Below are positions 1 to 64,000 of a DNA stretch of 64,000 bases, in pieces. Position 1 is the first letter of the stretch; each line of letters begins with the position of its first letter. The stretch is from an uncultured Bacilli bacterium (lineage in GTDB: Bacteria; Bacillota_I; Bacilli_A; RF39; UBA660). The translations under genes and the position numbers were made by a program. The notes beneath the pieces are model-generated. The model had not been told where the DNA came from. It did not search any database and worked only from the letters and a program-made list of their open reading frames with translations. The stretch spans positions 8,330 through 72,329 of the forward strand of contig CAKOIQ010000001.1 of assembly GCA_934086935.1 (NCBI GenBank). The letters are read 5' to 3'.

Positions 1-2010
1 AGGTTGATTTGGAGTTGGTGGATTTATTGTTCCATAATCGGAATTAGACACAGCTGAATCTTGTCCTAAACTATTTTTTGTATAAGCTACATAATAATAG
101 TTACCTGGATCACCAGTTAAAGTAATATTATAGTTTAATGCTGTCATTGTCTCAGGAACTGAATTCCATACGCAGGCACTCTTATCTAATCCGGATTTTA
201 AAATACAATAATATTTGATTGGAGCCCATTGGTTTTGAGTCCAACTTAAACTAGAACTTACGACTCCACCACTTAATGTTGAACGAGGATTGGTTATACT
301 AAATTGTGGGGTATATGGTGTTGTATTCATTATCTGACCAAATGATGCTGCTGATACTGGTGAAATCTTATTTAATGTGTTTTTAACATAAGCTACATAA
401 TTATATGTTCCAGGGCTTCCAGTTAAGGTAATATATTTAACAGCTTCAGAAACATCAGTTCCAACACTTTCCCATGTGCATGAACTTGATGATTGATTTG
501 ATGGAATAACACAATATGCATTAACTTTTTGTCCGGCAGTCCATTTAATTTCAGCTCTTACAGTACCTCCACTGATTGTTTGATATGGATTAGATATATT
601 TAATGTTGGTTTTTGTGGGATTGGATTTTCAATTGTTATTGTAATTGCTGAACTTTTTCCTACGTTTCCAGCTGCATCTTTAGTATAAAAATACCATGTT
701 GAACTTCCAATTGTTGAATGGGTTTTTGTAAAAGTTTTTGAAGCTGTCGTACTAGTGATGCTAGTCCAACCTGATGATGATGCAGTTATACTTGAATTAG
801 TACTAAATTGATAAGCTACTAAACCACTTAATGTATCTTGAGCTTTTCCTGTGAATGTTATTGACGAAGTACTGGTAGTTGCTGATGCTTTTAATGTTGT
901 TGTGGGAGCTGCTTTATCTACTAAAGCTTTTAAAGTGCATGTTTTAGTATTTCCGGCATTATCAGTTGTAGTTGCGGTTGTTTCTTTAGTACTAGTAGAA
1001 ATTGTTTTGGTTATAGTATTTTCTTTACAACCACTTAAACTATCTGTACATTTTACAGTTAATGTTCGATTTTGGTTGGTCCATGTTGATGGAGCACTTA
1101 CTTGAGAACATGTTGGTGATATTTGATCTGAATATACATATAATGTACATGTTGTTTTATTACCTGATCTATCTGAGATTGTAACATCTTTGGTTCCTAT
1201 ATTTATTAATGGTGATGATGGTTGGTTTACTTTTAAACATCCTCCAGCATCTTTACATCCAACATTAAAATCTGATAAACCATCACGACGCCATGCGGCA
1301 TCTGCGGTTCTATTTCCCGTGATGACACAAATTGGTGGGACATTATCAACTACGATTACTTTTCTTGTTGCTCTTTTCCAAATGTCACCGGTTTTTAATT
1401 TATAATTATATGTTAATCGGTATGTTCCTGCTACTGCTGTATCTATTTTTTCACTTGAACAAGTAATATTTTCATAATTTCCATTGCTATCTTTTGTTTT
1501 AATATAATCGTGATTTAAATTTCCTTCACTATCAACGTAAGATAAATTAACAGTACCTAAACCATTGAAACAATAATCTTTTATCTTATCGTTTCCTAGT
1601 TCTACATAAATATCTAAGGCTTGAAGATAATCTTCTTTATTAAATTTATTTAAATCTATTTTGATAGTTCCATTGGCATCATAACTTACTTTTATTTCAG
1701 TATCTTTACTAATTCTTTCTTTAGTACTTGGATTTATCGTATTTTCACTTAAATATCCATTACTAATTAAATCAGAAGCTTTTATAATTACATATCCTTT
1801 TACTGTACTTAAATCGTTTAAGATTTCAGCATTATTACTAACATAGAGATTAGCGGATGAAATTACTTTTTCAGTATATTCCTTTTGTTCTCTAGCTTTT
1901 TGAGCTTTGAATGTTCGATTTAAAGAAATGCCAATTGTTATAGCAAAGAAGCCTAAAAGTCCAATTGCCATAACTAATTCAATTAAAGTAAATCCTTTTT
2001 TATTTTTCAT
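1..2010 (-). CDS. Giant prepilin-type (type IV pilin-like N-terminus) modular surface protein, paralog A; partial, C-terminus off-window
   Basis: Absent from the ORF track because no stop codon lies in the window. Manual minus-strand translation from the ATG at 2008-2010 reads MKNKKGFTLIELVMAIGLL... (K-G/F-T-L-I-E class III signal and N-methylation motif). It stays open for 670 codons to base 1. It is collinear with the 2110..4782 product, including the blocks GKAQDTLSGLVAYQFSTNS and DAAGNVGKSSA. Confidence 0.8.
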   Translation of the reverse strand, partial: MKNKKGFTLIELVMAIGLLGFFAITIGISLNRTFKAQKAREQKEYTEKVISSANLYVSNNAEILNDLSTVKGYVIIKASDLISNGYLSENTINPSTKERISKDTEIKVSYDANGTIKIDLNKFNKEDYLQALDIYVELGNDKIKDYCFNGLGTVNLSYVDSEGNLNHDYIKTKDSNGNYENITCSSEKIDTAVAGTYRLTYNYKLKTGDIWKRATRKVIVVDNVPPICVITGNRTADAAWRRDGLSDFNVGCKDAGGCLKVNQPSSPLINIGTKDVTISDRSGNKTTCTLYVYSDQISPTCSQVSAPSTWTNQNRTLTVKCTDSLSGCKENTITKTISTSTKETTATTTDNAGNTKTCTLKALVDKAAPTTTLKASATTSTSSITFTGKAQDTLSGLVAYQFSTNSSITASSSGWTSITSTTASKTFTKTHSTIGSSTWYFYTKDAAGNVGKSSAITITIENPIPQKPTLNISNPYQTISGGTVRAEIKWTAGQKVNAYCVIPSNQSSSSCTWESVGTDVSEAVKYITLTGSPGTYNYVAYVKNTLNKISPVSAASFGQIMNTTPYTPQFSITNPRSTLSGGVVSSSLSWTQNQWAPIKYYCILKSGLDKSACVWNSVPETMTALNYNITLTGDPGNYYYVAYTKNSLGQDSAVSNSDYGTINPPTPNQP
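768..865. repeat. ~98-nt segment nearly identical to 3539..3636, inside the two tandem prepilin-like genes
   Basis: By-eye alignment shows only about 5 mismatches over ~98 nt, whereas the surrounding gene sequence is clearly more diverged. Confidence 0.7.
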
Positions 2011-2089
2011 ACTATCACTCTATTCTACTCATATGTATTATATCAAAAGTATTTTGGTAAAAAAAGGGGTTATATTTTAAATATAAAAA

Positions 2090-2110
2090 AAGGATAGTTT
2101 AACTACCCTT
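2090..2110 (-). terminator. Putative rho-independent terminator after the 890-aa prepilin-like gene
   Basis: On the minus strand, AAGGGTAG / CTATCCTT (one G-T wobble) forms a stem directly after the TAA stop and is followed by a T-run. Confidence 0.45.
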
Positions 2111-4782
2111 TATCTTGGATTTTTTGTTATTGTACATTGATTATAATTCACACATTCTGAACAATCTTTAGCGGTGTAATATAATGCTGAATAACAATTC
2201 CATTCTGGTCCATAGTAGTTGCCATTTGGATCAGTACTACTTGTTATGTGATACCATCCATATGTATGAGTACCAGTTGATGAAGTAAATACTGATTCTT
2301 CAGCAAAATAATCATATGTCACAGTACTTAATTTATATATACTATATTTTACGGTTCCACTTCGAGGTTGATTACGACATTTTAAAGCAGCAGCATATGT
2401 TCCTACTTCGCCGGCCGTAGAAATAATTAAATTGTTATTACTGTATGTTACATACCAACAATAGTATTTATCACCATAAGCATTGACGTCACCTAGTACT
2501 ACTTGAATTCCAATAGTATTTGATTCTGATGATACTAATCCGTAAATATTTTTAACCCAGGCTTTATAATAATAGGTTCCCGGTGATGCGAAATAAACGG
2601 TTGTTGATCCTGATGTCCAATTAGATCCGACAAAGCATGATGATGTAGCACTTGGTGCTGGATCTGAAGCTGGTAAAATGCAATAAGCATTGACGTTTTG
2701 ACCTGAAGTCCAGTTTGCAGTTAAAGTGGCATATGTACCTGCATTAGTGTAATAAGTATTTGATACTAGACTAGGTGCTGATGGTGGAGTAGCATATATT
2801 TGCCCATAGCTTGCATTAGATACTGGTGATATTTCATTGTAAACATTTCTGACATAAGCTACATAGTTGTAATACCCCGGTTCACCATAAATTGGAAATG
2901 AATAAGAAGCATAACTGCTATTAGTATCTACTGATTGCCATGAACATGACGAAACTGAATAATTTTGAGGAATAACACAGAACGCATTAACATTTTGTCC
3001 ATAAATCCATGAAACATTTGCAGTTATAGTTCCACCATTAGGAACGCTATATGGATTCAGATTTAGTAATGGAGCATTAGGTGTTGTATCAATAATGTCA
3101 CCAAATGATGTGTTTGATACTGCCGATATTTTATTATAAGAATTTTTAACATAAGCTACATAGTAATATCTTCCTGGATTACCTGATAGAAATATATTTT
3201 GAACTGTTTCATTGATGCTAGTTGAAACGGTTTGCCAGCATGTTGAATTGACATCTGGTGCTCCAATATAATTTGCTTGAACGCAATAGCTTGTTACATT
3301 TTGTCCAGAAGTCCATTTTATTTCAGCTCTTACAGTGCCACCAGTTCTAGTTTGATATGGATTAGATATGTTTAGGGTTGGAGCATTTGGAGTTGGTGAT
3401 TCTATTGTAATTGTTGTGGCACTACTTTTTCCAACGTTTCCAGCAGCATCTTTACTATAAAAATACCAAGTTGAACTTCCTAATGAAGAAATTTCTTGTG
3501 TATATGTTTTTAATTCTTTAGTACTTGGAATAGTATTCCAACCTGATGATGATGCAGTTATATTTGAATTGGTACTAAATTGATACGCTACTAAACCACT
3601 TAATGTATCTTGAGCTTTTCCTGTTAATGTTATTGGTGTGGTACTTGATGTTGTTGAAGATGTTAATGTTGTCGTTGGAGCTGTTTTATCTACTAAAGCT
3701 TGTAAATTACATGTTGTAGTATTTCCAGCTAAATCAATTACTGTTACTGGTGTATTTTCTGTATCTGTAGAAATTGCCTTAGTTAGAGTATTTTCTTTAC
3801 AACCACTTAAACTATCTGTACATTTCGCACTTAATGTTCGATTTTGATTGGTCCATGTTGATGGAACATTTTCTTGAGAACAAGTTGGTGGTATTTGATC
3901 TGAATATACATATAAAGTACATGTTGTTTTATTACCGGCTTTATCATATATGTCCACGTCTTTTGTTGCCATATTTATTAGTGGTGATGATGGTTGTTTG
4001 ACGGTTTGACATCCCCCATTATCTGAACATCCAACATTAAAACCAGATAAACCTTCATAACGCCATGCTGCATTCGCTTCTCGATTTCCTCTAATATTAC
4101 ATATAGGGGGAACATTGTCTATTATTACAATATTTCTAGTTATTCTTTTCCAAGTTTCACTATTCATTAATTTATAATTATAAATTATACGATAAGTACC
4201 AGGTGTTGTAGTATCTACTTTAGTATTTGTACAATTTATATTTTTATAGTTTCCATTATTATCTTTTTCAACAATGTAATCTTTTTGAAAATCACCTAAT
4301 TTATCAACATAAGTTAAAGTTGATTTTCCTAAATCATAAAAACAGTAATCTTTAATTGAATTATCACCTAAATTAACATAAACATCTAAGGCTTGAAGGT
4401 AATCTTCATTAGTAGGATTTTCTAAATCAATTTTAATTGTTCCATTAGCATCATAGCTTATTTTAATTTTAGTGTTTTTGTCTACTTTTTCATTGGTAGT
4501 AGGATTAATTGTGTTTTCACTTAAATAGCCATTACTTATTAAATCACCTATTGTTATAAATACGAAACCTTTGACGGTACTTAGGTCATTTAAAATTTTA
4601 TTATTATTACTGACATATAGATTCGATGATGAAACTAATTTTTCATTATATTCTTTTAATTCTCTAGTTTTTTGTGATTTGATATTTTTAGTTAAAGTTA
4701 TTCCAATTGTTACAGCGAATAAACTTAAAAGTCCAATTGCTATTACTAATTCAATTAATGTAAAACCTTTTTTATTTTTCAT
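2110..4782 (-). CDS. Giant prepilin-type modular surface protein (890 aa), paralog B
   Basis: The N-terminus MKNKKG/FTLIELVIAIGLLSLF is a canonical prepilin cleavage and methylation motif followed by a hydrophobic helix. The remainder carries Cys-containing Ig-like modules (D-x-AGN...C-x-L, DTLSGL), three tandem ~100-aa repeats and a Cys-rich C-terminal domain. Confidence 0.85.
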   Translation of the reverse strand: MKNKKGFTLIELVIAIGLLSLFAVTIGITLTKNIKSQKTRELKEYNEKLVSSSNLYVSNNNKILNDLSTVKGFVFITIGDLISNGYLSENTINPTTNEKVDKNTKIKISYDANGTIKIDLENPTNEDYLQALDVYVNLGDNSIKDYCFYDLGKSTLTYVDKLGDFQKDYIVEKDNNGNYKNINCTNTKVDTTTPGTYRIIYNYKLMNSETWKRITRNIVIIDNVPPICNIRGNREANAAWRYEGLSGFNVGCSDNGGCQTVKQPSSPLINMATKDVDIYDKAGNKTTCTLYVYSDQIPPTCSQENVPSTWTNQNRTLSAKCTDSLSGCKENTLTKAISTDTENTPVTVIDLAGNTTTCNLQALVDKTAPTTTLTSSTTSSTTPITLTGKAQDTLSGLVAYQFSTNSNITASSSGWNTIPSTKELKTYTQEISSLGSSTWYFYSKDAAGNVGKSSATTITIESPTPNAPTLNISNPYQTRTGGTVRAEIKWTSGQNVTSYCVQANYIGAPDVNSTCWQTVSTSINETVQNIFLSGNPGRYYYVAYVKNSYNKISAVSNTSFGDIIDTTPNAPLLNLNPYSVPNGGTITANVSWIYGQNVNAFCVIPQNYSVSSCSWQSVDTNSSYASYSFPIYGEPGYYNYVAYVRNVYNEISPVSNASYGQIYATPPSAPSLVSNTYYTNAGTYATLTANWTSGQNVNAYCILPASDPAPSATSSCFVGSNWTSGSTTVYFASPGTYYYKAWVKNIYGLVSSESNTIGIQVVLGDVNAYGDKYYCWYVTYSNNNLIISTAGEVGTYAAALKCRNQPRSGTVKYSIYKLSTVTYDYFAEESVFTSSTGTHTYGWYHITSSTDPNGNYYGPEWNCYSALYYTAKDCSECVNYNQCTITKNPR
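2500..3396 (-). repeat. Three tandem ~100-aa domain repeats within the 890-aa prepilin-like protein (aa ~463-761)
   Basis: The repeat units share P-x-AP-x-L...NPY...GGT...W-x-x-GQNV-x-x-(Y/F)C...C...PG-x-Y-x-Y-x-A(Y/W)V(K/R)N-x-Y...S-x-x-SN. Confidence 0.75.
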
Positions 4783-4824
4783 ATGATCACTTTATCCTAG
4801 CATGATTATAACAAAATTAAAACA

Positions 4825-4850
4825 TTAAAAAAAGAGATTTTTAATCTCTT
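4825..4850 (-). terminator. Rho-independent terminator of folD
   Basis: On the minus strand, an AAGAGATT-aaa-AATCTCTT stem overlaps the folD stop codon and is followed by TTTTTT. Confidence 0.6.
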
Positions 4851-5656
4851 AAAGCGTTTGTAATGATATTTTCAATTAAAAGTACATTGGTAATTGGTCC
4901 AATCCCACCAGGTACTGGTGTACACATGGATGCTTTGTCCTCTATACTTTCAAAATCAACGTCACCTACCATTTTACCATTTTCGAAATTAATTCCAACA
5001 TCAATAAGAATTGCATTTTCTTTAATATAATCTTTAGTTAAAAATTTTGCTTTACCGATTGCCACAACTATAACATCAGCTGTTTGTAATTCTTCTTTTA
5101 AATTTGTTGTTTTTGAATGGCAGATTGTTACAGTGGCATTCTTTTTAAGTAACTGAAAGATTAATGGTTTACCAACAATATTACTTCTTCCCATGATAAC
5201 AACTTTTTTACCGGTTATATCAATATTATAGTAATCTAATACTTCGATTACGGCTTTACTTGTGCATGGGATGTTAGCATCTTCTTGTCCTAACATTAAT
5301 TTACCGGCGTTAATGATGTTTAATCCTTCAATGTCTTTATGAGCAGGTAGTTCATTAATTAAGGAAGCACAAGTTTTTGGAAGAGGTTCTTGAAACATGA
5401 TACCAGTTATTTCTGGATTATTTTTAACTTCATTAAAATTATTTTTAAATTCGGTTTCGTCTTTAGCCATTAATAATTTAAAATCAATGTCATATTTGGC
5501 ACAATTTTTTTCAATTCGACCGATATAAACAGTACTAGCATCATCACCTTCAATTCCGAGAACTGCTAAACAAGGATTTTTAGTTAGTTTTGCTTGTTTT
5601 GCAGTTATTCTTTCAATTATTTTTTCAGTTACGGGTTTACCTTCTAATATAATCAT
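4841..5656 (-). CDS. folD: Bifunctional methylenetetrahydrofolate dehydrogenase/methenyl-THF cyclohydrolase
   Basis: 271 aa with full-length FolD-like organisation. It has the GRSNIVGKP dinucleotide loop and the C-terminal TPVPGGIGPIT motif. Confidence 0.9.
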   Translation of the reverse strand: MIILEGKPVTEKIIERITAKQAKLTKNPCLAVLGIEGDDASTVYIGRIEKNCAKYDIDFKLLMAKDETEFKNNFNEVKNNPEITGIMFQEPLPKTCASLINELPAHKDIEGLNIINAGKLMLGQEDANIPCTSKAVIEVLDYYNIDITGKKVVIMGRSNIVGKPLIFQLLKKNATVTICHSKTTNLKEELQTADVIVVAIGKAKFLTKDYIKENAILIDVGINFENGKMVGDVDFESIEDKASMCTPVPGGIGPITNVLLIENIITNALRD

Positions 5657-5657
5657 G

Positions 5658-6221
5658 TTACTCTCCTATATATATGTTTTCTATTTTTAATAAGTTTTGA
5701 TTAAATTTATTTTTAATTTCTTCATTTTGAATACCATTTAAATTTATGTAGTAATTTTCATAACTTGATTTAATGGCTGCTTCACTTAGATATAAGCAAA
5801 TATTATAATCACTTGATAGCATTTTATTTCCTACTTGAGATATTTCTTTTGATAAGTTCTTAGTTTCATAAGCAAGTTTTATAACGTCTAGTGCAAACTC
5901 GACTGCTTTTATGCATATTTCTTCATAACTTTGATAATCTTCTTTTATTGTTTTATATTTGTTTAGAAGTTTTTCTAGGATATCATTATCTTGATCGATT
6001 GAATTAAGTGATTTTTCTTTATTTGTTTGAGCTTTTGTAAGAATATCTTTAACTTTAGGTTCTACTTCTTGATATTTAGGTTTACCTATTGTTAGGTTGC
6101 AACTGTAAATTATTAAGCTATTAATTGTTGATAAAACTAGTCCCACTACACTGCCTCCGGCAATGTGAGTGTTGGGATTTTCTAAATCATTTAAGATGTC
6201 TTTTATTTTATTTTGATACAT
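5658..6221 (-). CDS. Cyclodeaminase/cyclohydrolase family protein (FTCD C-terminal domain type)
   Basis: 187-aa helical protein. The N-terminal HIAGGSVVGL...NLTIGKPKY resembles the P-x-GGGS...T-x-GK-x-KY signature of the FTCD_C/FchA family. It is separated from folD by 1 nt. Confidence 0.6.
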   Translation of the reverse strand: MYQNKIKDILNDLENPNTHIAGGSVVGLVLSTINSLIIYSCNLTIGKPKYQEVEPKVKDILTKAQTNKEKSLNSIDQDNDILEKLLNKYKTIKEDYQSYEEICIKAVEFALDVIKLAYETKNLSKEISQVGNKMLSSDYNICLYLSEAAIKSSYENYYINLNGIQNEEIKNKFNQNLLKIENIYIGE

Positions 6222-7709
6222 TTAACTCTCCATTACTTCTTTGATTTTTTGTTTTGCTTCGGCAACTGATTCTTCATTTGGCTGCATAACGTAAACATTG
6301 TAGTTACCAGTTGAATATGTTTTTTTACTTGCACCGGTTCCAGTGACAGCATAAGTTTCAATTTGCCATTTTATATTTTCATTTAATTGCATATTTATTA
6401 GTTTAGTTATGGTTTCTTGGCTGACATTAGTAATTAAACCCTTTGATAAATCTTTTAAAATTGTATTGTACTTAGTGATTGTATTGGAACTAGTTAAAGC
6501 TTTATCCATCATAGCTTTTAAGATTTGTTGTTGATGAATCTGTCTAGCATTATCGCCTTCTTTATATTGATATCTGTTTCTAGCATATGTTAAGGCTTGT
6601 TCACCAGTTAATTTTTGATTACCGTATTTTATATATGTAACATTTTCACCGTTTTCTCGTTTAGAATTATCGGTGCAGACATAACCTAAGCCACAATCTA
6701 TTCCTTGGCTGTAGCGATAATCAGGTTTTTCAACATTAACAGTTATCCCACCAAGGTTATTAATTATTTTAACAAATGAAGTAAAATTTACACGAGCATA
6801 ATAATTAACATCTATTCCATATAAGTTTCCTAAAGTTTTAGAACTTTCTTCTACTCCATAAATTCCAGCATGAGTTAATTTGTCTTTAGCATTTTTAGAT
6901 GCGAGAGTTACATAATAGTCTCTTGGTGTACTTAAAATTAATATTTTACTATTATCTGGATTAACGAAAACTAAAATATTTACATCACTACGAGCGGATT
7001 TACGAACCGTACCTGATGTATCTACTCCACTTAAATAAACAACAAATGAATCTTTAGTAACATCAACATCTTTAAATTTATTAATTGTTTTAGTTTTAAC
7101 ATCAATGGTATCTAGTACTTTTAACTTAGTATCAGGATGTTCTTCTAAAAAGATATCCATTAAGGCTTCTTGCATAATTAACGCAACATTTTCATTATTT
7201 AGAATAGAATTAACAGCATCAATTTGTGAGTTATAATTTACTTCATTGATTTTAATCATATTTTTTAGTAATGAAACTGCTGTCTGAACATTAGCTTCTT
7301 CAGGATTATAAATAGCTATATTTCTTCTTTTAATATCATTAATAGTTTTAAAATCACTATCTTCTTTAACATAAATTGCATAACTTTCTGATCTTACTCC
7401 GTTATCAAAAATATCGTTAAAGAAATCAATTGTTCCAAATGCATAAAATATGCCAAGTGATTCAATTGCTAAAATTAAAATTGTGGCTATAACACAAACC
7501 ATTTTAGCAGATAGTTTAGTTCTCCTATTTAAAAAATAAACTATTAGTAAAGTTATTATTCCAATAACAATGATGGCTGGTATTAAATATTTTTTAGGTA
7601 AAACATTAAAGTATATAATAACATTTACAGCTAAAAGTGTTATTAATATTAATATAAATGATAATATTTTATAAAATTTATTTGTAGTTTTTTTTGATTT
7701 TTTTGTCAT
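6222..7709 (-). CDS. LytR-CpsA-Psr (LCP) family cell-wall polymer ligase
   Basis: N-terminal TM helices are followed by the LCP core blocks ILVFVNPDNSKILILSTPRDYYV and THAGIYGVEES...NYYARVNFTSF. Confidence 0.8.
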   Translation of the reverse strand: MTKKSKKTTNKFYKILSFILILITLLAVNVIIYFNVLPKKYLIPAIIVIGIITLLIVYFLNRRTKLSAKMVCVIATILILAIESLGIFYAFGTIDFFNDIFDNGVRSESYAIYVKEDSDFKTINDIKRRNIAIYNPEEANVQTAVSLLKNMIKINEVNYNSQIDAVNSILNNENVALIMQEALMDIFLEEHPDTKLKVLDTIDVKTKTINKFKDVDVTKDSFVVYLSGVDTSGTVRKSARSDVNILVFVNPDNSKILILSTPRDYYVTLASKNAKDKLTHAGIYGVEESSKTLGNLYGIDVNYYARVNFTSFVKIINNLGGITVNVEKPDYRYSQGIDCGLGYVCTDNSKRENGENVTYIKYGNQKLTGEQALTYARNRYQYKEGDNARQIHQQQILKAMMDKALTSSNTITKYNTILKDLSKGLITNVSQETITKLINMQLNENIKWQIETYAVTGTGASKKTYSTGNYNVYVMQPNEESVAEAKQKIKEVMES

Positions 7710-7779
7710 TTTTATCGCCTCATAAATAGTTTACCATAATAAATAAAATAAAAAGCCTTTTATGTAAACAAAGGCCTTT

Positions 7780-8859
7780 TTATTTGACAAAAATTTTATT
7801 TCTTTTTATTATTCCTAAAATTATTGGAAGTAATATTACTAAATATATATACCAATAATTAAAATGGAATAAGAGATTTACTAAAATTAATAATAAACCA
7901 AAAATGCTATAGAAGATATATATTAATTTATCAAAGAAGAAATATAGTAAAACTGTACATAATACATATGCTCCACTTAAAATCCATAATACATATTTTG
8001 TAATATTCTTCATTTTTTTACTTTTGTTAGTCTCTAATGAACGATTTTTTTCGATTTTAATTATTTCATCTAAAGCATCAACATTGGATTTATGTAAGAA
8101 AACATCGACTCCTACATGTTCTTGAGGAAGTGTTATTCTAACATTTATTTCTTCTTTAATTGTTGGAAAATAAACATATGCACCTGCTTTATTACCATTT
8201 TCATAAGTTAATTCTTGAAGCACACCACTTTGATTACCATGCATCCACATATGATATAATTCATCTTTAGTTGGATAAGGTAATACGACTCTTAAATAGG
8301 TATTTTTAGCATTATATTTTAAATTCTTAAATGTATAGTTTAATTCTTTAATGTCATTATGTTTTACAACAACATTAGTTACAGCGTATTGAAAATAAAA
8401 TGCTACTTTTTTATTTTTAACAGGATAAAAAATCTTTAAATTTCCAGTTCCATCTTCATTATCTTGATAAGTATAACTATTATCTTGAGGTTCATCTAAA
8501 TTAAGTTCTTTAAACTCTTTTGTTATTTTTGTATCTAGAGAATTAATGCTAAATTCGTCTTTATCACTAACATCAAATGCAGATACCTTTATAACACTGA
8601 TACTTTGACCATTATAAATAGTACCATTATTTAAATCAACGGTTTTATTATCCCATGCTTTATCACCGAAACTATAGTAATTAAGTTTACGAGATAAAAA
8701 ATCAGTTGTTCCTTCAATAATCACCAATTCTTTGACATTTAAAGCCCCACCTATTTCAATTTCACTATCAATATAGTGATCTATTACTTTATAATTTTCA
8801 GCATTAACCATGATTGGTAATACTAATGTCATAATTAATAATGTCAATATTTTTTTCAT
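7780..8859 (-). CDS. Membrane protein, DUF2207-like layout
   Basis: Signal peptide MKKILTLLIMTLVLPIMVNA, a large extracytoplasmic domain and a C-terminal TM cluster. The family assignment is by resemblance only. Confidence 0.45.
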   Translation of the reverse strand: MKKILTLLIMTLVLPIMVNAENYKVIDHYIDSEIEIGGALNVKELVIIEGTTDFLSRKLNYYSFGDKAWDNKTVDLNNGTIYNGQSISVIKVSAFDVSDKDEFSINSLDTKITKEFKELNLDEPQDNSYTYQDNEDGTGNLKIFYPVKNKKVAFYFQYAVTNVVVKHNDIKELNYTFKNLKYNAKNTYLRVVLPYPTKDELYHMWMHGNQSGVLQELTYENGNKAGAYVYFPTIKEEINVRITLPQEHVGVDVFLHKSNVDALDEIIKIEKNRSLETNKSKKMKNITKYVLWILSGAYVLCTVLLYFFFDKLIYIFYSIFGLLLILVNLLFHFNYWYIYLVILLPIILGIIKRNKIFVK

Positions 8860-8884
8860 GTTACCACCTTTTAAATGATAACAT

Positions 8885-9082
8885 TTAATTTTTTCGTTGT
8901 AAAGTAATGATAAGAAAAAAGATGCTTGGAAAAATAATTAATGTTTCGATATGTGTAAATACTTCTTTTAAATATGTTAATAAATTACCACCAATAATAA
9001 AGATATTTAAATAAATAATCCAAAACATTAAAGAATAGCTTATTAAGAATAAATACAATATTATTTTAATTAATCTTTGCAT
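8885..9082 (-). CDS. Small hydrophobic membrane protein (65 aa)
   Basis: ORF with two predicted TM helices. No family recognised. Confidence 0.3.
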   Translation of the reverse strand: MQRLIKIILYLFLISYSLMFWIIYLNIFIIGGNLLTYLKEVFTHIETLIIFPSIFFLIITLQRKN

Positions 9083-9109
9083 AGTAAATTTTATGAAAAA
9101 AAAGACATC

Positions 9110-10333
9110 TTATGAAGATATCTTTGCTTTATTATAAACTTGTTGAGGTTCTAAAGTTATTCCTTTTCGTTTAAATAATTCTGATACAGTTACAATGTCA
9201 TATCCCTGTTCATGAAAGTATGGAACTAGAATTTTAACTGCTTCTAGGGTTGTTTTATACAAATCATGGAATAATATTATGTCACCATCTTTAGTTTGAG
9301 CTTTAGTAAGTTCTACTATTTTTTCGGTATTTCTACTTTCCCAATCTCTTGTATCAACGCTCCATTTGATGATTGGCTTATCAATTACTTTTTTAATTTT
9401 TTCATTTGCTAATCCATAAGGTGGTCTAACTAATTCCATTGTTTTACCAGTGACACTTTTAAATAAATCGTTATTATCTGTTAATTTAAGTTTAGCTTTA
9501 GCAGGAGTTAATTTATTTAAATTAGAGTGATCAGTTGTATGATTTCCTACTTCGTAACCTCTACTAATTACTTCCTTAACAATATTATTTTGAGGTTTAA
9601 TCATGTAACCTACTTCAAAAAAAGTTGCTTTATAATCATATTCGTCTAAAACATCCATTATTGCAGTAGTGTATTTACTTGGTCCATCATCAAATGTAAA
9701 TGAAATTATTTTATCATAGTTCTTTTTAGTTGTTGTCATAGGAACGTAGCTGTCATTTTCTTTAAATTTAATGTTGATTATACCTTTTAATTCATTATAG
9801 TTAATATCAAAAGTATCGATTTCATTATCTTCAATTAGAAATAACTCTAATGAATCATCTTTTAAAAAGTATTTATAATTATTAAATACTAACTTATCAT
9901 AAGGAATATTCATATTTTTATTTGACATATATATTTTAATTTTATCTTTTAATCTTCCTTGATTTGTTACTATTTTATCTAAACTGATAGAATTACCATC
10001 TTGATCAAAAATAAAACTGTCATATGAAGTTACTTTATTACCGGTATATTTATTAAATAAGATACTTATATATTTATCGATATAGTTTAATTGATAATCT
10101 ATTTTATCTGCATATCCTTTTTTTATTCCTTTTAGGTAATTTTTGATTTGAAGATTAATATCATTATTTTTAAAATATGGATATGTTATAACTATTGTAT
10201 CTATTTTAGTTTTTTTATCTAAATATAAGTAGTGGTCATTATTTTTGATGTTTACTACTTTAATTATCAATGATGATAATACTATAATTAGCATTATCAA
10301 TAAATATAAATTTTTATTATTTTTACTACTCAT
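9110..10333 (-). CDS. Polysaccharide (peptidoglycan) deacetylase, NodB family, membrane anchored
   Basis: N-terminal TM helix. The C-terminal NodB motifs FTFDDGP, GNHTTDH and VRPPYG are present. Confidence 0.85.
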   Translation of the reverse strand: MSSKNNKNLYLLIMLIIVLSSLIIKVVNIKNNDHYLYLDKKTKIDTIVITYPYFKNNDINLQIKNYLKGIKKGYADKIDYQLNYIDKYISILFNKYTGNKVTSYDSFIFDQDGNSISLDKIVTNQGRLKDKIKIYMSNKNMNIPYDKLVFNNYKYFLKDDSLELFLIEDNEIDTFDINYNELKGIINIKFKENDSYVPMTTTKKNYDKIISFTFDDGPSKYTTAIMDVLDEYDYKATFFEVGYMIKPQNNIVKEVISRGYEVGNHTTDHSNLNKLTPAKAKLKLTDNNDLFKSVTGKTMELVRPPYGLANEKIKKVIDKPIIKWSVDTRDWESRNTEKIVELTKAQTKDGDIILFHDLYKTTLEAVKILVPYFHEQGYDIVTVSELFKRKGITLEPQQVYNKAKISS

Positions 10334-10414
10334 TTTTACCTCACATTTTTATTATAACTCTTTTTATTAAAATTAAAAATGGTTTATGGTGTTTATCTAG
10401 AAATTTTCACGTTT

Positions 10415-10457
10415 TTGACAAAAAATTATTGCACTTATTTGGTTATTATGTTATATT
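10415..10457 (+). promoter_or_regulatory. Candidate promoter region for the tRNA pair
   Basis: TTGCAC (10429-10434), a 17-nt spacer and TATATT (10452-10457) lie about 14 nt upstream of the tRNA 5' end. An additional TTGACA sits at 10415-10420. Confidence 0.35.
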
Positions 10458-10470
10458 TAAGAAGTCATGT

Positions 10471-10547
10471 GGATCTTTAGCTCAGTTGGTTAGAGCTCCC
10501 GGCTCATAACCGGTTGGTCGTAGGTTCGAGTCCTACAAGATCCACCA
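10471..10547 (+). tRNA. tRNA with CAU anticodon (Met, or Ile2 read via lysidine)
   Basis: The cloverleaf folds by hand: acceptor GGATCTT/AAGATCC, D-arm GCTCAGTTGGTTAGAGC, anticodon loop CTCATAA, T-arm GTAGGTTCGAGTCCTAC, A73 and an encoded CCA. The D-arm and variable loop resemble tRNA-Ile2-type sequences, but Met is not excluded. Confidence 0.9.
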
Positions 10548-10555
10548 TTTTTTTT

Positions 10556-10640
10556 GCAGGTATGGCGGAATTGGCAGACGCGCTAGACTTAGGATCTAGT
10601 GAAGCAATTCGTGCAGGTTCAAGTCCTGTTACCTGCACCA
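10556..10640 (+). tRNA. tRNA-Leu (UAG anticodon), class II with long variable arm
   Basis: Acceptor GCAGGTA/TACCTGC, anticodon loop CTTAGGA, a long variable arm, T-arm GCAGGTTCAAGTCCTGT and an encoded CCA. Confidence 0.9.
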
Positions 10641-10650
10641 TCTGATAATC

Positions 10651-10674
10651 AACTTGCTTAGGCAAGTTTTTTTA
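10651..10674 (+). terminator. Rho-independent terminator after the tRNA pair
   Basis: AACTTGC-ttag-GCAAGTT stem-loop followed by TTTTTTT. Confidence 0.7.
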
Positions 10675-10830
10675 TTAATAAAAATGATGTTTTATGATAT
10701 TATGTATGTAGCAATTAATTTTGCATAAATTAAAAAAGGAACATTCAATTTTTGCTATGTTGAGTGTAGCCTTTTTATATGCTTCCACCTAACTCAGCAA
10801 TGATTTAGGTGGATTTCTTTTATATTAATA

Positions 10831-10902
10831 CTATAAATAGTAATAATAATAAAAGGATGATAATAATTGAAAGAAAAAAATTAAAAAATCTTTTTTACTC
10901 AT
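10831..10902 (-). CDS. Candidate small ORF (23 aa, MSKKDFLIFFFQLLSSFYYYYYL)
   Basis: Found by manual translation; it is below the track's size cutoff. AAGGGAG lies 8 nt upstream of the ATG. The peptide is hydrophobic and aromatic and sits in an otherwise unannotated 390-bp gap. Confidence 0.2.
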   Translation of the reverse strand: MSKKDFLIFFFQLLSSFYYYYYL

Positions 10903-11033
10903 ATTATCGTCTCCCTTCTTTATATGAAGTTTGGCTCCACCCAACTATTAAATGTTCCAGTTTACAACATACCAAACATTTGTATTGTGTATAATGTTTT
11001 TTAAATAAAAAATAGTAATGAGTTTATTCATTA

Positions 11034-11453
11034 CTATTTATTTTGTAACATATTTAATAGATCAATTTTAAACATATCTTTTTCAGCGTTAGCCTTACTA
11101 ATCATAACACCTTTATATGTAGTTAATTCAGCCATATGACCTTCTAATAAAATATCTGAAGGTGTAATTGTATCTAGCATAACGACATTTTCTTTTTTAT
11201 AAACAATATAATGTAATTTAATATCACCATGAACTTGACTAAACATATGGTCACTTGGTAATTTTAATTCATAAGTTTCTGTATTGTCCTTTTTATTTTT
11301 AGAAATAAGTTCTCCTAAAAATTTACCATTTCTTAACGATGGATAATATTCAAAGTTTAATTTCTTAAAAGCAAGCATGTTATATTTTTTTAATGCTCTT
11401 TCTAACTTTTTATATTCATTTTCGTTAATATAATCTAGAATAAATCCTTTCAT
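11034..11453 (-). CDS. Hypothetical protein (139 aa)
   Basis: ORF preceded by a perfect consensus promoter and a GGGGGT Shine-Dalgarno-like element. No family recognised, although the C-terminal half HYIVYKKENVVMLDTITP vaguely resembles a RelE/ParE-like strand pattern. Confidence 0.5.
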   Translation of the reverse strand: MKGFILDYINENEYKKLERALKKYNMLAFKKLNFEYYPSLRNGKFLGELISKNKKDNTETYELKLPSDHMFSQVHGDIKLHYIVYKKENVVMLDTITPSDILLEGHMAELTTYKGVMISKANAEKDMFKIDLLNMLQNK

Positions 11454-11486
11454 AATTATAACCCCCTAAACCCTTAATGTGACTAC

Positions 11487-11515
11487 ATTATAGCATAATT
11501 AAGAGTTTTTGTCAA
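11487..11515 (-). promoter_or_regulatory. Consensus sigma-A-type promoter for the 139-aa gene
   Basis: The minus strand reads TTGACA, a 17-nt spacer and TATAAT. This matches the textbook consensus at both hexamers and in spacing. Confidence 0.6.
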
Positions 11516-11577
11516 ATTTGTGTATACTTATACTTTAGATGTGGATTTTAATTTTAACAAATTATAGATTTTCAGTC

Positions 11578-11606
11578 AATAAAAAAATACTAATTTTAGT
11601 ATTTTT
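11578..11606 (-). terminator. Rho-independent terminator of the Flp-like pilin gene
   Basis: ATACTAA-aa-TTAGTAT stem with A/T extensions lies immediately after the TAA stop and is followed by a T-run on the minus strand. Confidence 0.6.
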
Positions 11607-11831
11607 TTATTCAAATAGTGATTTATTATTTTTACTCATTTCACACTTGCCTTCGCCAGGTTTAGATCCTGGAACATATTCTTGGCCGACAATTGGACAT
11701 GATGTTTTGGTTATGGCATCTTTTAAGTAACCGCCAAAATAATTTACTAATGCGATTATTAGAACAGTAACAACTCCAATGATTACAACATACTCTACTA
11801 GCGCTTGTCCTTTTTGATTTATTTTTTTCAT
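11607..11831 (-). CDS. Flp/Fap-type (type IVb, Tad-class) prepilin-like protein, 74 aa
   Basis: I moved the start to the ATG at 11829-11831 (MKKINQKGQALVEYVVIIGVVTVLIIALV), which has GGTGAGG 6 nt upstream. The G-x4-E-Y motif followed by a hydrophobic stretch is the Flp prepilin signature. The C-terminal tail contains two Cys. Confidence 0.7.
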   Translation of the reverse strand: MKKINQKGQALVEYVVIIGVVTVLIIALVNYFGGYLKDAITKTSCPIVGQEYVPGSKPGEGKCEMSKNNKSLFE

Positions 11832-11850
11832 TAGTGCCTCACCTATTATA

Positions 11851-11879
11851 ATTATCATATTTTTTTGTTAATTTGTCAA
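11851..11879 (-). promoter_or_regulatory. Promoter of the Flp-like pilin gene
   Basis: The minus strand reads TTGACA, a 17-nt spacer and GATAAT, followed by the GGTGAGG SD. Confidence 0.5.
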
Positions 11880-11908
11880 TTATATTATATAATTATAGTG
11901 GTGAGTAA

Positions 11909-12196
11909 ATGTTAAGGATTGTTGAAGCTAAAACGTTTAAAGATAAACTTATTGGTTTTATGGGGAAAGAACATATTGATTATGGTTTATTTTTTAGGAA
12001 TGTTAACTCTATTCATACTTTTTTTATGAAGGAGTCGATAGATATTGTTGGTTTAGATAAGAATATGATTGTTAAAGAAGTTTATTTTAATGTTTCTCCT
12101 AATAAAATTATTTTCTTGAGGAAATCTAAGCATACGTTAGAATTACCTAAATTTGGGGCTAAAAACTATAAAATTGGGGATGTTTTAAAGATATAA
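11909..12196 (+). CDS. DUF192 domain protein
   Basis: 95 aa. A-K-T-F-x-D-K-L-I-G-F-M-G...G-L-F-F...H-T-F-F-M-K-x-x-I-D-I-V-G-L-D matches the DUF192 pattern (A-x-T-x-x-x-R-x-x-GLMgr...GmlF...fwMknt-x-x-pLDi-x-F-x-d). Confidence 0.65.
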   Translation: MLRIVEAKTFKDKLIGFMGKEHIDYGLFFRNVNSIHTFFMKESIDIVGLDKNMIVKEVYFNVSPNKIIFLRKSKHTLELPKFGAKNYKIGDVLKI

Positions 12197-12267
12197 GAGA
12201 GTTTACTCTTTATTTTTTTAGACTTTTTTGTTAAACTATATACGTTATTGAGAGGGGTGCTTATTTT

Positions 12268-12819
12268 ATGGAATTACCAAATATTAAGATTTTAGATGAA
12301 TCTAATAAGATATTACATAAGAAATCTAGTAACGTTACTTTCCCATTAGATGAAGAAACTAAAAAGTTAATTGATGATTCTTTAACTTATTTAGAGATGA
12401 GTCAAATTGAAGAATATAGTGAAAAGTATGATTTAAGACCAGGTATGGGTTTATCTTTTGTACAAATAGGTATTTTAAAAAGAATATTTGTAGTGTCTGA
12501 AGAGATTGAAGAAGGCAAATTTAATAGATATGTTGTAATTAATCCTCGCGTTAAAAGTATGAGTGAAGAATTAATTTATGTTGGTGAGGGTGAAGGTTGT
12601 TTAAGTGTTAACCGTGAGGTTGAAGGTATTGTGCCTAGACATGCAAGAATAACTGTAGAAGCTTATGATGAAAATGGTGATCTTTATGACATTAGAGTTC
12701 GTGAAGATATGGCAGTAGCTTTTCAACATGAATTAGATCATTTAGATGGTATCTTATTTGTTGATAAAATTGATAAAAAAAATCCTTATAAAAATAAGGA
12801 TCTTATGAGAGAGATTTAG
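12268..12819 (+). CDS. def: Peptide deformylase
   Basis: Motifs GEGCLSV and QHELDHLDG are present. 183 aa. Confidence 0.9.
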   Translation: MELPNIKILDESNKILHKKSSNVTFPLDEETKKLIDDSLTYLEMSQIEEYSEKYDLRPGMGLSFVQIGILKRIFVVSEEIEEGKFNRYVVINPRVKSMSEELIYVGEGEGCLSVNREVEGIVPRHARITVEAYDENGDLYDIRVREDMAVAFQHELDHLDGILFVDKIDKKNPYKNKDLMREI

Positions 12820-12831
12820 TACTCTCTTTTT

Positions 12832-14748
12832 TTATCTTTTAGTTTCAATTTGGTAATCATCTTCTAAGGAGAATTCAACGTTTTCATTAATCCAATCTTT
12901 ACGTGGTTCAACTTCATCTCCCATTAGAACACTTACTCTCTTTTCGGCTAAAACGGCATCAGAGATATCGACTTTAATTAAGTTACGATGTTCAGGGTCC
13001 ATTGTTGTTTCCCATAATGGGGTTGGATTCATTTCACCTAAACCTTTATATCTTTGAACTTTATAATTTGTTTTGTTTTTAGTACAATCTTTTAATTCTT
13101 CATTGGTCCAGCAATATTCATGTTTATTACCATACTCTACTTTATAAAGAGGTGGCATAGCAATATATAAGTGACCATGTTCAATTAAGGGTTTCATGAA
13201 GCGATAGAAAAATGTTAATAGTAAGCATTGAATATGAGCACCATCATCATCGGCATCAGTCATGATTACGACTTTGTCATAATTTATATCTTTAATATCA
13301 AAGTCTGGTCCATACCCTGCTCCAATACAATGAATCATAGTATTTATTTCTTCGTTTTTAAAGATATCTGAAGTTGAAGCTTTTTCAGTATTAATTATTT
13401 TACCTCTTAATGGTAAGATGGCTTGGAATTTACGATTACGAGCTTTTTTAGCAGTTCCTCCGGCTGAATTTCCTTCGACGATGAATAATTCGTTTATTTT
13501 AGGATTTCGAGCTTGTGGAGGGGTTAATTTACCACTTAAATTACGTGCTTCATTCTTTTTACTTTTACCGTTACGAGCTTCTTCTCTAGCTTTTCGGGCA
13601 GCTTCACGAGCTATTTTGCTTTTACTCATTTTATCAATAATTGTAACTGAGATTTCTCTATTTTCTTCTAAGTAGTATTTCAAGCTGTCATAAACTATTG
13701 ATTCAACGACAGGTCTTGCTTCTGGAGTACCTAACTTACCTTTAGTTTGTCCTTCAAATTGTAATAGATTTTCAGGAATTTTTAAGTTTATAACCGCAGT
13801 TAGTCCTTCACGAACATCACTACCTTCAAAGTTAGCATCTTTAGTTTTAAGAAGATTATTATTTCTAGCATAATCATTAAAGGCTTTAGTTATACCAGTT
13901 TTAAATCCAACTTCATGAGTTCCACCATCAATGGTTTTAACATTATTAACAAAAGAAATTATACTTTCATTATAAGAGTCTGTATATTGAAGAGCGATAT
14001 CTACTTCAATATTATTTTTAGTACCATGAATAGGAACTACTTTATGTAAGACTTTTTTATCTTCATTAATGTAATCAACAAATGAGATTAAACCATTTTC
14101 ATAATGATATGAAACTTTTTTATTATCAGGAACGTCTTCTATTTCACAAGTTAATTCTTTAAGTAAGAAAGCACTTTCTTGCATTCTTTCACAGATTGTT
14201 GTGTAACTAAAACTTAGATTTTTAAATATTTCTGCATTTGGTTTAAATGTTACGATTGTTCCGGTTTTATTGGTTGTACCAATTTTCTTTAGAGGAACAT
14301 CTACTTTGCCGCCTTCTTTAAATTTAATTTGATGAATAGCCCCATCTCTTAAGATTGTTACTTCCATCCAATCACTTAAGGCGTTAACTACTGAGGCGCC
14401 TACTCCGTGTAGTCCACCTGATACTTTATAACCATTAGTTTCAAATTTACCACCAGCATGAAGTATCGTATAAATTACTTCGGGAGTACTTTTACCACTT
14501 TTATGCATTCCGGTTGGAACACCACGTCCATTATCGGCGATAGTTATACTTCCATCTTTATTTATTCTTACAGTTATTTTATTACCATAACCATTTATTA
14601 TTTCATCTACTGAGTTATCAATTATTTCCCATACTAGATGATGTAAGCCTCTTTTATCAGTACTACCAATGTACATACCAGGTCTTTTTCTTACGGCTTC
14701 TAATCCTTCTAATATTGTAATTGAACTTTCATCGTATTTTACCATCAA
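12832..14748 (-). CDS. parE: Type IIA topoisomerase B subunit, ParE-like (topoisomerase IV subunit B)
   Basis: GHKL ATPase N-terminus (LEGLEAVRKRPGMYIGST) and a Toprim domain (IVEGNSAGG, IMTDADDDGAHI). SGKLTPPQARNPKINELFIVEG and YIAMPPLYK resemble ParE more than GyrB (LPGKLADC). No parC or gyrA is adjacent. Confidence 0.75.
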   Translation of the reverse strand: MMVKYDESSITILEGLEAVRKRPGMYIGSTDKRGLHHLVWEIIDNSVDEIINGYGNKITVRINKDGSITIADNGRGVPTGMHKSGKSTPEVIYTILHAGGKFETNGYKVSGGLHGVGASVVNALSDWMEVTILRDGAIHQIKFKEGGKVDVPLKKIGTTNKTGTIVTFKPNAEIFKNLSFSYTTICERMQESAFLLKELTCEIEDVPDNKKVSYHYENGLISFVDYINEDKKVLHKVVPIHGTKNNIEVDIALQYTDSYNESIISFVNNVKTIDGGTHEVGFKTGITKAFNDYARNNNLLKTKDANFEGSDVREGLTAVINLKIPENLLQFEGQTKGKLGTPEARPVVESIVYDSLKYYLEENREISVTIIDKMSKSKIAREAARKAREEARNGKSKKNEARNLSGKLTPPQARNPKINELFIVEGNSAGGTAKKARNRKFQAILPLRGKIINTEKASTSDIFKNEEINTMIHCIGAGYGPDFDIKDINYDKVVIMTDADDDGAHIQCLLLTFFYRFMKPLIEHGHLYIAMPPLYKVEYGNKHEYCWTNEELKDCTKNKTNYKVQRYKGLGEMNPTPLWETTMDPEHRNLIKVDISDAVLAEKRVSVLMGDEVEPRKDWINENVEFSLEDDYQIETKR

Positions 14749-14793
14749 GTATCACCTTTGTTAAGTATATCAAAAGTATAAAAAAAAGACAAA

Positions 14794-15696
14794 TTATATT
14801 GTCTTATTTGTGTCAATTTCTTCGGTATTATGGGCTTCTTTAACGGCTGGAAGCTCAATATCATCATTAATACCAGCACTGTTCATAATGTTTATTAAAC
14901 CTGTATCTGATGCTTCTAAAGGAATTTCTAAATCATTAGGTGTTTCTTCTTTTATCTCTTCTTTTGGCTCTTCAACTGGTTTTAATTTTTTTAATTTAGC
15001 TAAACGCATTTTAATTTCATCATTGGAAATGTGAACACTTTGGGTTTCAGTTGGTTTTTCTTCATTATTTTCTGTAACTGGATTATCTACAATTTCAGGT
15101 GTTTCTTCCTTAATCTCTTCTTTTGGTTCTTCTTTAACTTCAGTTGTTGTTGTAACTTCTGGTTGTTCAGTAACTGGAGTATTTAATTCTTCTTCTGTTA
15201 CGGTTTCAATAGCAAGTTCTGGACTAACAACTGGTAATTCTTCAGTAATAATTGTTTTATCTTCTTGAGATTCTAGATAAACTGAATCATTTGTTTCTTC
15301 TTTATTTAATTCATTTTCTTCAGGGACACTTAAAGGTAATTCTTCATTTTGAATTGGACTTGGTGTTAAATCTTCGTTATTATTATGATTTTCAGTATCC
15401 ATTAAAACTTTATTAAAGATTTGAGTCTCTGAGAAATATTCTGGTTCTTCTTCTTTTATTTCTTGTTTGATTTCTTCTTTTGGTTCTTCTTTTTCTTCTG
15501 TTGTAGTTGTAACTTCTGGTTTATTATTAATTTCTTCTGTTTTTTTATCTTCTTTTTTGGCTTTAATTATTGTAATTATAATTAATACAACAAAGATTAA
15601 AGCTATTACTCCTAATACTATATAAAAATATAACATTCCATGTTCTGAACTATAAATTGAGTCTAAAATATTTTTTAACTTTTCCATTTTTGTCAT
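14794..15696 (-). CDS. Membrane-anchored acidic E/K/T/P-rich repeat protein (300 aa)
   Basis: N-terminal TM helix (YFYIVLGVIALIFVVLIIITII). The remainder is low-complexity with repeated PEVTTTTE(E/V)KEEPKEEIK(Q/E)E blocks. Confidence 0.5.
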   Translation of the reverse strand: MTKMEKLKNILDSIYSSEHGMLYFYIVLGVIALIFVVLIIITIIKAKKEDKKTEEINNKPEVTTTTEEKEEPKEEIKQEIKEEEPEYFSETQIFNKVLMDTENHNNNEDLTPSPIQNEELPLSVPEENELNKEETNDSVYLESQEDKTIITEELPVVSPELAIETVTEEELNTPVTEQPEVTTTTEVKEEPKEEIKEETPEIVDNPVTENNEEKPTETQSVHISNDEIKMRLAKLKKLKPVEEPKEEIKEETPNDLEIPLEASDTGLINIMNSAGINDDIELPAVKEAHNTEEIDTNKTI

Positions 15697-15765
15697 CCCT
15701 TTATTCTATAATTAGTTTAGCAAAAGATAAATAAAAAAGCAATAGAATAATTTACTTCTATTACT

Positions 15766-16971
15766 TTATCTACTATACCAGTAAACATTTTTATTTGGTA
15801 ATTTTAAGGTTTTTTGAGGATCAAATGTTTTTGCTAGGAAAGTACTATATGATGAATATGTTCTTCCATACCATCCATCAGCTAAAGTGAAATGCAAATG
15901 TGCTCCGGTAGAACAACTTTCCCAAGATTTAGTTTTAGTTCCACCACCAACACGACCTATTATGGTATTACTTGTAACGGTATCTCCAACCTTAACATTA
16001 ATTGATAATAAATGTAAGTAAGCAGATGTATATTTTTTACCATTAATTGTGTGATAAATATAAACTTGGCGGCCGCCACATATCCTTTTATAGGTTTTAT
16101 CGATAATCATACCGACTTGACCATTTGCAGTGGCATAGACACTAGTTCCTTCTCTATTTCCACCAATATCTACTCCGCTATGGAATTTTTTATAATTATA
16201 AATTGGATGAAAACGATAACCATAATAACTAGTAATTGTTCCTTTAGTTAATGGTTTTCTAAATCTAGTATCACCTTTAACACTAACACATTTATCTAGA
16301 TTTTCATTTTCCTTACAACCTAAACTTTCATAATATTTAATTAAATCAGCAACTCCATCAATTTGTTCTTGAATATCCATTGATATTTCAGTTATTTCAT
16401 CTAATTGATTACCTAATGAATCTAGTTGTTTTTCTAAATTAGCTATACTATTATTTAATTTAACTTCTTTATCTGCTAAATCTTTTTGTAATTCTTCATT
16501 ATATTTAACTTTAGATTCCCAATCTTCGATTTGACCATTATTATAATTTAAAATTTGTTTAACTAGTGAATATCTGTATACTAAATCTGCATAGCTTTCG
16601 GCATTAAAAACATAATCTAAGTAAATATTTTCCCCTTCCATTACTTGATATGAATTCATTAATTTTTTGATGCTTCCTTTAGTCGCATTAATATCATTAG
16701 TTAAGGTTTCTATTTCTTTTTTTGATGCTTCAATCTGTTTTTTTCCTGTTTCAATTGCTTGTTGAGAGGAAAATATGTTACTTTTAGCATTATTTATTTG
16801 ACTTTTAGTTTGGCTTTTAGCGTTGTCTTGAGTTTTCTTTTTATTTTTTAAAGCGGTTAGTTCTTTTCTTAATTCAGCTAATGTATTAGCATCACTTGCT
16901 TTAACTGTTGGCATTATAAATAACATTAAAGCAAAGGTAAATATTAAATATTTAGTTATTTGTTTTCTCAT
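15766..16971 (-). CDS. Coiled-coil M23 peptidase (EnvC/PcsB-like partner of FtsEX), catalytic motifs intact
   Basis: Signal peptide, a long coiled-coil N-terminal half and a C-terminal M23 domain with HSGVD (H-x3-D) and AHLHF (H-x-H). There is a 4-nt ATGA overlap with ftsX. Confidence 0.8.
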   Translation of the reverse strand: MRKQITKYLIFTFALMLFIMPTVKASDANTLAELRKELTALKNKKKTQDNAKSQTKSQINNAKSNIFSSQQAIETGKKQIEASKKEIETLTNDINATKGSIKKLMNSYQVMEGENIYLDYVFNAESYADLVYRYSLVKQILNYNNGQIEDWESKVKYNEELQKDLADKEVKLNNSIANLEKQLDSLGNQLDEITEISMDIQEQIDGVADLIKYYESLGCKENENLDKCVSVKGDTRFRKPLTKGTITSYYGYRFHPIYNYKKFHSGVDIGGNREGTSVYATANGQVGMIIDKTYKRICGGRQVYIYHTINGKKYTSAYLHLLSINVKVGDTVTSNTIIGRVGGGTKTKSWESCSTGAHLHFTLADGWYGRTYSSYSTFLAKTFDPQKTLKLPNKNVYWYSR

Positions 16972-17876
16972 ATTGTTAAGTACTTTCTAACGGCTCTAAC
17001 GCTACCAAACATACCGACAACAGAACCAATAATAAAGATTAATAATGATGTTATATAAACGACATCGTTAGGATTAACTAATTTTATAGCACTCATAATA
17101 TTTGATAAACCAGCAACATCTAAAGCATTATACGCGAATGTGTAACCAAAGATAGTTACTAAGATTGGAATTATTGAACCTAACATTCCAATTAGGAAAC
17201 CTTCAATTAAGAATGGTAATTTAATTACAGTATTACTTGTTCCAACTAAACGCATTATATCAATTTCCTTTTTACGACTAAAAATAGTTATCTTAATAGT
17301 GTTGTTAATTAAAAATATAGTAACTAAGATAAGTCCAACTACTAAAATAATGGTTCCATTTTTAACATAATCAAATATTTTAATTAGTTCATTTACCATT
17401 GATTCACCATATTTAACAATGTCTACCTTATCAATATTTTTGATAGTTGTTACGGTTTCATTTATGTCTTTAATATCTTTAACTTCTATAATATAAGAAT
17501 CTTGTAAGGGGTTTTCATTTTCATCCCAAGTTGCAATTATTTTAGCGAATGTTTCATTTTCATTAGCCATTTGATTTTTTATATCTTCTTTAGATTTATA
17601 TGTTACTTTTTTAATATTATCAGTTTTATCTAATAATTCTTTTGTTTGTTTTAGTTCATCTTGAGTAATATCTTTATCCATGAATACTACAATTGTTAAT
17701 TCTTGTTCAATTTCTTTGGTTATATTATTGACATTATAAGATATTAAGAAACCGATTGATACTAATATTAAAGTTATGATTGTACAGGTTATTGAAGCGA
17801 TACTTAAACTAAAGTTACGAGCAATACTTTTACATGCATTAATAAAGCTTCGACCAATAATTCTAAATATTCTCAT
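16968..17876 (-). CDS. ftsX: Cell-division ABC transporter permease-like protein FtsX
   Basis: TM1, an extracellular domain and three C-terminal TM helices. It overlaps ftsE by 14 nt. Confidence 0.85.
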   Translation of the reverse strand: MRIFRIIGRSFINACKSIARNFSLSIASITCTIITLILVSIGFLISYNVNNITKEIEQELTIVVFMDKDITQDELKQTKELLDKTDNIKKVTYKSKEDIKNQMANENETFAKIIATWDENENPLQDSYIIEVKDIKDINETVTTIKNIDKVDIVKYGESMVNELIKIFDYVKNGTIILVVGLILVTIFLINNTIKITIFSRKKEIDIMRLVGTSNTVIKLPFLIEGFLIGMLGSIIPILVTIFGYTFAYNALDVAGLSNIMSAIKLVNPNDVVYITSLLIFIIGSVVGMFGSVRAVRKYLTI

Positions 17877-18564
17877 TTACTTTATAACTTCCTTTCAAAT
17901 AATCTCCTTCTATTAAACCATCTTTAACGACTACTACTCTTTTCTTCATTCGATTTACAATATCTCTATCATGGGTAGCCATTACAACAGTTGTTCCGAG
18001 TTCTTTATTAATCTTATTAATAACGTCCATTATTTCTTTTGAGGTATCGGGATCTAGATTACCGGTTGGTTCATCGCAAAGAAGTAATTTTGGTTTATTA
18101 ACGATAGCTCTAGCGATACAAACTCTTTGTTGTTCTCCACCTGATAATTCATATGGGAAACTTCTTACTTTATGTGATAAACCTACTTGTTCTAAAGCGG
18201 CTAAAACAAGGGGTCTTATTTCACCAGAACTTAAACCATAGCTTTCTAAAGGATAAGCAACATTCTCGTAAACAGTTAATTTAGGTAATAGTTTATAGTC
18301 TTGAAAAACAATTCCGATTTTTCTTCTTAATTTATATATTTTACTATTTCTTAATTTAGCAACGTTTATACCACCAACTGTAACACTACCTTTGGTTGGT
18401 TTTTCTTCACGATATAATAGTTTTATTAAGGTACTTTTACCACTTGCTGTGTGTCCAATTATAAAAACAAAATCACCTTTTTTAATTTTTAGGTTAACTC
18501 CTGCTAAGCCTGTTACACCATTTTTATATACTTTATATACGTCTTTTAATTCAATAAATTCCAT
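17863..18564 (-). CDS. ftsE: Cell-division ATP-binding protein FtsE
   Basis: Walker A GHTASGKST, signature LSGGEQQR and Walker B LLLCDEPT. I chose the start at the ATG (MEFIELKDV), which has AAGGTGG 8 nt upstream, rather than the track's upstream GTG. Confidence 0.9.
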   Translation of the reverse strand: MEFIELKDVYKVYKNGVTGLAGVNLKIKKGDFVFIIGHTASGKSTLIKLLYREEKPTKGSVTVGGINVAKLRNSKIYKLRRKIGIVFQDYKLLPKLTVYENVAYPLESYGLSSGEIRPLVLAALEQVGLSHKVRSFPYELSGGEQQRVCIARAIVNKPKLLLCDEPTGNLDPDTSKEIMDVINKINKELGTTVVMATHDRDIVNRMKKRVVVVKDGLIEGDYLKGSYKVNENI

Positions 18565-18597
18565 ATGATATACCACCTTATATGTAGATTATAACAT

Positions 18598-18636
18598 AAA
18601 AAATCCACTTAATTATTGGTAATAAGTGGATTTTAC
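18598..18636 (-). terminator. Terminator closing the rmuC / dual-HEPN transcription unit
   Basis: An 11-bp stem AAATCCACTTA/TAAGTGGATTT with an 11-nt loop, followed by a T-run on the minus strand. It lies between the 535-aa gene and ftsE. Confidence 0.55.
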
Positions 18637-18643
18637 ATTAAAT

Positions 18644-20251
18644 TTATATTATATTTGTGTCTTCCTTAAAATGTTTTGGTTTCTTTAATGGATCTATTTG
18701 ATATTTATGAGATAAAGCAATTAACATTTCATTGTAGGTATCTAAAGACATTTCTAAGTTATAGATAACGGGACTGGTTATTTCTTTTGATGACCATTTT
18801 TTCTTGCTTTTTGAATACCTTGGGATATTTAGGTCTTTAGCTTTATCATATAAATGAATTTGATCTTGATGACATTTTAAATAGCCATGCGCTAACATAT
18901 TACGTAATTGAATATGTAGTGAAGGAAGAATGCCATGAGACATTTGGATTAATCTTTTGTTATATCTATTTAATAAATATTTAGCTGAATCAATAGCACT
19001 TGACATATCTTGTTCTGAGGGATAAGTTTTAACATCTTCTAGAAAAGATGTTAATTGTTTAATTACTTCTTTATAAAAGTTTTTAGCATGACCAAAATCT
19101 ATTTTTAAATCTTTGCCAAATTCTCTTGTTATTAGATAACTATTTTCTTGATAATCATTCATTCGGCAAATATTATTTACAACTAAATTACCATATGCTT
19201 TAGCAATAAATCCTTTAGCTTCTTGGAGGTATAAATAATCACTTGTATCTAGAGGTTCGTCATTATATATTTTAAATAATACATGTTTTAAACAACAATA
19301 AGATAAAGTGTTTTTAATATCTTCACTTCGTGATGTAATAAAATGATTATACATATGAGTAACTTGTTCTTGATATGTACTTAATTTAGTAAATAAACGG
19401 TTATTTAAGAGGTCTTCTATATCATGATAGTCTAGTTGTCTATAAGTTAAAGTAATAGCCCCTTCTAAGTCTTTATTTAGTTCTTTAAGATATTGTTTAA
19501 TTTTAATTACATGCTCATTAGGACTATCATTTTTATTAATACGATCTTTTAAACCATGTAAAATGATATGTTTCATTAACTGGTAAACATCATTAAATTC
19601 TTCTAAAGGAGCATCTTCTTTAAGACCTAAAACTCTTTTAACTTTATCTTTACTGTTGGTATCCAAAGTAATATCAATTAAACAAATATATCCTTGAGCT
19701 AAATAATTTTTAAATTCATCAGGATTTAGAGGCTTATCAGATTTAAAGTTAAAAGTAATACTTTCACTCATACCTTTTTTAAAATCACTTCTAGTATCAG
19801 ATAAAACACAAAAAAGTAATGCTTCTAACCATTTAGGATCAATATATGCTTCATAATTAGATGTCTTGATATGAAAGTTACCATCTTCATTAATAGTAAA
19901 ACTGTGATGTGCTAAAGCATTACGAATAAATCTAACTTGAGTTTCATAAGGAATGTCATTATTTTTAGTAATGATACCAATACCATATTCCATATAAGGA
20001 CTATCTTCATAACTATAACCACTATTTACTCTTGCAAAGTTTTGCATGGTAAAGACATCTTCTAAAGTTTTTTTATTTTTAATATCAACTATTTCGATGT
20101 TGCTTTGATAGTAACATAAAAGCATAAAATCTACGATTTGTTCATAATTTTCTTTAATAAATTGAAGATGACGAGGATTACGATCTTTAGTGAATTCTAA
20201 TAAATGATTGTAGCCGATTGTGGCTTTTTCATATAATTCATTATTTGGCAT
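18644..20251 (-). CDS. Hypothetical protein with two HEPN-type R-N-x-L-A-H motifs (putative tandem-HEPN RNase), 535 aa
   Basis: VRFIRNALAHHSF at aa 107-119 (Abi_2/AbiD-F-like RN-x-x-AHH) and IQLRNMLAHGYL at aa 448-459. The protein is helical with no TM helix. A GGAGGA SD lies inside the rmuC 3' end, and the gene overlaps rmuC by 11 nt. Confidence 0.55.
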   Translation of the reverse strand: MPNNELYEKATIGYNHLLEFTKDRNPRHLQFIKENYEQIVDFMLLCYYQSNIEIVDIKNKKTLEDVFTMQNFARVNSGYSYEDSPYMEYGIGIITKNNDIPYETQVRFIRNALAHHSFTINEDGNFHIKTSNYEAYIDPKWLEALLFCVLSDTRSDFKKGMSESITFNFKSDKPLNPDEFKNYLAQGYICLIDITLDTNSKDKVKRVLGLKEDAPLEEFNDVYQLMKHIILHGLKDRINKNDSPNEHVIKIKQYLKELNKDLEGAITLTYRQLDYHDIEDLLNNRLFTKLSTYQEQVTHMYNHFITSRSEDIKNTLSYCCLKHVLFKIYNDEPLDTSDYLYLQEAKGFIAKAYGNLVVNNICRMNDYQENSYLITREFGKDLKIDFGHAKNFYKEVIKQLTSFLEDVKTYPSEQDMSSAIDSAKYLLNRYNKRLIQMSHGILPSLHIQLRNMLAHGYLKCHQDQIHLYDKAKDLNIPRYSKSKKKWSSKEITSPVIYNLEMSLDTYNEMLIALSHKYQIDPLKKPKHFKEDTNII

Positions 20252-21317
20252 TAGTATCCTCCGGAATTAAATTTACATTACTGATGGAAACAAATCTTTT
20301 AGTAATTTTTTCGGTTGTAGTATGAATATCTTCAACATCTTTAGAAACTGTATTAATACTACGGGATAATTTATCCCAACGTTCACGATAACGAGAGAAC
20401 TCTATTCCTAATTTAGTTAATTCTTCATGAATTACTTTAGCATATTTATCTCTTTCAATATTTTTTAAAATCATACTAATAATGGTTAGGGTACTCATTA
20501 AAGTTGTAGGACTACAAATCCAGACTTTTGATTTATATGAATATTCTATTAAATCAGGATGATAAGCATTTATTTCGGCAAAGATGGCTTCAGCTGGTAA
20601 GAACATAATGGCTTCACTAGCCGTTTCACCGGGAATAATATATTTATTTTTAATGGCATCAATATGTTTTTTAACGTCTTGTTTGAAGGCTTTAGTAGCA
20701 AGTTCTCTTTCAAGTTTATCTTTCTTTTGATCCGTCATAATTTGATAATGTTCTAATGGGAATTTTGAATCGATAGCAATAGTTCCAAGGGGTTCGGGAG
20801 CATAAAGAATAGCATCAGCTATATAGCCGTTTGACATGGTTACTTGAGTTTTATAAATTTTATTATTTACGCCAAAAACACTATTGAATATATAATTTAA
20901 ATTAGTTTCACCAAAAATACCTCTTGTTTTTTTATCAGTTAATACTGATTGAAGACCGATAATATCGTTAGATAAACCATCAATCTTCTTTTGTGCTTCA
21001 TCAATCTTACTAATACGTTCTAAAATAGATGAAAAAGTTTTATTGGTTTTTTCAAAGTTTGAATCTAATCTTTCATTTACTTTATCATTAATATAATTTA
21101 ATCTTTTTTCGATTACTTCATTAGTTTCTTTAAAATCTTTTTCAATATTTTTACTAAACTCATATTTAAAATCACCTAGTGATCTTACTAAATCAGTTTC
21201 AAATTTACCTAATTTTTCAGTAATATCTTCGTTATTATTTTTTTTAGATAATAAGATAATTAAAAGTATAATTACTACTACTAAAAGGCCTAAAATTATA
21301 TATTCTAATATTTCCAT
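20241..21317 (-). CDS. rmuC: DNA recombination protein RmuC
   Basis: N-terminal TM helix, a coiled coil, and the RmuC core blocks LTDKKTRGIFGE and IMFLPAEAIFAE. Confidence 0.8.
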   Translation of the reverse strand: MEILEYIILGLLVVVIILLIILLSKKNNNEDITEKLGKFETDLVRSLGDFKYEFSKNIEKDFKETNEVIEKRLNYINDKVNERLDSNFEKTNKTFSSILERISKIDEAQKKIDGLSNDIIGLQSVLTDKKTRGIFGETNLNYIFNSVFGVNNKIYKTQVTMSNGYIADAILYAPEPLGTIAIDSKFPLEHYQIMTDQKKDKLERELATKAFKQDVKKHIDAIKNKYIIPGETASEAIMFLPAEAIFAEINAYHPDLIEYSYKSKVWICSPTTLMSTLTIISMILKNIERDKYAKVIHEELTKLGIEFSRYRERWDKLSRSINTVSKDVEDIHTTTEKITKRFVSISNVNLIPEDTNAK

Positions 21318-21324
21318 ACAACAC

Positions 21325-21930
21325 CTACTCTATTCTATATTTTTTATTTACTATTTTACTTAAAATGAACGCTACAACTAACATAACTGCAATTTGGATT
21401 AAAATTTTGGGATTAGAAATACTTTCAATTAAACTGGTTCCAATGAATCCCCAAAAATATACTAAAAATATTTTACCGATGATAATTGAGATAAGATACT
21501 TTTTGGTATCCATATTTGATAATCCAGCGGCTATATTTACCATAAAAGCTGGAGTAAAAGGAATTGCTATAAGTATTGTTAATTCTTCTAACGATAATTT
21601 ATCAATTTTTCTCATTAATTTATGTAGTCTTTTATGTTCTTTTTTATCTAACATATTATCGAAATGGGTTTTTAATTTATTACGACATAAACGATAAGAG
21701 ATATAACAACCAACACATGTTAAGGACCAACTTACTAAAAATCCGATTAGTGAGCCCATATAATAGAAATTAATGGTAATAAATAAGGCTAATGGTAAAA
21801 TTGGTAACATTGATTCAACTATAATTAAAAGGCACGCTAAAATTGGAGCAAAAACCCCAATATCGTTTAATAAATTAGTTACAATTGTATCTATAAATTC
21901 TAAAATATCCATGATTTTATTATAAAACAA
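21325..21930 (-). CDS. TVP38/TMEM64 (DedA-related) family membrane protein
   Basis: Polytopic 201-aa protein with a layout typical of the SNARE-associated/TVP38 family (ESMLPILPL...; G-x-x-x-G...Y-x-x-x-R). Confidence 0.6.
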   Translation of the reverse strand: MFYNKIMDILEFIDTIVTNLLNDIGVFAPILACLLIIVESMLPILPLALFITINFYYMGSLIGFLVSWSLTCVGCYISYRLCRNKLKTHFDNMLDKKEHKRLHKLMRKIDKLSLEELTILIAIPFTPAFMVNIAAGLSNMDTKKYLISIIIGKIFLVYFWGFIGTSLIESISNPKILIQIAVMLVVAFILSKIVNKKYRIE

Positions 21931-21954
21931 AAAGGACTTAATTAAAAGTCCCCT

Positions 21955-22167
21955 TTACAGTACTAGTGTAGTATTGTAACCGTAAGCCTCTAGAATGGAT
22001 GCTACTTTTTTAGCTTTCTTACCTGTTTTACAATAAAAATAATATTTATTATTTTTATTTAAATACTTATTATGATTATTTAAGAGATTATCATAAGGAA
22101 CGAATTGGGTTTCTAAATTAATTAGAATACCATCGTTGTGATAATCCTTTCTATAAATTGTTTTCAT
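21955..22167 (-). CDS. Short rhodanese-like domain protein (70 aa, possibly N-terminally truncated)
   Basis: YFYCKTGKKAKKVASILEAYGYN matches the rhodanese active-site loop (C-x-x-G-x-(R/K)) and the following helix. There is no SD before the ATG, and 70 aa is shorter than a normal single-domain rhodanese. Confidence 0.45.
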   Translation of the reverse strand: MKTIYRKDYHNDGILINLETQFVPYDNLLNNHNKYLNKNNKYYFYCKTGKKAKKVASILEAYGYNTTLVL

Positions 22168-22305
22168 ATTATAGTATATTCATAATAAGAAAAGATAAGT
22201 AGATGTAATACCTATCTAAAAAAGTAGGCTACAATATTTAATGGCATAAACACAATACTGTTTTGATATTGTCGCAACAACTAAATTATCTTAGTTGTCA
22301 ATTAG

Positions 22306-22334
22306 ATTATATCAGATAATTTTTTCTAGTGCAA
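22306..22334 (-). promoter_or_regulatory. Promoter downstream of the T4SS cluster, upstream of the rhodanese-like gene
   Basis: The minus strand reads TTGCAC, a 17-nt spacer and TATAAT. An 8-6-8 inverted repeat (ACAACTAA/TTAGTTGT, 22277-22298) lies at the predicted transcription start. Confidence 0.4.
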
Positions 22335-22346
22335 TATTTTATAAAT

Positions 22347-22373
22347 AAAAAAAGTGAATTTTTTCACACTTTT
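22347..22373 (-). terminator. Weak A/T-rich hairpin after the coupling-protein gene
   Basis: AAAAAGTG / CACTTTTT stem with a 10-nt loop directly after the TAA stop. Confidence 0.35.
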
Positions 22374-24800
22374 TTATTCATTACCATCATTAAAGAAATC
22401 ATCATAGAATTCATCATCAGTAACATCGCCTACTACTAGACTATCATTATCAACGTTAATTACTGGTTCTGTTGGATTATTTTCCTTCTTTTCATCAGGT
22501 GTTTTCATGAAATCATCAAATCTTTCAACAACAGTTGCATCTAATTTGTCATAATCAGTTTGAGGTTTTGTTGGTTTTTCTTCCTCTAATTTAGGTTCTA
22601 CTTCTTTGGCAGGTTCTTTAATAATTGGATTAGATTCAATTGTTGGAATATTAATTGTTTTGCCTTCTTTTTGCATTGCGGATTCTTTTTCAGCAATTTT
22701 AGCATCAATTCTTTTGATTAAACTATCAATGTCAAATTCTGAATTAAGATTAGTATTTGAACTTGGTTTAATAACATTAACTTGAGTATTAGTGTTATTG
22801 TCATTATATTTTTCATTTAGATTTTGTTTAAATAGTTTATCTAAATTATCAGTTTGAGGTTTTTCTTCTTTTTCTGGTTCTTCTTTATTAGGCTCTGACA
22901 TATTAAATGGATTTAAAGCATTAAAATCATATGTTGTTGGAGCTGTAAATGAAGATGGTGATGGTTTCTCTTCCTCTTTTTTAGGTATTTCTCCAAATAA
23001 TGAAGTTGTACCACCATCTGGAGCTGATGCTTCTGGTTTAGAAGTGCTTCCGTTTGGATTATTATCTAAAGCCTCAAATAATTTATTTCTTTTTTTTACT
23101 TTAACAAATTCTTTGATATCAAATTGTTCGATTTCTCTTTTTTCACGAGTTACTAATTGTCCTTCACCATAACCTTGAGTTCCCCAATTAATTTCGAAAC
23201 TTGGAGTTAATTTAGTTCTAAATGGATTTTCTCTACTCCTTAAGATAACTACTTCAAATAGTTTAAGTTTTTGTAAATCGGAAACAGTAATTAATGGTGT
23301 GGAAGCAGTTTTTTCTTTTTCTTTTGATTTAACTTCTCCACATAATTTACTGATTTCTTCTAAGGCTGACAATTCGGTTGTCATTAAGTAAATAAGGTTA
23401 CCACAGTTACTTCTGATTGTTTCTGCAGTTTCTTTACCGTAAACATCATTTAACTGAGCAAAGTTTTGAATAATAAAGGTAAATCTTATGGCTCTTGAAC
23501 GAGCAGCGGTTACCATTGTAGTTACATCTTTTAATGGTGGCATATTAGCAAACTCATCTAAGATAAAATTAGTTCTAAATGGTAATTTACCTTTAGGACA
23601 ATGCTGAGCAACATCAATTAAGGTTTCATATGCTTGTTTTAAGAAGATTGTTGCTAAAGCATGATAAGTTGTTTTTTCATCATGAATAATCATGAAAATT
23701 GCAGTTTTTTGAGTACCTATTTCTCTCATGTTGAAGTCACTATAAGAAAGCATTTCTGATAGTTCTCCACCACGGGCAAATAGTCTGATTTTTTGTCTAA
23801 ACACTGAAAGAATTGATCCTTTAGTATCAGTTGGAGCATTAATTGTGTTAGATGCAAAGATGTAAGCAGGATGTTTTTCACCTTTTAAAGTAAAATATTC
23901 TTTAGTATAGTTTGATGTGGCAAAGCTATCTTCACCAACACTAGACATATAGTTAATTGAATTTAAATTAATTTGTTCTTCTTTAGCATCTTCAAATAGA
24001 CCTAGTGCTAAAGCACAGAAAAAGTCTGATGCTGATTTTTCCCAGAATGGATCATTTTTATTTTCTGGGTCATATATAATATTTAAAGCAACATCTTCTA
24101 AAAGTTCAGTAGCTTTATCAGTATTTCCAGCTTTATATAATTGATATGGTAATGTTAAAGGATTCCATGCATTTCCCATTTGAGGATCACGGAAATTTAA
24201 TACTACTATTTTATAACCTTTTGCACGTAACATTTCTGAATGATCACGATATAACTCACCTTTGGGGTCAGTTAAAATCATACTTTCACCTTTACGAGCT
24301 AAAGTTTGAACTTGAGGGTCAACTAAACATTTAGTTTTACCGGAACCAGTAGCACCAATAACTAAAGTATGATAGTCTCCATTATCAACCCATATTTCTT
24401 TACCATTATTAATTAAAGGGATTCCAGCTGCTTTCATTTCTTGATCTTTAATTAATACTTTTTCAACACCATCAGATTTTTTTATTTCTTCTGGTTTAGC
24501 CCATCTACTATATCCCTTTTCATCTTTTTCACCAAATTTTAAGCCAAATCCAAAGCCTTTTTCATGTTCAAAAATTGAAGATGAAATACTCATAAATATA
24601 GCTATTAAAACGGAGAAAAATAATACTAATGTAGGTACTATGTTTTTAGGACTAAATCCAGCAAAGAAATTTAATCCATAAAATCTACCATCAGATAAAA
24701 GTGATGTAAGATTTACTATTGCTAATGAGGAAAATATCAATAAAACAATGCAAAAGATTACAAAGATTGTAAAGTCTTTAGCAGTTACTTTAAATTTCAT
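22374..24800 (-). CDS. Type IV coupling protein (VirD4/TraG family), 808 aa
   Basis: Two N-terminal TM helices, Walker A HTLVIGATGSGKTK, ILTDPKGELY and Walker B FILDEFANMPPL. The C-terminal ~250 aa form an E/K/P/N-rich low-complexity tail. Confidence 0.85.
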   Translation of the reverse strand: MKFKVTAKDFTIFVIFCIVLLIFSSLAIVNLTSLLSDGRFYGLNFFAGFSPKNIVPTLVLFFSVLIAIFMSISSSIFEHEKGFGFGLKFGEKDEKGYSRWAKPEEIKKSDGVEKVLIKDQEMKAAGIPLINNGKEIWVDNGDYHTLVIGATGSGKTKCLVDPQVQTLARKGESMILTDPKGELYRDHSEMLRAKGYKIVVLNFRDPQMGNAWNPLTLPYQLYKAGNTDKATELLEDVALNIIYDPENKNDPFWEKSASDFFCALALGLFEDAKEEQINLNSINYMSSVGEDSFATSNYTKEYFTLKGEKHPAYIFASNTINAPTDTKGSILSVFRQKIRLFARGGELSEMLSYSDFNMREIGTQKTAIFMIIHDEKTTYHALATIFLKQAYETLIDVAQHCPKGKLPFRTNFILDEFANMPPLKDVTTMVTAARSRAIRFTFIIQNFAQLNDVYGKETAETIRSNCGNLIYLMTTELSALEEISKLCGEVKSKEKEKTASTPLITVSDLQKLKLFEVVILRSRENPFRTKLTPSFEINWGTQGYGEGQLVTREKREIEQFDIKEFVKVKKRNKLFEALDNNPNGSTSKPEASAPDGGTTSLFGEIPKKEEEKPSPSSFTAPTTYDFNALNPFNMSEPNKEEPEKEEKPQTDNLDKLFKQNLNEKYNDNNTNTQVNVIKPSSNTNLNSEFDIDSLIKRIDAKIAEKESAMQKEGKTINIPTIESNPIIKEPAKEVEPKLEEEKPTKPQTDYDKLDATVVERFDDFMKTPDEKKENNPTEPVINVDNDSLVVGDVTDDEFYDDFFNDGNE

Positions 24801-24887
24801 AAAATCACTCCTCTGTTTATTGATTATATACTATAATAAACAATTTTTCTATAACTATTTATTATATTTTTAATACTTTAATTATTT

Positions 24888-26939
24888 TTATGCTCCACAG
24901 TGAGCATCTAAATAAGGTTGAATATTTCTTATTTGATAGCGTTCACCATTAACTCCAGCATTAATACTGCTTTGAGTTTTTGTAGAAAATATTAAACCGT
25001 TATCTCCACCCGCTGATTCTAGTGTTACTAAATAACTTCCTTTATTTTCAATGACCATGATTATGTGGGTTGTATTTACTAAAATATCACCTGTACCCGC
25101 TTCACTAAAGGGTATTTCATAACCCAAATTCATAAAATTGTTAGTTATTCCTGTATAATTATTTTTCATTGCCAAACTGTATGCCCAAGATGTAAAACCT
25201 GAACAGTCAAAACCATATGGAAGATTTTTTCCTGCTTCACTTAAGTATCTTGATGTCCCCCAGCTTCTATTTACGGGATTATGTTCCTCAATATGCTCTC
25301 CACCCCAGAAATATGGAAGACGATATCCAATTTGGTATAGATTATAAGCAAGAGTTACTCCAGCAGCAGCTGCTGCTTGTTTAGTACAAACACCGGTATC
25401 TTCTACGGCTGCTAATATAGATTCTTCTAATTCCTTAACTCCACTTTCACCTAAAAGAGTTGTAATTGGAACATCCACTTTTTTAGTATTACCAATGCCA
25501 TGTGGATATGAATCTAACAATGCATAATTATTTAATTTTTTAATATTATTTTGAATATATTTTATAACAATTTCATGTACTTTTTTATTAGTTGAATCTT
25601 CATAATGAACACCATCAGTAGAATTTATCAAGCCTTTTATTTTAGAATATGAATCAATATATTGATCACCAACAGCTGTAGATAAGATATCATTAAACTT
25701 TTTAATATCTTCGTTAGTAACCGTGTATCCATTTGCTTTTGCTTTGGTGTTATTTACTGGATTTACTGATAAAAACAAATAATTTACTTTACTTTTTTCA
25801 TCAGCTAAATATGAATTATAAAAATTAATATATGAATCAATATTATTTAAATCATTAATACCTGAAGCAAAAACAACAAATTTGATTTTATTATCAGTTA
25901 TAGTACTTGCTATTTCACTTTGTTTTTCTACTAAATAATTATACCCAGATGATTCTGCAGCAATAAATTTAATATTTGAATTATTAAGAGTTGTTTGCAT
26001 GCCAACCATTCTTGAATCACCAATATATAATAATGACTTTTCAATATCTTCTTGAGTGTATTGGGAACTTGCAGCAACATATTTATTATTGTTATCGTTA
26101 CTACTAGTTAAACCAAATAATCCTTCATATAATGAAGCTAGAAAAAGGACTGGGCCAAGCACTGCTAGTATTCCTAAAATAACTGAAAGTATAATGCCAA
26201 GAACTTTAGCATAAAGTTTTATTTTTTTTAGTTTCTTAGCAAAATTAGCTTTCATATTTTTAACTCTTTTTGCTATTTCATCGAGTTTTTTATTTTTTTC
26301 TTCTTCGGCTCTTTTTTTAATATTTTGGGGAATATTTTTTATTCCCTTTTTAATATTTCCTGGAGCGTTTTTAATGTTATTTTTAAGATTTTGAGGTGCG
26401 TTTTTAATTTTATTTTTTACTTCATTAGCTTTATCTTTGGCTTCTCCAACTTTATTTTTGATGTTTTCTGGTGCATTTTTTATATTTTCGGCTGTTTGAC
26501 GAGCTTTTTCTTTTGTGTCTTCAAACTTTTGCTTAGCGTTATCATATTTATTTTTTATTTCGTCGATTGGATTTTTAAAGCCAAAATCATCTTGAGAATC
26601 TTCATCACCTAATTCTTCATCGGATTCTTCATTATTTTCTCCATCTTGATCTTTCTTGTTTTTCTTTTGTGCTTCGTCTTTATTATTTTTACCAGAAGAA
26701 TTAGCTTCTGAATCAGATTCATCTTCATAGTTTTCGTTATCGTCGTCATATTCTTCATCATCATAATCATAGTCTAAATCAGAATATTCATTTTCATCGT
26801 CGTCATCATAAAATTCATCATCGTCATCGATTAAGGGCTTATAGTCATAATAATTATCATCATATGGATTATTATATCCATTCATTTTATTGTGATTATT
26901 ACTTTCATTAAATAATTTATAACTATTTTTATTTGCCAT
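24888..26939 (-). CDS. Membrane-anchored bifunctional cell-wall hydrolase: SGNH/GDSL-type esterase plus NlpC/P60 endopeptidase
   Basis: The ~240-aa cytoplasmic N-terminal region is acidic (D/E/Y-rich) and then basic, with four IKNAP-x-NIK-like repeats. A TM helix follows. SGNH blocks are present (YIGDSRMVG, ASGINDL, DGVHY). The C-terminal NlpC/P60 domain has GFDCSGFTSWAY and a downstream His (TTHIIMV). Confidence 0.75.
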   Translation of the reverse strand: MANKNSYKLFNESNNHNKMNGYNNPYDDNYYDYKPLIDDDDEFYDDDDENEYSDLDYDYDDEEYDDDNENYEDESDSEANSSGKNNKDEAQKKNKKDQDGENNEESDEELGDEDSQDDFGFKNPIDEIKNKYDNAKQKFEDTKEKARQTAENIKNAPENIKNKVGEAKDKANEVKNKIKNAPQNLKNNIKNAPGNIKKGIKNIPQNIKKRAEEEKNKKLDEIAKRVKNMKANFAKKLKKIKLYAKVLGIILSVILGILAVLGPVLFLASLYEGLFGLTSSNDNNNKYVAASSQYTQEDIEKSLLYIGDSRMVGMQTTLNNSNIKFIAAESSGYNYLVEKQSEIASTITDNKIKFVVFASGINDLNNIDSYINFYNSYLADEKSKVNYLFLSVNPVNNTKAKANGYTVTNEDIKKFNDILSTAVGDQYIDSYSKIKGLINSTDGVHYEDSTNKKVHEIVIKYIQNNIKKLNNYALLDSYPHGIGNTKKVDVPITTLLGESGVKELEESILAAVEDTGVCTKQAAAAAGVTLAYNLYQIGYRLPYFWGGEHIEEHNPVNRSWGTSRYLSEAGKNLPYGFDCSGFTSWAYSLAMKNNYTGITNNFMNLGYEIPFSEAGTGDILVNTTHIIMVIENKGSYLVTLESAGGDNGLIFSTKTQSSINAGVNGERYQIRNIQPYLDAHCGA

Positions 26940-26951
26940 TTAAGATCACCT

Positions 26952-27434
26952 CTAATCTATTTCTACTGTATAGTTTCTAATACTCGATTCTTTAAATATA
27001 AATTCATTCTTATCTTCATCTTTTATATAATAATATTTTTGACCATTTACATTTCTTGTGTCATAACCAGTTACTTTTGCTTGAATAAATTTTTTAGTTT
27101 TTATTGATTTTATAAATCTGGAAAACGCATTAAAATCTCCACTAAATTGTTTTTGTTTAAAATTTTCATCTAATAGTTCAAATGCCTGTTGTTCGTCAAA
27201 TATCAATAAATTTACATATTCAGCTAAATATTTTTTAGCCATTTGTTCCTGATCAGTATAGATGGGAACAACTTCGTTAATTTCATATTTTTGTTTTGGT
27301 TCTTCATATTGACGATTATTATTATTAGGATTATTGTCATCGCCTGTAAAAATAATTATTCCAAGTGTTATTAGTAATACAACTATAATAGCAATTACAA
27401 TAATTTGTTTTTTATGTTCTTTAATATATTCCAT
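26952..27434 (-). CDS. N-terminally anchored T4SS-cluster protein (160 aa), VirB8-like candidate
   Basis: A single N-terminal TM helix and a ~110-aa alpha+beta ectodomain. The VirB8/NTF2-like role is inferred from size, topology and position only. Confidence 0.3.
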   Translation of the reverse strand: MEYIKEHKKQIIVIAIIVVLLITLGIIIFTGDDNNPNNNNRQYEEPKQKYEINEVVPIYTDQEQMAKKYLAEYVNLLIFDEQQAFELLDENFKQKQFSGDFNAFSRFIKSIKTKKFIQAKVTGYDTRNVNGQKYYYIKDEDKNEFIFKESSIRNYTVEID

Positions 27435-27988
27435 TATTGCACTACCTTTCTATATTCTTCAATAGTATAAGGTCTTAATGTGAATGTATAAGAATCATTT
27501 TCAACTATTACTTGGTAGTACTGATCTTTTCCTTTATCATAACCACCAAGTACATCTTCTTTTAAAAGTCCATAAACATAATATTCTTTAATATTACTGC
27601 CTCTGACTTTAATAAATTCATTATATGCTTCAAAAACATAATTTCCATCTAAATGCTCTATCTTTTCTAAAACATTATCTTTATTAATACTATTTAAATT
27701 TTTATATTCAGTAGTTAATAAATTAAATAAATCTTCATTTTTAGAATTCGTTATTGCATTTATATATTTATTTATACAATTTTCTATTGTAAAAAAAGTT
27801 GAATAATCAGTTACTGTCTGTAATTTTGTTTTTGTTTCACTATTGTTATTACTGTTAGTGTTTGAATTAGTTTTAGAATTTGAAAAGATACTAACAATAA
27901 CTAAAATTATAATAATTACTGCTAAAATAATTAATAATTGTTTAAGACTAATTTCTTTAGTCTCATACTTATCTTTTTTTATAGCCAT
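27434..27988 (-). CDS. N-terminally anchored T4SS-cluster protein (184 aa), VirB8-like candidate
   Basis: A single N-terminal TM helix, an N/S/T-rich linker and an alpha+beta ectodomain. It overlaps the downstream ORF by 1 nt. The family is not recognised from sequence. Confidence 0.3.
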   Translation of the reverse strand: MAIKKDKYETKEISLKQLLIILAVIIIILVIVSIFSNSKTNSNTNSNNNSETKTKLQTVTDYSTFFTIENCINKYINAITNSKNEDLFNLLTTEYKNLNSINKDNVLEKIEHLDGNYVFEAYNEFIKVRGSNIKEYYVYGLLKEDVLGGYDKGKDQYYQVIVENDSYTFTLRPYTIEEYRKVVQ

Positions 27989-28002
27989 AAATTATTCCTT
28001 TC

Positions 28003-30066
28003 TTATACTCCATAGTCACCATGTACAAATAAATTACATTCTTTTTTTCTTCTGTTTCTTAATCCAGTTTCAAAAATACTACCCCGCATAATAATATGTT
28101 CATGCCAAAACCCAGTGCATATTCTATCCGAACTTGAATAAGTATTATATGCAGAAGCGAAACCATTTAAATTTCCAGTATTGTATTCTAAACTCGTTAA
28201 AGCATCGACTTGATGGTTAACTAAGTTAGAAATACCACTTTGAGCAAGACTATTTTTTACATTATTTTGATGTTTTTTAAGAACTAAATTGTATACCTGA
28301 TCAATAACAGTTTTAGGGTAACTTTTACCACAATATTGACTAAATGGTGATGAAACTGTTATTCCAACTTGAGCAAATTGAGGAACGTTATTTCCTAAAG
28401 TTATTCCGTGTCCAACGGTAGGTATATCACCATCTATACAATAAACAACATAATTATCACCATCAGTTGGTCCTGTACCTTCAAGGCTTGCAAGAAATGC
28501 TGCTAATTTTGTACTGGTTGTTGGTCTTGGATTATTTACATCCAAGTAATCTAATGGATCTACAGCACTTGCTGTACTGTTACCTGTTCTTAATTCAAAG
28601 TGAAGTGCTACTACATCAGTATCGCCGGTTTTACCTGCTTTAGCAATTACTTGACCTTGATTGACTACATCTCCTTCTTCAACAGTTATTGAATCAGGAG
28701 CTAAAAACCCATAAATTGATTTATTACCATCTGAATGAGAAATTGTAATCATGTTACCATAACCACTATTACAAATTTTAGATTTTTCTTCATTTTCAGT
28801 ACATCCTTTTTTAACGTAAGTAACTGTACCGCCTTCAATGGCAATTACATATGTATCACCTGAATTACCTAAAGAACCAATATCAATACCGAAATTTTTT
28901 CTTTTTTTATTTCCATCTTGAGTTTTAATTTCACCGAATTTAGAAATTATATTTGTTGATACTGGATCTTTTTTAGCATATAAGATGCCATCAATTTCCT
29001 CAGTTTCTCTACTACCAATTGGAAAGTAATAGTTATATTCGGTAATTTCTCCATAATTAGCATTATACATGTCACTAGAACTTTCATACATTCTAACTAA
29101 TTCTTGAATTTCCTTGACAATTTGAGTATTTACAGCTATTTTTTCTTCATCACTTAAATCATAATTACCAGTTTTACTATTTTTAAAACGGTATTTTAAA
29201 TGAGGAATACCTTCTAAATAAGTACTTTTAGTTAAAAACTCCCAGTAACGATCTTCTGCTTTTTCTAAAGTATCTGAAACTTCATAACTAAAACTACTAT
29301 ATCCTTGAGCTGATGCTTCTGCTTGACAATTTGCTGCTTTATTACTGGTCATACCAAAGAAGCTTTGAATGCTTTCTAATGCTTTTTCCCAGAATCCTAG
29401 GTGTCTTTCACCAGTATTTATTAAGGTTTTACAGTTACCAGAATATTCATCTGCTTCACTACCATTTTCACATACTTGTTCTAGGGTTCCATCTTCAGCT
29501 GTTCTTTCAACTTTGGGTGATACACCATAACAAGCGGCACTATAGCCAACCATATTTTTAACTAATAATTTTAGGGTATCACTTCTTTTGGCTAAAGCAC
29601 TAGCATCATTAGTACTAACATCATATGCATCTATATCTTGATTATCATCATCATATGATGCAGCATTACTATTAGTAATCTTTCCATAATCATCTTTATT
29701 TTCACCATCATTATCAACTACATAACCGAATGGAATTTCAAAGAAAACAGTGGCTAAAATAACATTATCATTTAGTCCTACTACTCCTTTTTTTTCAAAT
29801 TTAGCTAATAATTTATAAAGTTTTGTATAAAACTTTTTTTGTTGTCTTAGAATTTTGTCTTCGCACTTTTTTTGTTTATCGCTTGATTCACAATCAGTAA
29901 GCCAATACTTTTTGTTTTTTTCAGCAAATTCATCCCAGTTAAAATCTGAATATTTAAAATAAGCAGCATTTACTGAAGAATTAGCAAAAAAGGATATCAA
30001 AAAAATTGATATAATTAATATCATTTTTTTGAATATCCTGTTTATATTACTACTTTGGTTTTTCAT
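28003..30066 (-). CDS. Secreted cell-wall hydrolase: degenerate M23/LytM domain plus C-terminal GH24 (phage-type) lysozyme domain, 687 aa
   Basis: Signal peptide. The M23-like core GIDIG...GYGNMITISH...VVALHFELR has N in place of the H-x3-D histidine and ALH in place of H-x-H. The C-terminus LEGTG...DGD...PTVGHGIT...QVDALTSLEYNTG resembles T4-lysozyme-family (E...D...T) domains. Confidence 0.7.
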   Translation of the reverse strand: MKNQSSNINRIFKKMILIISIFLISFFANSSVNAAYFKYSDFNWDEFAEKNKKYWLTDCESSDKQKKCEDKILRQQKKFYTKLYKLLAKFEKKGVVGLNDNVILATVFFEIPFGYVVDNDGENKDDYGKITNSNAASYDDDNQDIDAYDVSTNDASALAKRSDTLKLLVKNMVGYSAACYGVSPKVERTAEDGTLEQVCENGSEADEYSGNCKTLINTGERHLGFWEKALESIQSFFGMTSNKAANCQAEASAQGYSSFSYEVSDTLEKAEDRYWEFLTKSTYLEGIPHLKYRFKNSKTGNYDLSDEEKIAVNTQIVKEIQELVRMYESSSDMYNANYGEITEYNYYFPIGSRETEEIDGILYAKKDPVSTNIISKFGEIKTQDGNKKRKNFGIDIGSLGNSGDTYVIAIEGGTVTYVKKGCTENEEKSKICNSGYGNMITISHSDGNKSIYGFLAPDSITVEEGDVVNQGQVIAKAGKTGDTDVVALHFELRTGNSTASAVDPLDYLDVNNPRPTTSTKLAAFLASLEGTGPTDGDNYVVYCIDGDIPTVGHGITLGNNVPQFAQVGITVSSPFSQYCGKSYPKTVIDQVYNLVLKKHQNNVKNSLAQSGISNLVNHQVDALTSLEYNTGNLNGFASAYNTYSSSDRICTGFWHEHIIMRGSIFETGLRNRRKKECNLFVHGDYGV

Positions 30067-30089
30067 AGAATGGTTACACCACCTTTTTA

Positions 30090-31880
30090 CTATAAACCGC
30101 CACCTGAACCGAATGAATCTAATTCATCTTGAGTTAGTACGACATTTATTCTCATGCGTCGGTTTCCACATACAAATAAAGCTTCTCCTTGACTGTATGT
30201 TTTAATACTTTCTTTTTCATTGTCATTTAAGTCAATTAATTTACCTAAATCTTCAACTGCTTGTTTTCTTAATCCCATTACTAGATAATAAGATGCATTA
30301 TCAAAGATTGCTTTACCATGAACAAATACATTTGGAGCGGCAAAATCGGTAGGTTGTTGAGTAATAATAATTGTTCCTGTATTATACTTACGACTACGTC
30401 TTTGAACTTGAGCTAAGAACTCTGCTCCTAATTCATTTCTTGATGATAATAAAACATGGGCTTCATCTACGTACATTACTGTATTAATACTTTTATCTAA
30501 ACATAATCCCCAAGCATATTTTAATATATTGAAGAATAATGCATTACGAATATTTTCGTCACTATTCATAAGTTCTCTAATATTAAATACAATAAAATTA
30601 CTATTAAATTTTAATGTTGTATGACCATTAAAATAGAAACGTAATTCGTTTGTAAATGGTCTTATACGTAGTTCTAATCTTTCCATTACATCTTTTTCTC
30701 TTGTTGCTTCTGGCATAGATAATAATCTACCTTTAATTGTTGAGTAAACATCATCAAATGTTGGATAATCTTCTGATGTAAATGTACTAAAATCGGTATT
30801 GAAATCGATATTAAATCTCTTATATGTTTCTTGGCATATTTCACTAAACATTTGTAAAACATCGTCTTCAATAGTTGGATAATAATATTTCATAAATGCT
30901 TTAAGTGATTGAAGAGTTCGAGTTAAAACTGAATGTCCTAATCCTTCTTTTAATTCTTCTTCATCAGCATCAAAAATTACTTCTAATGGGTTAATTAAAC
31001 CATACTGGCCACCTTTACCTAAATCAATAAAGTCACCATTATAGTTTCTGGTCATATCTTCAAGTTCACCTTCAGGGTCAATTGCAATTATTCTACAGTT
31101 ATTACGAATATGAGTTCTTAATAACAATTTAGCTGCGGTACTCTTACCTGAACCAGATGTACCTAAGATAATTATGTTGGCATTATTTCGATTAAATTCT
31201 TTTTTAATTTGATATAAGAATTGGTTAAATAAAACAACTCCACCTGAGAAATCTACACCTAGTAATGTAGCTGATCCGGGATCTTTAATACTATCAAAGA
31301 CAAATGGATACATTGCCGCAATTGTTGGACTTGGAATTGGAATACCAACACGATCTTCGATATCTTGTTTTGGGAAAATTGGTAACATTGATTTTAGAAC
31401 TTTTTCTTGTTCAAACATCATTGGAATACCACGCATTCCCATCGCATCTAAATAGTTTCTAATTTGAATTTTTTTATTTTCTAATTCTTCTTTTGAATCA
31501 GCAGTAATCATAATATGCATTTGAAAATCAAATATCTTTGATTGTGTTGCTGCAAGCATTTGGACAAATGTTTCTAAAGATTCATAGTCTTGACGATATC
31601 TTTCTTGTAATGTACGATCATTTTCTTTTTGATATCTTTGTTTTAAGTCCACTATTTCTTTATTAATCATTCTACTCATTTCTGAGAAATTAATAGGAAT
31701 ATGTTTAATTACTACTTTTATACCAGGTAAATTCGTAACTGACGCTAAGAATCCCGGTCCTATCATTTTAGGATAACTAATAATTGTTAAGATTGTGGCA
31801 TATTTGTCACTAATCATAAAATCATTAATGTTAAAATTCATACCCTTAGGGGCAATTTCACTTTTAAATACATTAGACAT
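30090..31880 (-). CDS. VirB4-like T4SS ATPase, C-terminal (ATPase) part of a split gene
   Basis: Walker A IIILGTSGSGKST and Walker B VMYVDEAHVLL. 596 aa. The start ATG overlaps the stop of the upstream fragment (ATGTCTAA, 8 nt). Confidence 0.85.
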   Translation of the reverse strand: MSNVFKSEIAPKGMNFNINDFMISDKYATILTIISYPKMIGPGFLASVTNLPGIKVVIKHIPINFSEMSRMINKEIVDLKQRYQKENDRTLQERYRQDYESLETFVQMLAATQSKIFDFQMHIMITADSKEELENKKIQIRNYLDAMGMRGIPMMFEQEKVLKSMLPIFPKQDIEDRVGIPIPSPTIAAMYPFVFDSIKDPGSATLLGVDFSGGVVLFNQFLYQIKKEFNRNNANIIILGTSGSGKSTAAKLLLRTHIRNNCRIIAIDPEGELEDMTRNYNGDFIDLGKGGQYGLINPLEVIFDADEEELKEGLGHSVLTRTLQSLKAFMKYYYPTIEDDVLQMFSEICQETYKRFNIDFNTDFSTFTSEDYPTFDDVYSTIKGRLLSMPEATREKDVMERLELRIRPFTNELRFYFNGHTTLKFNSNFIVFNIRELMNSDENIRNALFFNILKYAWGLCLDKSINTVMYVDEAHVLLSSRNELGAEFLAQVQRRSRKYNTGTIIITQQPTDFAAPNVFVHGKAIFDNASYYLVMGLRKQAVEDLGKLIDLNDNEKESIKTYSQGEALFVCGNRRMRINVVLTQDELDSFGSGGGL

Positions 31881-32430
31881 CAGTCATCACCGTCCCATAA
31901 TCATTCTTAGCTCCACCATTTAAGAAATTTTGAAGTAAGAATTTTAAATCTTCATCACTTGTTTGGGCTGAATTTAGCCCTAATTGTGCTAAATTACCAA
32001 TAAGTTGTTGGATTCTTTTTTGTACTATTTCTAATTTTTTATCTCTAAATAAAATATAATATTCTGTATCAACTACATTCATTGCTGTTCCCGCAAAATC
32101 TTCAGCTTTGCTAATATCTTGACTAATCATTTTTCTAATCGCTTGATTTGGGGCATTATCGTATTGTAATTGAAGTTGTGACATATATAATTTAATATCT
32201 ACAGGTCTATCAGCAACTATTAACCAGAACTCATAATCTATTGTGTTATAGAAATTTCTGAAATTAAATATGATATTATTTTGTGTTTGATAATCTAAGA
32301 TAAAGATATTTTTAGGTTCAACTTTGATACCAGTTACATAGTAATCATTATTTAGTTGAATCATTCCATTTTGGATTGCCTTTATAGGTACCCAATCTTC
32401 TGTATATTTACTTTGTGATGTCTTCGCCAT
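31873..32430 (-). CDS. VirB4-like T4SS ATPase, N-terminal fragment (186 aa)
   Basis: I moved the start to the ATG at 32428-32430 (MAKTSQSKYTEDWVPIKAIQNGMIQLNNDYYVTGIKVEPKNIF), which has GGTGG upstream. The sequence matches the conserved N-terminal domain of Gram-positive VirB4 homologs (PrgJ/TcpF/ConE type). Confidence 0.65.
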   Translation of the reverse strand: MAKTSQSKYTEDWVPIKAIQNGMIQLNNDYYVTGIKVEPKNIFILDYQTQNNIIFNFRNFYNTIDYEFWLIVADRPVDIKLYMSQLQLQYDNAPNQAIRKMISQDISKAEDFAGTAMNVVDTEYYILFRDKKLEIVQKRIQQLIGNLAQLGLNSAQTSDEDLKFLLQNFLNGGAKNDYGTVMTDV

Positions 32431-32725
32431 AACCACCACACCAACCTTTCCAATAGTAAGTTCTTCGGCCTGCAAAATATGTATATACATTGCGTATTAA
32501 TGTTCTAATATTGTGTTGATTAGGAACTGGTACAACTAAGAAAGAACAAATTAAAGCTGGTGATAAAATCAATAATATTCCTTTTATTGTACTTGCAGAT
32601 TTTGCTAACATTAAAATAACCGTTAATAGAACTCCGCCTCCAAATATTATTAAATCCATTTTATTAAACATTCCTAAAATCAACATAGATTTTTTTGAGT
32701 TTGCTGGAATTAAAAATTCATTCAC
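32408..32725 (-). CDS. PrgI/TcpE (VirB3-like) small T4SS membrane protein
   Basis: 105 aa with two TM helices. Its position immediately upstream of VirB4 and the C-terminal Y-x-x-x-R-x-x-Y-x-W pattern fit this family. Confidence 0.55.
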   Translation of the reverse strand: MNEFLIPANSKKSMLILGMFNKMDLIIFGGGVLLTVILMLAKSASTIKGILLILSPALICSFLVVPVPNQHNIRTLIRNVYTYFAGRRTYYWKGWCGGYGEDITK

Positions 32726-32741
32726 TATTTATTCCTCCTTT

Positions 32742-33161
32742 TTATTTCATTCCTAATACTTCTAATTTTTGAAGATTATCAACACATTTTTCATAATTGT
32801 GATAATAATCTAAACTAGGTAAGGCTTGAGTAATGCTTGGTGGCACTCTCAAACCTAACTTAGCTGCTGTTGCTTGATTTTTAATTAATAAATCATTTAA
32901 TTGCATTATTGTTTCACTTATAATTCTAGGATAACTAGTTCTTAAACCATCTAGAAGTCTTCCTATCGATTGTTCATATTCAACATCAATGGAATCTAGC
33001 ATTGATTTTTCCATTTCTGGTGCTAACATTAATTGATAAACACTATCTTCTCTTATTCTTTTAATTGACTCAATTTCTTCTAGTTCATCTTTATCAATTA
33101 CATTGTACATTAGAAGAAATTGAACTGTGTAATCTTCACAAAATTTAGATTCACTTTTCAT
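32742..33161 (-). CDS. Hypothetical acidic cytoplasmic protein of the T4SS cluster (139 aa)
   Basis: ORF with no TM helix. No family recognised. Confidence 0.4.
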   Translation of the reverse strand: MKSESKFCEDYTVQFLLMYNVIDKDELEEIESIKRIREDSVYQLMLAPEMEKSMLDSIDVEYEQSIGRLLDGLRTSYPRIISETIMQLNDLLIKNQATAAKLGLRVPPSITQALPSLDYYHNYEKCVDNLQKLEVLGMK

Positions 33162-35965
33162 TATTTCTTCTCACCACCATTTCCTTTATTTCCTGAATTA
33201 ACTGCTGCAAGTTCAGAAATACTCATAGCATTGCCAAGGGATTTCTTTAATTGGTCAATTGCTTTAACCGTATCTGCTGTGATATTGTCTCCGCCAGCTC
33301 GCAATGCTGAAAATGTTTTCCTTAATGCTGCTTGGAATTTTTCTGGAGTTCTATCTTCTTTTCTATCTCCTAATTGTAATATTTTAGCCATTTTATCGCT
33401 ATAGATAGCACTTTGTGATTCTGTACTCATCTTATCAATACTTGACAAAATTTGTTCTTCTGTTTCTTGATTAAATGCAACTTTTAAAGTAGCACTATTC
33501 TCTCGCATACTAGCAATTTTGGCATCCATTTTTTCGTCTTTAATCTTGTTTTCCATGTCTGATATTTTTCCTGATTCATCAGCTGTAATTTTAGTTTTAT
33601 TGGCTTCATGTTCTGATGCTAGTTTTGTTTCACGTTCTGACCCAGTTTCTTCAATTGTTTTAAATTCAGTTTGTACTTTATCAATGCTTTCAGTTGCTTG
33701 TTGAGTAATTTTTTGGATTTGAGCGGTTTTTTCTTCTGCAGTTAATATTGTATGATTATTAACTTTTTCAACTTCAGTTTTTTGTATTTCACTTATGGTT
33801 TTAACTACCATTTCAGCGGTACCACTTTGTAATTTTTCTTTTGTAGCGGTTGCTTGAGTCATTACTTGTTGTTTTGCAGTTATTTTTTGTTCTAAAGTCA
33901 TTCCAGTGTTTGCATCAATATCAGCACATGCTAGTGTTGCATTGTTATCTACAATATTAGAATAATTCTCTATCACACTAGAAACGGCTTCATGTTTTCT
34001 TTCGACTTTTGCAGCAGCTAATTTTGCCTGATAGCTTACGTCTTCTTCATGAAGTGCTCTTTGTGTTGTACTAATAATTGCACTTTTTCTTGATGCTTTT
34101 TCTGCGTCTAATTCGGCATCTTTACCACTCATAAACTTTAAGTTTAAGCCTCTCTCTAAAGCAGTTTTTGCATCAGTTATAGCAGCTTTATCTGCTGATA
34201 ACCTTGCACTATTTGATGTACCTAATGCTGAATCGATTTTATTTTTTAACCACCATCCAGGATCAAATTTAGTATTTTGATTTGGAGCAACTTGATCATT
34301 GTCTACTATTCCGACTGGTCTTGTCATATCATCTTTAAGATTTCCAAGAGCACCGTAAATTCCCGGAAAGAAATAAGAACCAGTTTTGACTCCGTTTTTA
34401 GTTGCACGTTCAAGTCTTTGTCCTCTTTTTGCGTCACGTTTTGCAAATTCTTCTTGGTTTTTGGCATCCTGCGTTTTAATAGTATTGCCTATGTCGTTTA
34501 TATCAACATTGCCGGCATTCCATCCGTTCGCAGCGGTTTCCACAACTCTTCCGGCTGTTCTTCCAACCGTTCCTACTGCTCCAGCTACTGACGCAAGACT
34601 ATCTACAACTTTTCCAGCACCGCTTAAACCTTGACGATATTTTTTATGTTCTTCTTTATATTTTTGTCTTTTTAGTCTCGCTTTATATTGTTCTGATTCT
34701 GGATCATGTCTTGCTTTATATGCATTCCAAGCAAGTTTAGCGCCGCCTCTTCCTAAAGCACCTCCAGCAACTGCAGCTCTTTTAGCATATTCATTTTCAT
34801 TAATTCTATTTTTCATACCAGCTGTGCTTGTATCAATATGTTCGATATTGAATAAGTCTTCTACCATTTTTGGTGAATCTTTTGCAAATTGTAAAACACC
34901 TATTATTAATGCAACTTGTGCTAGTGTAACTGCTAATCCAATACCTTCTCTTGAACTAGGGAATAATGTGCCTAAATCTTGGCTTGCTTCGGTAATTAAG
35001 TTGATTGTAAACATTGCAAAATTTATAATTATTAATCTTAAGAATAAAGCAGTAAATGTTTTTATTACTTCGTTAGTCCATCTTGTAAATGTTCCTCCGA
35101 CAGGTTTAATTACTCTCATCATGACAGGAACAGGAGCTATTAATCTATAGAAGATTAGTTTTATTGCTCTAATTGCCACATCGATTGTAAATAATAAATA
35201 TAACCATGCTGCATATGCACCTGCAACAACGGGTATAATTGCAACATGTTCCATTTGACCATCAACTAGTGCATCATTTAGATCTTCATCAAGAATAAAT
35301 TCTTTTACTTTACCTGTAGTTAATGCCTCATCATATTTTTCAACATATGTTTGACAAATTTTTGGTTTATTTTTATCAGGGTTTTCAGGATCATCATACT
35401 TACATTTACTGTATGTATATGCTTCTCCATCTTCATTAACAGGATAATAAAAGGCTGAATAAATAGTTAGCGCTATTTTAGAACCTGAATTTAAAATAAG
35501 ATCATCATTATTTGTATCTGAACCTGTACCTAAAATAATATTTCCTATAACATTGGTACTAATAATTCTTGCTTGTAATTGCATTATGTAATCGAATGTA
35601 ATGGGAATTAATGATATCATAATAACTGATATTACTACGTTTTTAGCTATTCCTTGCATTGAATCGTTACCATTTTGTCCAAATTTATCAGGATCTGCCA
35701 TTAAACATAGAATCTTGTACGCAACAAAGAAAAGCATGCCAATGCCTAATATTACATATAAACGATTCATTAATTCATTCATTTTTTCAACAATAGTTGG
35801 GCTCTCTAAGTTTACGTTGACTGTTAAATAGAAAACTTGTCCTATCAATTTAACAAAATAAAATATAACTGAATCAATTGTTAAAATTAGGAAATTTAGC
35901 AATTTTTTAAAAACGTCGCCTATTTTATCAGCAATTGAACCAATTAATAGCATTTGATTTAACAT
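33161..35965 (-). CDS. VirB6/TrbL/TcpH-like polytopic T4SS membrane protein with long coiled-coil C-terminal extension (934 aa)
   Basis: The N-terminal ~400 aa contain multiple TM helices. The C-terminal ~530 aa are A/K/E/T-rich and predicted helical or coiled coil. A GGTGA SD is present. Confidence 0.65.
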   Translation of the reverse strand: MLNQMLLIGSIADKIGDVFKKLLNFLILTIDSVIFYFVKLIGQVFYLTVNVNLESPTIVEKMNELMNRLYVILGIGMLFFVAYKILCLMADPDKFGQNGNDSMQGIAKNVVISVIMISLIPITFDYIMQLQARIISTNVIGNIILGTGSDTNNDDLILNSGSKIALTIYSAFYYPVNEDGEAYTYSKCKYDDPENPDKNKPKICQTYVEKYDEALTTGKVKEFILDEDLNDALVDGQMEHVAIIPVVAGAYAAWLYLLFTIDVAIRAIKLIFYRLIAPVPVMMRVIKPVGGTFTRWTNEVIKTFTALFLRLIIINFAMFTINLITEASQDLGTLFPSSREGIGLAVTLAQVALIIGVLQFAKDSPKMVEDLFNIEHIDTSTAGMKNRINENEYAKRAAVAGGALGRGGAKLAWNAYKARHDPESEQYKARLKRQKYKEEHKKYRQGLSGAGKVVDSLASVAGAVGTVGRTAGRVVETAANGWNAGNVDINDIGNTIKTQDAKNQEEFAKRDAKRGQRLERATKNGVKTGSYFFPGIYGALGNLKDDMTRPVGIVDNDQVAPNQNTKFDPGWWLKNKIDSALGTSNSARLSADKAAITDAKTALERGLNLKFMSGKDAELDAEKASRKSAIISTTQRALHEEDVSYQAKLAAAKVERKHEAVSSVIENYSNIVDNNATLACADIDANTGMTLEQKITAKQQVMTQATATKEKLQSGTAEMVVKTISEIQKTEVEKVNNHTILTAEEKTAQIQKITQQATESIDKVQTEFKTIEETGSERETKLASEHEANKTKITADESGKISDMENKIKDEKMDAKIASMRENSATLKVAFNQETEEQILSSIDKMSTESQSAIYSDKMAKILQLGDRKEDRTPEKFQAALRKTFSALRAGGDNITADTVKAIDQLKKSLGNAMSISELAAVNSGNKGNGGEKK

Positions 35966-35975
35966 AAAAAGTCAC

Positions 35976-36368
35976 CTACCCCACTACACAAGATTTATAA
36001 TTTGGATCTAAAAGTCCTAATAATAAGTTTATAAATGTTGGTAAAAACACTAAAATTACCATTAAAATTAAACGTGTTGTTAATCGTTTATTACACTTTT
36101 TTAATCCTTCAGCATCTTTTGAAAAAATGGCCATGGCGTATTCATAAACTGTATAAACAAATACAAGGATAGGTCCGATAATTTTTATTGCTCTAAAAAT
36201 GTTATCTAAGTCCGGTTTTAGACCTGATAAAACCCCTTCACAATTAGAATCACCTGTTATGGTATTATCTGGATTAATGCCTTCATCAACGGTTCCAGCA
36301 GCAAGTACCATGTTGGCTTTTAACAAATATAAAATAATAATATATAATAAAGTTTTTATTTTTTTCAT
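35976..36368 (-). CDS. T4SS pilin-like (VirB2/TrbC-type two-TM hairpin) protein, paralog 1
   Basis: I moved the start to MKKIKTLLYIIILYL... (GGTGGA SD). It has a signal peptide and then the shared core C-x...IK-I-x-P-I-L...YEY-x-x-AI...LKK-x-x-K-R-L...VFLPTFI. Confidence 0.55.
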   Translation of the reverse strand: MKKIKTLLYIIILYLLKANMVLAAGTVDEGINPDNTITGDSNCEGVLSGLKPDLDNIFRAIKIIGPILVFVYTVYEYAMAIFSKDAEGLKKCNKRLTTRLILMVILVFLPTFINLLLGLLDPNYKSCVVG

Positions 36369-36414
36369 AGAAGTTTCCACCCATTTTCTATATAATTTAC
36401 CATTCAAAATTATA

Positions 36415-36445
36415 TCATAAAAAAAAACAACAGTAAAGTTGTTTC
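36415..36445 (-). terminator. Rho-independent terminator after pilin-like paralog 2
   Basis: On the minus strand, AAACAAC-tttact-GTTGTTT is followed by a run of about 8 T. Confidence 0.65.
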
Positions 36446-36459
36446 TTTTGGTATTTTTA

Positions 36460-36798
36460 TCATTCTTTTACTTCACAATCCCATGGGTATAAGATACATG
36501 TTTTGCAAACATCAAAACCAATTTTATTCTTAGAATTTTTAAAACCTTGAATTGTATCAAATAACCATAACACTATTGTTGGGATAAAAAAGATAATAAC
36601 TCCGGCAATAGCACGATACATAAGTGTTTTTGCAGATTTTTTAATTTCATCGTCTTTAGCAGCTGTTACTGCTTTTCCAAAGTCAAACATACCTAAACCT
36701 ACAATTAATAAAGGAATTGCGACTTTAAAAATAGTTAAAACCCATCCTGCAAATTGTAAGACTTGACTTGCTTCTGAGCAAAAACCATCCATATTCAT
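36460..36798 (-). CDS. T4SS pilin-like (VirB2/TrbC-type two-TM hairpin) protein, paralog 2 (112 aa)
   Basis: Two TM helices flank a charged loop (FDFGKAVTAAKDDEIKKSAKTLMYR...IIFFIPTIV). It is a monocistronic unit with its own promoter, an AAGGAGAAG SD and a terminator. Confidence 0.6.
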   Translation of the reverse strand: MNMDGFCSEASQVLQFAGWVLTIFKVAIPLLIVGLGMFDFGKAVTAAKDDEIKKSAKTLMYRAIAGVIIFFIPTIVLWLFDTIQGFKNSKNKIGFDVCKTCILYPWDCEVKE

Positions 36799-36825
36799 AT
36801 TAATCTTCTCCTTACTTCATTTTTA

Positions 36826-36854
36826 ATTTTATATTATTTTATTATCATTGTCAA
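36826..36854 (-). promoter_or_regulatory. Promoter of pilin-like paralog 2
   Basis: The minus strand reads TTGACA, a 17-nt spacer and TAAAAT. Confidence 0.55.
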
Positions 36855-36858
36855 TTAA

Positions 36859-44098: not shown

Positions 44099-45736
44099 TT
44101 AGACTTCTTGAATGACAGCGATAATCATTGGTTTACACTCAGTTTCTACATAGAAGTATTTACTTAGTTTTTCTCTTATTTCTGTCTTAATATTATTAAA
44201 ATCAACATAATTATTATTGGTGTTATTAACAATCACTTCTTCAGATATTCTTTTAATTTCTTCAATCATTTCTTTAGAATCTTTAACATAGATAAATCCT
44301 CTTGTTGTTACTTCAGGACCTACTAGTAATCTTTTATCTTTTTTAGAGATAGTTGCACTTACTAGAACTATTCCGTTTTCTGATAACATTTCACGATCTT
44401 TAATAACTAAATCTCCAACATCATCTGATGATGTTCCATCGATTAAGACGTCATCAATAAAGATATGTTCGGGATTATCAATTAGTTTTTTATCAACAAT
44501 GTTAATAACATCACCGTTTTGTTTTAAGATTATATTATTTTTATCATAACCTAAATTACTTGCTAAATCAGCATTTCCTACCATATAACGATATTCACCT
44601 TTAACAGGAATAAAGTATTTTGGTTTAAGTAAATCCATCATGATCATTAAATCTTCACTTGAGGCATGAAGAGAGATTCCTTTTTCTTTAGGAATGCTTA
44701 TGGTATTGATTCCCATATAAGCAAGTTCATTTTCAATTTTTACAAATAACTTTTCGTTTTCATCGTATTTCGGTTCGGCGAAGCATACGGTGTCATTAGA
44801 ATTAAATTTGATAAATTTATCGTTTCCAGCTATGATTTTTTCTAATGAATTGTATGGTATGGCACGATCATCACAAACTAATAATATTGAATTTGAATCG
44901 TTTACATTACTTAAATCTCCAATAATACCATCATCTACTGTCATGTATTTTTCTTCTAATGCCATATTGATGATATTTTGAAGTTTTTTACCCATTATTA
45001 CGATTTTACGATGGGTGTTTTTAGCCGCATTAAAGATTCCTTCAATGGTATATAAATGGATTGGTAAAACGCTAAATATTACTCTTCCAGGGGCTTTGTT
45101 GATAACATTTTTGAAGAATGATACCATGTGATGACTTGGACTGGTATGACCAATATTTTCAGAAAATGATGACTCACATAGTAATGCAAGTACTCCTTGT
45201 TTTCCTACATATGCTATTTTACCTAAATCCATATGATATGGTCCCATCATAGATGGATCAATGATAAAGTCTCCAGTATAACAAATAGCGCCATCATTTG
45301 TATATAAAACATACATGACACTATCTGGTACTGAATGGTTTACTTTAATGGGGAAAATACTTAATTCTTTATCAAATGAAAGTTTTTTATGTGCTTCAAT
45401 TAAATGAAGATTAGCTTCATTAATACCTTCTAATTTCATTTGATTAATAGTATATTTTGTTGCATAGATTTTAATCTTAGGAATTAATCTAATTAAGTCT
45501 GATACTCCTCCATAACTTTCAGGATGAGCATGAGTTATAAATACACCTTCAATACGATCTTTATTTTCTATTAAATAAGAATAATCAGGAATAATATAAT
45601 CGATTCCAAAAATTGTATCATTAGCATATTTTAAACCAGCATCAAAAACAAATATCTTGTTATTTACTTCAACAACATAGGTGTTTTTTCCATTTTCGTC
45701 TAATCCACCCATGCCAAAAATTTTTATTTTACTCAT
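44099..45736 (-). CDS. RNase J family protein with substituted catalytic motifs (545 aa)
   Basis: Full-length metallo-beta-lactamase/beta-CASP architecture (HSVPDS and TGDF are conserved). However, H-x-H-x-D-H reads HAHPES, the H-x-S-G-H region reads SLHASS, and P-V-H-G-E reads PVKGE. Confidence 0.8.
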   Translation of the reverse strand: MSKIKIFGMGGLDENGKNTYVVEVNNKIFVFDAGLKYANDTIFGIDYIIPDYSYLIENKDRIEGVFITHAHPESYGGVSDLIRLIPKIKIYATKYTINQMKLEGINEANLHLIEAHKKLSFDKELSIFPIKVNHSVPDSVMYVLYTNDGAICYTGDFIIDPSMMGPYHMDLGKIAYVGKQGVLALLCESSFSENIGHTSPSHHMVSFFKNVINKAPGRVIFSVLPIHLYTIEGIFNAAKNTHRKIVIMGKKLQNIINMALEEKYMTVDDGIIGDLSNVNDSNSILLVCDDRAIPYNSLEKIIAGNDKFIKFNSNDTVCFAEPKYDENEKLFVKIENELAYMGINTISIPKEKGISLHASSEDLMIMMDLLKPKYFIPVKGEYRYMVGNADLASNLGYDKNNIILKQNGDVINIVDKKLIDNPEHIFIDDVLIDGTSSDDVGDLVIKDREMLSENGIVLVSATISKKDKRLLVGPEVTTRGFIYVKDSKEMIEEIKRISEEVIVNNTNNNYVDFNNIKTEIREKLSKYFYVETECKPMIIAVIQEV

Positions 45737-45809
45737 TTAAATCACTCTTTCTATAATTAATACAAGAATTGCTTAGCAGAATTAATTATAGCAGATTTTT
45801 GATTATTTT

Positions 45810-46583
45810 TCAATTATTTTCATTTATAACGTTACTAAGGTAGTCAATTTGAAGGTCTTGTTTATTTATTTCATTTAATAGTAATTTTAAATTATTTAGA
45901 GATGTTGAACTATTAATTAAGATAATATCTCCACTACTTAATTTATTTAAAGAATTTATTATACCGTTATTTAGATTGAGAGAAGTATTTACTATATAAT
46001 ATTTTTTGGATTTACAATATTCAATATTTGAATATTGAATAAGACAAATTTTGGAGTTTAATTTATTTTTGTTTAGTATTGAATTTAAGTTGGAAAAGTT
46101 ATCTTTTTCTTGTTCACCATTAATATATTCTCTTTTTAAAGTAAGATTACTATTTAGTTTAGTTATATATGAGTATTTGATGTTATTATCTTGGAGATAT
46201 TGTTCTAATGTTTGATTGTTTTCTAAAATTAGTGCAACTTTATTTTTTAATTTGTTTCCTTTTATGATTATTTTATCTTTATTATCTTTTAACGATATGT
46301 CTGGGGTAATTTCATCATATTCAAGATAAAGTTCATTAAATTTAGAAAATTCTTCCATTTTAATTAATGATTTATGTCTATTTACTTTTTTACCTTTTAA
46401 TCCAGGAATGATTGTATTATCTTTAATTTCAGCGTTGACGGGTTTAATATTATAGTTTGTTTCTTCTTTGATAATAGTTTGCATTAGAGGATTTTTATTA
46501 TCAACAAGTATCATTAATTTGTCAGTAAAATAAAAACTTAAAACTATTGCAATTATGGTTAAAGTATATTTTATTTTTTTCAT
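45810..46583 (-). CDS. Membrane-anchored hypothetical protein (257 aa)
   Basis: ORF with an N-terminal TM helix and an N/K-rich sequence. No family confidently recognised. Confidence 0.4.
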   Translation of the reverse strand: MKKIKYTLTIIAIVLSFYFTDKLMILVDNKNPLMQTIIKEETNYNIKPVNAEIKDNTIIPGLKGKKVNRHKSLIKMEEFSKFNELYLEYDEITPDISLKDNKDKIIIKGNKLKNKVALILENNQTLEQYLQDNNIKYSYITKLNSNLTLKREYINGEQEKDNFSNLNSILNKNKLNSKICLIQYSNIEYCKSKKYYIVNTSLNLNNGIINSLNKLSSGDIILINSSTSLNNLKLLLNEINKQDLQIDYLSNVINENN

Positions 46584-46620
46584 GTTTTCACCAATATAAA
46601 TATATGTTTTTGTTTAATAA

Positions 46621-46959
46621 CTATTCTTCTTTTTCTGGTGCTTTAGTTGCTAGAAAAACTAATTTTTCAACAATGATTTCGGTTGTATATTTCTTTTCTT
46701 CATTTTCAGTTATATAGGATGATGTTCTAAGTTGACCTCTAACAGCAATTAAATCTCCTTTATGACAATATTCACATGCTCTAGATGCAACTGTTTCCCA
46801 AAGTGAACATCTAATAAAATCAGTTTCATAAATGCCTTCAGCGTTCTTATATGATCTTTGGACTGCTAAAGTTATATTACATACTTTTTTATTATTTTCG
46901 GTTTCTTTGATTTCAGGGTCTTTGGTTAAACGTCCTATTAAATATACTGAATTGTACAT
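46621..46959 (-). CDS. ssb: Single-stranded DNA-binding protein, short form without acidic C-terminal tip
   Basis: I moved the start to MYNSVYLIGRLTKDPE, which has an AAGGAGG SD. OB-fold blocks are present. The protein ends ...ATKAPEKEE rather than with a D-D-D-(I/L)-P-F-type tail. Confidence 0.8.
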   Translation of the reverse strand: MYNSVYLIGRLTKDPEIKETENNKKVCNITLAVQRSYKNAEGIYETDFIRCSLWETVASRACEYCHKGDLIAVRGQLRTSSYITENEEKKYTTEIIVEKLVFLATKAPEKEE

Positions 46960-47100
46960 AAGTCCTCCTTTCTTTTTACTTTTTATCATCTTTTAAAATA
47001 TTAAGCAAAAAGTTAAAAATAAAAATCTGAGTGATTTTTTACTCAGATTTTTGTTTTTATTTAAGATATTTTTTTATTTTTGCTTAGCAGAAAAATTATT

Positions 47101-48387
47101 TTAATTCTCTTTTAATAATCTATTTAATTCAACTGCATATTCTAATGGTAATTCTTTTTTAAAGTCAGAGATAAAGCCTAAAATGATTAATTCTTTAGCA
47201 GCATCTTCAGATAAGCCTTTACTCATTAGATAAAATAGTTTTTCTTCACTTACTTTAGATACTGTTGCTTCATGTTCTAGGACTGATGAATCGTTTAAAA
47301 CAATGTTTTTAGGGATAGTATCACTTTTAGATAAATTATCTAAAAGTATGGTATCACATTTTACTGATGCAACACTATCTGTAGCATTTGATGATATTTT
47401 AATGGTACCACGATAGTTAGCTAATCCACCATTAGAAGCAATACTTTTAGATACTATATTACTCTTAGTATGTTTACCTAAATGTATCATTTTAGCACCA
47501 GCATCTAATCTTTGATTTTCTTTAGCATAAGCAATACTTATGGAATTAGCTCTTGAATAATCGCCTCTTAAAATGCATGATGGGTATTTCATTGTTACTC
47601 CACTACCAATATTGCCATCAATCCACTGCATATAGCCATTTTCATCAACGATGCATCTTTTAGTAACTAAATTATAAACATCTGTACTCCAGTTTTGAAT
47701 AGTACTATATTTACATTTAGCGTCTTTTTTTACAAAGATTTCAACTACTCCAGCATGTAATGAGTTTTGAGAATGTGATTCAGCTGTACAACCTTCTATA
47801 TAGCTTAATTCAGCGCCTTCATCAACAATTATTATAGTTCTTTCAAATTGACCCATTGTGACACTATTAATTCTAAAATAACTTTGAAGTGGTCTATCTA
47901 ATTTAACTCCTTTAGGAATATAAATAAATGAACCTCCACTCCATAAGCAACCATTTAAAGCAGTATATTTATTTTCATCATATTTAACTAAACTATTAAA
48001 GTATTCTTTAAACATTTCCGGATATTCTTTTAAAGCTTCATCTGTACTTAGAAAGATAACTCCATTATTATCTTTTAGTTTATGATAGAAAACTTCACTT
48101 TCTACTTGATTAGATACACCACATAAATAATTATTTTCAGCATCAATAACACCAAGATTTTTAAAAGTTGTTCTTAAATTATCATCTACTTTATTCCAAT
48201 CATCAGTTAGATCTAATTCTTTTTTATAATAATTAATATTATCAAAATCTATATCAATATGAGGACCAAAATTAGGATTATCTAATTCTAAAAATTTTTC
48301 AAATGATTTTAAACGAAATTCAAGCATCCATTTTGGTTCATTTTTTAATTTAGAAACTTTTGTAATAAATTCTTTATTTAATTTCAT
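47101..48387 (-). CDS. sufB: Fe-S cluster assembly protein SufB
   Basis: GQFERTIIIVDEGAELSYIEGCTA and the C-terminal beta-helix region are typical of SufB. The start is at the ATG (MKLNKEF). No sufC, sufD, sufS or sufU is adjacent. Confidence 0.8.
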   Translation of the reverse strand: MKLNKEFITKVSKLKNEPKWMLEFRLKSFEKFLELDNPNFGPHIDIDFDNINYYKKELDLTDDWNKVDDNLRTTFKNLGVIDAENNYLCGVSNQVESEVFYHKLKDNNGVIFLSTDEALKEYPEMFKEYFNSLVKYDENKYTALNGCLWSGGSFIYIPKGVKLDRPLQSYFRINSVTMGQFERTIIIVDEGAELSYIEGCTAESHSQNSLHAGVVEIFVKKDAKCKYSTIQNWSTDVYNLVTKRCIVDENGYMQWIDGNIGSGVTMKYPSCILRGDYSRANSISIAYAKENQRLDAGAKMIHLGKHTKSNIVSKSIASNGGLANYRGTIKISSNATDSVASVKCDTILLDNLSKSDTIPKNIVLNDSSVLEHEATVSKVSEEKLFYLMSKGLSEDAAKELIILGFISDFKKELPLEYAVELNRLLKEN

Positions 48388-48416
48388 AAATAACACCAAT
48401 AGTTATTATAGCATAA

Positions 48417-48968
48417 TCAATGATGTTTTTTTAGTAAAAATAATATTAAGACAAAAATTAATACTATAGGAATAAGTAACAAATAGTAATTAAAACTCTT
48501 TTGTATTTTTGGATTTTCTTTTATTTGTTCTTTTTCTAAAATATCTTCTTTAGTTAATATACAATATTTTTCGTAAATATCTTTTTCACCTTTATTTTTA
48601 GCAATAATTACTTCTGGTAAGCATACTTTATATTTTACTTCTTTTCCTTCGTCTTTACTCACTAATTCATAGGCTTCATTTCGGGTTACAATAGCACCTG
48701 ATTTACTGTTATTATCATGAAAAGTAACTATAAAAAGATATTTACCACTGTACATAACAGTATTTGCTCTTTCAATATAAAAATTAAGTGAATCATCTAG
48801 TGAATCAATTATTTGATCATTAAAAGTAAAATAATCTTTTAATAAATTATAGTTTTCAATAGATATTGTTGTGCCATTGTTTAAAGTTACTTCTTCATTT
48901 TGTATTGTTAAAGCAGATACTGTGTTTATATTAATAATAAGAATTAATAACAATATTATTTTTTTCAT
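48417..48968 (-). CDS. Secreted/C-terminally anchored hypothetical protein (183 aa)
   Basis: Signal peptide plus a C-terminal TM helix. No family recognised. Confidence 0.4.
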   Translation of the reverse strand: MKKIILLLILIININTVSALTIQNEEVTLNNGTTISIENYNLLKDYFTFNDQIIDSLDDSLNFYIERANTVMYSGKYLFIVTFHDNNSKSGAIVTRNEAYELVSKDEGKEVKYKVCLPEVIIAKNKGEKDIYEKYCILTKEDILEKEQIKENPKIQKSFNYYLLLIPIVLIFVLILFLLKKHH

Positions 48969-49044
48969 TTTGACTCCTTTCTAAAAAAATAGTAACAACT
49001 AAAAGTTATAAAAAAAAGCAACTAATTATTGCACTGGCAAATAA

Positions 49045-50091
49045 TTAATTGCTTTCTAGTTTAGATAGTTCTTTATTTAAGATACTTAGGTATGGTTCAT
49101 ATTCAAATTTATTATTACTGTATTTGATAATGGAATCATTTAAATATATTGTGACATAATCTTTTCTTTTATCTGATGAGAGGAAACCGATTTTAATTAT
49201 ATTATCTTGATAGTTTTTTTGAGCATAGAAAATATTATCATTGGTTCCACCTGATACAGTAAATGTATAGTCTATTGGTGAGTAATAATAGTTATATAAA
49301 CTTTCTTTGATATAGATTTTAGAATTACTTATATAATTATAACCATATGATAATAATGTATTATGATTTAAAGTATAAATAGTTTTATTTTCTATGATGG
49401 TTGAGTCTTGATTATTTATTAGATGATAAGTATTCATAATTTCTTTAAAGTTTAATTTAACTTCTTCTTCATATTCATTTTTGTTATAGGTATAAAGGAT
49501 TTCAATGTATAAGTTATTAAGATGCTTAATAATGTCGTGACGATTGGTTCTTAGGATTAAATCGGTATTATATTTGCCATTATAAATAGATATTTCTTGA
49601 TTGTTTTCTTTATAAAATATATTAATTGTGGCATTTTCTAAACTAAATACTTCACTAGATATATTACCTATAGTTAAGTAATTTTTATTATTAGAATATA
49701 AATAGTAAGAGTTGTTAAGTTTAAAATAATTTGAATTAATATTTATTTTATAGTAATGAAATGTATTATTTAAATTAATATATAATAAAACTGATATGAT
49801 AAAAATAAATGTTATAGATAAGATGAAAATAATTTTATGATGTTTTTTGTTATTTATTTTAAGAAGATGGTCAAAATCATTTTCAATTAAATTGCCATAG
49901 ATATCATTAAGTTTTAAATCTAATTCTTTACATAAAGAGGCATATAAAGATTGATCAGGATAAGATACTTCGTTTTCCCAATTACTTACAGCTTGTCTAG
50001 TAACATTTAGTTTGGTTGCTAGTTCTTGTTGACTCATTTTTTTATTAATACGTGATTTTTTTATTAGTTTTCCAATTGTTTTTTTATCCAT
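49045..50091 (-). CDS. XRE-family HTH transcriptional regulator fused to TM helix and extracytoplasmic domain
   Basis: The N-terminus MSQQELATKLNVTRQAVSNWENEVSYP is a canonical HTH_3. A TM helix (IIFILSITFIFIISVLLYI) follows, then a ~230-aa Y/N-rich domain. Confidence 0.75.
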   Translation of the reverse strand: MDKKTIGKLIKKSRINKKMSQQELATKLNVTRQAVSNWENEVSYPDQSLYASLCKELDLKLNDIYGNLIENDFDHLLKINNKKHHKIIFILSITFIFIISVLLYINLNNTFHYYKININSNYFKLNNSYYLYSNNKNYLTIGNISSEVFSLENATINIFYKENNQEISIYNGKYNTDLILRTNRHDIIKHLNNLYIEILYTYNKNEYEEEVKLNFKEIMNTYHLINNQDSTIIENKTIYTLNHNTLLSYGYNYISNSKIYIKESLYNYYYSPIDYTFTVSGGTNDNIFYAQKNYQDNIIKIGFLSSDKRKDYVTIYLNDSIIKYSNNKFEYEPYLSILNKELSKLESN

Positions 50092-50144
50092 AAAAATCGT
50101 CCTATATGTCTATATTTTATAATAATTTTAAACAAAATAAAAGA

Positions 50145-51179
50145 TTAGAGTTCCAATTTTTTAGTATCTTCTTTTTCAAGTGAAAAGTTTTCTGAAAGTA
50201 ATAGTCCATAAAACTCACTTAGTGTTTTTATTTGTTCAAATGATACTTCTTTAATACCAATATGATTTAAACATGTAAGAATTGATTCAGTTTTAATTAA
50301 TTCATGAAGTTCTTGTATTTTGGTCATATATGTTTTATCTTCAAGATATCTATAATACATGTAAGGAAATAATAATAAAGCAATAACGTATTCTAATGAT
50401 TGAAATATACTATATTTTTTATGATTTAAATAATCAACTAAAACATCTAATTCATAGTCATAATCATCAGATTCTCCAAAGTATAATTCATATGATGATT
50501 TACTGATGTCCCCACATTTAATATATACAATTAACATAGCAACAACACTTTCAATATTAATGACAGTATTAAGTAAAGTTTTTAAACTACTTCTTTTAAA
50601 AAATGGGGCTTCGGGAAATACTTTTTCATTGTCATTCCAGAAAATGAATTCTTCAGTATAGGCTATAGTTTCAGTGAAAACTTCTCTAGCCGGGGTTGAA
50701 ATATTTATTAGTGCATTGCGATAGTGAGATAATTCATGAATTAAAATTGCTGTATCAGAAATATAACCAGTATTGGGAACTTCTATTTTTGTTTTATCGT
50801 TTTTACAAAATCCTCCTAAATAAGGGTAATATATTCTTTCTTTTTCTGTTTCTTCGACATATGTATTGATATTTGGGGTTATAAATCCACGATTAAAGAT
50901 TTCATTGACATCAAAATCAATTTGATGTTGCTGATAAAACTTTTGAGCATAGTGTAATCTTAAATTTATAGAATAAACTGGAATTTGCTTATATGAGGTA
51001 TCTTCCCTAACTTTATTTAAAACTGGATAATATGGTCTAGCCACTTTTCTTAATGATTCACAGGTATAACCAATTTCGGGTAAATGGTCAAAAAAGAATT
51101 GATAGTCAGAATTTCTTTGTAAAAAATCGTTAAAAAAGATATTTATTTTATTTAAATCGTTTTTGTTGAATCCTTTCAT
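50145..51179 (-). CDS. Putative zinc metallopeptidase (HExxH), 344 aa
   Basis: AILIHELSHYRN (H-E-x-x-H) with Glu residues 20-30 aa downstream, a gluzincin-like arrangement. The family is not resolved. Confidence 0.5.
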   Translation of the reverse strand: MKGFNKNDLNKINIFFNDFLQRNSDYQFFFDHLPEIGYTCESLRKVARPYYPVLNKVREDTSYKQIPVYSINLRLHYAQKFYQQHQIDFDVNEIFNRGFITPNINTYVEETEKERIYYPYLGGFCKNDKTKIEVPNTGYISDTAILIHELSHYRNALINISTPAREVFTETIAYTEEFIFWNDNEKVFPEAPFFKRSSLKTLLNTVINIESVVAMLIVYIKCGDISKSSYELYFGESDDYDYELDVLVDYLNHKKYSIFQSLEYVIALLLFPYMYYRYLEDKTYMTKIQELHELIKTESILTCLNHIGIKEVSFEQIKTLSEFYGLLLSENFSLEKEDTKKLEL

Positions 51180-51180
51180 T

Positions 51181-52272
51181 TTAAGCCTTTCTATGCATAG
51201 TTAAAACTGGATTTTTTGAATATGCACCCGTTACTAATTGTTTGGAGTTTTTTAATGTTTTTTCTAATCGATAGTCTCTATATGAAACTTTTTCAATGTT
51301 GGGGTTTTCGGAAAGTATTGCTTCATGTCCTTCTATTTCATTTAATGTTCGTTTACCAAATAATAAAAATTCAGGATTAAACTCTTGGGCTAAGATGGCA
51401 TCTTTAAAGAGATGGGGATTTCTTGTTATGGCCCATGTATTGTCACAATAATAATATTTTCCATCTATTTTAATAATGTTCCAAGCATGTTCTTCATTAA
51501 GTATAGTTCGGGCATCAATATTCATTTGGGGATTATTAAGAAGCATGGTGGTTGCATTAGATATTCCCATACATAATCCATAGTGTTTATTAATAATAGT
51601 TTCCACTAATCCTACTTCATCATCTAATACTTGAGCAGTTAAGGTTTTATCATCTAAAGTATAGATTTCTCCATTTATTTCTAAATCTGGTATATTATCA
51701 ACATATTGGACATGTCTTTGAAGATAAGCAGAAACTACAAGTAATTTTTGAGCATCGGTTAAATCTTTGCCTTTTAAACTTTCAACTACTTCTTTTATCC
51801 TTTTTAAATTTTCTAGAGAGATTTCTTTATTACCATTAAAATATATGGCACACTTACCTATACTTAATGAATTGGTGTAAACTAAATTATCAAAATCAAT
51901 ACCCCACATAAGATGAGAAATGGGAACTGTAATTATGGTTTTATCTAATTCTGAAAGTTTTATATCTGAACGATCTTTATTTTGAAAATCATCTAAAACG
52001 TTAATTATCATGGGAAATTTTTCGTTATAGTGTTTGTTAATGAATTTTACACATTCATATGATTCACAATTGATGACTGTTACTCCTTCACTTTCTAATA
52101 TTTTTATAACTCTGATAAATTCATCGAAGTGAGTGGATAACATTTGATAATCAACTACAATAGTAAAGACTTGTTCTCTGATTTCATCATCACTTAATTT
52201 GATTACATCGCTTAAGGAATCAGAATACATAAATGTATAGTTTATTTTATCTAATTCTTTTAAAACTTCCAT
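51181..52272 (-). CDS. Transglutaminase-like cysteine protease superfamily protein, 363 aa
   Basis: GLCMGISNATTML...EEHAWNIIKIDGKYYYCDNTW fits the C...H...D transglutaminase-core pattern. It is separated from the HExxH gene by 1 nt. Confidence 0.6.
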   Translation of the reverse strand: MEVLKELDKINYTFMYSDSLSDVIKLSDDEIREQVFTIVVDYQMLSTHFDEFIRVIKILESEGVTVINCESYECVKFINKHYNEKFPMIINVLDDFQNKDRSDIKLSELDKTIITVPISHLMWGIDFDNLVYTNSLSIGKCAIYFNGNKEISLENLKRIKEVVESLKGKDLTDAQKLLVVSAYLQRHVQYVDNIPDLEINGEIYTLDDKTLTAQVLDDEVGLVETIINKHYGLCMGISNATTMLLNNPQMNIDARTILNEEHAWNIIKIDGKYYYCDNTWAITRNPHLFKDAILAQEFNPEFLLFGKRTLNEIEGHEAILSENPNIEKVSYRDYRLEKTLKNSKQLVTGAYSKNPVLTMHRKA

Positions 52273-52326
52273 AAATTCCCCTTCTTTGGTTGTTTATGTT
52301 AACATAAAATGGAAAAAAAAGAAAGC

Positions 52327-52587
52327 CTATATGGCTTTTACTATAAGTTTAATTGCTGTTTTTTCGGCTCCATCGATAATGATATCTGAAAAAGCAGGAA
52401 TAACAACTAAATTTTTTCCACTTGGAGCAACAAATCCTCTAGCTATAGCAATTGCTTTAATGGCTTGATTTAAACTTCCTGCTCCAATAGTTTGAATTTC
52501 AACTATTCCATCGATACGAAAGACATTAGCAATTGCTCCAGCTACTTTACTAGGGTTACTCTTACTGGATACTTTTAATATTTCCAT
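52327..52587 (-). CDS. spoVS: SpoVS-family protein
   Basis: MEILKVSSKSNPSKVAGAIA...IQTIGAGSLNQAIKAIAIARGF shows strong resemblance to stage V sporulation protein S. I chose the start with the GGAGG SD. Confidence 0.8.
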   Translation of the reverse strand: MEILKVSSKSNPSKVAGAIANVFRIDGIVEIQTIGAGSLNQAIKAIAIARGFVAPSGKNLVVIPAFSDIIIDGAEKTAIKLIVKAI

Positions 52588-52630
52588 TTGTGCCTCCATT
52601 AAAATATATTCATAATGAAGAAAAATAGAA

Positions 52631-54253
52631 TTATTTTTGAATAGGTTTTGATTTATTATTTTTTGATAAATTCGGTTTTTGCATATTTATAACTAAGTCA
52701 GCATTTAACTTTGATTTAAAATTACGATTATGAGTTATACATATGATTGTTCCTTTGAATGTGTCAATTACTTCTTCTATTATTTTGATTGCTTCTATAT
52801 CTAGATGGTTTGTAACTTCATCTAATAATAAAATATTTATATCTTCTAAAGCTAATCTTGCTAGATTTACTCTAGTTCTCATACCTGGAGATAATTCTTT
52901 ATATTTTTTATCTTTATCTTCATAACTTATGTTAAATTTATCAAGTAATGTAAATAAGTAACCTTTATCTATGGTTTTATCTTTGGTTAAAAATGTATAA
53001 ATTGTATCATCTTCAGAAAAGTCATCGTATGTATTTTGAGATATATAACCAATTTTAGCACTACTTCCTATAATTACATTACCACTTATTGGTTTTAGTC
53101 CTCCAGTAATAGTTTTCATTAAGGTTGTTTTTCCAACCCCATTTGAACCTTCTATTAGTACTTTTGATCCAAATGGTATTGTTAAATCAACTGCATCTGT
53201 GTGAAATGAATCATAACCACAAACTAAATCTTCAAGTTTAATATCTTTATTGCCTTTTGATATATCTTGTTTTAGAAAAAATGTAATTTTTTCTTTTTTT
53301 CTGAAATCACTATCAATTTCAACTTCATCTAATTCTTTATTTAGTCTAGAGATTTTTCCAGCTGTTTTCTTTGTTTGCTCTTTTTGATAATTGGCAGCAA
53401 TTTTATCATTATCACTAGATTTTTTCTTCATTCCTTTAGAAGCCCATTTTTGTGCAGTATTTATTTCTTGCTTGATTTTTGATTTCTTTTCTTTGGCATT
53501 TTCATATGCTTCTAAAGCGTGAGTATATTCTAAATCTTTATATTCAACATAAGCATAATATGATAAATTGTATTCTTTAATTTTACCGCCATCTAACTCA
53601 ATTATTTTGGTAGTTAAGTTATTTAAAAATTCTTCATCATGACTTACTATAATCATTTGTTTATTTAAACTTTTTAAATATTTTTCTAACCAGGTTATTG
53701 CTTCTATATCTAGATTATTGGTTGGTTCATCTAAAAGAAAAATATCATCATTGCTTAAAAGCATAGCAGCTAGAAGGATTTTCATTTTTTCTCCACCTGA
53801 TAATTCTTTTATTTTTTTATCTAATGGTTCATCAAAATTTAAACCAGCTAAAATAAATGACAAGTTGCTTTCAAAATTATATCCATCTTTTTTTAAGTAT
53901 TCTTCTAAGGCGTTGCCATAATCTTCCATATTTGCTTCATCTGGATGTTGTTCAAAATTACTTATTATTGCTTCTAAGTTTGTTAAATTAGTTATTTGTT
54001 TTAGGTAATCAACAACTGAAAGGTTATAAAACTCTGGTGATATTTCCTGGTTCAAATAAAAGGCAGTTTCATTATTTAACTTTACTTTACCTTTATCTGC
54101 AGGAATTTGGCCAGAAATTATTTTTAAAAGAGTACTTTTACCACTCCCGTTAGGACCAACTAGTCCAATTACTTCGTTTTGATTTAGGGATAATGTTATA
54201 TTATCTATTATTGTTTTTCCATTGAAACTTTTGGTAAGATCACTTACTATCAT
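52631..54253 (-). CDS. ABC-F family ATPase (two ABC domains, no TM domain)
   Basis: Walker A GPNGSGKST and GSNGVGKTT, signatures LSGGEKMK and LSPGMRTR, and a K/E-rich interdomain linker. The start is at MIVSDLTKSF, which has a GAGGTG SD. Confidence 0.8.
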   Translation of the reverse strand: MIVSDLTKSFNGKTIIDNITLSLNQNEVIGLVGPNGSGKSTLLKIISGQIPADKGKVKLNNETAFYLNQEISPEFYNLSVVDYLKQITNLTNLEAIISNFEQHPDEANMEDYGNALEEYLKKDGYNFESNLSFILAGLNFDEPLDKKIKELSGGEKMKILLAAMLLSNDDIFLLDEPTNNLDIEAITWLEKYLKSLNKQMIIVSHDEEFLNNLTTKIIELDGGKIKEYNLSYYAYVEYKDLEYTHALEAYENAKEKKSKIKQEINTAQKWASKGMKKKSSDNDKIAANYQKEQTKKTAGKISRLNKELDEVEIDSDFRKKEKITFFLKQDISKGNKDIKLEDLVCGYDSFHTDAVDLTIPFGSKVLIEGSNGVGKTTLMKTITGGLKPISGNVIIGSSAKIGYISQNTYDDFSEDDTIYTFLTKDKTIDKGYLFTLLDKFNISYEDKDKKYKELSPGMRTRVNLARLALEDINILLLDEVTNHLDIEAIKIIEEVIDTFKGTIICITHNRNFKSKLNADLVINMQKPNLSKNNKSKPIQK

Positions 54254-54965
54254 TTTTCTTACACACCTCACAATCATGATTTCTTTTCCATGTAAAAATT
54301 TTTGTTTTATAAGTATACATATTAAACATCATTGTTTTTCCAACTAATTTTTTAGATTTTAATTTAAGAAAATAATTTAAAATTTGATCTGATATTATAG
54401 ATGCTATTATATTACATAAGGGTCCATATGATGGAACGATATTAACGTTTTCTACTGGAACTTCATTTGATTTTCTATCAATGCATTCAAGGCATGGTCC
54501 TTTATTAGGAATAATGAATGGTCCTATCATTCCAACATGCTCAGCAAAGCCAGCAAATATAACAGGTGTATTGGTTTTAACACATGTTATATTAATTATT
54601 CTGCGAATTTTTCTAAATGGTTTATCTAGAGTACAAACAACAAGATCTGATTGATTTATAAATTCGTAAACATCTTCTTCTTTAGATATCATTATATTTT
54701 TAGATTTAATGTTAACATTAGGATTTATTCTTTGTAATCTTAATGATAAAGCTTCAGTTTTATTTTTACCAATATCATTTGATGTATATGATAATTGTCT
54801 GATTAAATTTGAATACTCAACTTTATCACAATCTACTAATATGAAATTTTGCACTCCGGCTCTTGTTAGTAATTCTGCAGTTATTGAACCAACGCCACCT
54901 AATCCTAAGATTAATACTTTCTTTTCTTTTAAAATATCGATATTGATTTTAGAGTTATTTATCAT
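54240..54965 (-). CDS. ThiF/MoeB/HesA-family E1-like adenylyltransferase (241 aa)
   Basis: ILGLGGVGSITAELLTRAGV...LVDCDKVEYSNLIRQ nucleotide-binding fold with two C-x-x-C pairs (CLEC, CEVC). It ends with TGA and overlaps the ABC-F start. Confidence 0.75.
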   Translation of the reverse strand: MINNSKINIDILKEKKVLILGLGGVGSITAELLTRAGVQNFILVDCDKVEYSNLIRQLSYTSNDIGKNKTEALSLRLQRINPNVNIKSKNIMISKEEDVYEFINQSDLVVCTLDKPFRKIRRIINITCVKTNTPVIFAGFAEHVGMIGPFIIPNKGPCLECIDRKSNEVPVENVNIVPSYGPLCNIIASIISDQILNYFLKLKSKKLVGKTMMFNMYTYKTKIFTWKRNHDCEVCKKNDSK

Positions 54966-55406
54966 ATTAAAGTATTAGATGCTACTGCTGGAAAAATTCC
55001 GGTTTTATCAATAATATTATCTAAATATTCATTAGCAAATGTTACTGCTATTAATGGAAAATTTGTTATTAAAAAAATTAATAATGTTACAATTTTACAA
55101 AAATATATTAATAACAAAACTAGTTTTAAAAATTATGATTTAATTATTGGGTTTAGATCTTGTAAAGCTACTGAAATAATAATTAATCTTTGTTTTAAAT
55201 ATAAAAAAAGTTTTGTAATCTATTTGTGTCCATGTGCAAATAAACCACAAAATATTTCTTGTTACAAGGATAACTGGAACTATAATGATTGGCATAAATA
55301 TATAATCAATTTAGTTTTAAATAATAATAGTTATGATGTAAAAATATTATATAAACATAATTTAGGCGATGATTGTCCAGTTATTATTGCTAAATATATT
55401 ATTTAG
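54933..55406 (+). CDS. Possible UPF0146-like protein; open frame of 157 codons without canonical start until TTG at 55224
   Basis: A 157-codon stop-free frame is unusual for AT-rich DNA. KVLDATAGK... and YDLIIGFRSCKATEIIINLCFKYKKSFVIYLCP resemble the UPF0146 pattern (DLIYSIRPP-x-EL...L-x-I-x-PL). The only in-frame upstream start candidates are ATT or ATC. Confidence 0.3.
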   Translation, partial: NIDIDFRVIYHIKVLDATAGKIPVLSIILSKYSLANVTAINGKFVIKKINNVTILQKYINNKTSFKNYDLIIGFRSCKATEIIINLCFKYKKSFVIYLCPCANKPQNISCYKDNWNYNDWHKYIINLVLNNNSYDVKILYKHNLGDDCPVIIAKYII

Positions 55407-56253
55407 TTGCATTTACTTCCCATCTTGTGGTGTTACCACATGGCAAAATCAAATTATTTTTAGCCTTGATTCCTAATTCAGTTGAAGTAATTGTTCCTTC
55501 TTTAGTTAAGGTTTTATGAAGGATATTTTCAATTACAGTATTTGATAAACCGGTTGTGTAGGAATTAATGATAAATAATAATGGCTCGTCTGATAAAAGT
55601 TTGGTACAATCATCTACTAGATTATATAAATCTTTTTCAATTGACCATACTTCGTTTTTAGCTCCTCTACCAAATGATGGGGGATCCATTAAAATAATGT
55701 CATATTTATTACCTCTTCTTAGTTCTCTTTTAACAAATTTTTTAACATCATCAACTAAGAATCTAATTGTTTCATTTTCTAAATGATTGGATTTAACATT
55801 TTCTTTAGCCCAATCAATCATACCTCTTGATGAATCAACGTGAACTACTTCGGCTCCTTCTTTTAAGGCAGCAATGCTGGCTGCTCCGGTGTAAGCAAAT
55901 AAATTTAATACTTTGCATTTACGATGGGAATTTTTGATGGTTTTTCTTATTAAATCCCAATTATAGGCTTGTTCTGGAAATAAACCGGTATGTTTAAATC
56001 CCATTAATTTTAAGTTAAATACTAAATCTTTATAGTGGATTTGCCATGAGTCAGGGATATTACTTAATTTTTCCCACATACCACCACCTGTATTACTTCT
56101 AGTGTATTTAGCATCTACTTTAATATTTTCATTATCGGGCCAGATTATTTCAGGATCTGGTCTTTTTAGGATTATATTATTCCATCTTTCATATTTATAG
56201 CCATTACTCATAGCTAATATTTCATATTCATTAAAATCTTTTATTGTTTCCAT
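55399..56253 (-). CDS. Class I SAM-dependent methyltransferase (RlmI/RlmK-like catalytic domain)
   Basis: KVLNLFAYTGAASIAA (motif I), VHVDSS and IILMDPPSFGRG (D-P-P motif). Confidence 0.75.
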   Translation of the reverse strand: METIKDFNEYEILAMSNGYKYERWNNIILKRPDPEIIWPDNENIKVDAKYTRSNTGGGMWEKLSNIPDSWQIHYKDLVFNLKLMGFKHTGLFPEQAYNWDLIRKTIKNSHRKCKVLNLFAYTGAASIAALKEGAEVVHVDSSRGMIDWAKENVKSNHLENETIRFLVDDVKKFVKRELRRGNKYDIILMDPPSFGRGAKNEVWSIEKDLYNLVDDCTKLLSDEPLLFIINSYTTGLSNTVIENILHKTLTKEGTITSTELGIKAKNNLILPCGNTTRWEVNATK

Positions 56254-56274
56254 ATATACCTCTTTTTTATTTTA

Positions 56275-56877
56275 TCATTTATTTAAATATAAGTATTTAT
56301 TTTTTTTAAATAATCTTTTAAATTGTCTTTTTATCATGCGATAGAAAGAATAAAAGATACTGTAAGAATATAAATCTTTTAAAGCTTCTTCTCTGATTGT
56401 AAAATAATTTGATTTAATAATTTGTCTTTGTCTAAAGTTTAATAGTTTAAGTAAGTATAAATCTTCATATTTTAAAGTATTGTATTTTTTAGTTACTTCT
56501 GAGCAGTTAAATAATTTACAAGCAACATTTTTAGAAGGACATCCATTTAGGGTGACATATTCACAAAGACGACAACATCCACAGATATGATGAGATTTAT
56601 TATTTCTTTGAACAATACATTGTTTATTTTGATCAAAACCACAGATATTAATTCTTTTAGTTTGATCATCTAACATTTTACATGATTCATCAAAGACATA
56701 AGTTATTCTTGCTTTACGATTTTTGATATTTAATCCTTTGATAATTCTTTGAATATCTATATCATTAGAGTTTGATGTGAAGATTGTATTTTTATATATA
56801 AGTCTTTTATATAGTTTTATTTTTTTAATTAGTTCTTCTTTTGATAAATTTAATTCTTTGGTTTTCATAAACATCAC
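56275..56877 (-). CDS. Cys-rich hypothetical protein (200 aa)
   Basis: Ten Cys lie within ~60 aa (C-x12-C-x7-C-x11-C-x-CC-x2-C-x7-C-x6-C-x4-C), flanked by basic regions. No family recognised. Confidence 0.45.
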   Translation of the reverse strand: MMFMKTKELNLSKEELIKKIKLYKRLIYKNTIFTSNSNDIDIQRIIKGLNIKNRKARITYVFDESCKMLDDQTKRINICGFDQNKQCIVQRNNKSHHICGCCRLCEYVTLNGCPSKNVACKLFNCSEVTKKYNTLKYEDLYLLKLLNFRQRQIIKSNYFTIREEALKDLYSYSIFYSFYRMIKRQFKRLFKKNKYLYLNK

Positions 56878-56905
56878 ACTTTATATTTTAACATAAAAAA
56901 AGTGA

Positions 56906-57493
56906 TTATTTATTAATATCACTTATATTTAATGCTTTAGTTGTAACTAATATTCTTATTCCATTTTCAGCAAGCATTAATAATCCATTTACAACAAAGA
57001 AGAACGCTAACATAACGTATTGAACAGTTTGATTAAAGTATAAATTTATACTTGTTAGTAAACCTAATAATATAAATAAAGAGAATGTTATTAAGTTTAC
57101 ATATAACATACCATTTTCACGATCATGGTAGTAATCTAATTTAATTAATTTGATAATGGCCATAACTGCTACCCATGATGCTAGAGTCATACTTAATACC
57201 ATTGTTGGTTCATAATTTATAAATCTAAAACCACTTATAGCTGCTAAAGCCGAAACAATGGCTGTGTATAAGTTTTCTAGATCACTACCATTTCTAGTTA
57301 AGAAATACTCTACTAATTTTACTAATGCATAAATACTAAATACTACATATAAAATTTTTACAGGATTTAATATATCTATCCAAGGTAAAATAAACATTGC
57401 TAACCCTACAAATAGTAATATAGCATTGCATATTAAGTTAACTTTATTATTTTTTGCTCTTTCTTTTTTTCTTTTAAATAACATACCTATCAC
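56906..57493 (-). CDS. Polytopic membrane protein (195 aa)
   Basis: About 6 predicted TM helices. The family is uncertain. Confidence 0.45.
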   Translation of the reverse strand: MIGMLFKRKKERAKNNKVNLICNAILLFVGLAMFILPWIDILNPVKILYVVFSIYALVKLVEYFLTRNGSDLENLYTAIVSALAAISGFRFINYEPTMVLSMTLASWVAVMAIIKLIKLDYYHDRENGMLYVNLITFSLFILLGLLTSINLYFNQTVQYVMLAFFFVVNGLLMLAENGIRILVTTKALNISDINK

Positions 57494-57530
57494 CTATTAT
57501 AATAATAGTTTATCTAGGGACAATTGTCAA

Positions 57531-58025
57531 TTAATTAAAAGATTTAGTTTGACTATCTAATGCTTTATTTATTTCTTCAACTGGTATTACAATATTAAAT
57601 TCAGGTATACGTAATGTTGTGTCTTGATATGTTTCTTCTCTTGATGATAAATAGCAAGTTGTTTGAATTCCAAAAATATAATCAATTATTTTAGTACTTA
57701 TTTTTTTTGATGCGCTATTTTCTAAATAAAATAATTCATCAGCTGGCATATTACTTCCATTTGATATGATATTACTTGTAGATGCTAATGGTAATTCAAA
57801 TGAATAAACTACTGTTGTTTCATCTTTTGGTTGTTGATTTTTTAAGACTATAAGTAATCTAGAAATAAAATTTATAGTATTATCTATAATTGTTTGTAGT
57901 TGTTCATCACTATAATGTTTTTCAATATATTTTTTTGCCTTAATACTTAAATCTGGATCTAACATTGATTCTGGACTTGTAATGCTTAATAAATTTTTAT
58001 ATTCTTCTAATGTTATTCTTTGCAT
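57531..58025 (-). CDS. Hypothetical protein (164 aa)
   Basis: ORF only. Confidence 0.4.
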   Translation of the reverse strand: MQRITLEEYKNLLSITSPESMLDPDLSIKAKKYIEKHYSDEQLQTIIDNTINFISRLLIVLKNQQPKDETTVVYSFELPLASTSNIISNGSNMPADELFYLENSASKKISTKIIDYIFGIQTTCYLSSREETYQDTTLRIPEFNIVIPVEEINKALDSQTKSFN

Positions 58026-58136
58026 ATTGTACCTCCGTGGTTAGATATTATAGTATAAGTTAGTTTAGTTGTAAAGACTAAGGTATTATTGCTTATTATT
58101 ACATATTATTATATTATAATGTTGAAAGGAGTATAT

Positions 58137-58889
58137 ATGGAGGGTTTATTTATAATTATTATTATCATTGTAGGTATTATTTTACTTAGATCTATTAGAC
58201 AGGTTAATGAATATGAACGTGGTGTTAAATTTAGATTTGGTAGATTTAATCGTATTATGAATCCGGGATGGAATTTAGTTTTACCAATTATTGAATCTAT
58301 GAAAAAGGTTGATATTAGAACTAAAGCGGTTGATGTTCCTGAACAAGATGCGATTACTAAAGATAATGTCTCAATTAGAATTAATGCAGTTTTATATTAT
58401 AAGATTTTTGATGCAAGTAAGGCTATAATTGCAGTTGAAAATTATAAGTATGCGGTTGCACAACTTGCTCAAACTACGATGCGTAATGCTGTTGGTGCGG
58501 TTTCTTTAGATGAACTTCTAGCAGAAAGAGATAAAATTTCTGAAGAAATTTGTAAGATTGTTGATGAAGCTACTGATCCTTGGGGTGTTAAAGTTGAAAA
58601 TGTTGAACTTAAAGATGTGGCTTTACCTGAGGAAATGAAACGTGTTATTGCTAAAGTTGCAGAAGCTGAAAGAGAAAAAGCTGCTGTTATTACTAAAGCT
58701 GCTGGTGAAGTTAAAGCTAGTGAAAATTTAGCTAAAGCTGCGGAAATTATGAGTAGTACACCTGGAGCATTACATTTAAGAACTTTATCTACTATTAATG
58801 ATATTTCATCTGATCAATCTAATACAATTATTTTTGCTTTACCTATTGAAGTATTAGATGCTCTTAAGGGTAAGGCAGAAAAAAAATAA
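58137..58889 (+). CDS. SPFH/Band 7 (stomatin/prohibitin-like) membrane protein
   Basis: I moved the start to the ATG with an AAAGGAG SD (MEGLFIIIIIIVGIILL). The SPFH core is present (EYERGVKFRFGRF...TKDNVSIRINAVLYY...VELKDVALPEEM). Confidence 0.85.
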   Translation: MEGLFIIIIIIVGIILLRSIRQVNEYERGVKFRFGRFNRIMNPGWNLVLPIIESMKKVDIRTKAVDVPEQDAITKDNVSIRINAVLYYKIFDASKAIIAVENYKYAVAQLAQTTMRNAVGAVSLDELLAERDKISEEICKIVDEATDPWGVKVENVELKDVALPEEMKRVIAKVAEAEREKAAVITKAAGEVKASENLAKAAEIMSSTPGALHLRTLSTINDISSDQSNTIIFALPIEVLDALKGKAEKK

Positions 58890-58904
58890 CCTTCGGGTTA
58901 TTTT

Positions 58905-59783
58905 TTATTGCCATAAATTATTTGGATATAGTCCTTCTTTTATGTATTTATTTATTTTTTCTTTAACTAGTGGTAAATCTTCTCTATAAGTCATACCAAA
59001 CCACTGGGCAGTTGTATTAATCATTTTTAATGTTAATTCATTTGATGTTATTTTATTTTGAATTAATTCAGGAATTAAATATTCATCTTTGGTTAGATCT
59101 TTAGCATTTTTTATAAATTGTTTTAAGCCTGTTTCTAAATGATTGAATATATCTGGTGTAAATGCTAAGGCATTCATTGAAACTCTTGTATCTGTTGATA
59201 TTTCTGTTAAATCATTTGTTCCTAGTTTAGTTGCAAAGATTTTATTATCTTTCTTTTCAATTAAAGACTCAGTTATTTTTGTAACTATATTATCTTTTTC
59301 TTCTAGTACTCCTCTTTTAACACTACCAGAATCGGTAATAGTTTTTAAGACATTATACCCTACTGTTCCACATTCATTAGGTTTAATATTAACTAAAAAG
59401 TCATGTAAAACTTTAAAGCAATCAGCACCATAATAGTCATCTGAATTAATAACAGCAAATGGTCCTTTAACAGTATCTTTAGTACATAATATTGCTTGAG
59501 CGGTTCCCCAAGGTTTAGTTCTTTCAATAGTTACTCCAGGGATATTTGGTTCTTGATAGACATACTCTACTTTAACGTGATGTTCTAATCTTTTACCTAT
59601 TGTTTCTCTAAAAATTTCTTCTTGTTCTTTCTTGATGATTAAAACTACTCTATCGAATCCATTTTGAATTGCATCATAGATATTATAATCTATAATAAAT
59701 TCTCCATTTGGTCCGATTGGTTCAATTTGTTTTAAACCACCGAATCTTGAACCCATTCCGGCAGCCATGATAACTAAATCCAT
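58905..59783 (-). CDS. Sugar-phosphate nucleotidyltransferase family protein
   Basis: The N-terminus MAAGMGSRFGGLKQ is the G-x-G-x-R signature of NTP-transferase folds. 292 aa. Confidence 0.7.
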   Translation of the reverse strand: MDLVIMAAGMGSRFGGLKQIEPIGPNGEFIIDYNIYDAIQNGFDRVVLIIKKEQEEIFRETIGKRLEHHVKVEYVYQEPNIPGVTIERTKPWGTAQAILCTKDTVKGPFAVINSDDYYGADCFKVLHDFLVNIKPNECGTVGYNVLKTITDSGSVKRGVLEEKDNIVTKITESLIEKKDNKIFATKLGTNDLTEISTDTRVSMNALAFTPDIFNHLETGLKQFIKNAKDLTKDEYLIPELIQNKITSNELTLKMINTTAQWFGMTYREDLPLVKEKINKYIKEGLYPNNLWQ

Positions 59784-59799
59784 TTAATTCCTCCTTTTT

Positions 59800-61107
59800 T
59801 TAAAATGGCATTTTTAAGTTTCCATTACTCATTTGTTTCATCATTAATTTCATTTGTTCAAATTGTTTTAATAATCTATTTACTTCTTCAACGGTTCTTC
59901 CTGAGCCTTTAGCAATTCTTTGTTTTCTTGAGGCTTTTAAAACTTCTGGATGTCTTCTTTCATAAGGTGTCATGGATAAAACTATTGCTTCTACATGAGC
60001 CATATCTTTAGGGTTAATACTAATATTATTTAATCCCATATTACGGGCTCCTGGTAACATTTTAATGATATTTTCTAGAGGTCCTAGTTTACGAATTTGT
60101 TTCATATTGGCAAGAAAATCTTCAAGGTCATATTTTCCAGTTTTCATTTTTTTAGCCATGTCTTTGGCTTCTTCTTCACTGATAGCATTTGAAGCTTTTT
60201 CTGCAATTGAAAGAATATCTCCCATATCTAGAATTCTTTCAGCCATTCTTTCGGGATAAAATTCGGTTAAGCCATCTAATTTTTCAGAGTCACCAATAAA
60301 CTTGATAGGAATATTGGTTAAATGTCTTACGGATAAGGCTACTCCACCTTTGGTGTTTCCATCCATTTTAGTAAGAATGGCACTAGTAAGATTTAATTTT
60401 TCATTAAATCCTTTGATAACATTGATGGCATCTTGTCCCATCATAGCATCAATTACTAAGATTATTTCATGAGGTTGAACGATATCAGAAATATCTTTTA
60501 ATTCATTCATTAGGTTTTCATCGATGTGAAGACGTCCGGCAGTATCGATGATAATATAGTCGTTATTATTTTCTTGAGCATATTTTAAAGCATTAGTTAC
60601 GATTGTTCTTGGATCAGTTTTTCCTTCTGTATAAACGGGAATATTTAAAGTTTTTCCAATTTCAACTAATTGGTCGATAGCAGCGGGTCTATAAATGTCA
60701 CAAGCAACTAACAATGGTTTCTTAGAATTTTTCTTTCTAACTAGGTTAGCTATTTTTCCACAGGTTGTGGTTTTTCCGGAACCTTGTAAACCAACTAACA
60801 TAATTATTGTAGGATTTTTAGTTGTTTCTAATGGTAAATAATTTTCTCCTAATAATGAGATTAATTCATCTTTAACTATTTTGATAAATAATTCTTCAGG
60901 TTTTAAGTTTTTTTCAACGTTTTGACCTAAAGCTTTTTCTTTAACGTTTTTAGTAAATTCTTTTACTACTTCGTAGTTTACATCGGCTTCAAGAAGTGCC
61001 ATTCTTATTTCTTTGATGGCATCTTGAATATTGTCTTCTGTAATTCTACCCATTCCTTTAATGTTTTTTATTGCATTTGATATTCTGTTTCCCATATATT
61101 CAAACAT
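59800..61107 (-). CDS. ffh: Signal recognition particle protein Ffh
   Basis: NG domain (GLQGSGKTTT, DTAGR, TKMDG) and a Met-rich M domain. An AGGTGA SD is present. Confidence 0.95.
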   Translation of the reverse strand: MFEYMGNRISNAIKNIKGMGRITEDNIQDAIKEIRMALLEADVNYEVVKEFTKNVKEKALGQNVEKNLKPEELFIKIVKDELISLLGENYLPLETTKNPTIIMLVGLQGSGKTTTCGKIANLVRKKNSKKPLLVACDIYRPAAIDQLVEIGKTLNIPVYTEGKTDPRTIVTNALKYAQENNNDYIIIDTAGRLHIDENLMNELKDISDIVQPHEIILVIDAMMGQDAINVIKGFNEKLNLTSAILTKMDGNTKGGVALSVRHLTNIPIKFIGDSEKLDGLTEFYPERMAERILDMGDILSIAEKASNAISEEEAKDMAKKMKTGKYDLEDFLANMKQIRKLGPLENIIKMLPGARNMGLNNISINPKDMAHVEAIVLSMTPYERRHPEVLKASRKQRIAKGSGRTVEEVNRLLKQFEQMKLMMKQMSNGNLKMPF

Positions 61108-61114
61108 TTTTTAA

Positions 61115-61591
61115 TCACCTATTTCTATTATACAAAAAAAAGACTAAAAAGTCTTTATTTATCGCGCGTTTTTGATAATTAGAACTCCAAACATCACCAG
61201 AACCATTCCAACTGACACTTAATGATGAACCTGCAACGCAAGATGTTGTTACATCATATTTTGAGGTTGTTGGAAATGTATTAGTTGTTACTCCATCTAT
61301 TACTGAAATCACCTTAACATCTAGGTCACTAGTTGATTCAAATATTTGATTAGTTAATGGTAATGGATTAGTGTCATATCCTGCTCTTATAAATAATTGT
61401 ATATAGTATGTAGTTGATAAGTTATTCTCAGTTGCTAAACCAATTATTCTAGTTTCAGTACTAACAATATTACCATTTACTGGCGATGATATTTCTTCAT
61501 ATCTAACTTTTAATCCACTGGGAGTATCTATATAACTCGTACATGCACTTGTAGCACATACTTTATAAGTTAATTCATATTTCGTCATCAT
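61115..61591 (-). CDS. Questionable ORF (158 aa, S/T-rich, no signal peptide, no SD)
   Basis: The ORF reads straight through a terminator-like hairpin, and its TGA stop lies within the ffh SD. It may be a gene remnant. Confidence 0.25.
   Translation of the reverse strand: MMTKYELTYKVCATSACTSYIDTPSGLKVRYEEISSPVNGNIVSTETRIIGLATENNLSTTYYIQLFIRAGYDTNPLPLTNQIFESTSDLDVKVISVIDGVTTNTFPTTSKYDVTTSCVAGSSLSVSWNGSGDVWSSNYQKRAINKDFLVFFLYNRNR
61134..61157 (-). terminator. Terminator-like hairpin upstream of ffh
   Basis: On the minus strand, AAAGACT-tttt-AGTCTTT is followed by a T-run. It lies inside the 3' end of the 158-aa ORF. Confidence 0.5.
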
Positions 61592-61665
61592 ACTATTTAA
61601 TGCAGTTATTTTGATACTATAAATGATTACATAATATTGAAGTATATCGAGTCAAGTTTCAATAT

Positions 61666-64000: not shown

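Follow-up and report, generated by a model that had tools for sequence, protein, structure and literature searches.

A small family of predicted tandem-HEPN proteins encoded behind rmuC and in other housekeeping neighbourhoods

RNases of the HEPN type play a central part as effectors in prokaryotic immunity and in toxin systems, and their active site is nearly always built by homodimerisation. Pairs of HEPN domains within a single chain are best known from Cas13, and the origin of such pairs is an active question. The window analysed here, i.e. the whole 64-kb stretch of DNA, contains a gene, hereafter gene X, which lies directly behind rmuC and codes for a protein with two HEPN-type motifs in one chain. 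This locus raises the question of whether X is a single-chain RNase and, if so, whether it acts alone, together with RmuC or as a relative of Cas13 and the AbiF-type abortive infection proteins.

Gene X and its two motifs

Gene X (18644..20251, minus strand) is an ORF of 535 aa with an ATG start, coding for a tandem-HEPN protein of 63 kDa with a pI of 6.5. Its start region reads ...ccGGAGGAtactaATGCCAAATAAtgaa and overlaps the stop of rmuC by 11 nt (ATGCCAAATAA, 20241..20251, minus strand), with the TAA at 20241-20243 and the ATG at 20249-20251. The Shine-Dalgarno sequence GGAGGA is located 5 nt upstream of this ATG, within the 3′ end of rmuC (20257..20262, minus strand). The rmuC gene itself (20241..21317, minus strand) codes for a protein of 358 aa with a TM segment, a coiled coil and an RmuC nuclease domain (Pfam RmuC, E 2.4e-57). 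On the other side of X there is an intrinsic terminator of the VTT-rmuC(-X) unit with a 12-bp stem and a U-tract (18598..18636, minus strand; dG -15.1 kcal/mol, z -3.3), as well as TGTTATAAT, an extended -10 box for ftsE (18588..18596, minus strand), which is assigned by consensus match only and marks the downstream limit of the X slot. The ORF, the overlap, the Shine-Dalgarno sequence and the terminator had all been listed in a first-pass annotation and were all found, and its linking of the start of X to rmuC is supported in that X is co-transcribed with rmuC. The stop of rmuC and the start of X overlap by 8-17 nt in L007, L005, L001 and L004; GGAGGA is kept in L001, L004 and L018, and the TGTTATAAT box of ftsE in L019 and L046. 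Outside the rmuC lineage, X is preceded by a -10 box of its own, 20-25 nt from the start, and by a strong Shine-Dalgarno sequence.

The two motifs, namely R110-N-A-L-A-H115 (FIRNALAHHSF; 19907..19924, minus strand) and R450-N-M-L-A-H455 (QLRNMLAHGYL; 18887..18904, minus strand), are separated by 340 residues. They are not a product of chance, since RN..AH never came up twice or more in 100,000 shuffles that preserved the composition of the protein, and the pattern occurs nowhere else among the 21,368 residues encoded by the ORFs of at least 100 aa in the window. A search of 1.84 billion representative proteins resulted in 51 matches, about 30 of them full-length, all of which are unnamed or labelled "hypothetical". 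X belongs to a small, previously undescribed protein family, whose members are about 490-550 aa long. Across 34 aligned members sharing approximately 20-30% identity, the only invariant columns are R110, H115, W141, R450 and H455, so the presence of two HEPN-type Rx4H motifs in one chain, noted earlier for the single protein, extends to the family, with each motif ending a helix in the AlphaFold2 (AF2) model described below.

Inactive HEPN domains are known, for instance in AbiA and Swt1 (PMC13064643; PMC3710099), and the domains of X might likewise be catalytically dead, leaving the protein as a scaffold or an RNA- or nucleotide-binder. Both arginines and both histidines are invariant despite such low identity, contrary to the behaviour of inactive HEPN domains, and this reading is very improbable.

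Domain layout and relation to known HEPN families

The AF2 model built from the 34-sequence alignment has a pLDDT of 90.3 and a pTM of 0.88; it was used instead of a model from a 5-sequence alignment, which was unusable (pLDDT 57). The N-terminal HEPN domain (aa 1-155; 19787..20251, minus strand), assigned from the model, conservation and sub-threshold HEPN profile matches in homologues, begins with helices 4-23 and 27-52 and an insert with a conserved YGxG loop (G90, G92), followed by helix 102-114 bearing the first motif, a β-hairpin (118-137) and helix 139-150 with the invariant W141. The middle α/β domain (aa 160-290; 19382..19774, minus strand) is defined by AF2 secondary structure and poorly conserved, and hhalign detected no homology between it and either the N- or the C-terminal HEPN region (probability <1%). 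The next segment, a helical region with the core of the second HEPN domain (aa 291-457; 18881..19381, minus strand), is assigned from the model, conservation and HEPN profile matches and contains a near-invariant N314, a HAKNxYK segment and helix 445-454 bearing the second motif. The chain continues with a five-stranded β sheet and a terminal helix (aa 458-516; 18704..18880, minus strand), recognized in the model and the family consensus; in the consensus of the 34 members the sheet carries a basic Y-x-K-K-K-x-x-W-x-x-K patch, a putative RNA-binding surface. The description of X as an otherwise helical, TM-free protein stood only in its second part: TM segments are lacking (the highest Kyte-Doolittle score over 19 residues is 1.07), and the model has about 14 β strands, including the hairpin after the first motif and the five-stranded sheet after the second.

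In the model, the motif in each case closes its helix C-terminally; ahead of it come two long helices and an insert, and after it a hairpin and another helix. This placement is consistent with the published HEPN topology, a four-helix up-down bundle with the motif ending helix 3 and inserts between helices 2 and 3 (PMC3710099). The two motif and hairpin regions of X align with each other in hhalign at 90% probability (E 1.4e-6) and are, judging by these profiles, homologous to each other.

Foldseek found no match for the model among 350,542 PDB chains (best E 0.25, TM about 0.1), with no HEPN, Cas13 or AbiF structure retrieved, though the program has difficulty with small helical bundles that form part of a large query, and this null result is no proof against a HEPN fold. 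The viral BFVD library gave no match either. Since no HEPN structure was found in this way, the fold assignment rests on the motif, the topology and weak profile matches. The same result speaks against a Cas13- or AbiF-like overall architecture, and the proposal of a Cas13-ancestor-like scaffold found no support in the comparison of a pLDDT-90 model with the PDB chains. Sequence searches of the PDB, whether started from the window protein or from the profile of 34 sequences, returned nothing even at E values up to 10.

For the window protein, no curated HEPN model passed its threshold, the best Pfam match being a sub-threshold HepT-like one (E 0.025, aa 424-464); this was also the sole yield of its direct annotation with Pfam, NCBIfam and PADLOC. 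Across the 34 members, HEPN is the only Pfam clan that recurs, with signals for HepT-like (6), pEK499_p136 (4), LA2681 (2), Swt1 (1) and Abi_2 (1), that is 14 matches, some members matching more than one family. They land on the N- as well as the C-terminal domain, and the HEPN_LA2681 match, found in homologues of the window protein, is sub-threshold and covers aa 101-155. The pEK499_p136 profile (PF18736) has no match in the window protein; it reaches 28.2 bits against a gathering score of 26.6 in the C-domain of the divergent member P0046 and is sub-threshold in three further members, including the N-domain of P0019 (aa 17-105 on profile positions 7-100 of 152) and the C-domains of P0018 and P0010. 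By profile score, pEK499_p136 is the nearest Pfam model and the best-scoring known family for both halves of X. A search with the C-domain profile in a 5.8-billion-protein database retrieved three fragments only and no bridge to the named HEPN families.

The pEK499_p136-like HEPN family was described by Anantharaman et al. (2013), and published work connects it with defence operons. It shares the conserved Rx4H motif with X; in X, however, the domain is duplicated in one chain with about 290 residues of novel domains between the copies, and the R-M, Pgl, ART or Macro neighbours are absent.

AbiD and AbiF (Abi_2, PF07751), proteins of Firmicutes defence, have the RN..AH-type HEPN motif in common with X, and an affinity to them had been suggested before. 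Abi_2 gives no match in the window protein and a single one among the 34 members, below the cutoff (E 0.004; 17.8 bits against 25.6), so that this affinity gave way to PF18736 as the nearest Pfam family. AbiF has a single HEPN domain, forms homodimers and is neutralised by an ncRNA encoded upstream (PMC13064643, PMC12737573), its structure being available as PDB 8VZ6 (PMC12737573), whereas X has two HEPN domains and no ncRNA was found for it. Cas13 forms an intramolecular composite RNase site from two HEPN domains per chain, and Cas13an is a compact representative (PMC12165695). Two HEPN domains with Rx4H dyads in one polypeptide and a comparable size are shared between X and Cas13an or Cas13bt, but X has neither a CRISPR array or crRNA nor Foldseek similarity to any PDB chain, and its HEPN domains appear to be of the pEK499_p136 type and not of that of AbiD/F. 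Any likeness would be convergent.

The searches around the gene bear on the same comparison. No CRISPR-like array is present in the 64-kb window or in the 5 kb around X, and Rfam models, including the abiF motif RF03085, had no match near X in the window (E up to 1) or in nine other loci (E up to 0.1). There is no room for a small ORF beside X in the window. The earlier remark that a CRISPR array, a cas gene and an antitoxin-like small ORF are lacking nearby was borne out, and no ncRNA lies nearby either. It could still be supposed that X works with an RNA that was missed, which would regulate or guide it, and that this tandem-HEPN protein stands on the lineage from AbiF to Cas13 as part of a type III toxin-antitoxin system or as an ancestor of Cas13. 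The compact two-domain chain of Cas13an, the RN..AH motif and the one weak Abi_2 match would fit such a view. The absence of arrays and Rfam matches, however, is accompanied by a lack of upstream space for an ncRNA, as X overlaps rmuC here and has its -10 box 20-25 nt from the start elsewhere; no Foldseek match was obtained to AbiF 8VZ6 or to the Cas13 structures expected in the PDB library, and the nearest Pfam family is not Abi_2. An RNA-partnered origin of this kind is extremely improbable.

Genomic neighbourhood and evolutionary rate

The tight coupling to rmuC had led to the proposal that RmuC and X form a functional two-gene module, a DNA nuclease with an RNase. It is in line with the start/stop overlap and the Shine-Dalgarno sequence inside rmuC, with a linkage that is kept in two clades of X (clades 2 and 3, and only these) down to 24-30% X identity, with a match of the PADLOC RTasRmuC model (E 8.5e-10) and with the occurrence of RmuC-domain proteins in defence systems such as Shield (PMC10270631).

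The distribution of the two genes speaks against it. Among 80 related loci with rmuC, X lies downstream in only two (L017 and L018), and at least six other contexts have X but no rmuC, the gene lying behind trmB, behind rnhB or elsewhere. The window and L007 carry X, and in L019-23 and L025-26 rmuC is followed directly by ftsE, with RmuC 80-85% identical throughout. The terminator and the ftsE promoter are the same whether they follow X or, in genomes without X, come straight after the rmuC stop, and comparison of the rmuC-ftsE junctions points to a clean insertion or deletion of X. RmuC is 80-98% conserved while X drifts down to 25% identity, so the two do not co-evolve, and RmuC here is of the canonical core type according to its Pfam match. 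In L008 an identical X is found behind a fragmented rmuC, possibly an assembly artefact. The survey of rmuC neighbourhoods thus found that the pairing is lineage-specific and not conserved outside one lineage: sister genomes have rmuC without X, and other clades have X without rmuC. The module is largely refuted by this distribution and is improbable. Gene rmuC is a core gene that serves as the host transcription unit for X and is no obligate partner, and the tight coupling is that of a gene riding in a host operon.

All the X neighbourhoods seen are housekeeping and co-directional, comprising rmuC-ftsEX, trmB, rimM-trmD, rnhB and the gyrBA/dcw cluster. A candidate antitoxin or sensor was sought among the neighbouring genes, but none of these is conserved across the X clades; no minimal nucleotidyltransferase (MNT) gene, the antitoxin of the HepT-MntA (HEPN/MNT) pair, stands beside X in any locus examined (its neighbours in the window being RmuC and FtsE), and no flanking repeats or mobile-element scars were found in the 5 kb around X. 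X lies outside any defence island or mobile element, and searches of phage and plasmid sequences, IMG/VR and PHROG for homologues returned nothing. A T4SS-like cluster is located nearby, and a secreted polymorphic toxin was considered and rejected: X has no signal or secretion domain, its N-terminus is a HEPN domain, and the other clades have no T4SS.

X diverges 3-10 times faster than its neighbours. It is 72% identical where the neighbours are 90-99% identical and about 25-26% where they are 62-89%; the clade with linkage to trmB shows 37-47% identity for X against 65-73% for TrmB. The dN/dS values are 0.09-0.27 for X versus 0.01-0.05 for rmuC and ftsE, and X is therefore a functional gene under purifying selection; being below 1, they give no direct sign of positive selection.

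Such values would also suit a housekeeping or accessory enzyme of RNA processing or decay, acting for example on tRNA or rRNA with a narrow specificity and needing no antitoxin. HEPN enzymes with housekeeping roles are known, e.g. Las1, and the location of X in operons of nucleic-acid metabolism would mirror such a role; the separate promoter boxes and strong Shine-Dalgarno sequences outside the rmuC lineage, as well as the lack of any antitoxin, ncRNA or mobile element, agree with it. Yet equally related genomes have an intact rmuC-ftsE junction and no X, the family is very rare and diverges fast, and invariance is confined to W141 and the four catalytic residues, an unusual pattern for an enzyme whose cellular substrate is fixed. 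A housekeeping function is rather unlikely.

Proposed mode of action

We somewhat favour the explanation that X represents a new family of tandem-HEPN RNases by predicted activity, accessory, probably conflict-related and not dependent on RmuC. The chain would consist of HEPN1 (aa 1-155), a variable α/β domain, a helical region with HEPN2 (about aa 290-457) and a basic β sheet. The two invariant Rx4H dyads would supply the R/H pairs of a metal-independent RNA-cleaving site and would most likely pack together intramolecularly, as they do in Cas13, homodimers being less likely. The basic β sheet and the variable middle domain may bind the substrate or the trigger and keep the enzyme off until it is activated. 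The gene appears to have entered housekeeping operons at their 3′ ends, here between the rmuC stop and the rmuC terminator, where it would borrow the promoter, the Shine-Dalgarno context and the terminator of rmuC, and its product is probably a conflict-type effector of abortive infection or stress. We thus infer an RNase activity, a composite active site, autoinhibition released by a trigger and a role in defence; the most likely form that these would take is a self-contained RNase triggered by stress or phage.

A more specific version, possible though doubtful, is that the Cas13-style design arose in X independently and outside CRISPR, a pEK499_p136-type HEPN domain having been duplicated to give a gated single site. 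The middle α/β domain and the basic β sheet would then be novel sensor domains for a phage or stress cue, and X would be self-contained, antitoxin-free and of a fold absent from the PDB. If this is true, a second compact tandem-HEPN family outside CRISPR would mean that the fused-dimer solution arose more than once, and the family, with its own inserted domains and no PDB-like fold, would provide a small scaffold for studying intramolecular HEPN gating.

Tandem HEPN domains outside CRISPR are found in Swt1 and in AbiTii homologues with two C-terminal HEPN domains (PMC13064643, PMC3710099). These differ from X in their partner domains (PIN/WW in Swt1 and the AbiTii N-terminal domain), the Swt1 dyad is inactive, and the sequence matches amount to the one weak Swt1 match among the 34 members.

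With regard to function, DARNA (PD-T7-3) is a plausible analogue of X. DARNA and ApeA are single-gene HEPN defence proteins that, like X, have no antitoxin. In DARNA the HEPN domain is N-terminal (aa 1-159, R117x4H122) and is joined to a sensor domain; the protein is autoinhibited until a phage cue arrives, and it cleaves tRNA (bioRxiv 10.64898/2026.02.22.705581). Unlike X, both have one HEPN domain per chain and form their sites by homo-oligomerisation, and X gives no PADLOC match to their models. The window protein has no match in PADLOC-DB v2 as a whole; across the family, weak matches were obtained to CARF_HEPN in five of the 34 members and to RTasHEPN in two (E 6e-4 to 7e-5).

The predicted tandem-HEPN gene and its family

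The gene studied here (hereafter X; 18644–20251, minus strand) encodes a protein of 535 aa. The first-pass annotation had described its ORF, two motifs with their codon positions, an overlap with rmuC and a GGAGGA sequence, all of which are present: FIRNALAHHSF (R110–H115) and QLRNMLAHGYL (R450–H455) were confirmed at their codons, the X start overlaps the rmuC stop by 11 nt (junction ...ccGGAGGAtactaATGCCAAATAAtgaa), and the GGAGGA Shine-Dalgarno sequence lies 5 nt upstream of the start. None of 100,000 shuffles of the X protein contained RN..AH at least twice, and the two copies in X are the only ones among all window ORFs of at least 100 aa. The same annotation was right that X has no hydrophobic segment at the transmembrane level, that no CRISPR array lies nearby (the whole window holds no CRISPR-like array), and that a terminator separates X from ftsEX, represented by a 12-bp hairpin with a U-tract 9 nt downstream of the X stop (ΔG −15.1 kcal/mol, z −3.3) and followed by the TGTTATAAT box for ftsE. 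The GC content of X is in line with that of its surroundings, and an Rfam scan of the window returned only two tRNAs, about 8 kb from X.

In a word-indexed search, X matched four close clusters and a single relative with 25% identity. With the profile built from these matches, HMMER was run exhaustively on 1.84 billion representatives and picked out 51 proteins, about 30 of them full length (488–553 aa). In their sources the relatives are nameless or called "hypothetical protein", one of them coming from a "Clostridia bacterium" MAG. The family is real and well defined but tiny; it is rare and occurs only in uncultured low-GC bacteria of the gut and rumen.

Across the alignment of 34 family members, which share roughly 20–30% identity, five columns alone are invariant (R110, H115, W141, R450 and H455), so that the motif conservation on which the first-pass reading depended is borne out; G13, L17, N51, G90, G92, D138 and N314 come close to invariance. 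Conservation confined almost wholly to the two dyads is the pattern expected if both motifs are catalytic. N51, a YGxG loop and DxKW are conserved in the N-terminal domain (domain 1) only, and N314, HAKN and a basic KKKxxW sheet in the C-terminal domain (domain 2) only.

Assignment to the HEPN clan

The window protein falls short of every curated model, with a HepT-like match (residues 424–464, E 0.025) as its best, and NCBIfam, PADLOC and PDB sequence searches gave nothing. When all 34 members were scanned one by one against Pfam, only families of the HEPN clan were matched more than once, namely HepT-like (six members), pEK499_p136 (four) and LA2681 (two), with Swt1 and Abi_2 matched once each. 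The HEPN-clan matches land on both domains: on the N-terminal one, LA2681 at 101–155 and, in the homologue P0019, pEK499_p136 at 17–105 (profile positions 7–100 of 152); on the C-terminal one, HepT-like in several members and pEK499_p136 in P0018, P0010 and P0046, the last with 28.2 bits against a gathering score of 26.6 bits. Comparison of the N- and C-terminal sub-alignments with hhalign aligned the motif helix and the following hairpin (90% probability, E 1.4e-6), and the middle domain matched neither half. X appears to carry two homologous but asymmetric HEPN domains. The nearest described family is the pEK499_p136-like HEPN (PF18736), tied to defence operons in the literature, although the window protein itself fails that model.

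The AlphaFold2 model built from the 34-sequence alignment predicts a single-chain fold with confidence (pLDDT 90.3, pTM 0.88). It has about 14 strands, and the earlier description of the protein as otherwise helical is therefore incorrect. In domain 1, helices 4–23 and 27–52 are followed by an insert and by helix 102–114, which ends in R110–H115, then by a hairpin (118–137) and helix 139–150 with W141; in domain 2, helix 445–454 ends in R450–H455 and leads into a five-stranded sheet and helix 503–516. According to Anantharaman et al. (PMC3710099), the HEPN motif closes helix 3, helices 2 and 3 are often separated by an insert, and Csx1 has a hairpin after the motif; the predicted model fits this description of motif placement. 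Foldseek with the model found no match in BFVD or in the PDB (best E 0.25, TM about 0.1), and nothing in the overall architecture supports the suggested relatedness to Cas13 or AbiF. The motif, its invariance, the topology and the weak but clan-specific matches together give the HEPN assignment good support, but structure comparison does not confirm it.

Judged by the tests run, X does not belong to Abi_2, HepT/MNT, Cas13 or any PADLOC system, and the family is structurally unmatched and uncharacterised. Cas13, Swt1 and AbiTii homologues already provide examples of tandem HEPN domains within a single chain (PMC13064643, PMC3710099), so the architecture is not a new category; the family bears on how fused HEPN dimers arise.

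X as a probable accessory gene behind rmuC and elsewhere

In the window clade the gene order is VirD4-like, VTT, RmuC, X, FtsE, FtsX, PcsB, and in a second clade X, only 24–30% identical (P0007, P0017), sits at the same place and again overlaps rmuC at its start. X and rmuC had been proposed to form a two-gene module. Among 80 annotated metagenomic rmuC loci (RmuC identity 60–97%), X stands behind rmuC in just the two closest; in L019–L023 (RmuC 84%), L025–L026 (80%) and L046 (60%) rmuC is followed directly by ftsE-ftsX-pcsB, and the rest have unrelated genes downstream. X-positive and X-negative lineages are equidistant (RmuC 77–85%, FtsE 83–91%). rmuC thus occurs without X, X occurs in other contexts, and the window RmuC is the canonical core protein (Pfam E 2.4e-57). 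The first-pass annotation had itself named a lack of conserved pairing with rmuC as grounds for refuting its reading, and the module is accordingly very unlikely. In L019, the junction alignment places the same terminator hairpin and −10 box 3 nt after the rmuC stop as behind the X stop in the window. X was therefore either inserted or deleted cleanly, with the rmuC stop on one side and the rmuC terminator on the other, and its overlap with rmuC reflects hitch-hiking in both transcription and translation. The segment with the hairpin and a TGnTATAAT promoter (18588–18636, minus strand; L019 6063–6135) is nearly the same base for base with or without X.

Between the window and the related locus L001, amino acid identity is 98% for RmuC, 99% for FtsE, 95% for FtsX, 92% for PcsB, 90% for VTT and 72% for X; against the more distant L007 the values are 81, 89, 76, 62, 71 and 26%, respectively. 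In the trmB-linked clade, TrmB is 65–73% identical and X 37–47%. Nei-Gojobori dN/dS is 0.09–0.27 for X, 0.02–0.05 for rmuC and 0.00–0.02 for ftsE. dS is highest for X in the L001–L004 and L001–L018 comparisons and tied with VTT for highest against the window. Among L001, L004 and L018, X dS is about 0.51, whereas its neighbours rmuC, ftsE and ftsX reach 0.11–0.23 in the same genome pairs; this 3–4-fold difference is a hint that X alleles may be exchanged at this site and that protein evolution is not just faster.

These comparisons show X to be a functional gene under purifying selection, either much less constrained than its neighbours or exchanged between strains, and patchily present; such a profile is that of an accessory, conflict-type gene and not of a core enzyme. 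Against a defence role count the absence of any defence island or mobile element around X and of homologues in phage, plasmid, IMG/VR and PHROG collections.

In other clades X lies behind trmB, near rimM-trmD and Ku/LigD, with a pilin-like gene on one side and the dcw cluster on the other, behind a tRNA and a Germane-domain gene, before an ASCH-domain gene, or after rnhB, and cross-clade comparison revealed no common neighbour. A strong Shine-Dalgarno sequence precedes X in all members. In L010–L014, outside the rmuC and trmB lineages, it is GGGGG/AGGGGG, and a separate TATAAT-like −10 box 20–25 nt before the ATG implies very short leaders and transcription independent of other genes. In L010 a tRNA gene (1333–1406, plus strand) lies between the Germane-domain gene and X, 108 nt upstream of the latter. 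Mobile-element genes were seen near none of the family members except for a TnpB/IS605 OrfB (Cas12f-like) gene in L015 from a human-gut MAG (3696–4832, minus strand), about 0.5 kb upstream of trmB-X.

Putative mode of action and surrounding genes

Each HEPN active site needs two Rx4-6H dyads, usually supplied by two subunits and in Cas13 by two domains of a single chain (PMC12165695). X would work like a HEPN RNase, its two domains probably forming a composite site intramolecularly. The variable middle domain, together with the basic sheet, would serve in RNA or trigger binding and autoinhibition. No antitoxin, ncRNA or modifying-enzyme gene was found beside X in the window or at other X loci, so X would require such gating or a narrow substrate specificity. 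Single-gene HEPN abortive-infection proteins kept inactive until a phage cue are documented, e.g. DARNA/PD-T7-3 (bioRxiv 10.64898/2026.02.22.705581), in which an N-terminal HEPN at 1–159 has an R117x4H122 motif and the protein cleaves tRNA.

Directly upstream of VTT-rmuC lies a T4SS-like cluster (22374–31880, minus strand, probably to ~36000) with a VirD4/TraG coupling protein (808 aa), an NlpC/P60 hydrolase, an M23 peptidase with lysozyme and a VirB4-like ATPase. A VirD4-like gene adjoins VTT-rmuC in most of the 80 loci, and the cluster therefore looks long-resident and chromosomal rather than a recent ICE. The JGI contigs L008 and L007 are 99.95–100% identical over 4.3 kb upstream, X and ftsEX, but VTT and rmuC (L008 ~4400–5710) are only 81–88% identical with about 20 indels, the L008 rmuC being fragmented and X intact; the mismatches fall preferentially on third codon positions (73/32/24), and the tract suggests either imported divergent DNA with frameshifts or an assembly chimera. 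Between pcsB and a gyrB/parE-like gene, where L007 has other genes, a 300-aa protein (14794–15696, minus strand) has an N-terminal TM segment, a long acidic E/K/P/T-rich low-complexity repeat region and no Pfam match. The extreme strand bias (50 of 52 ORFs of at least 120 aa on the minus strand), the GC content of 21–33% and a close relative of X on a 1.15-Mb contig fit a Bacillota-like organism of gut or rumen metagenomes whose genome is small and low in GC.
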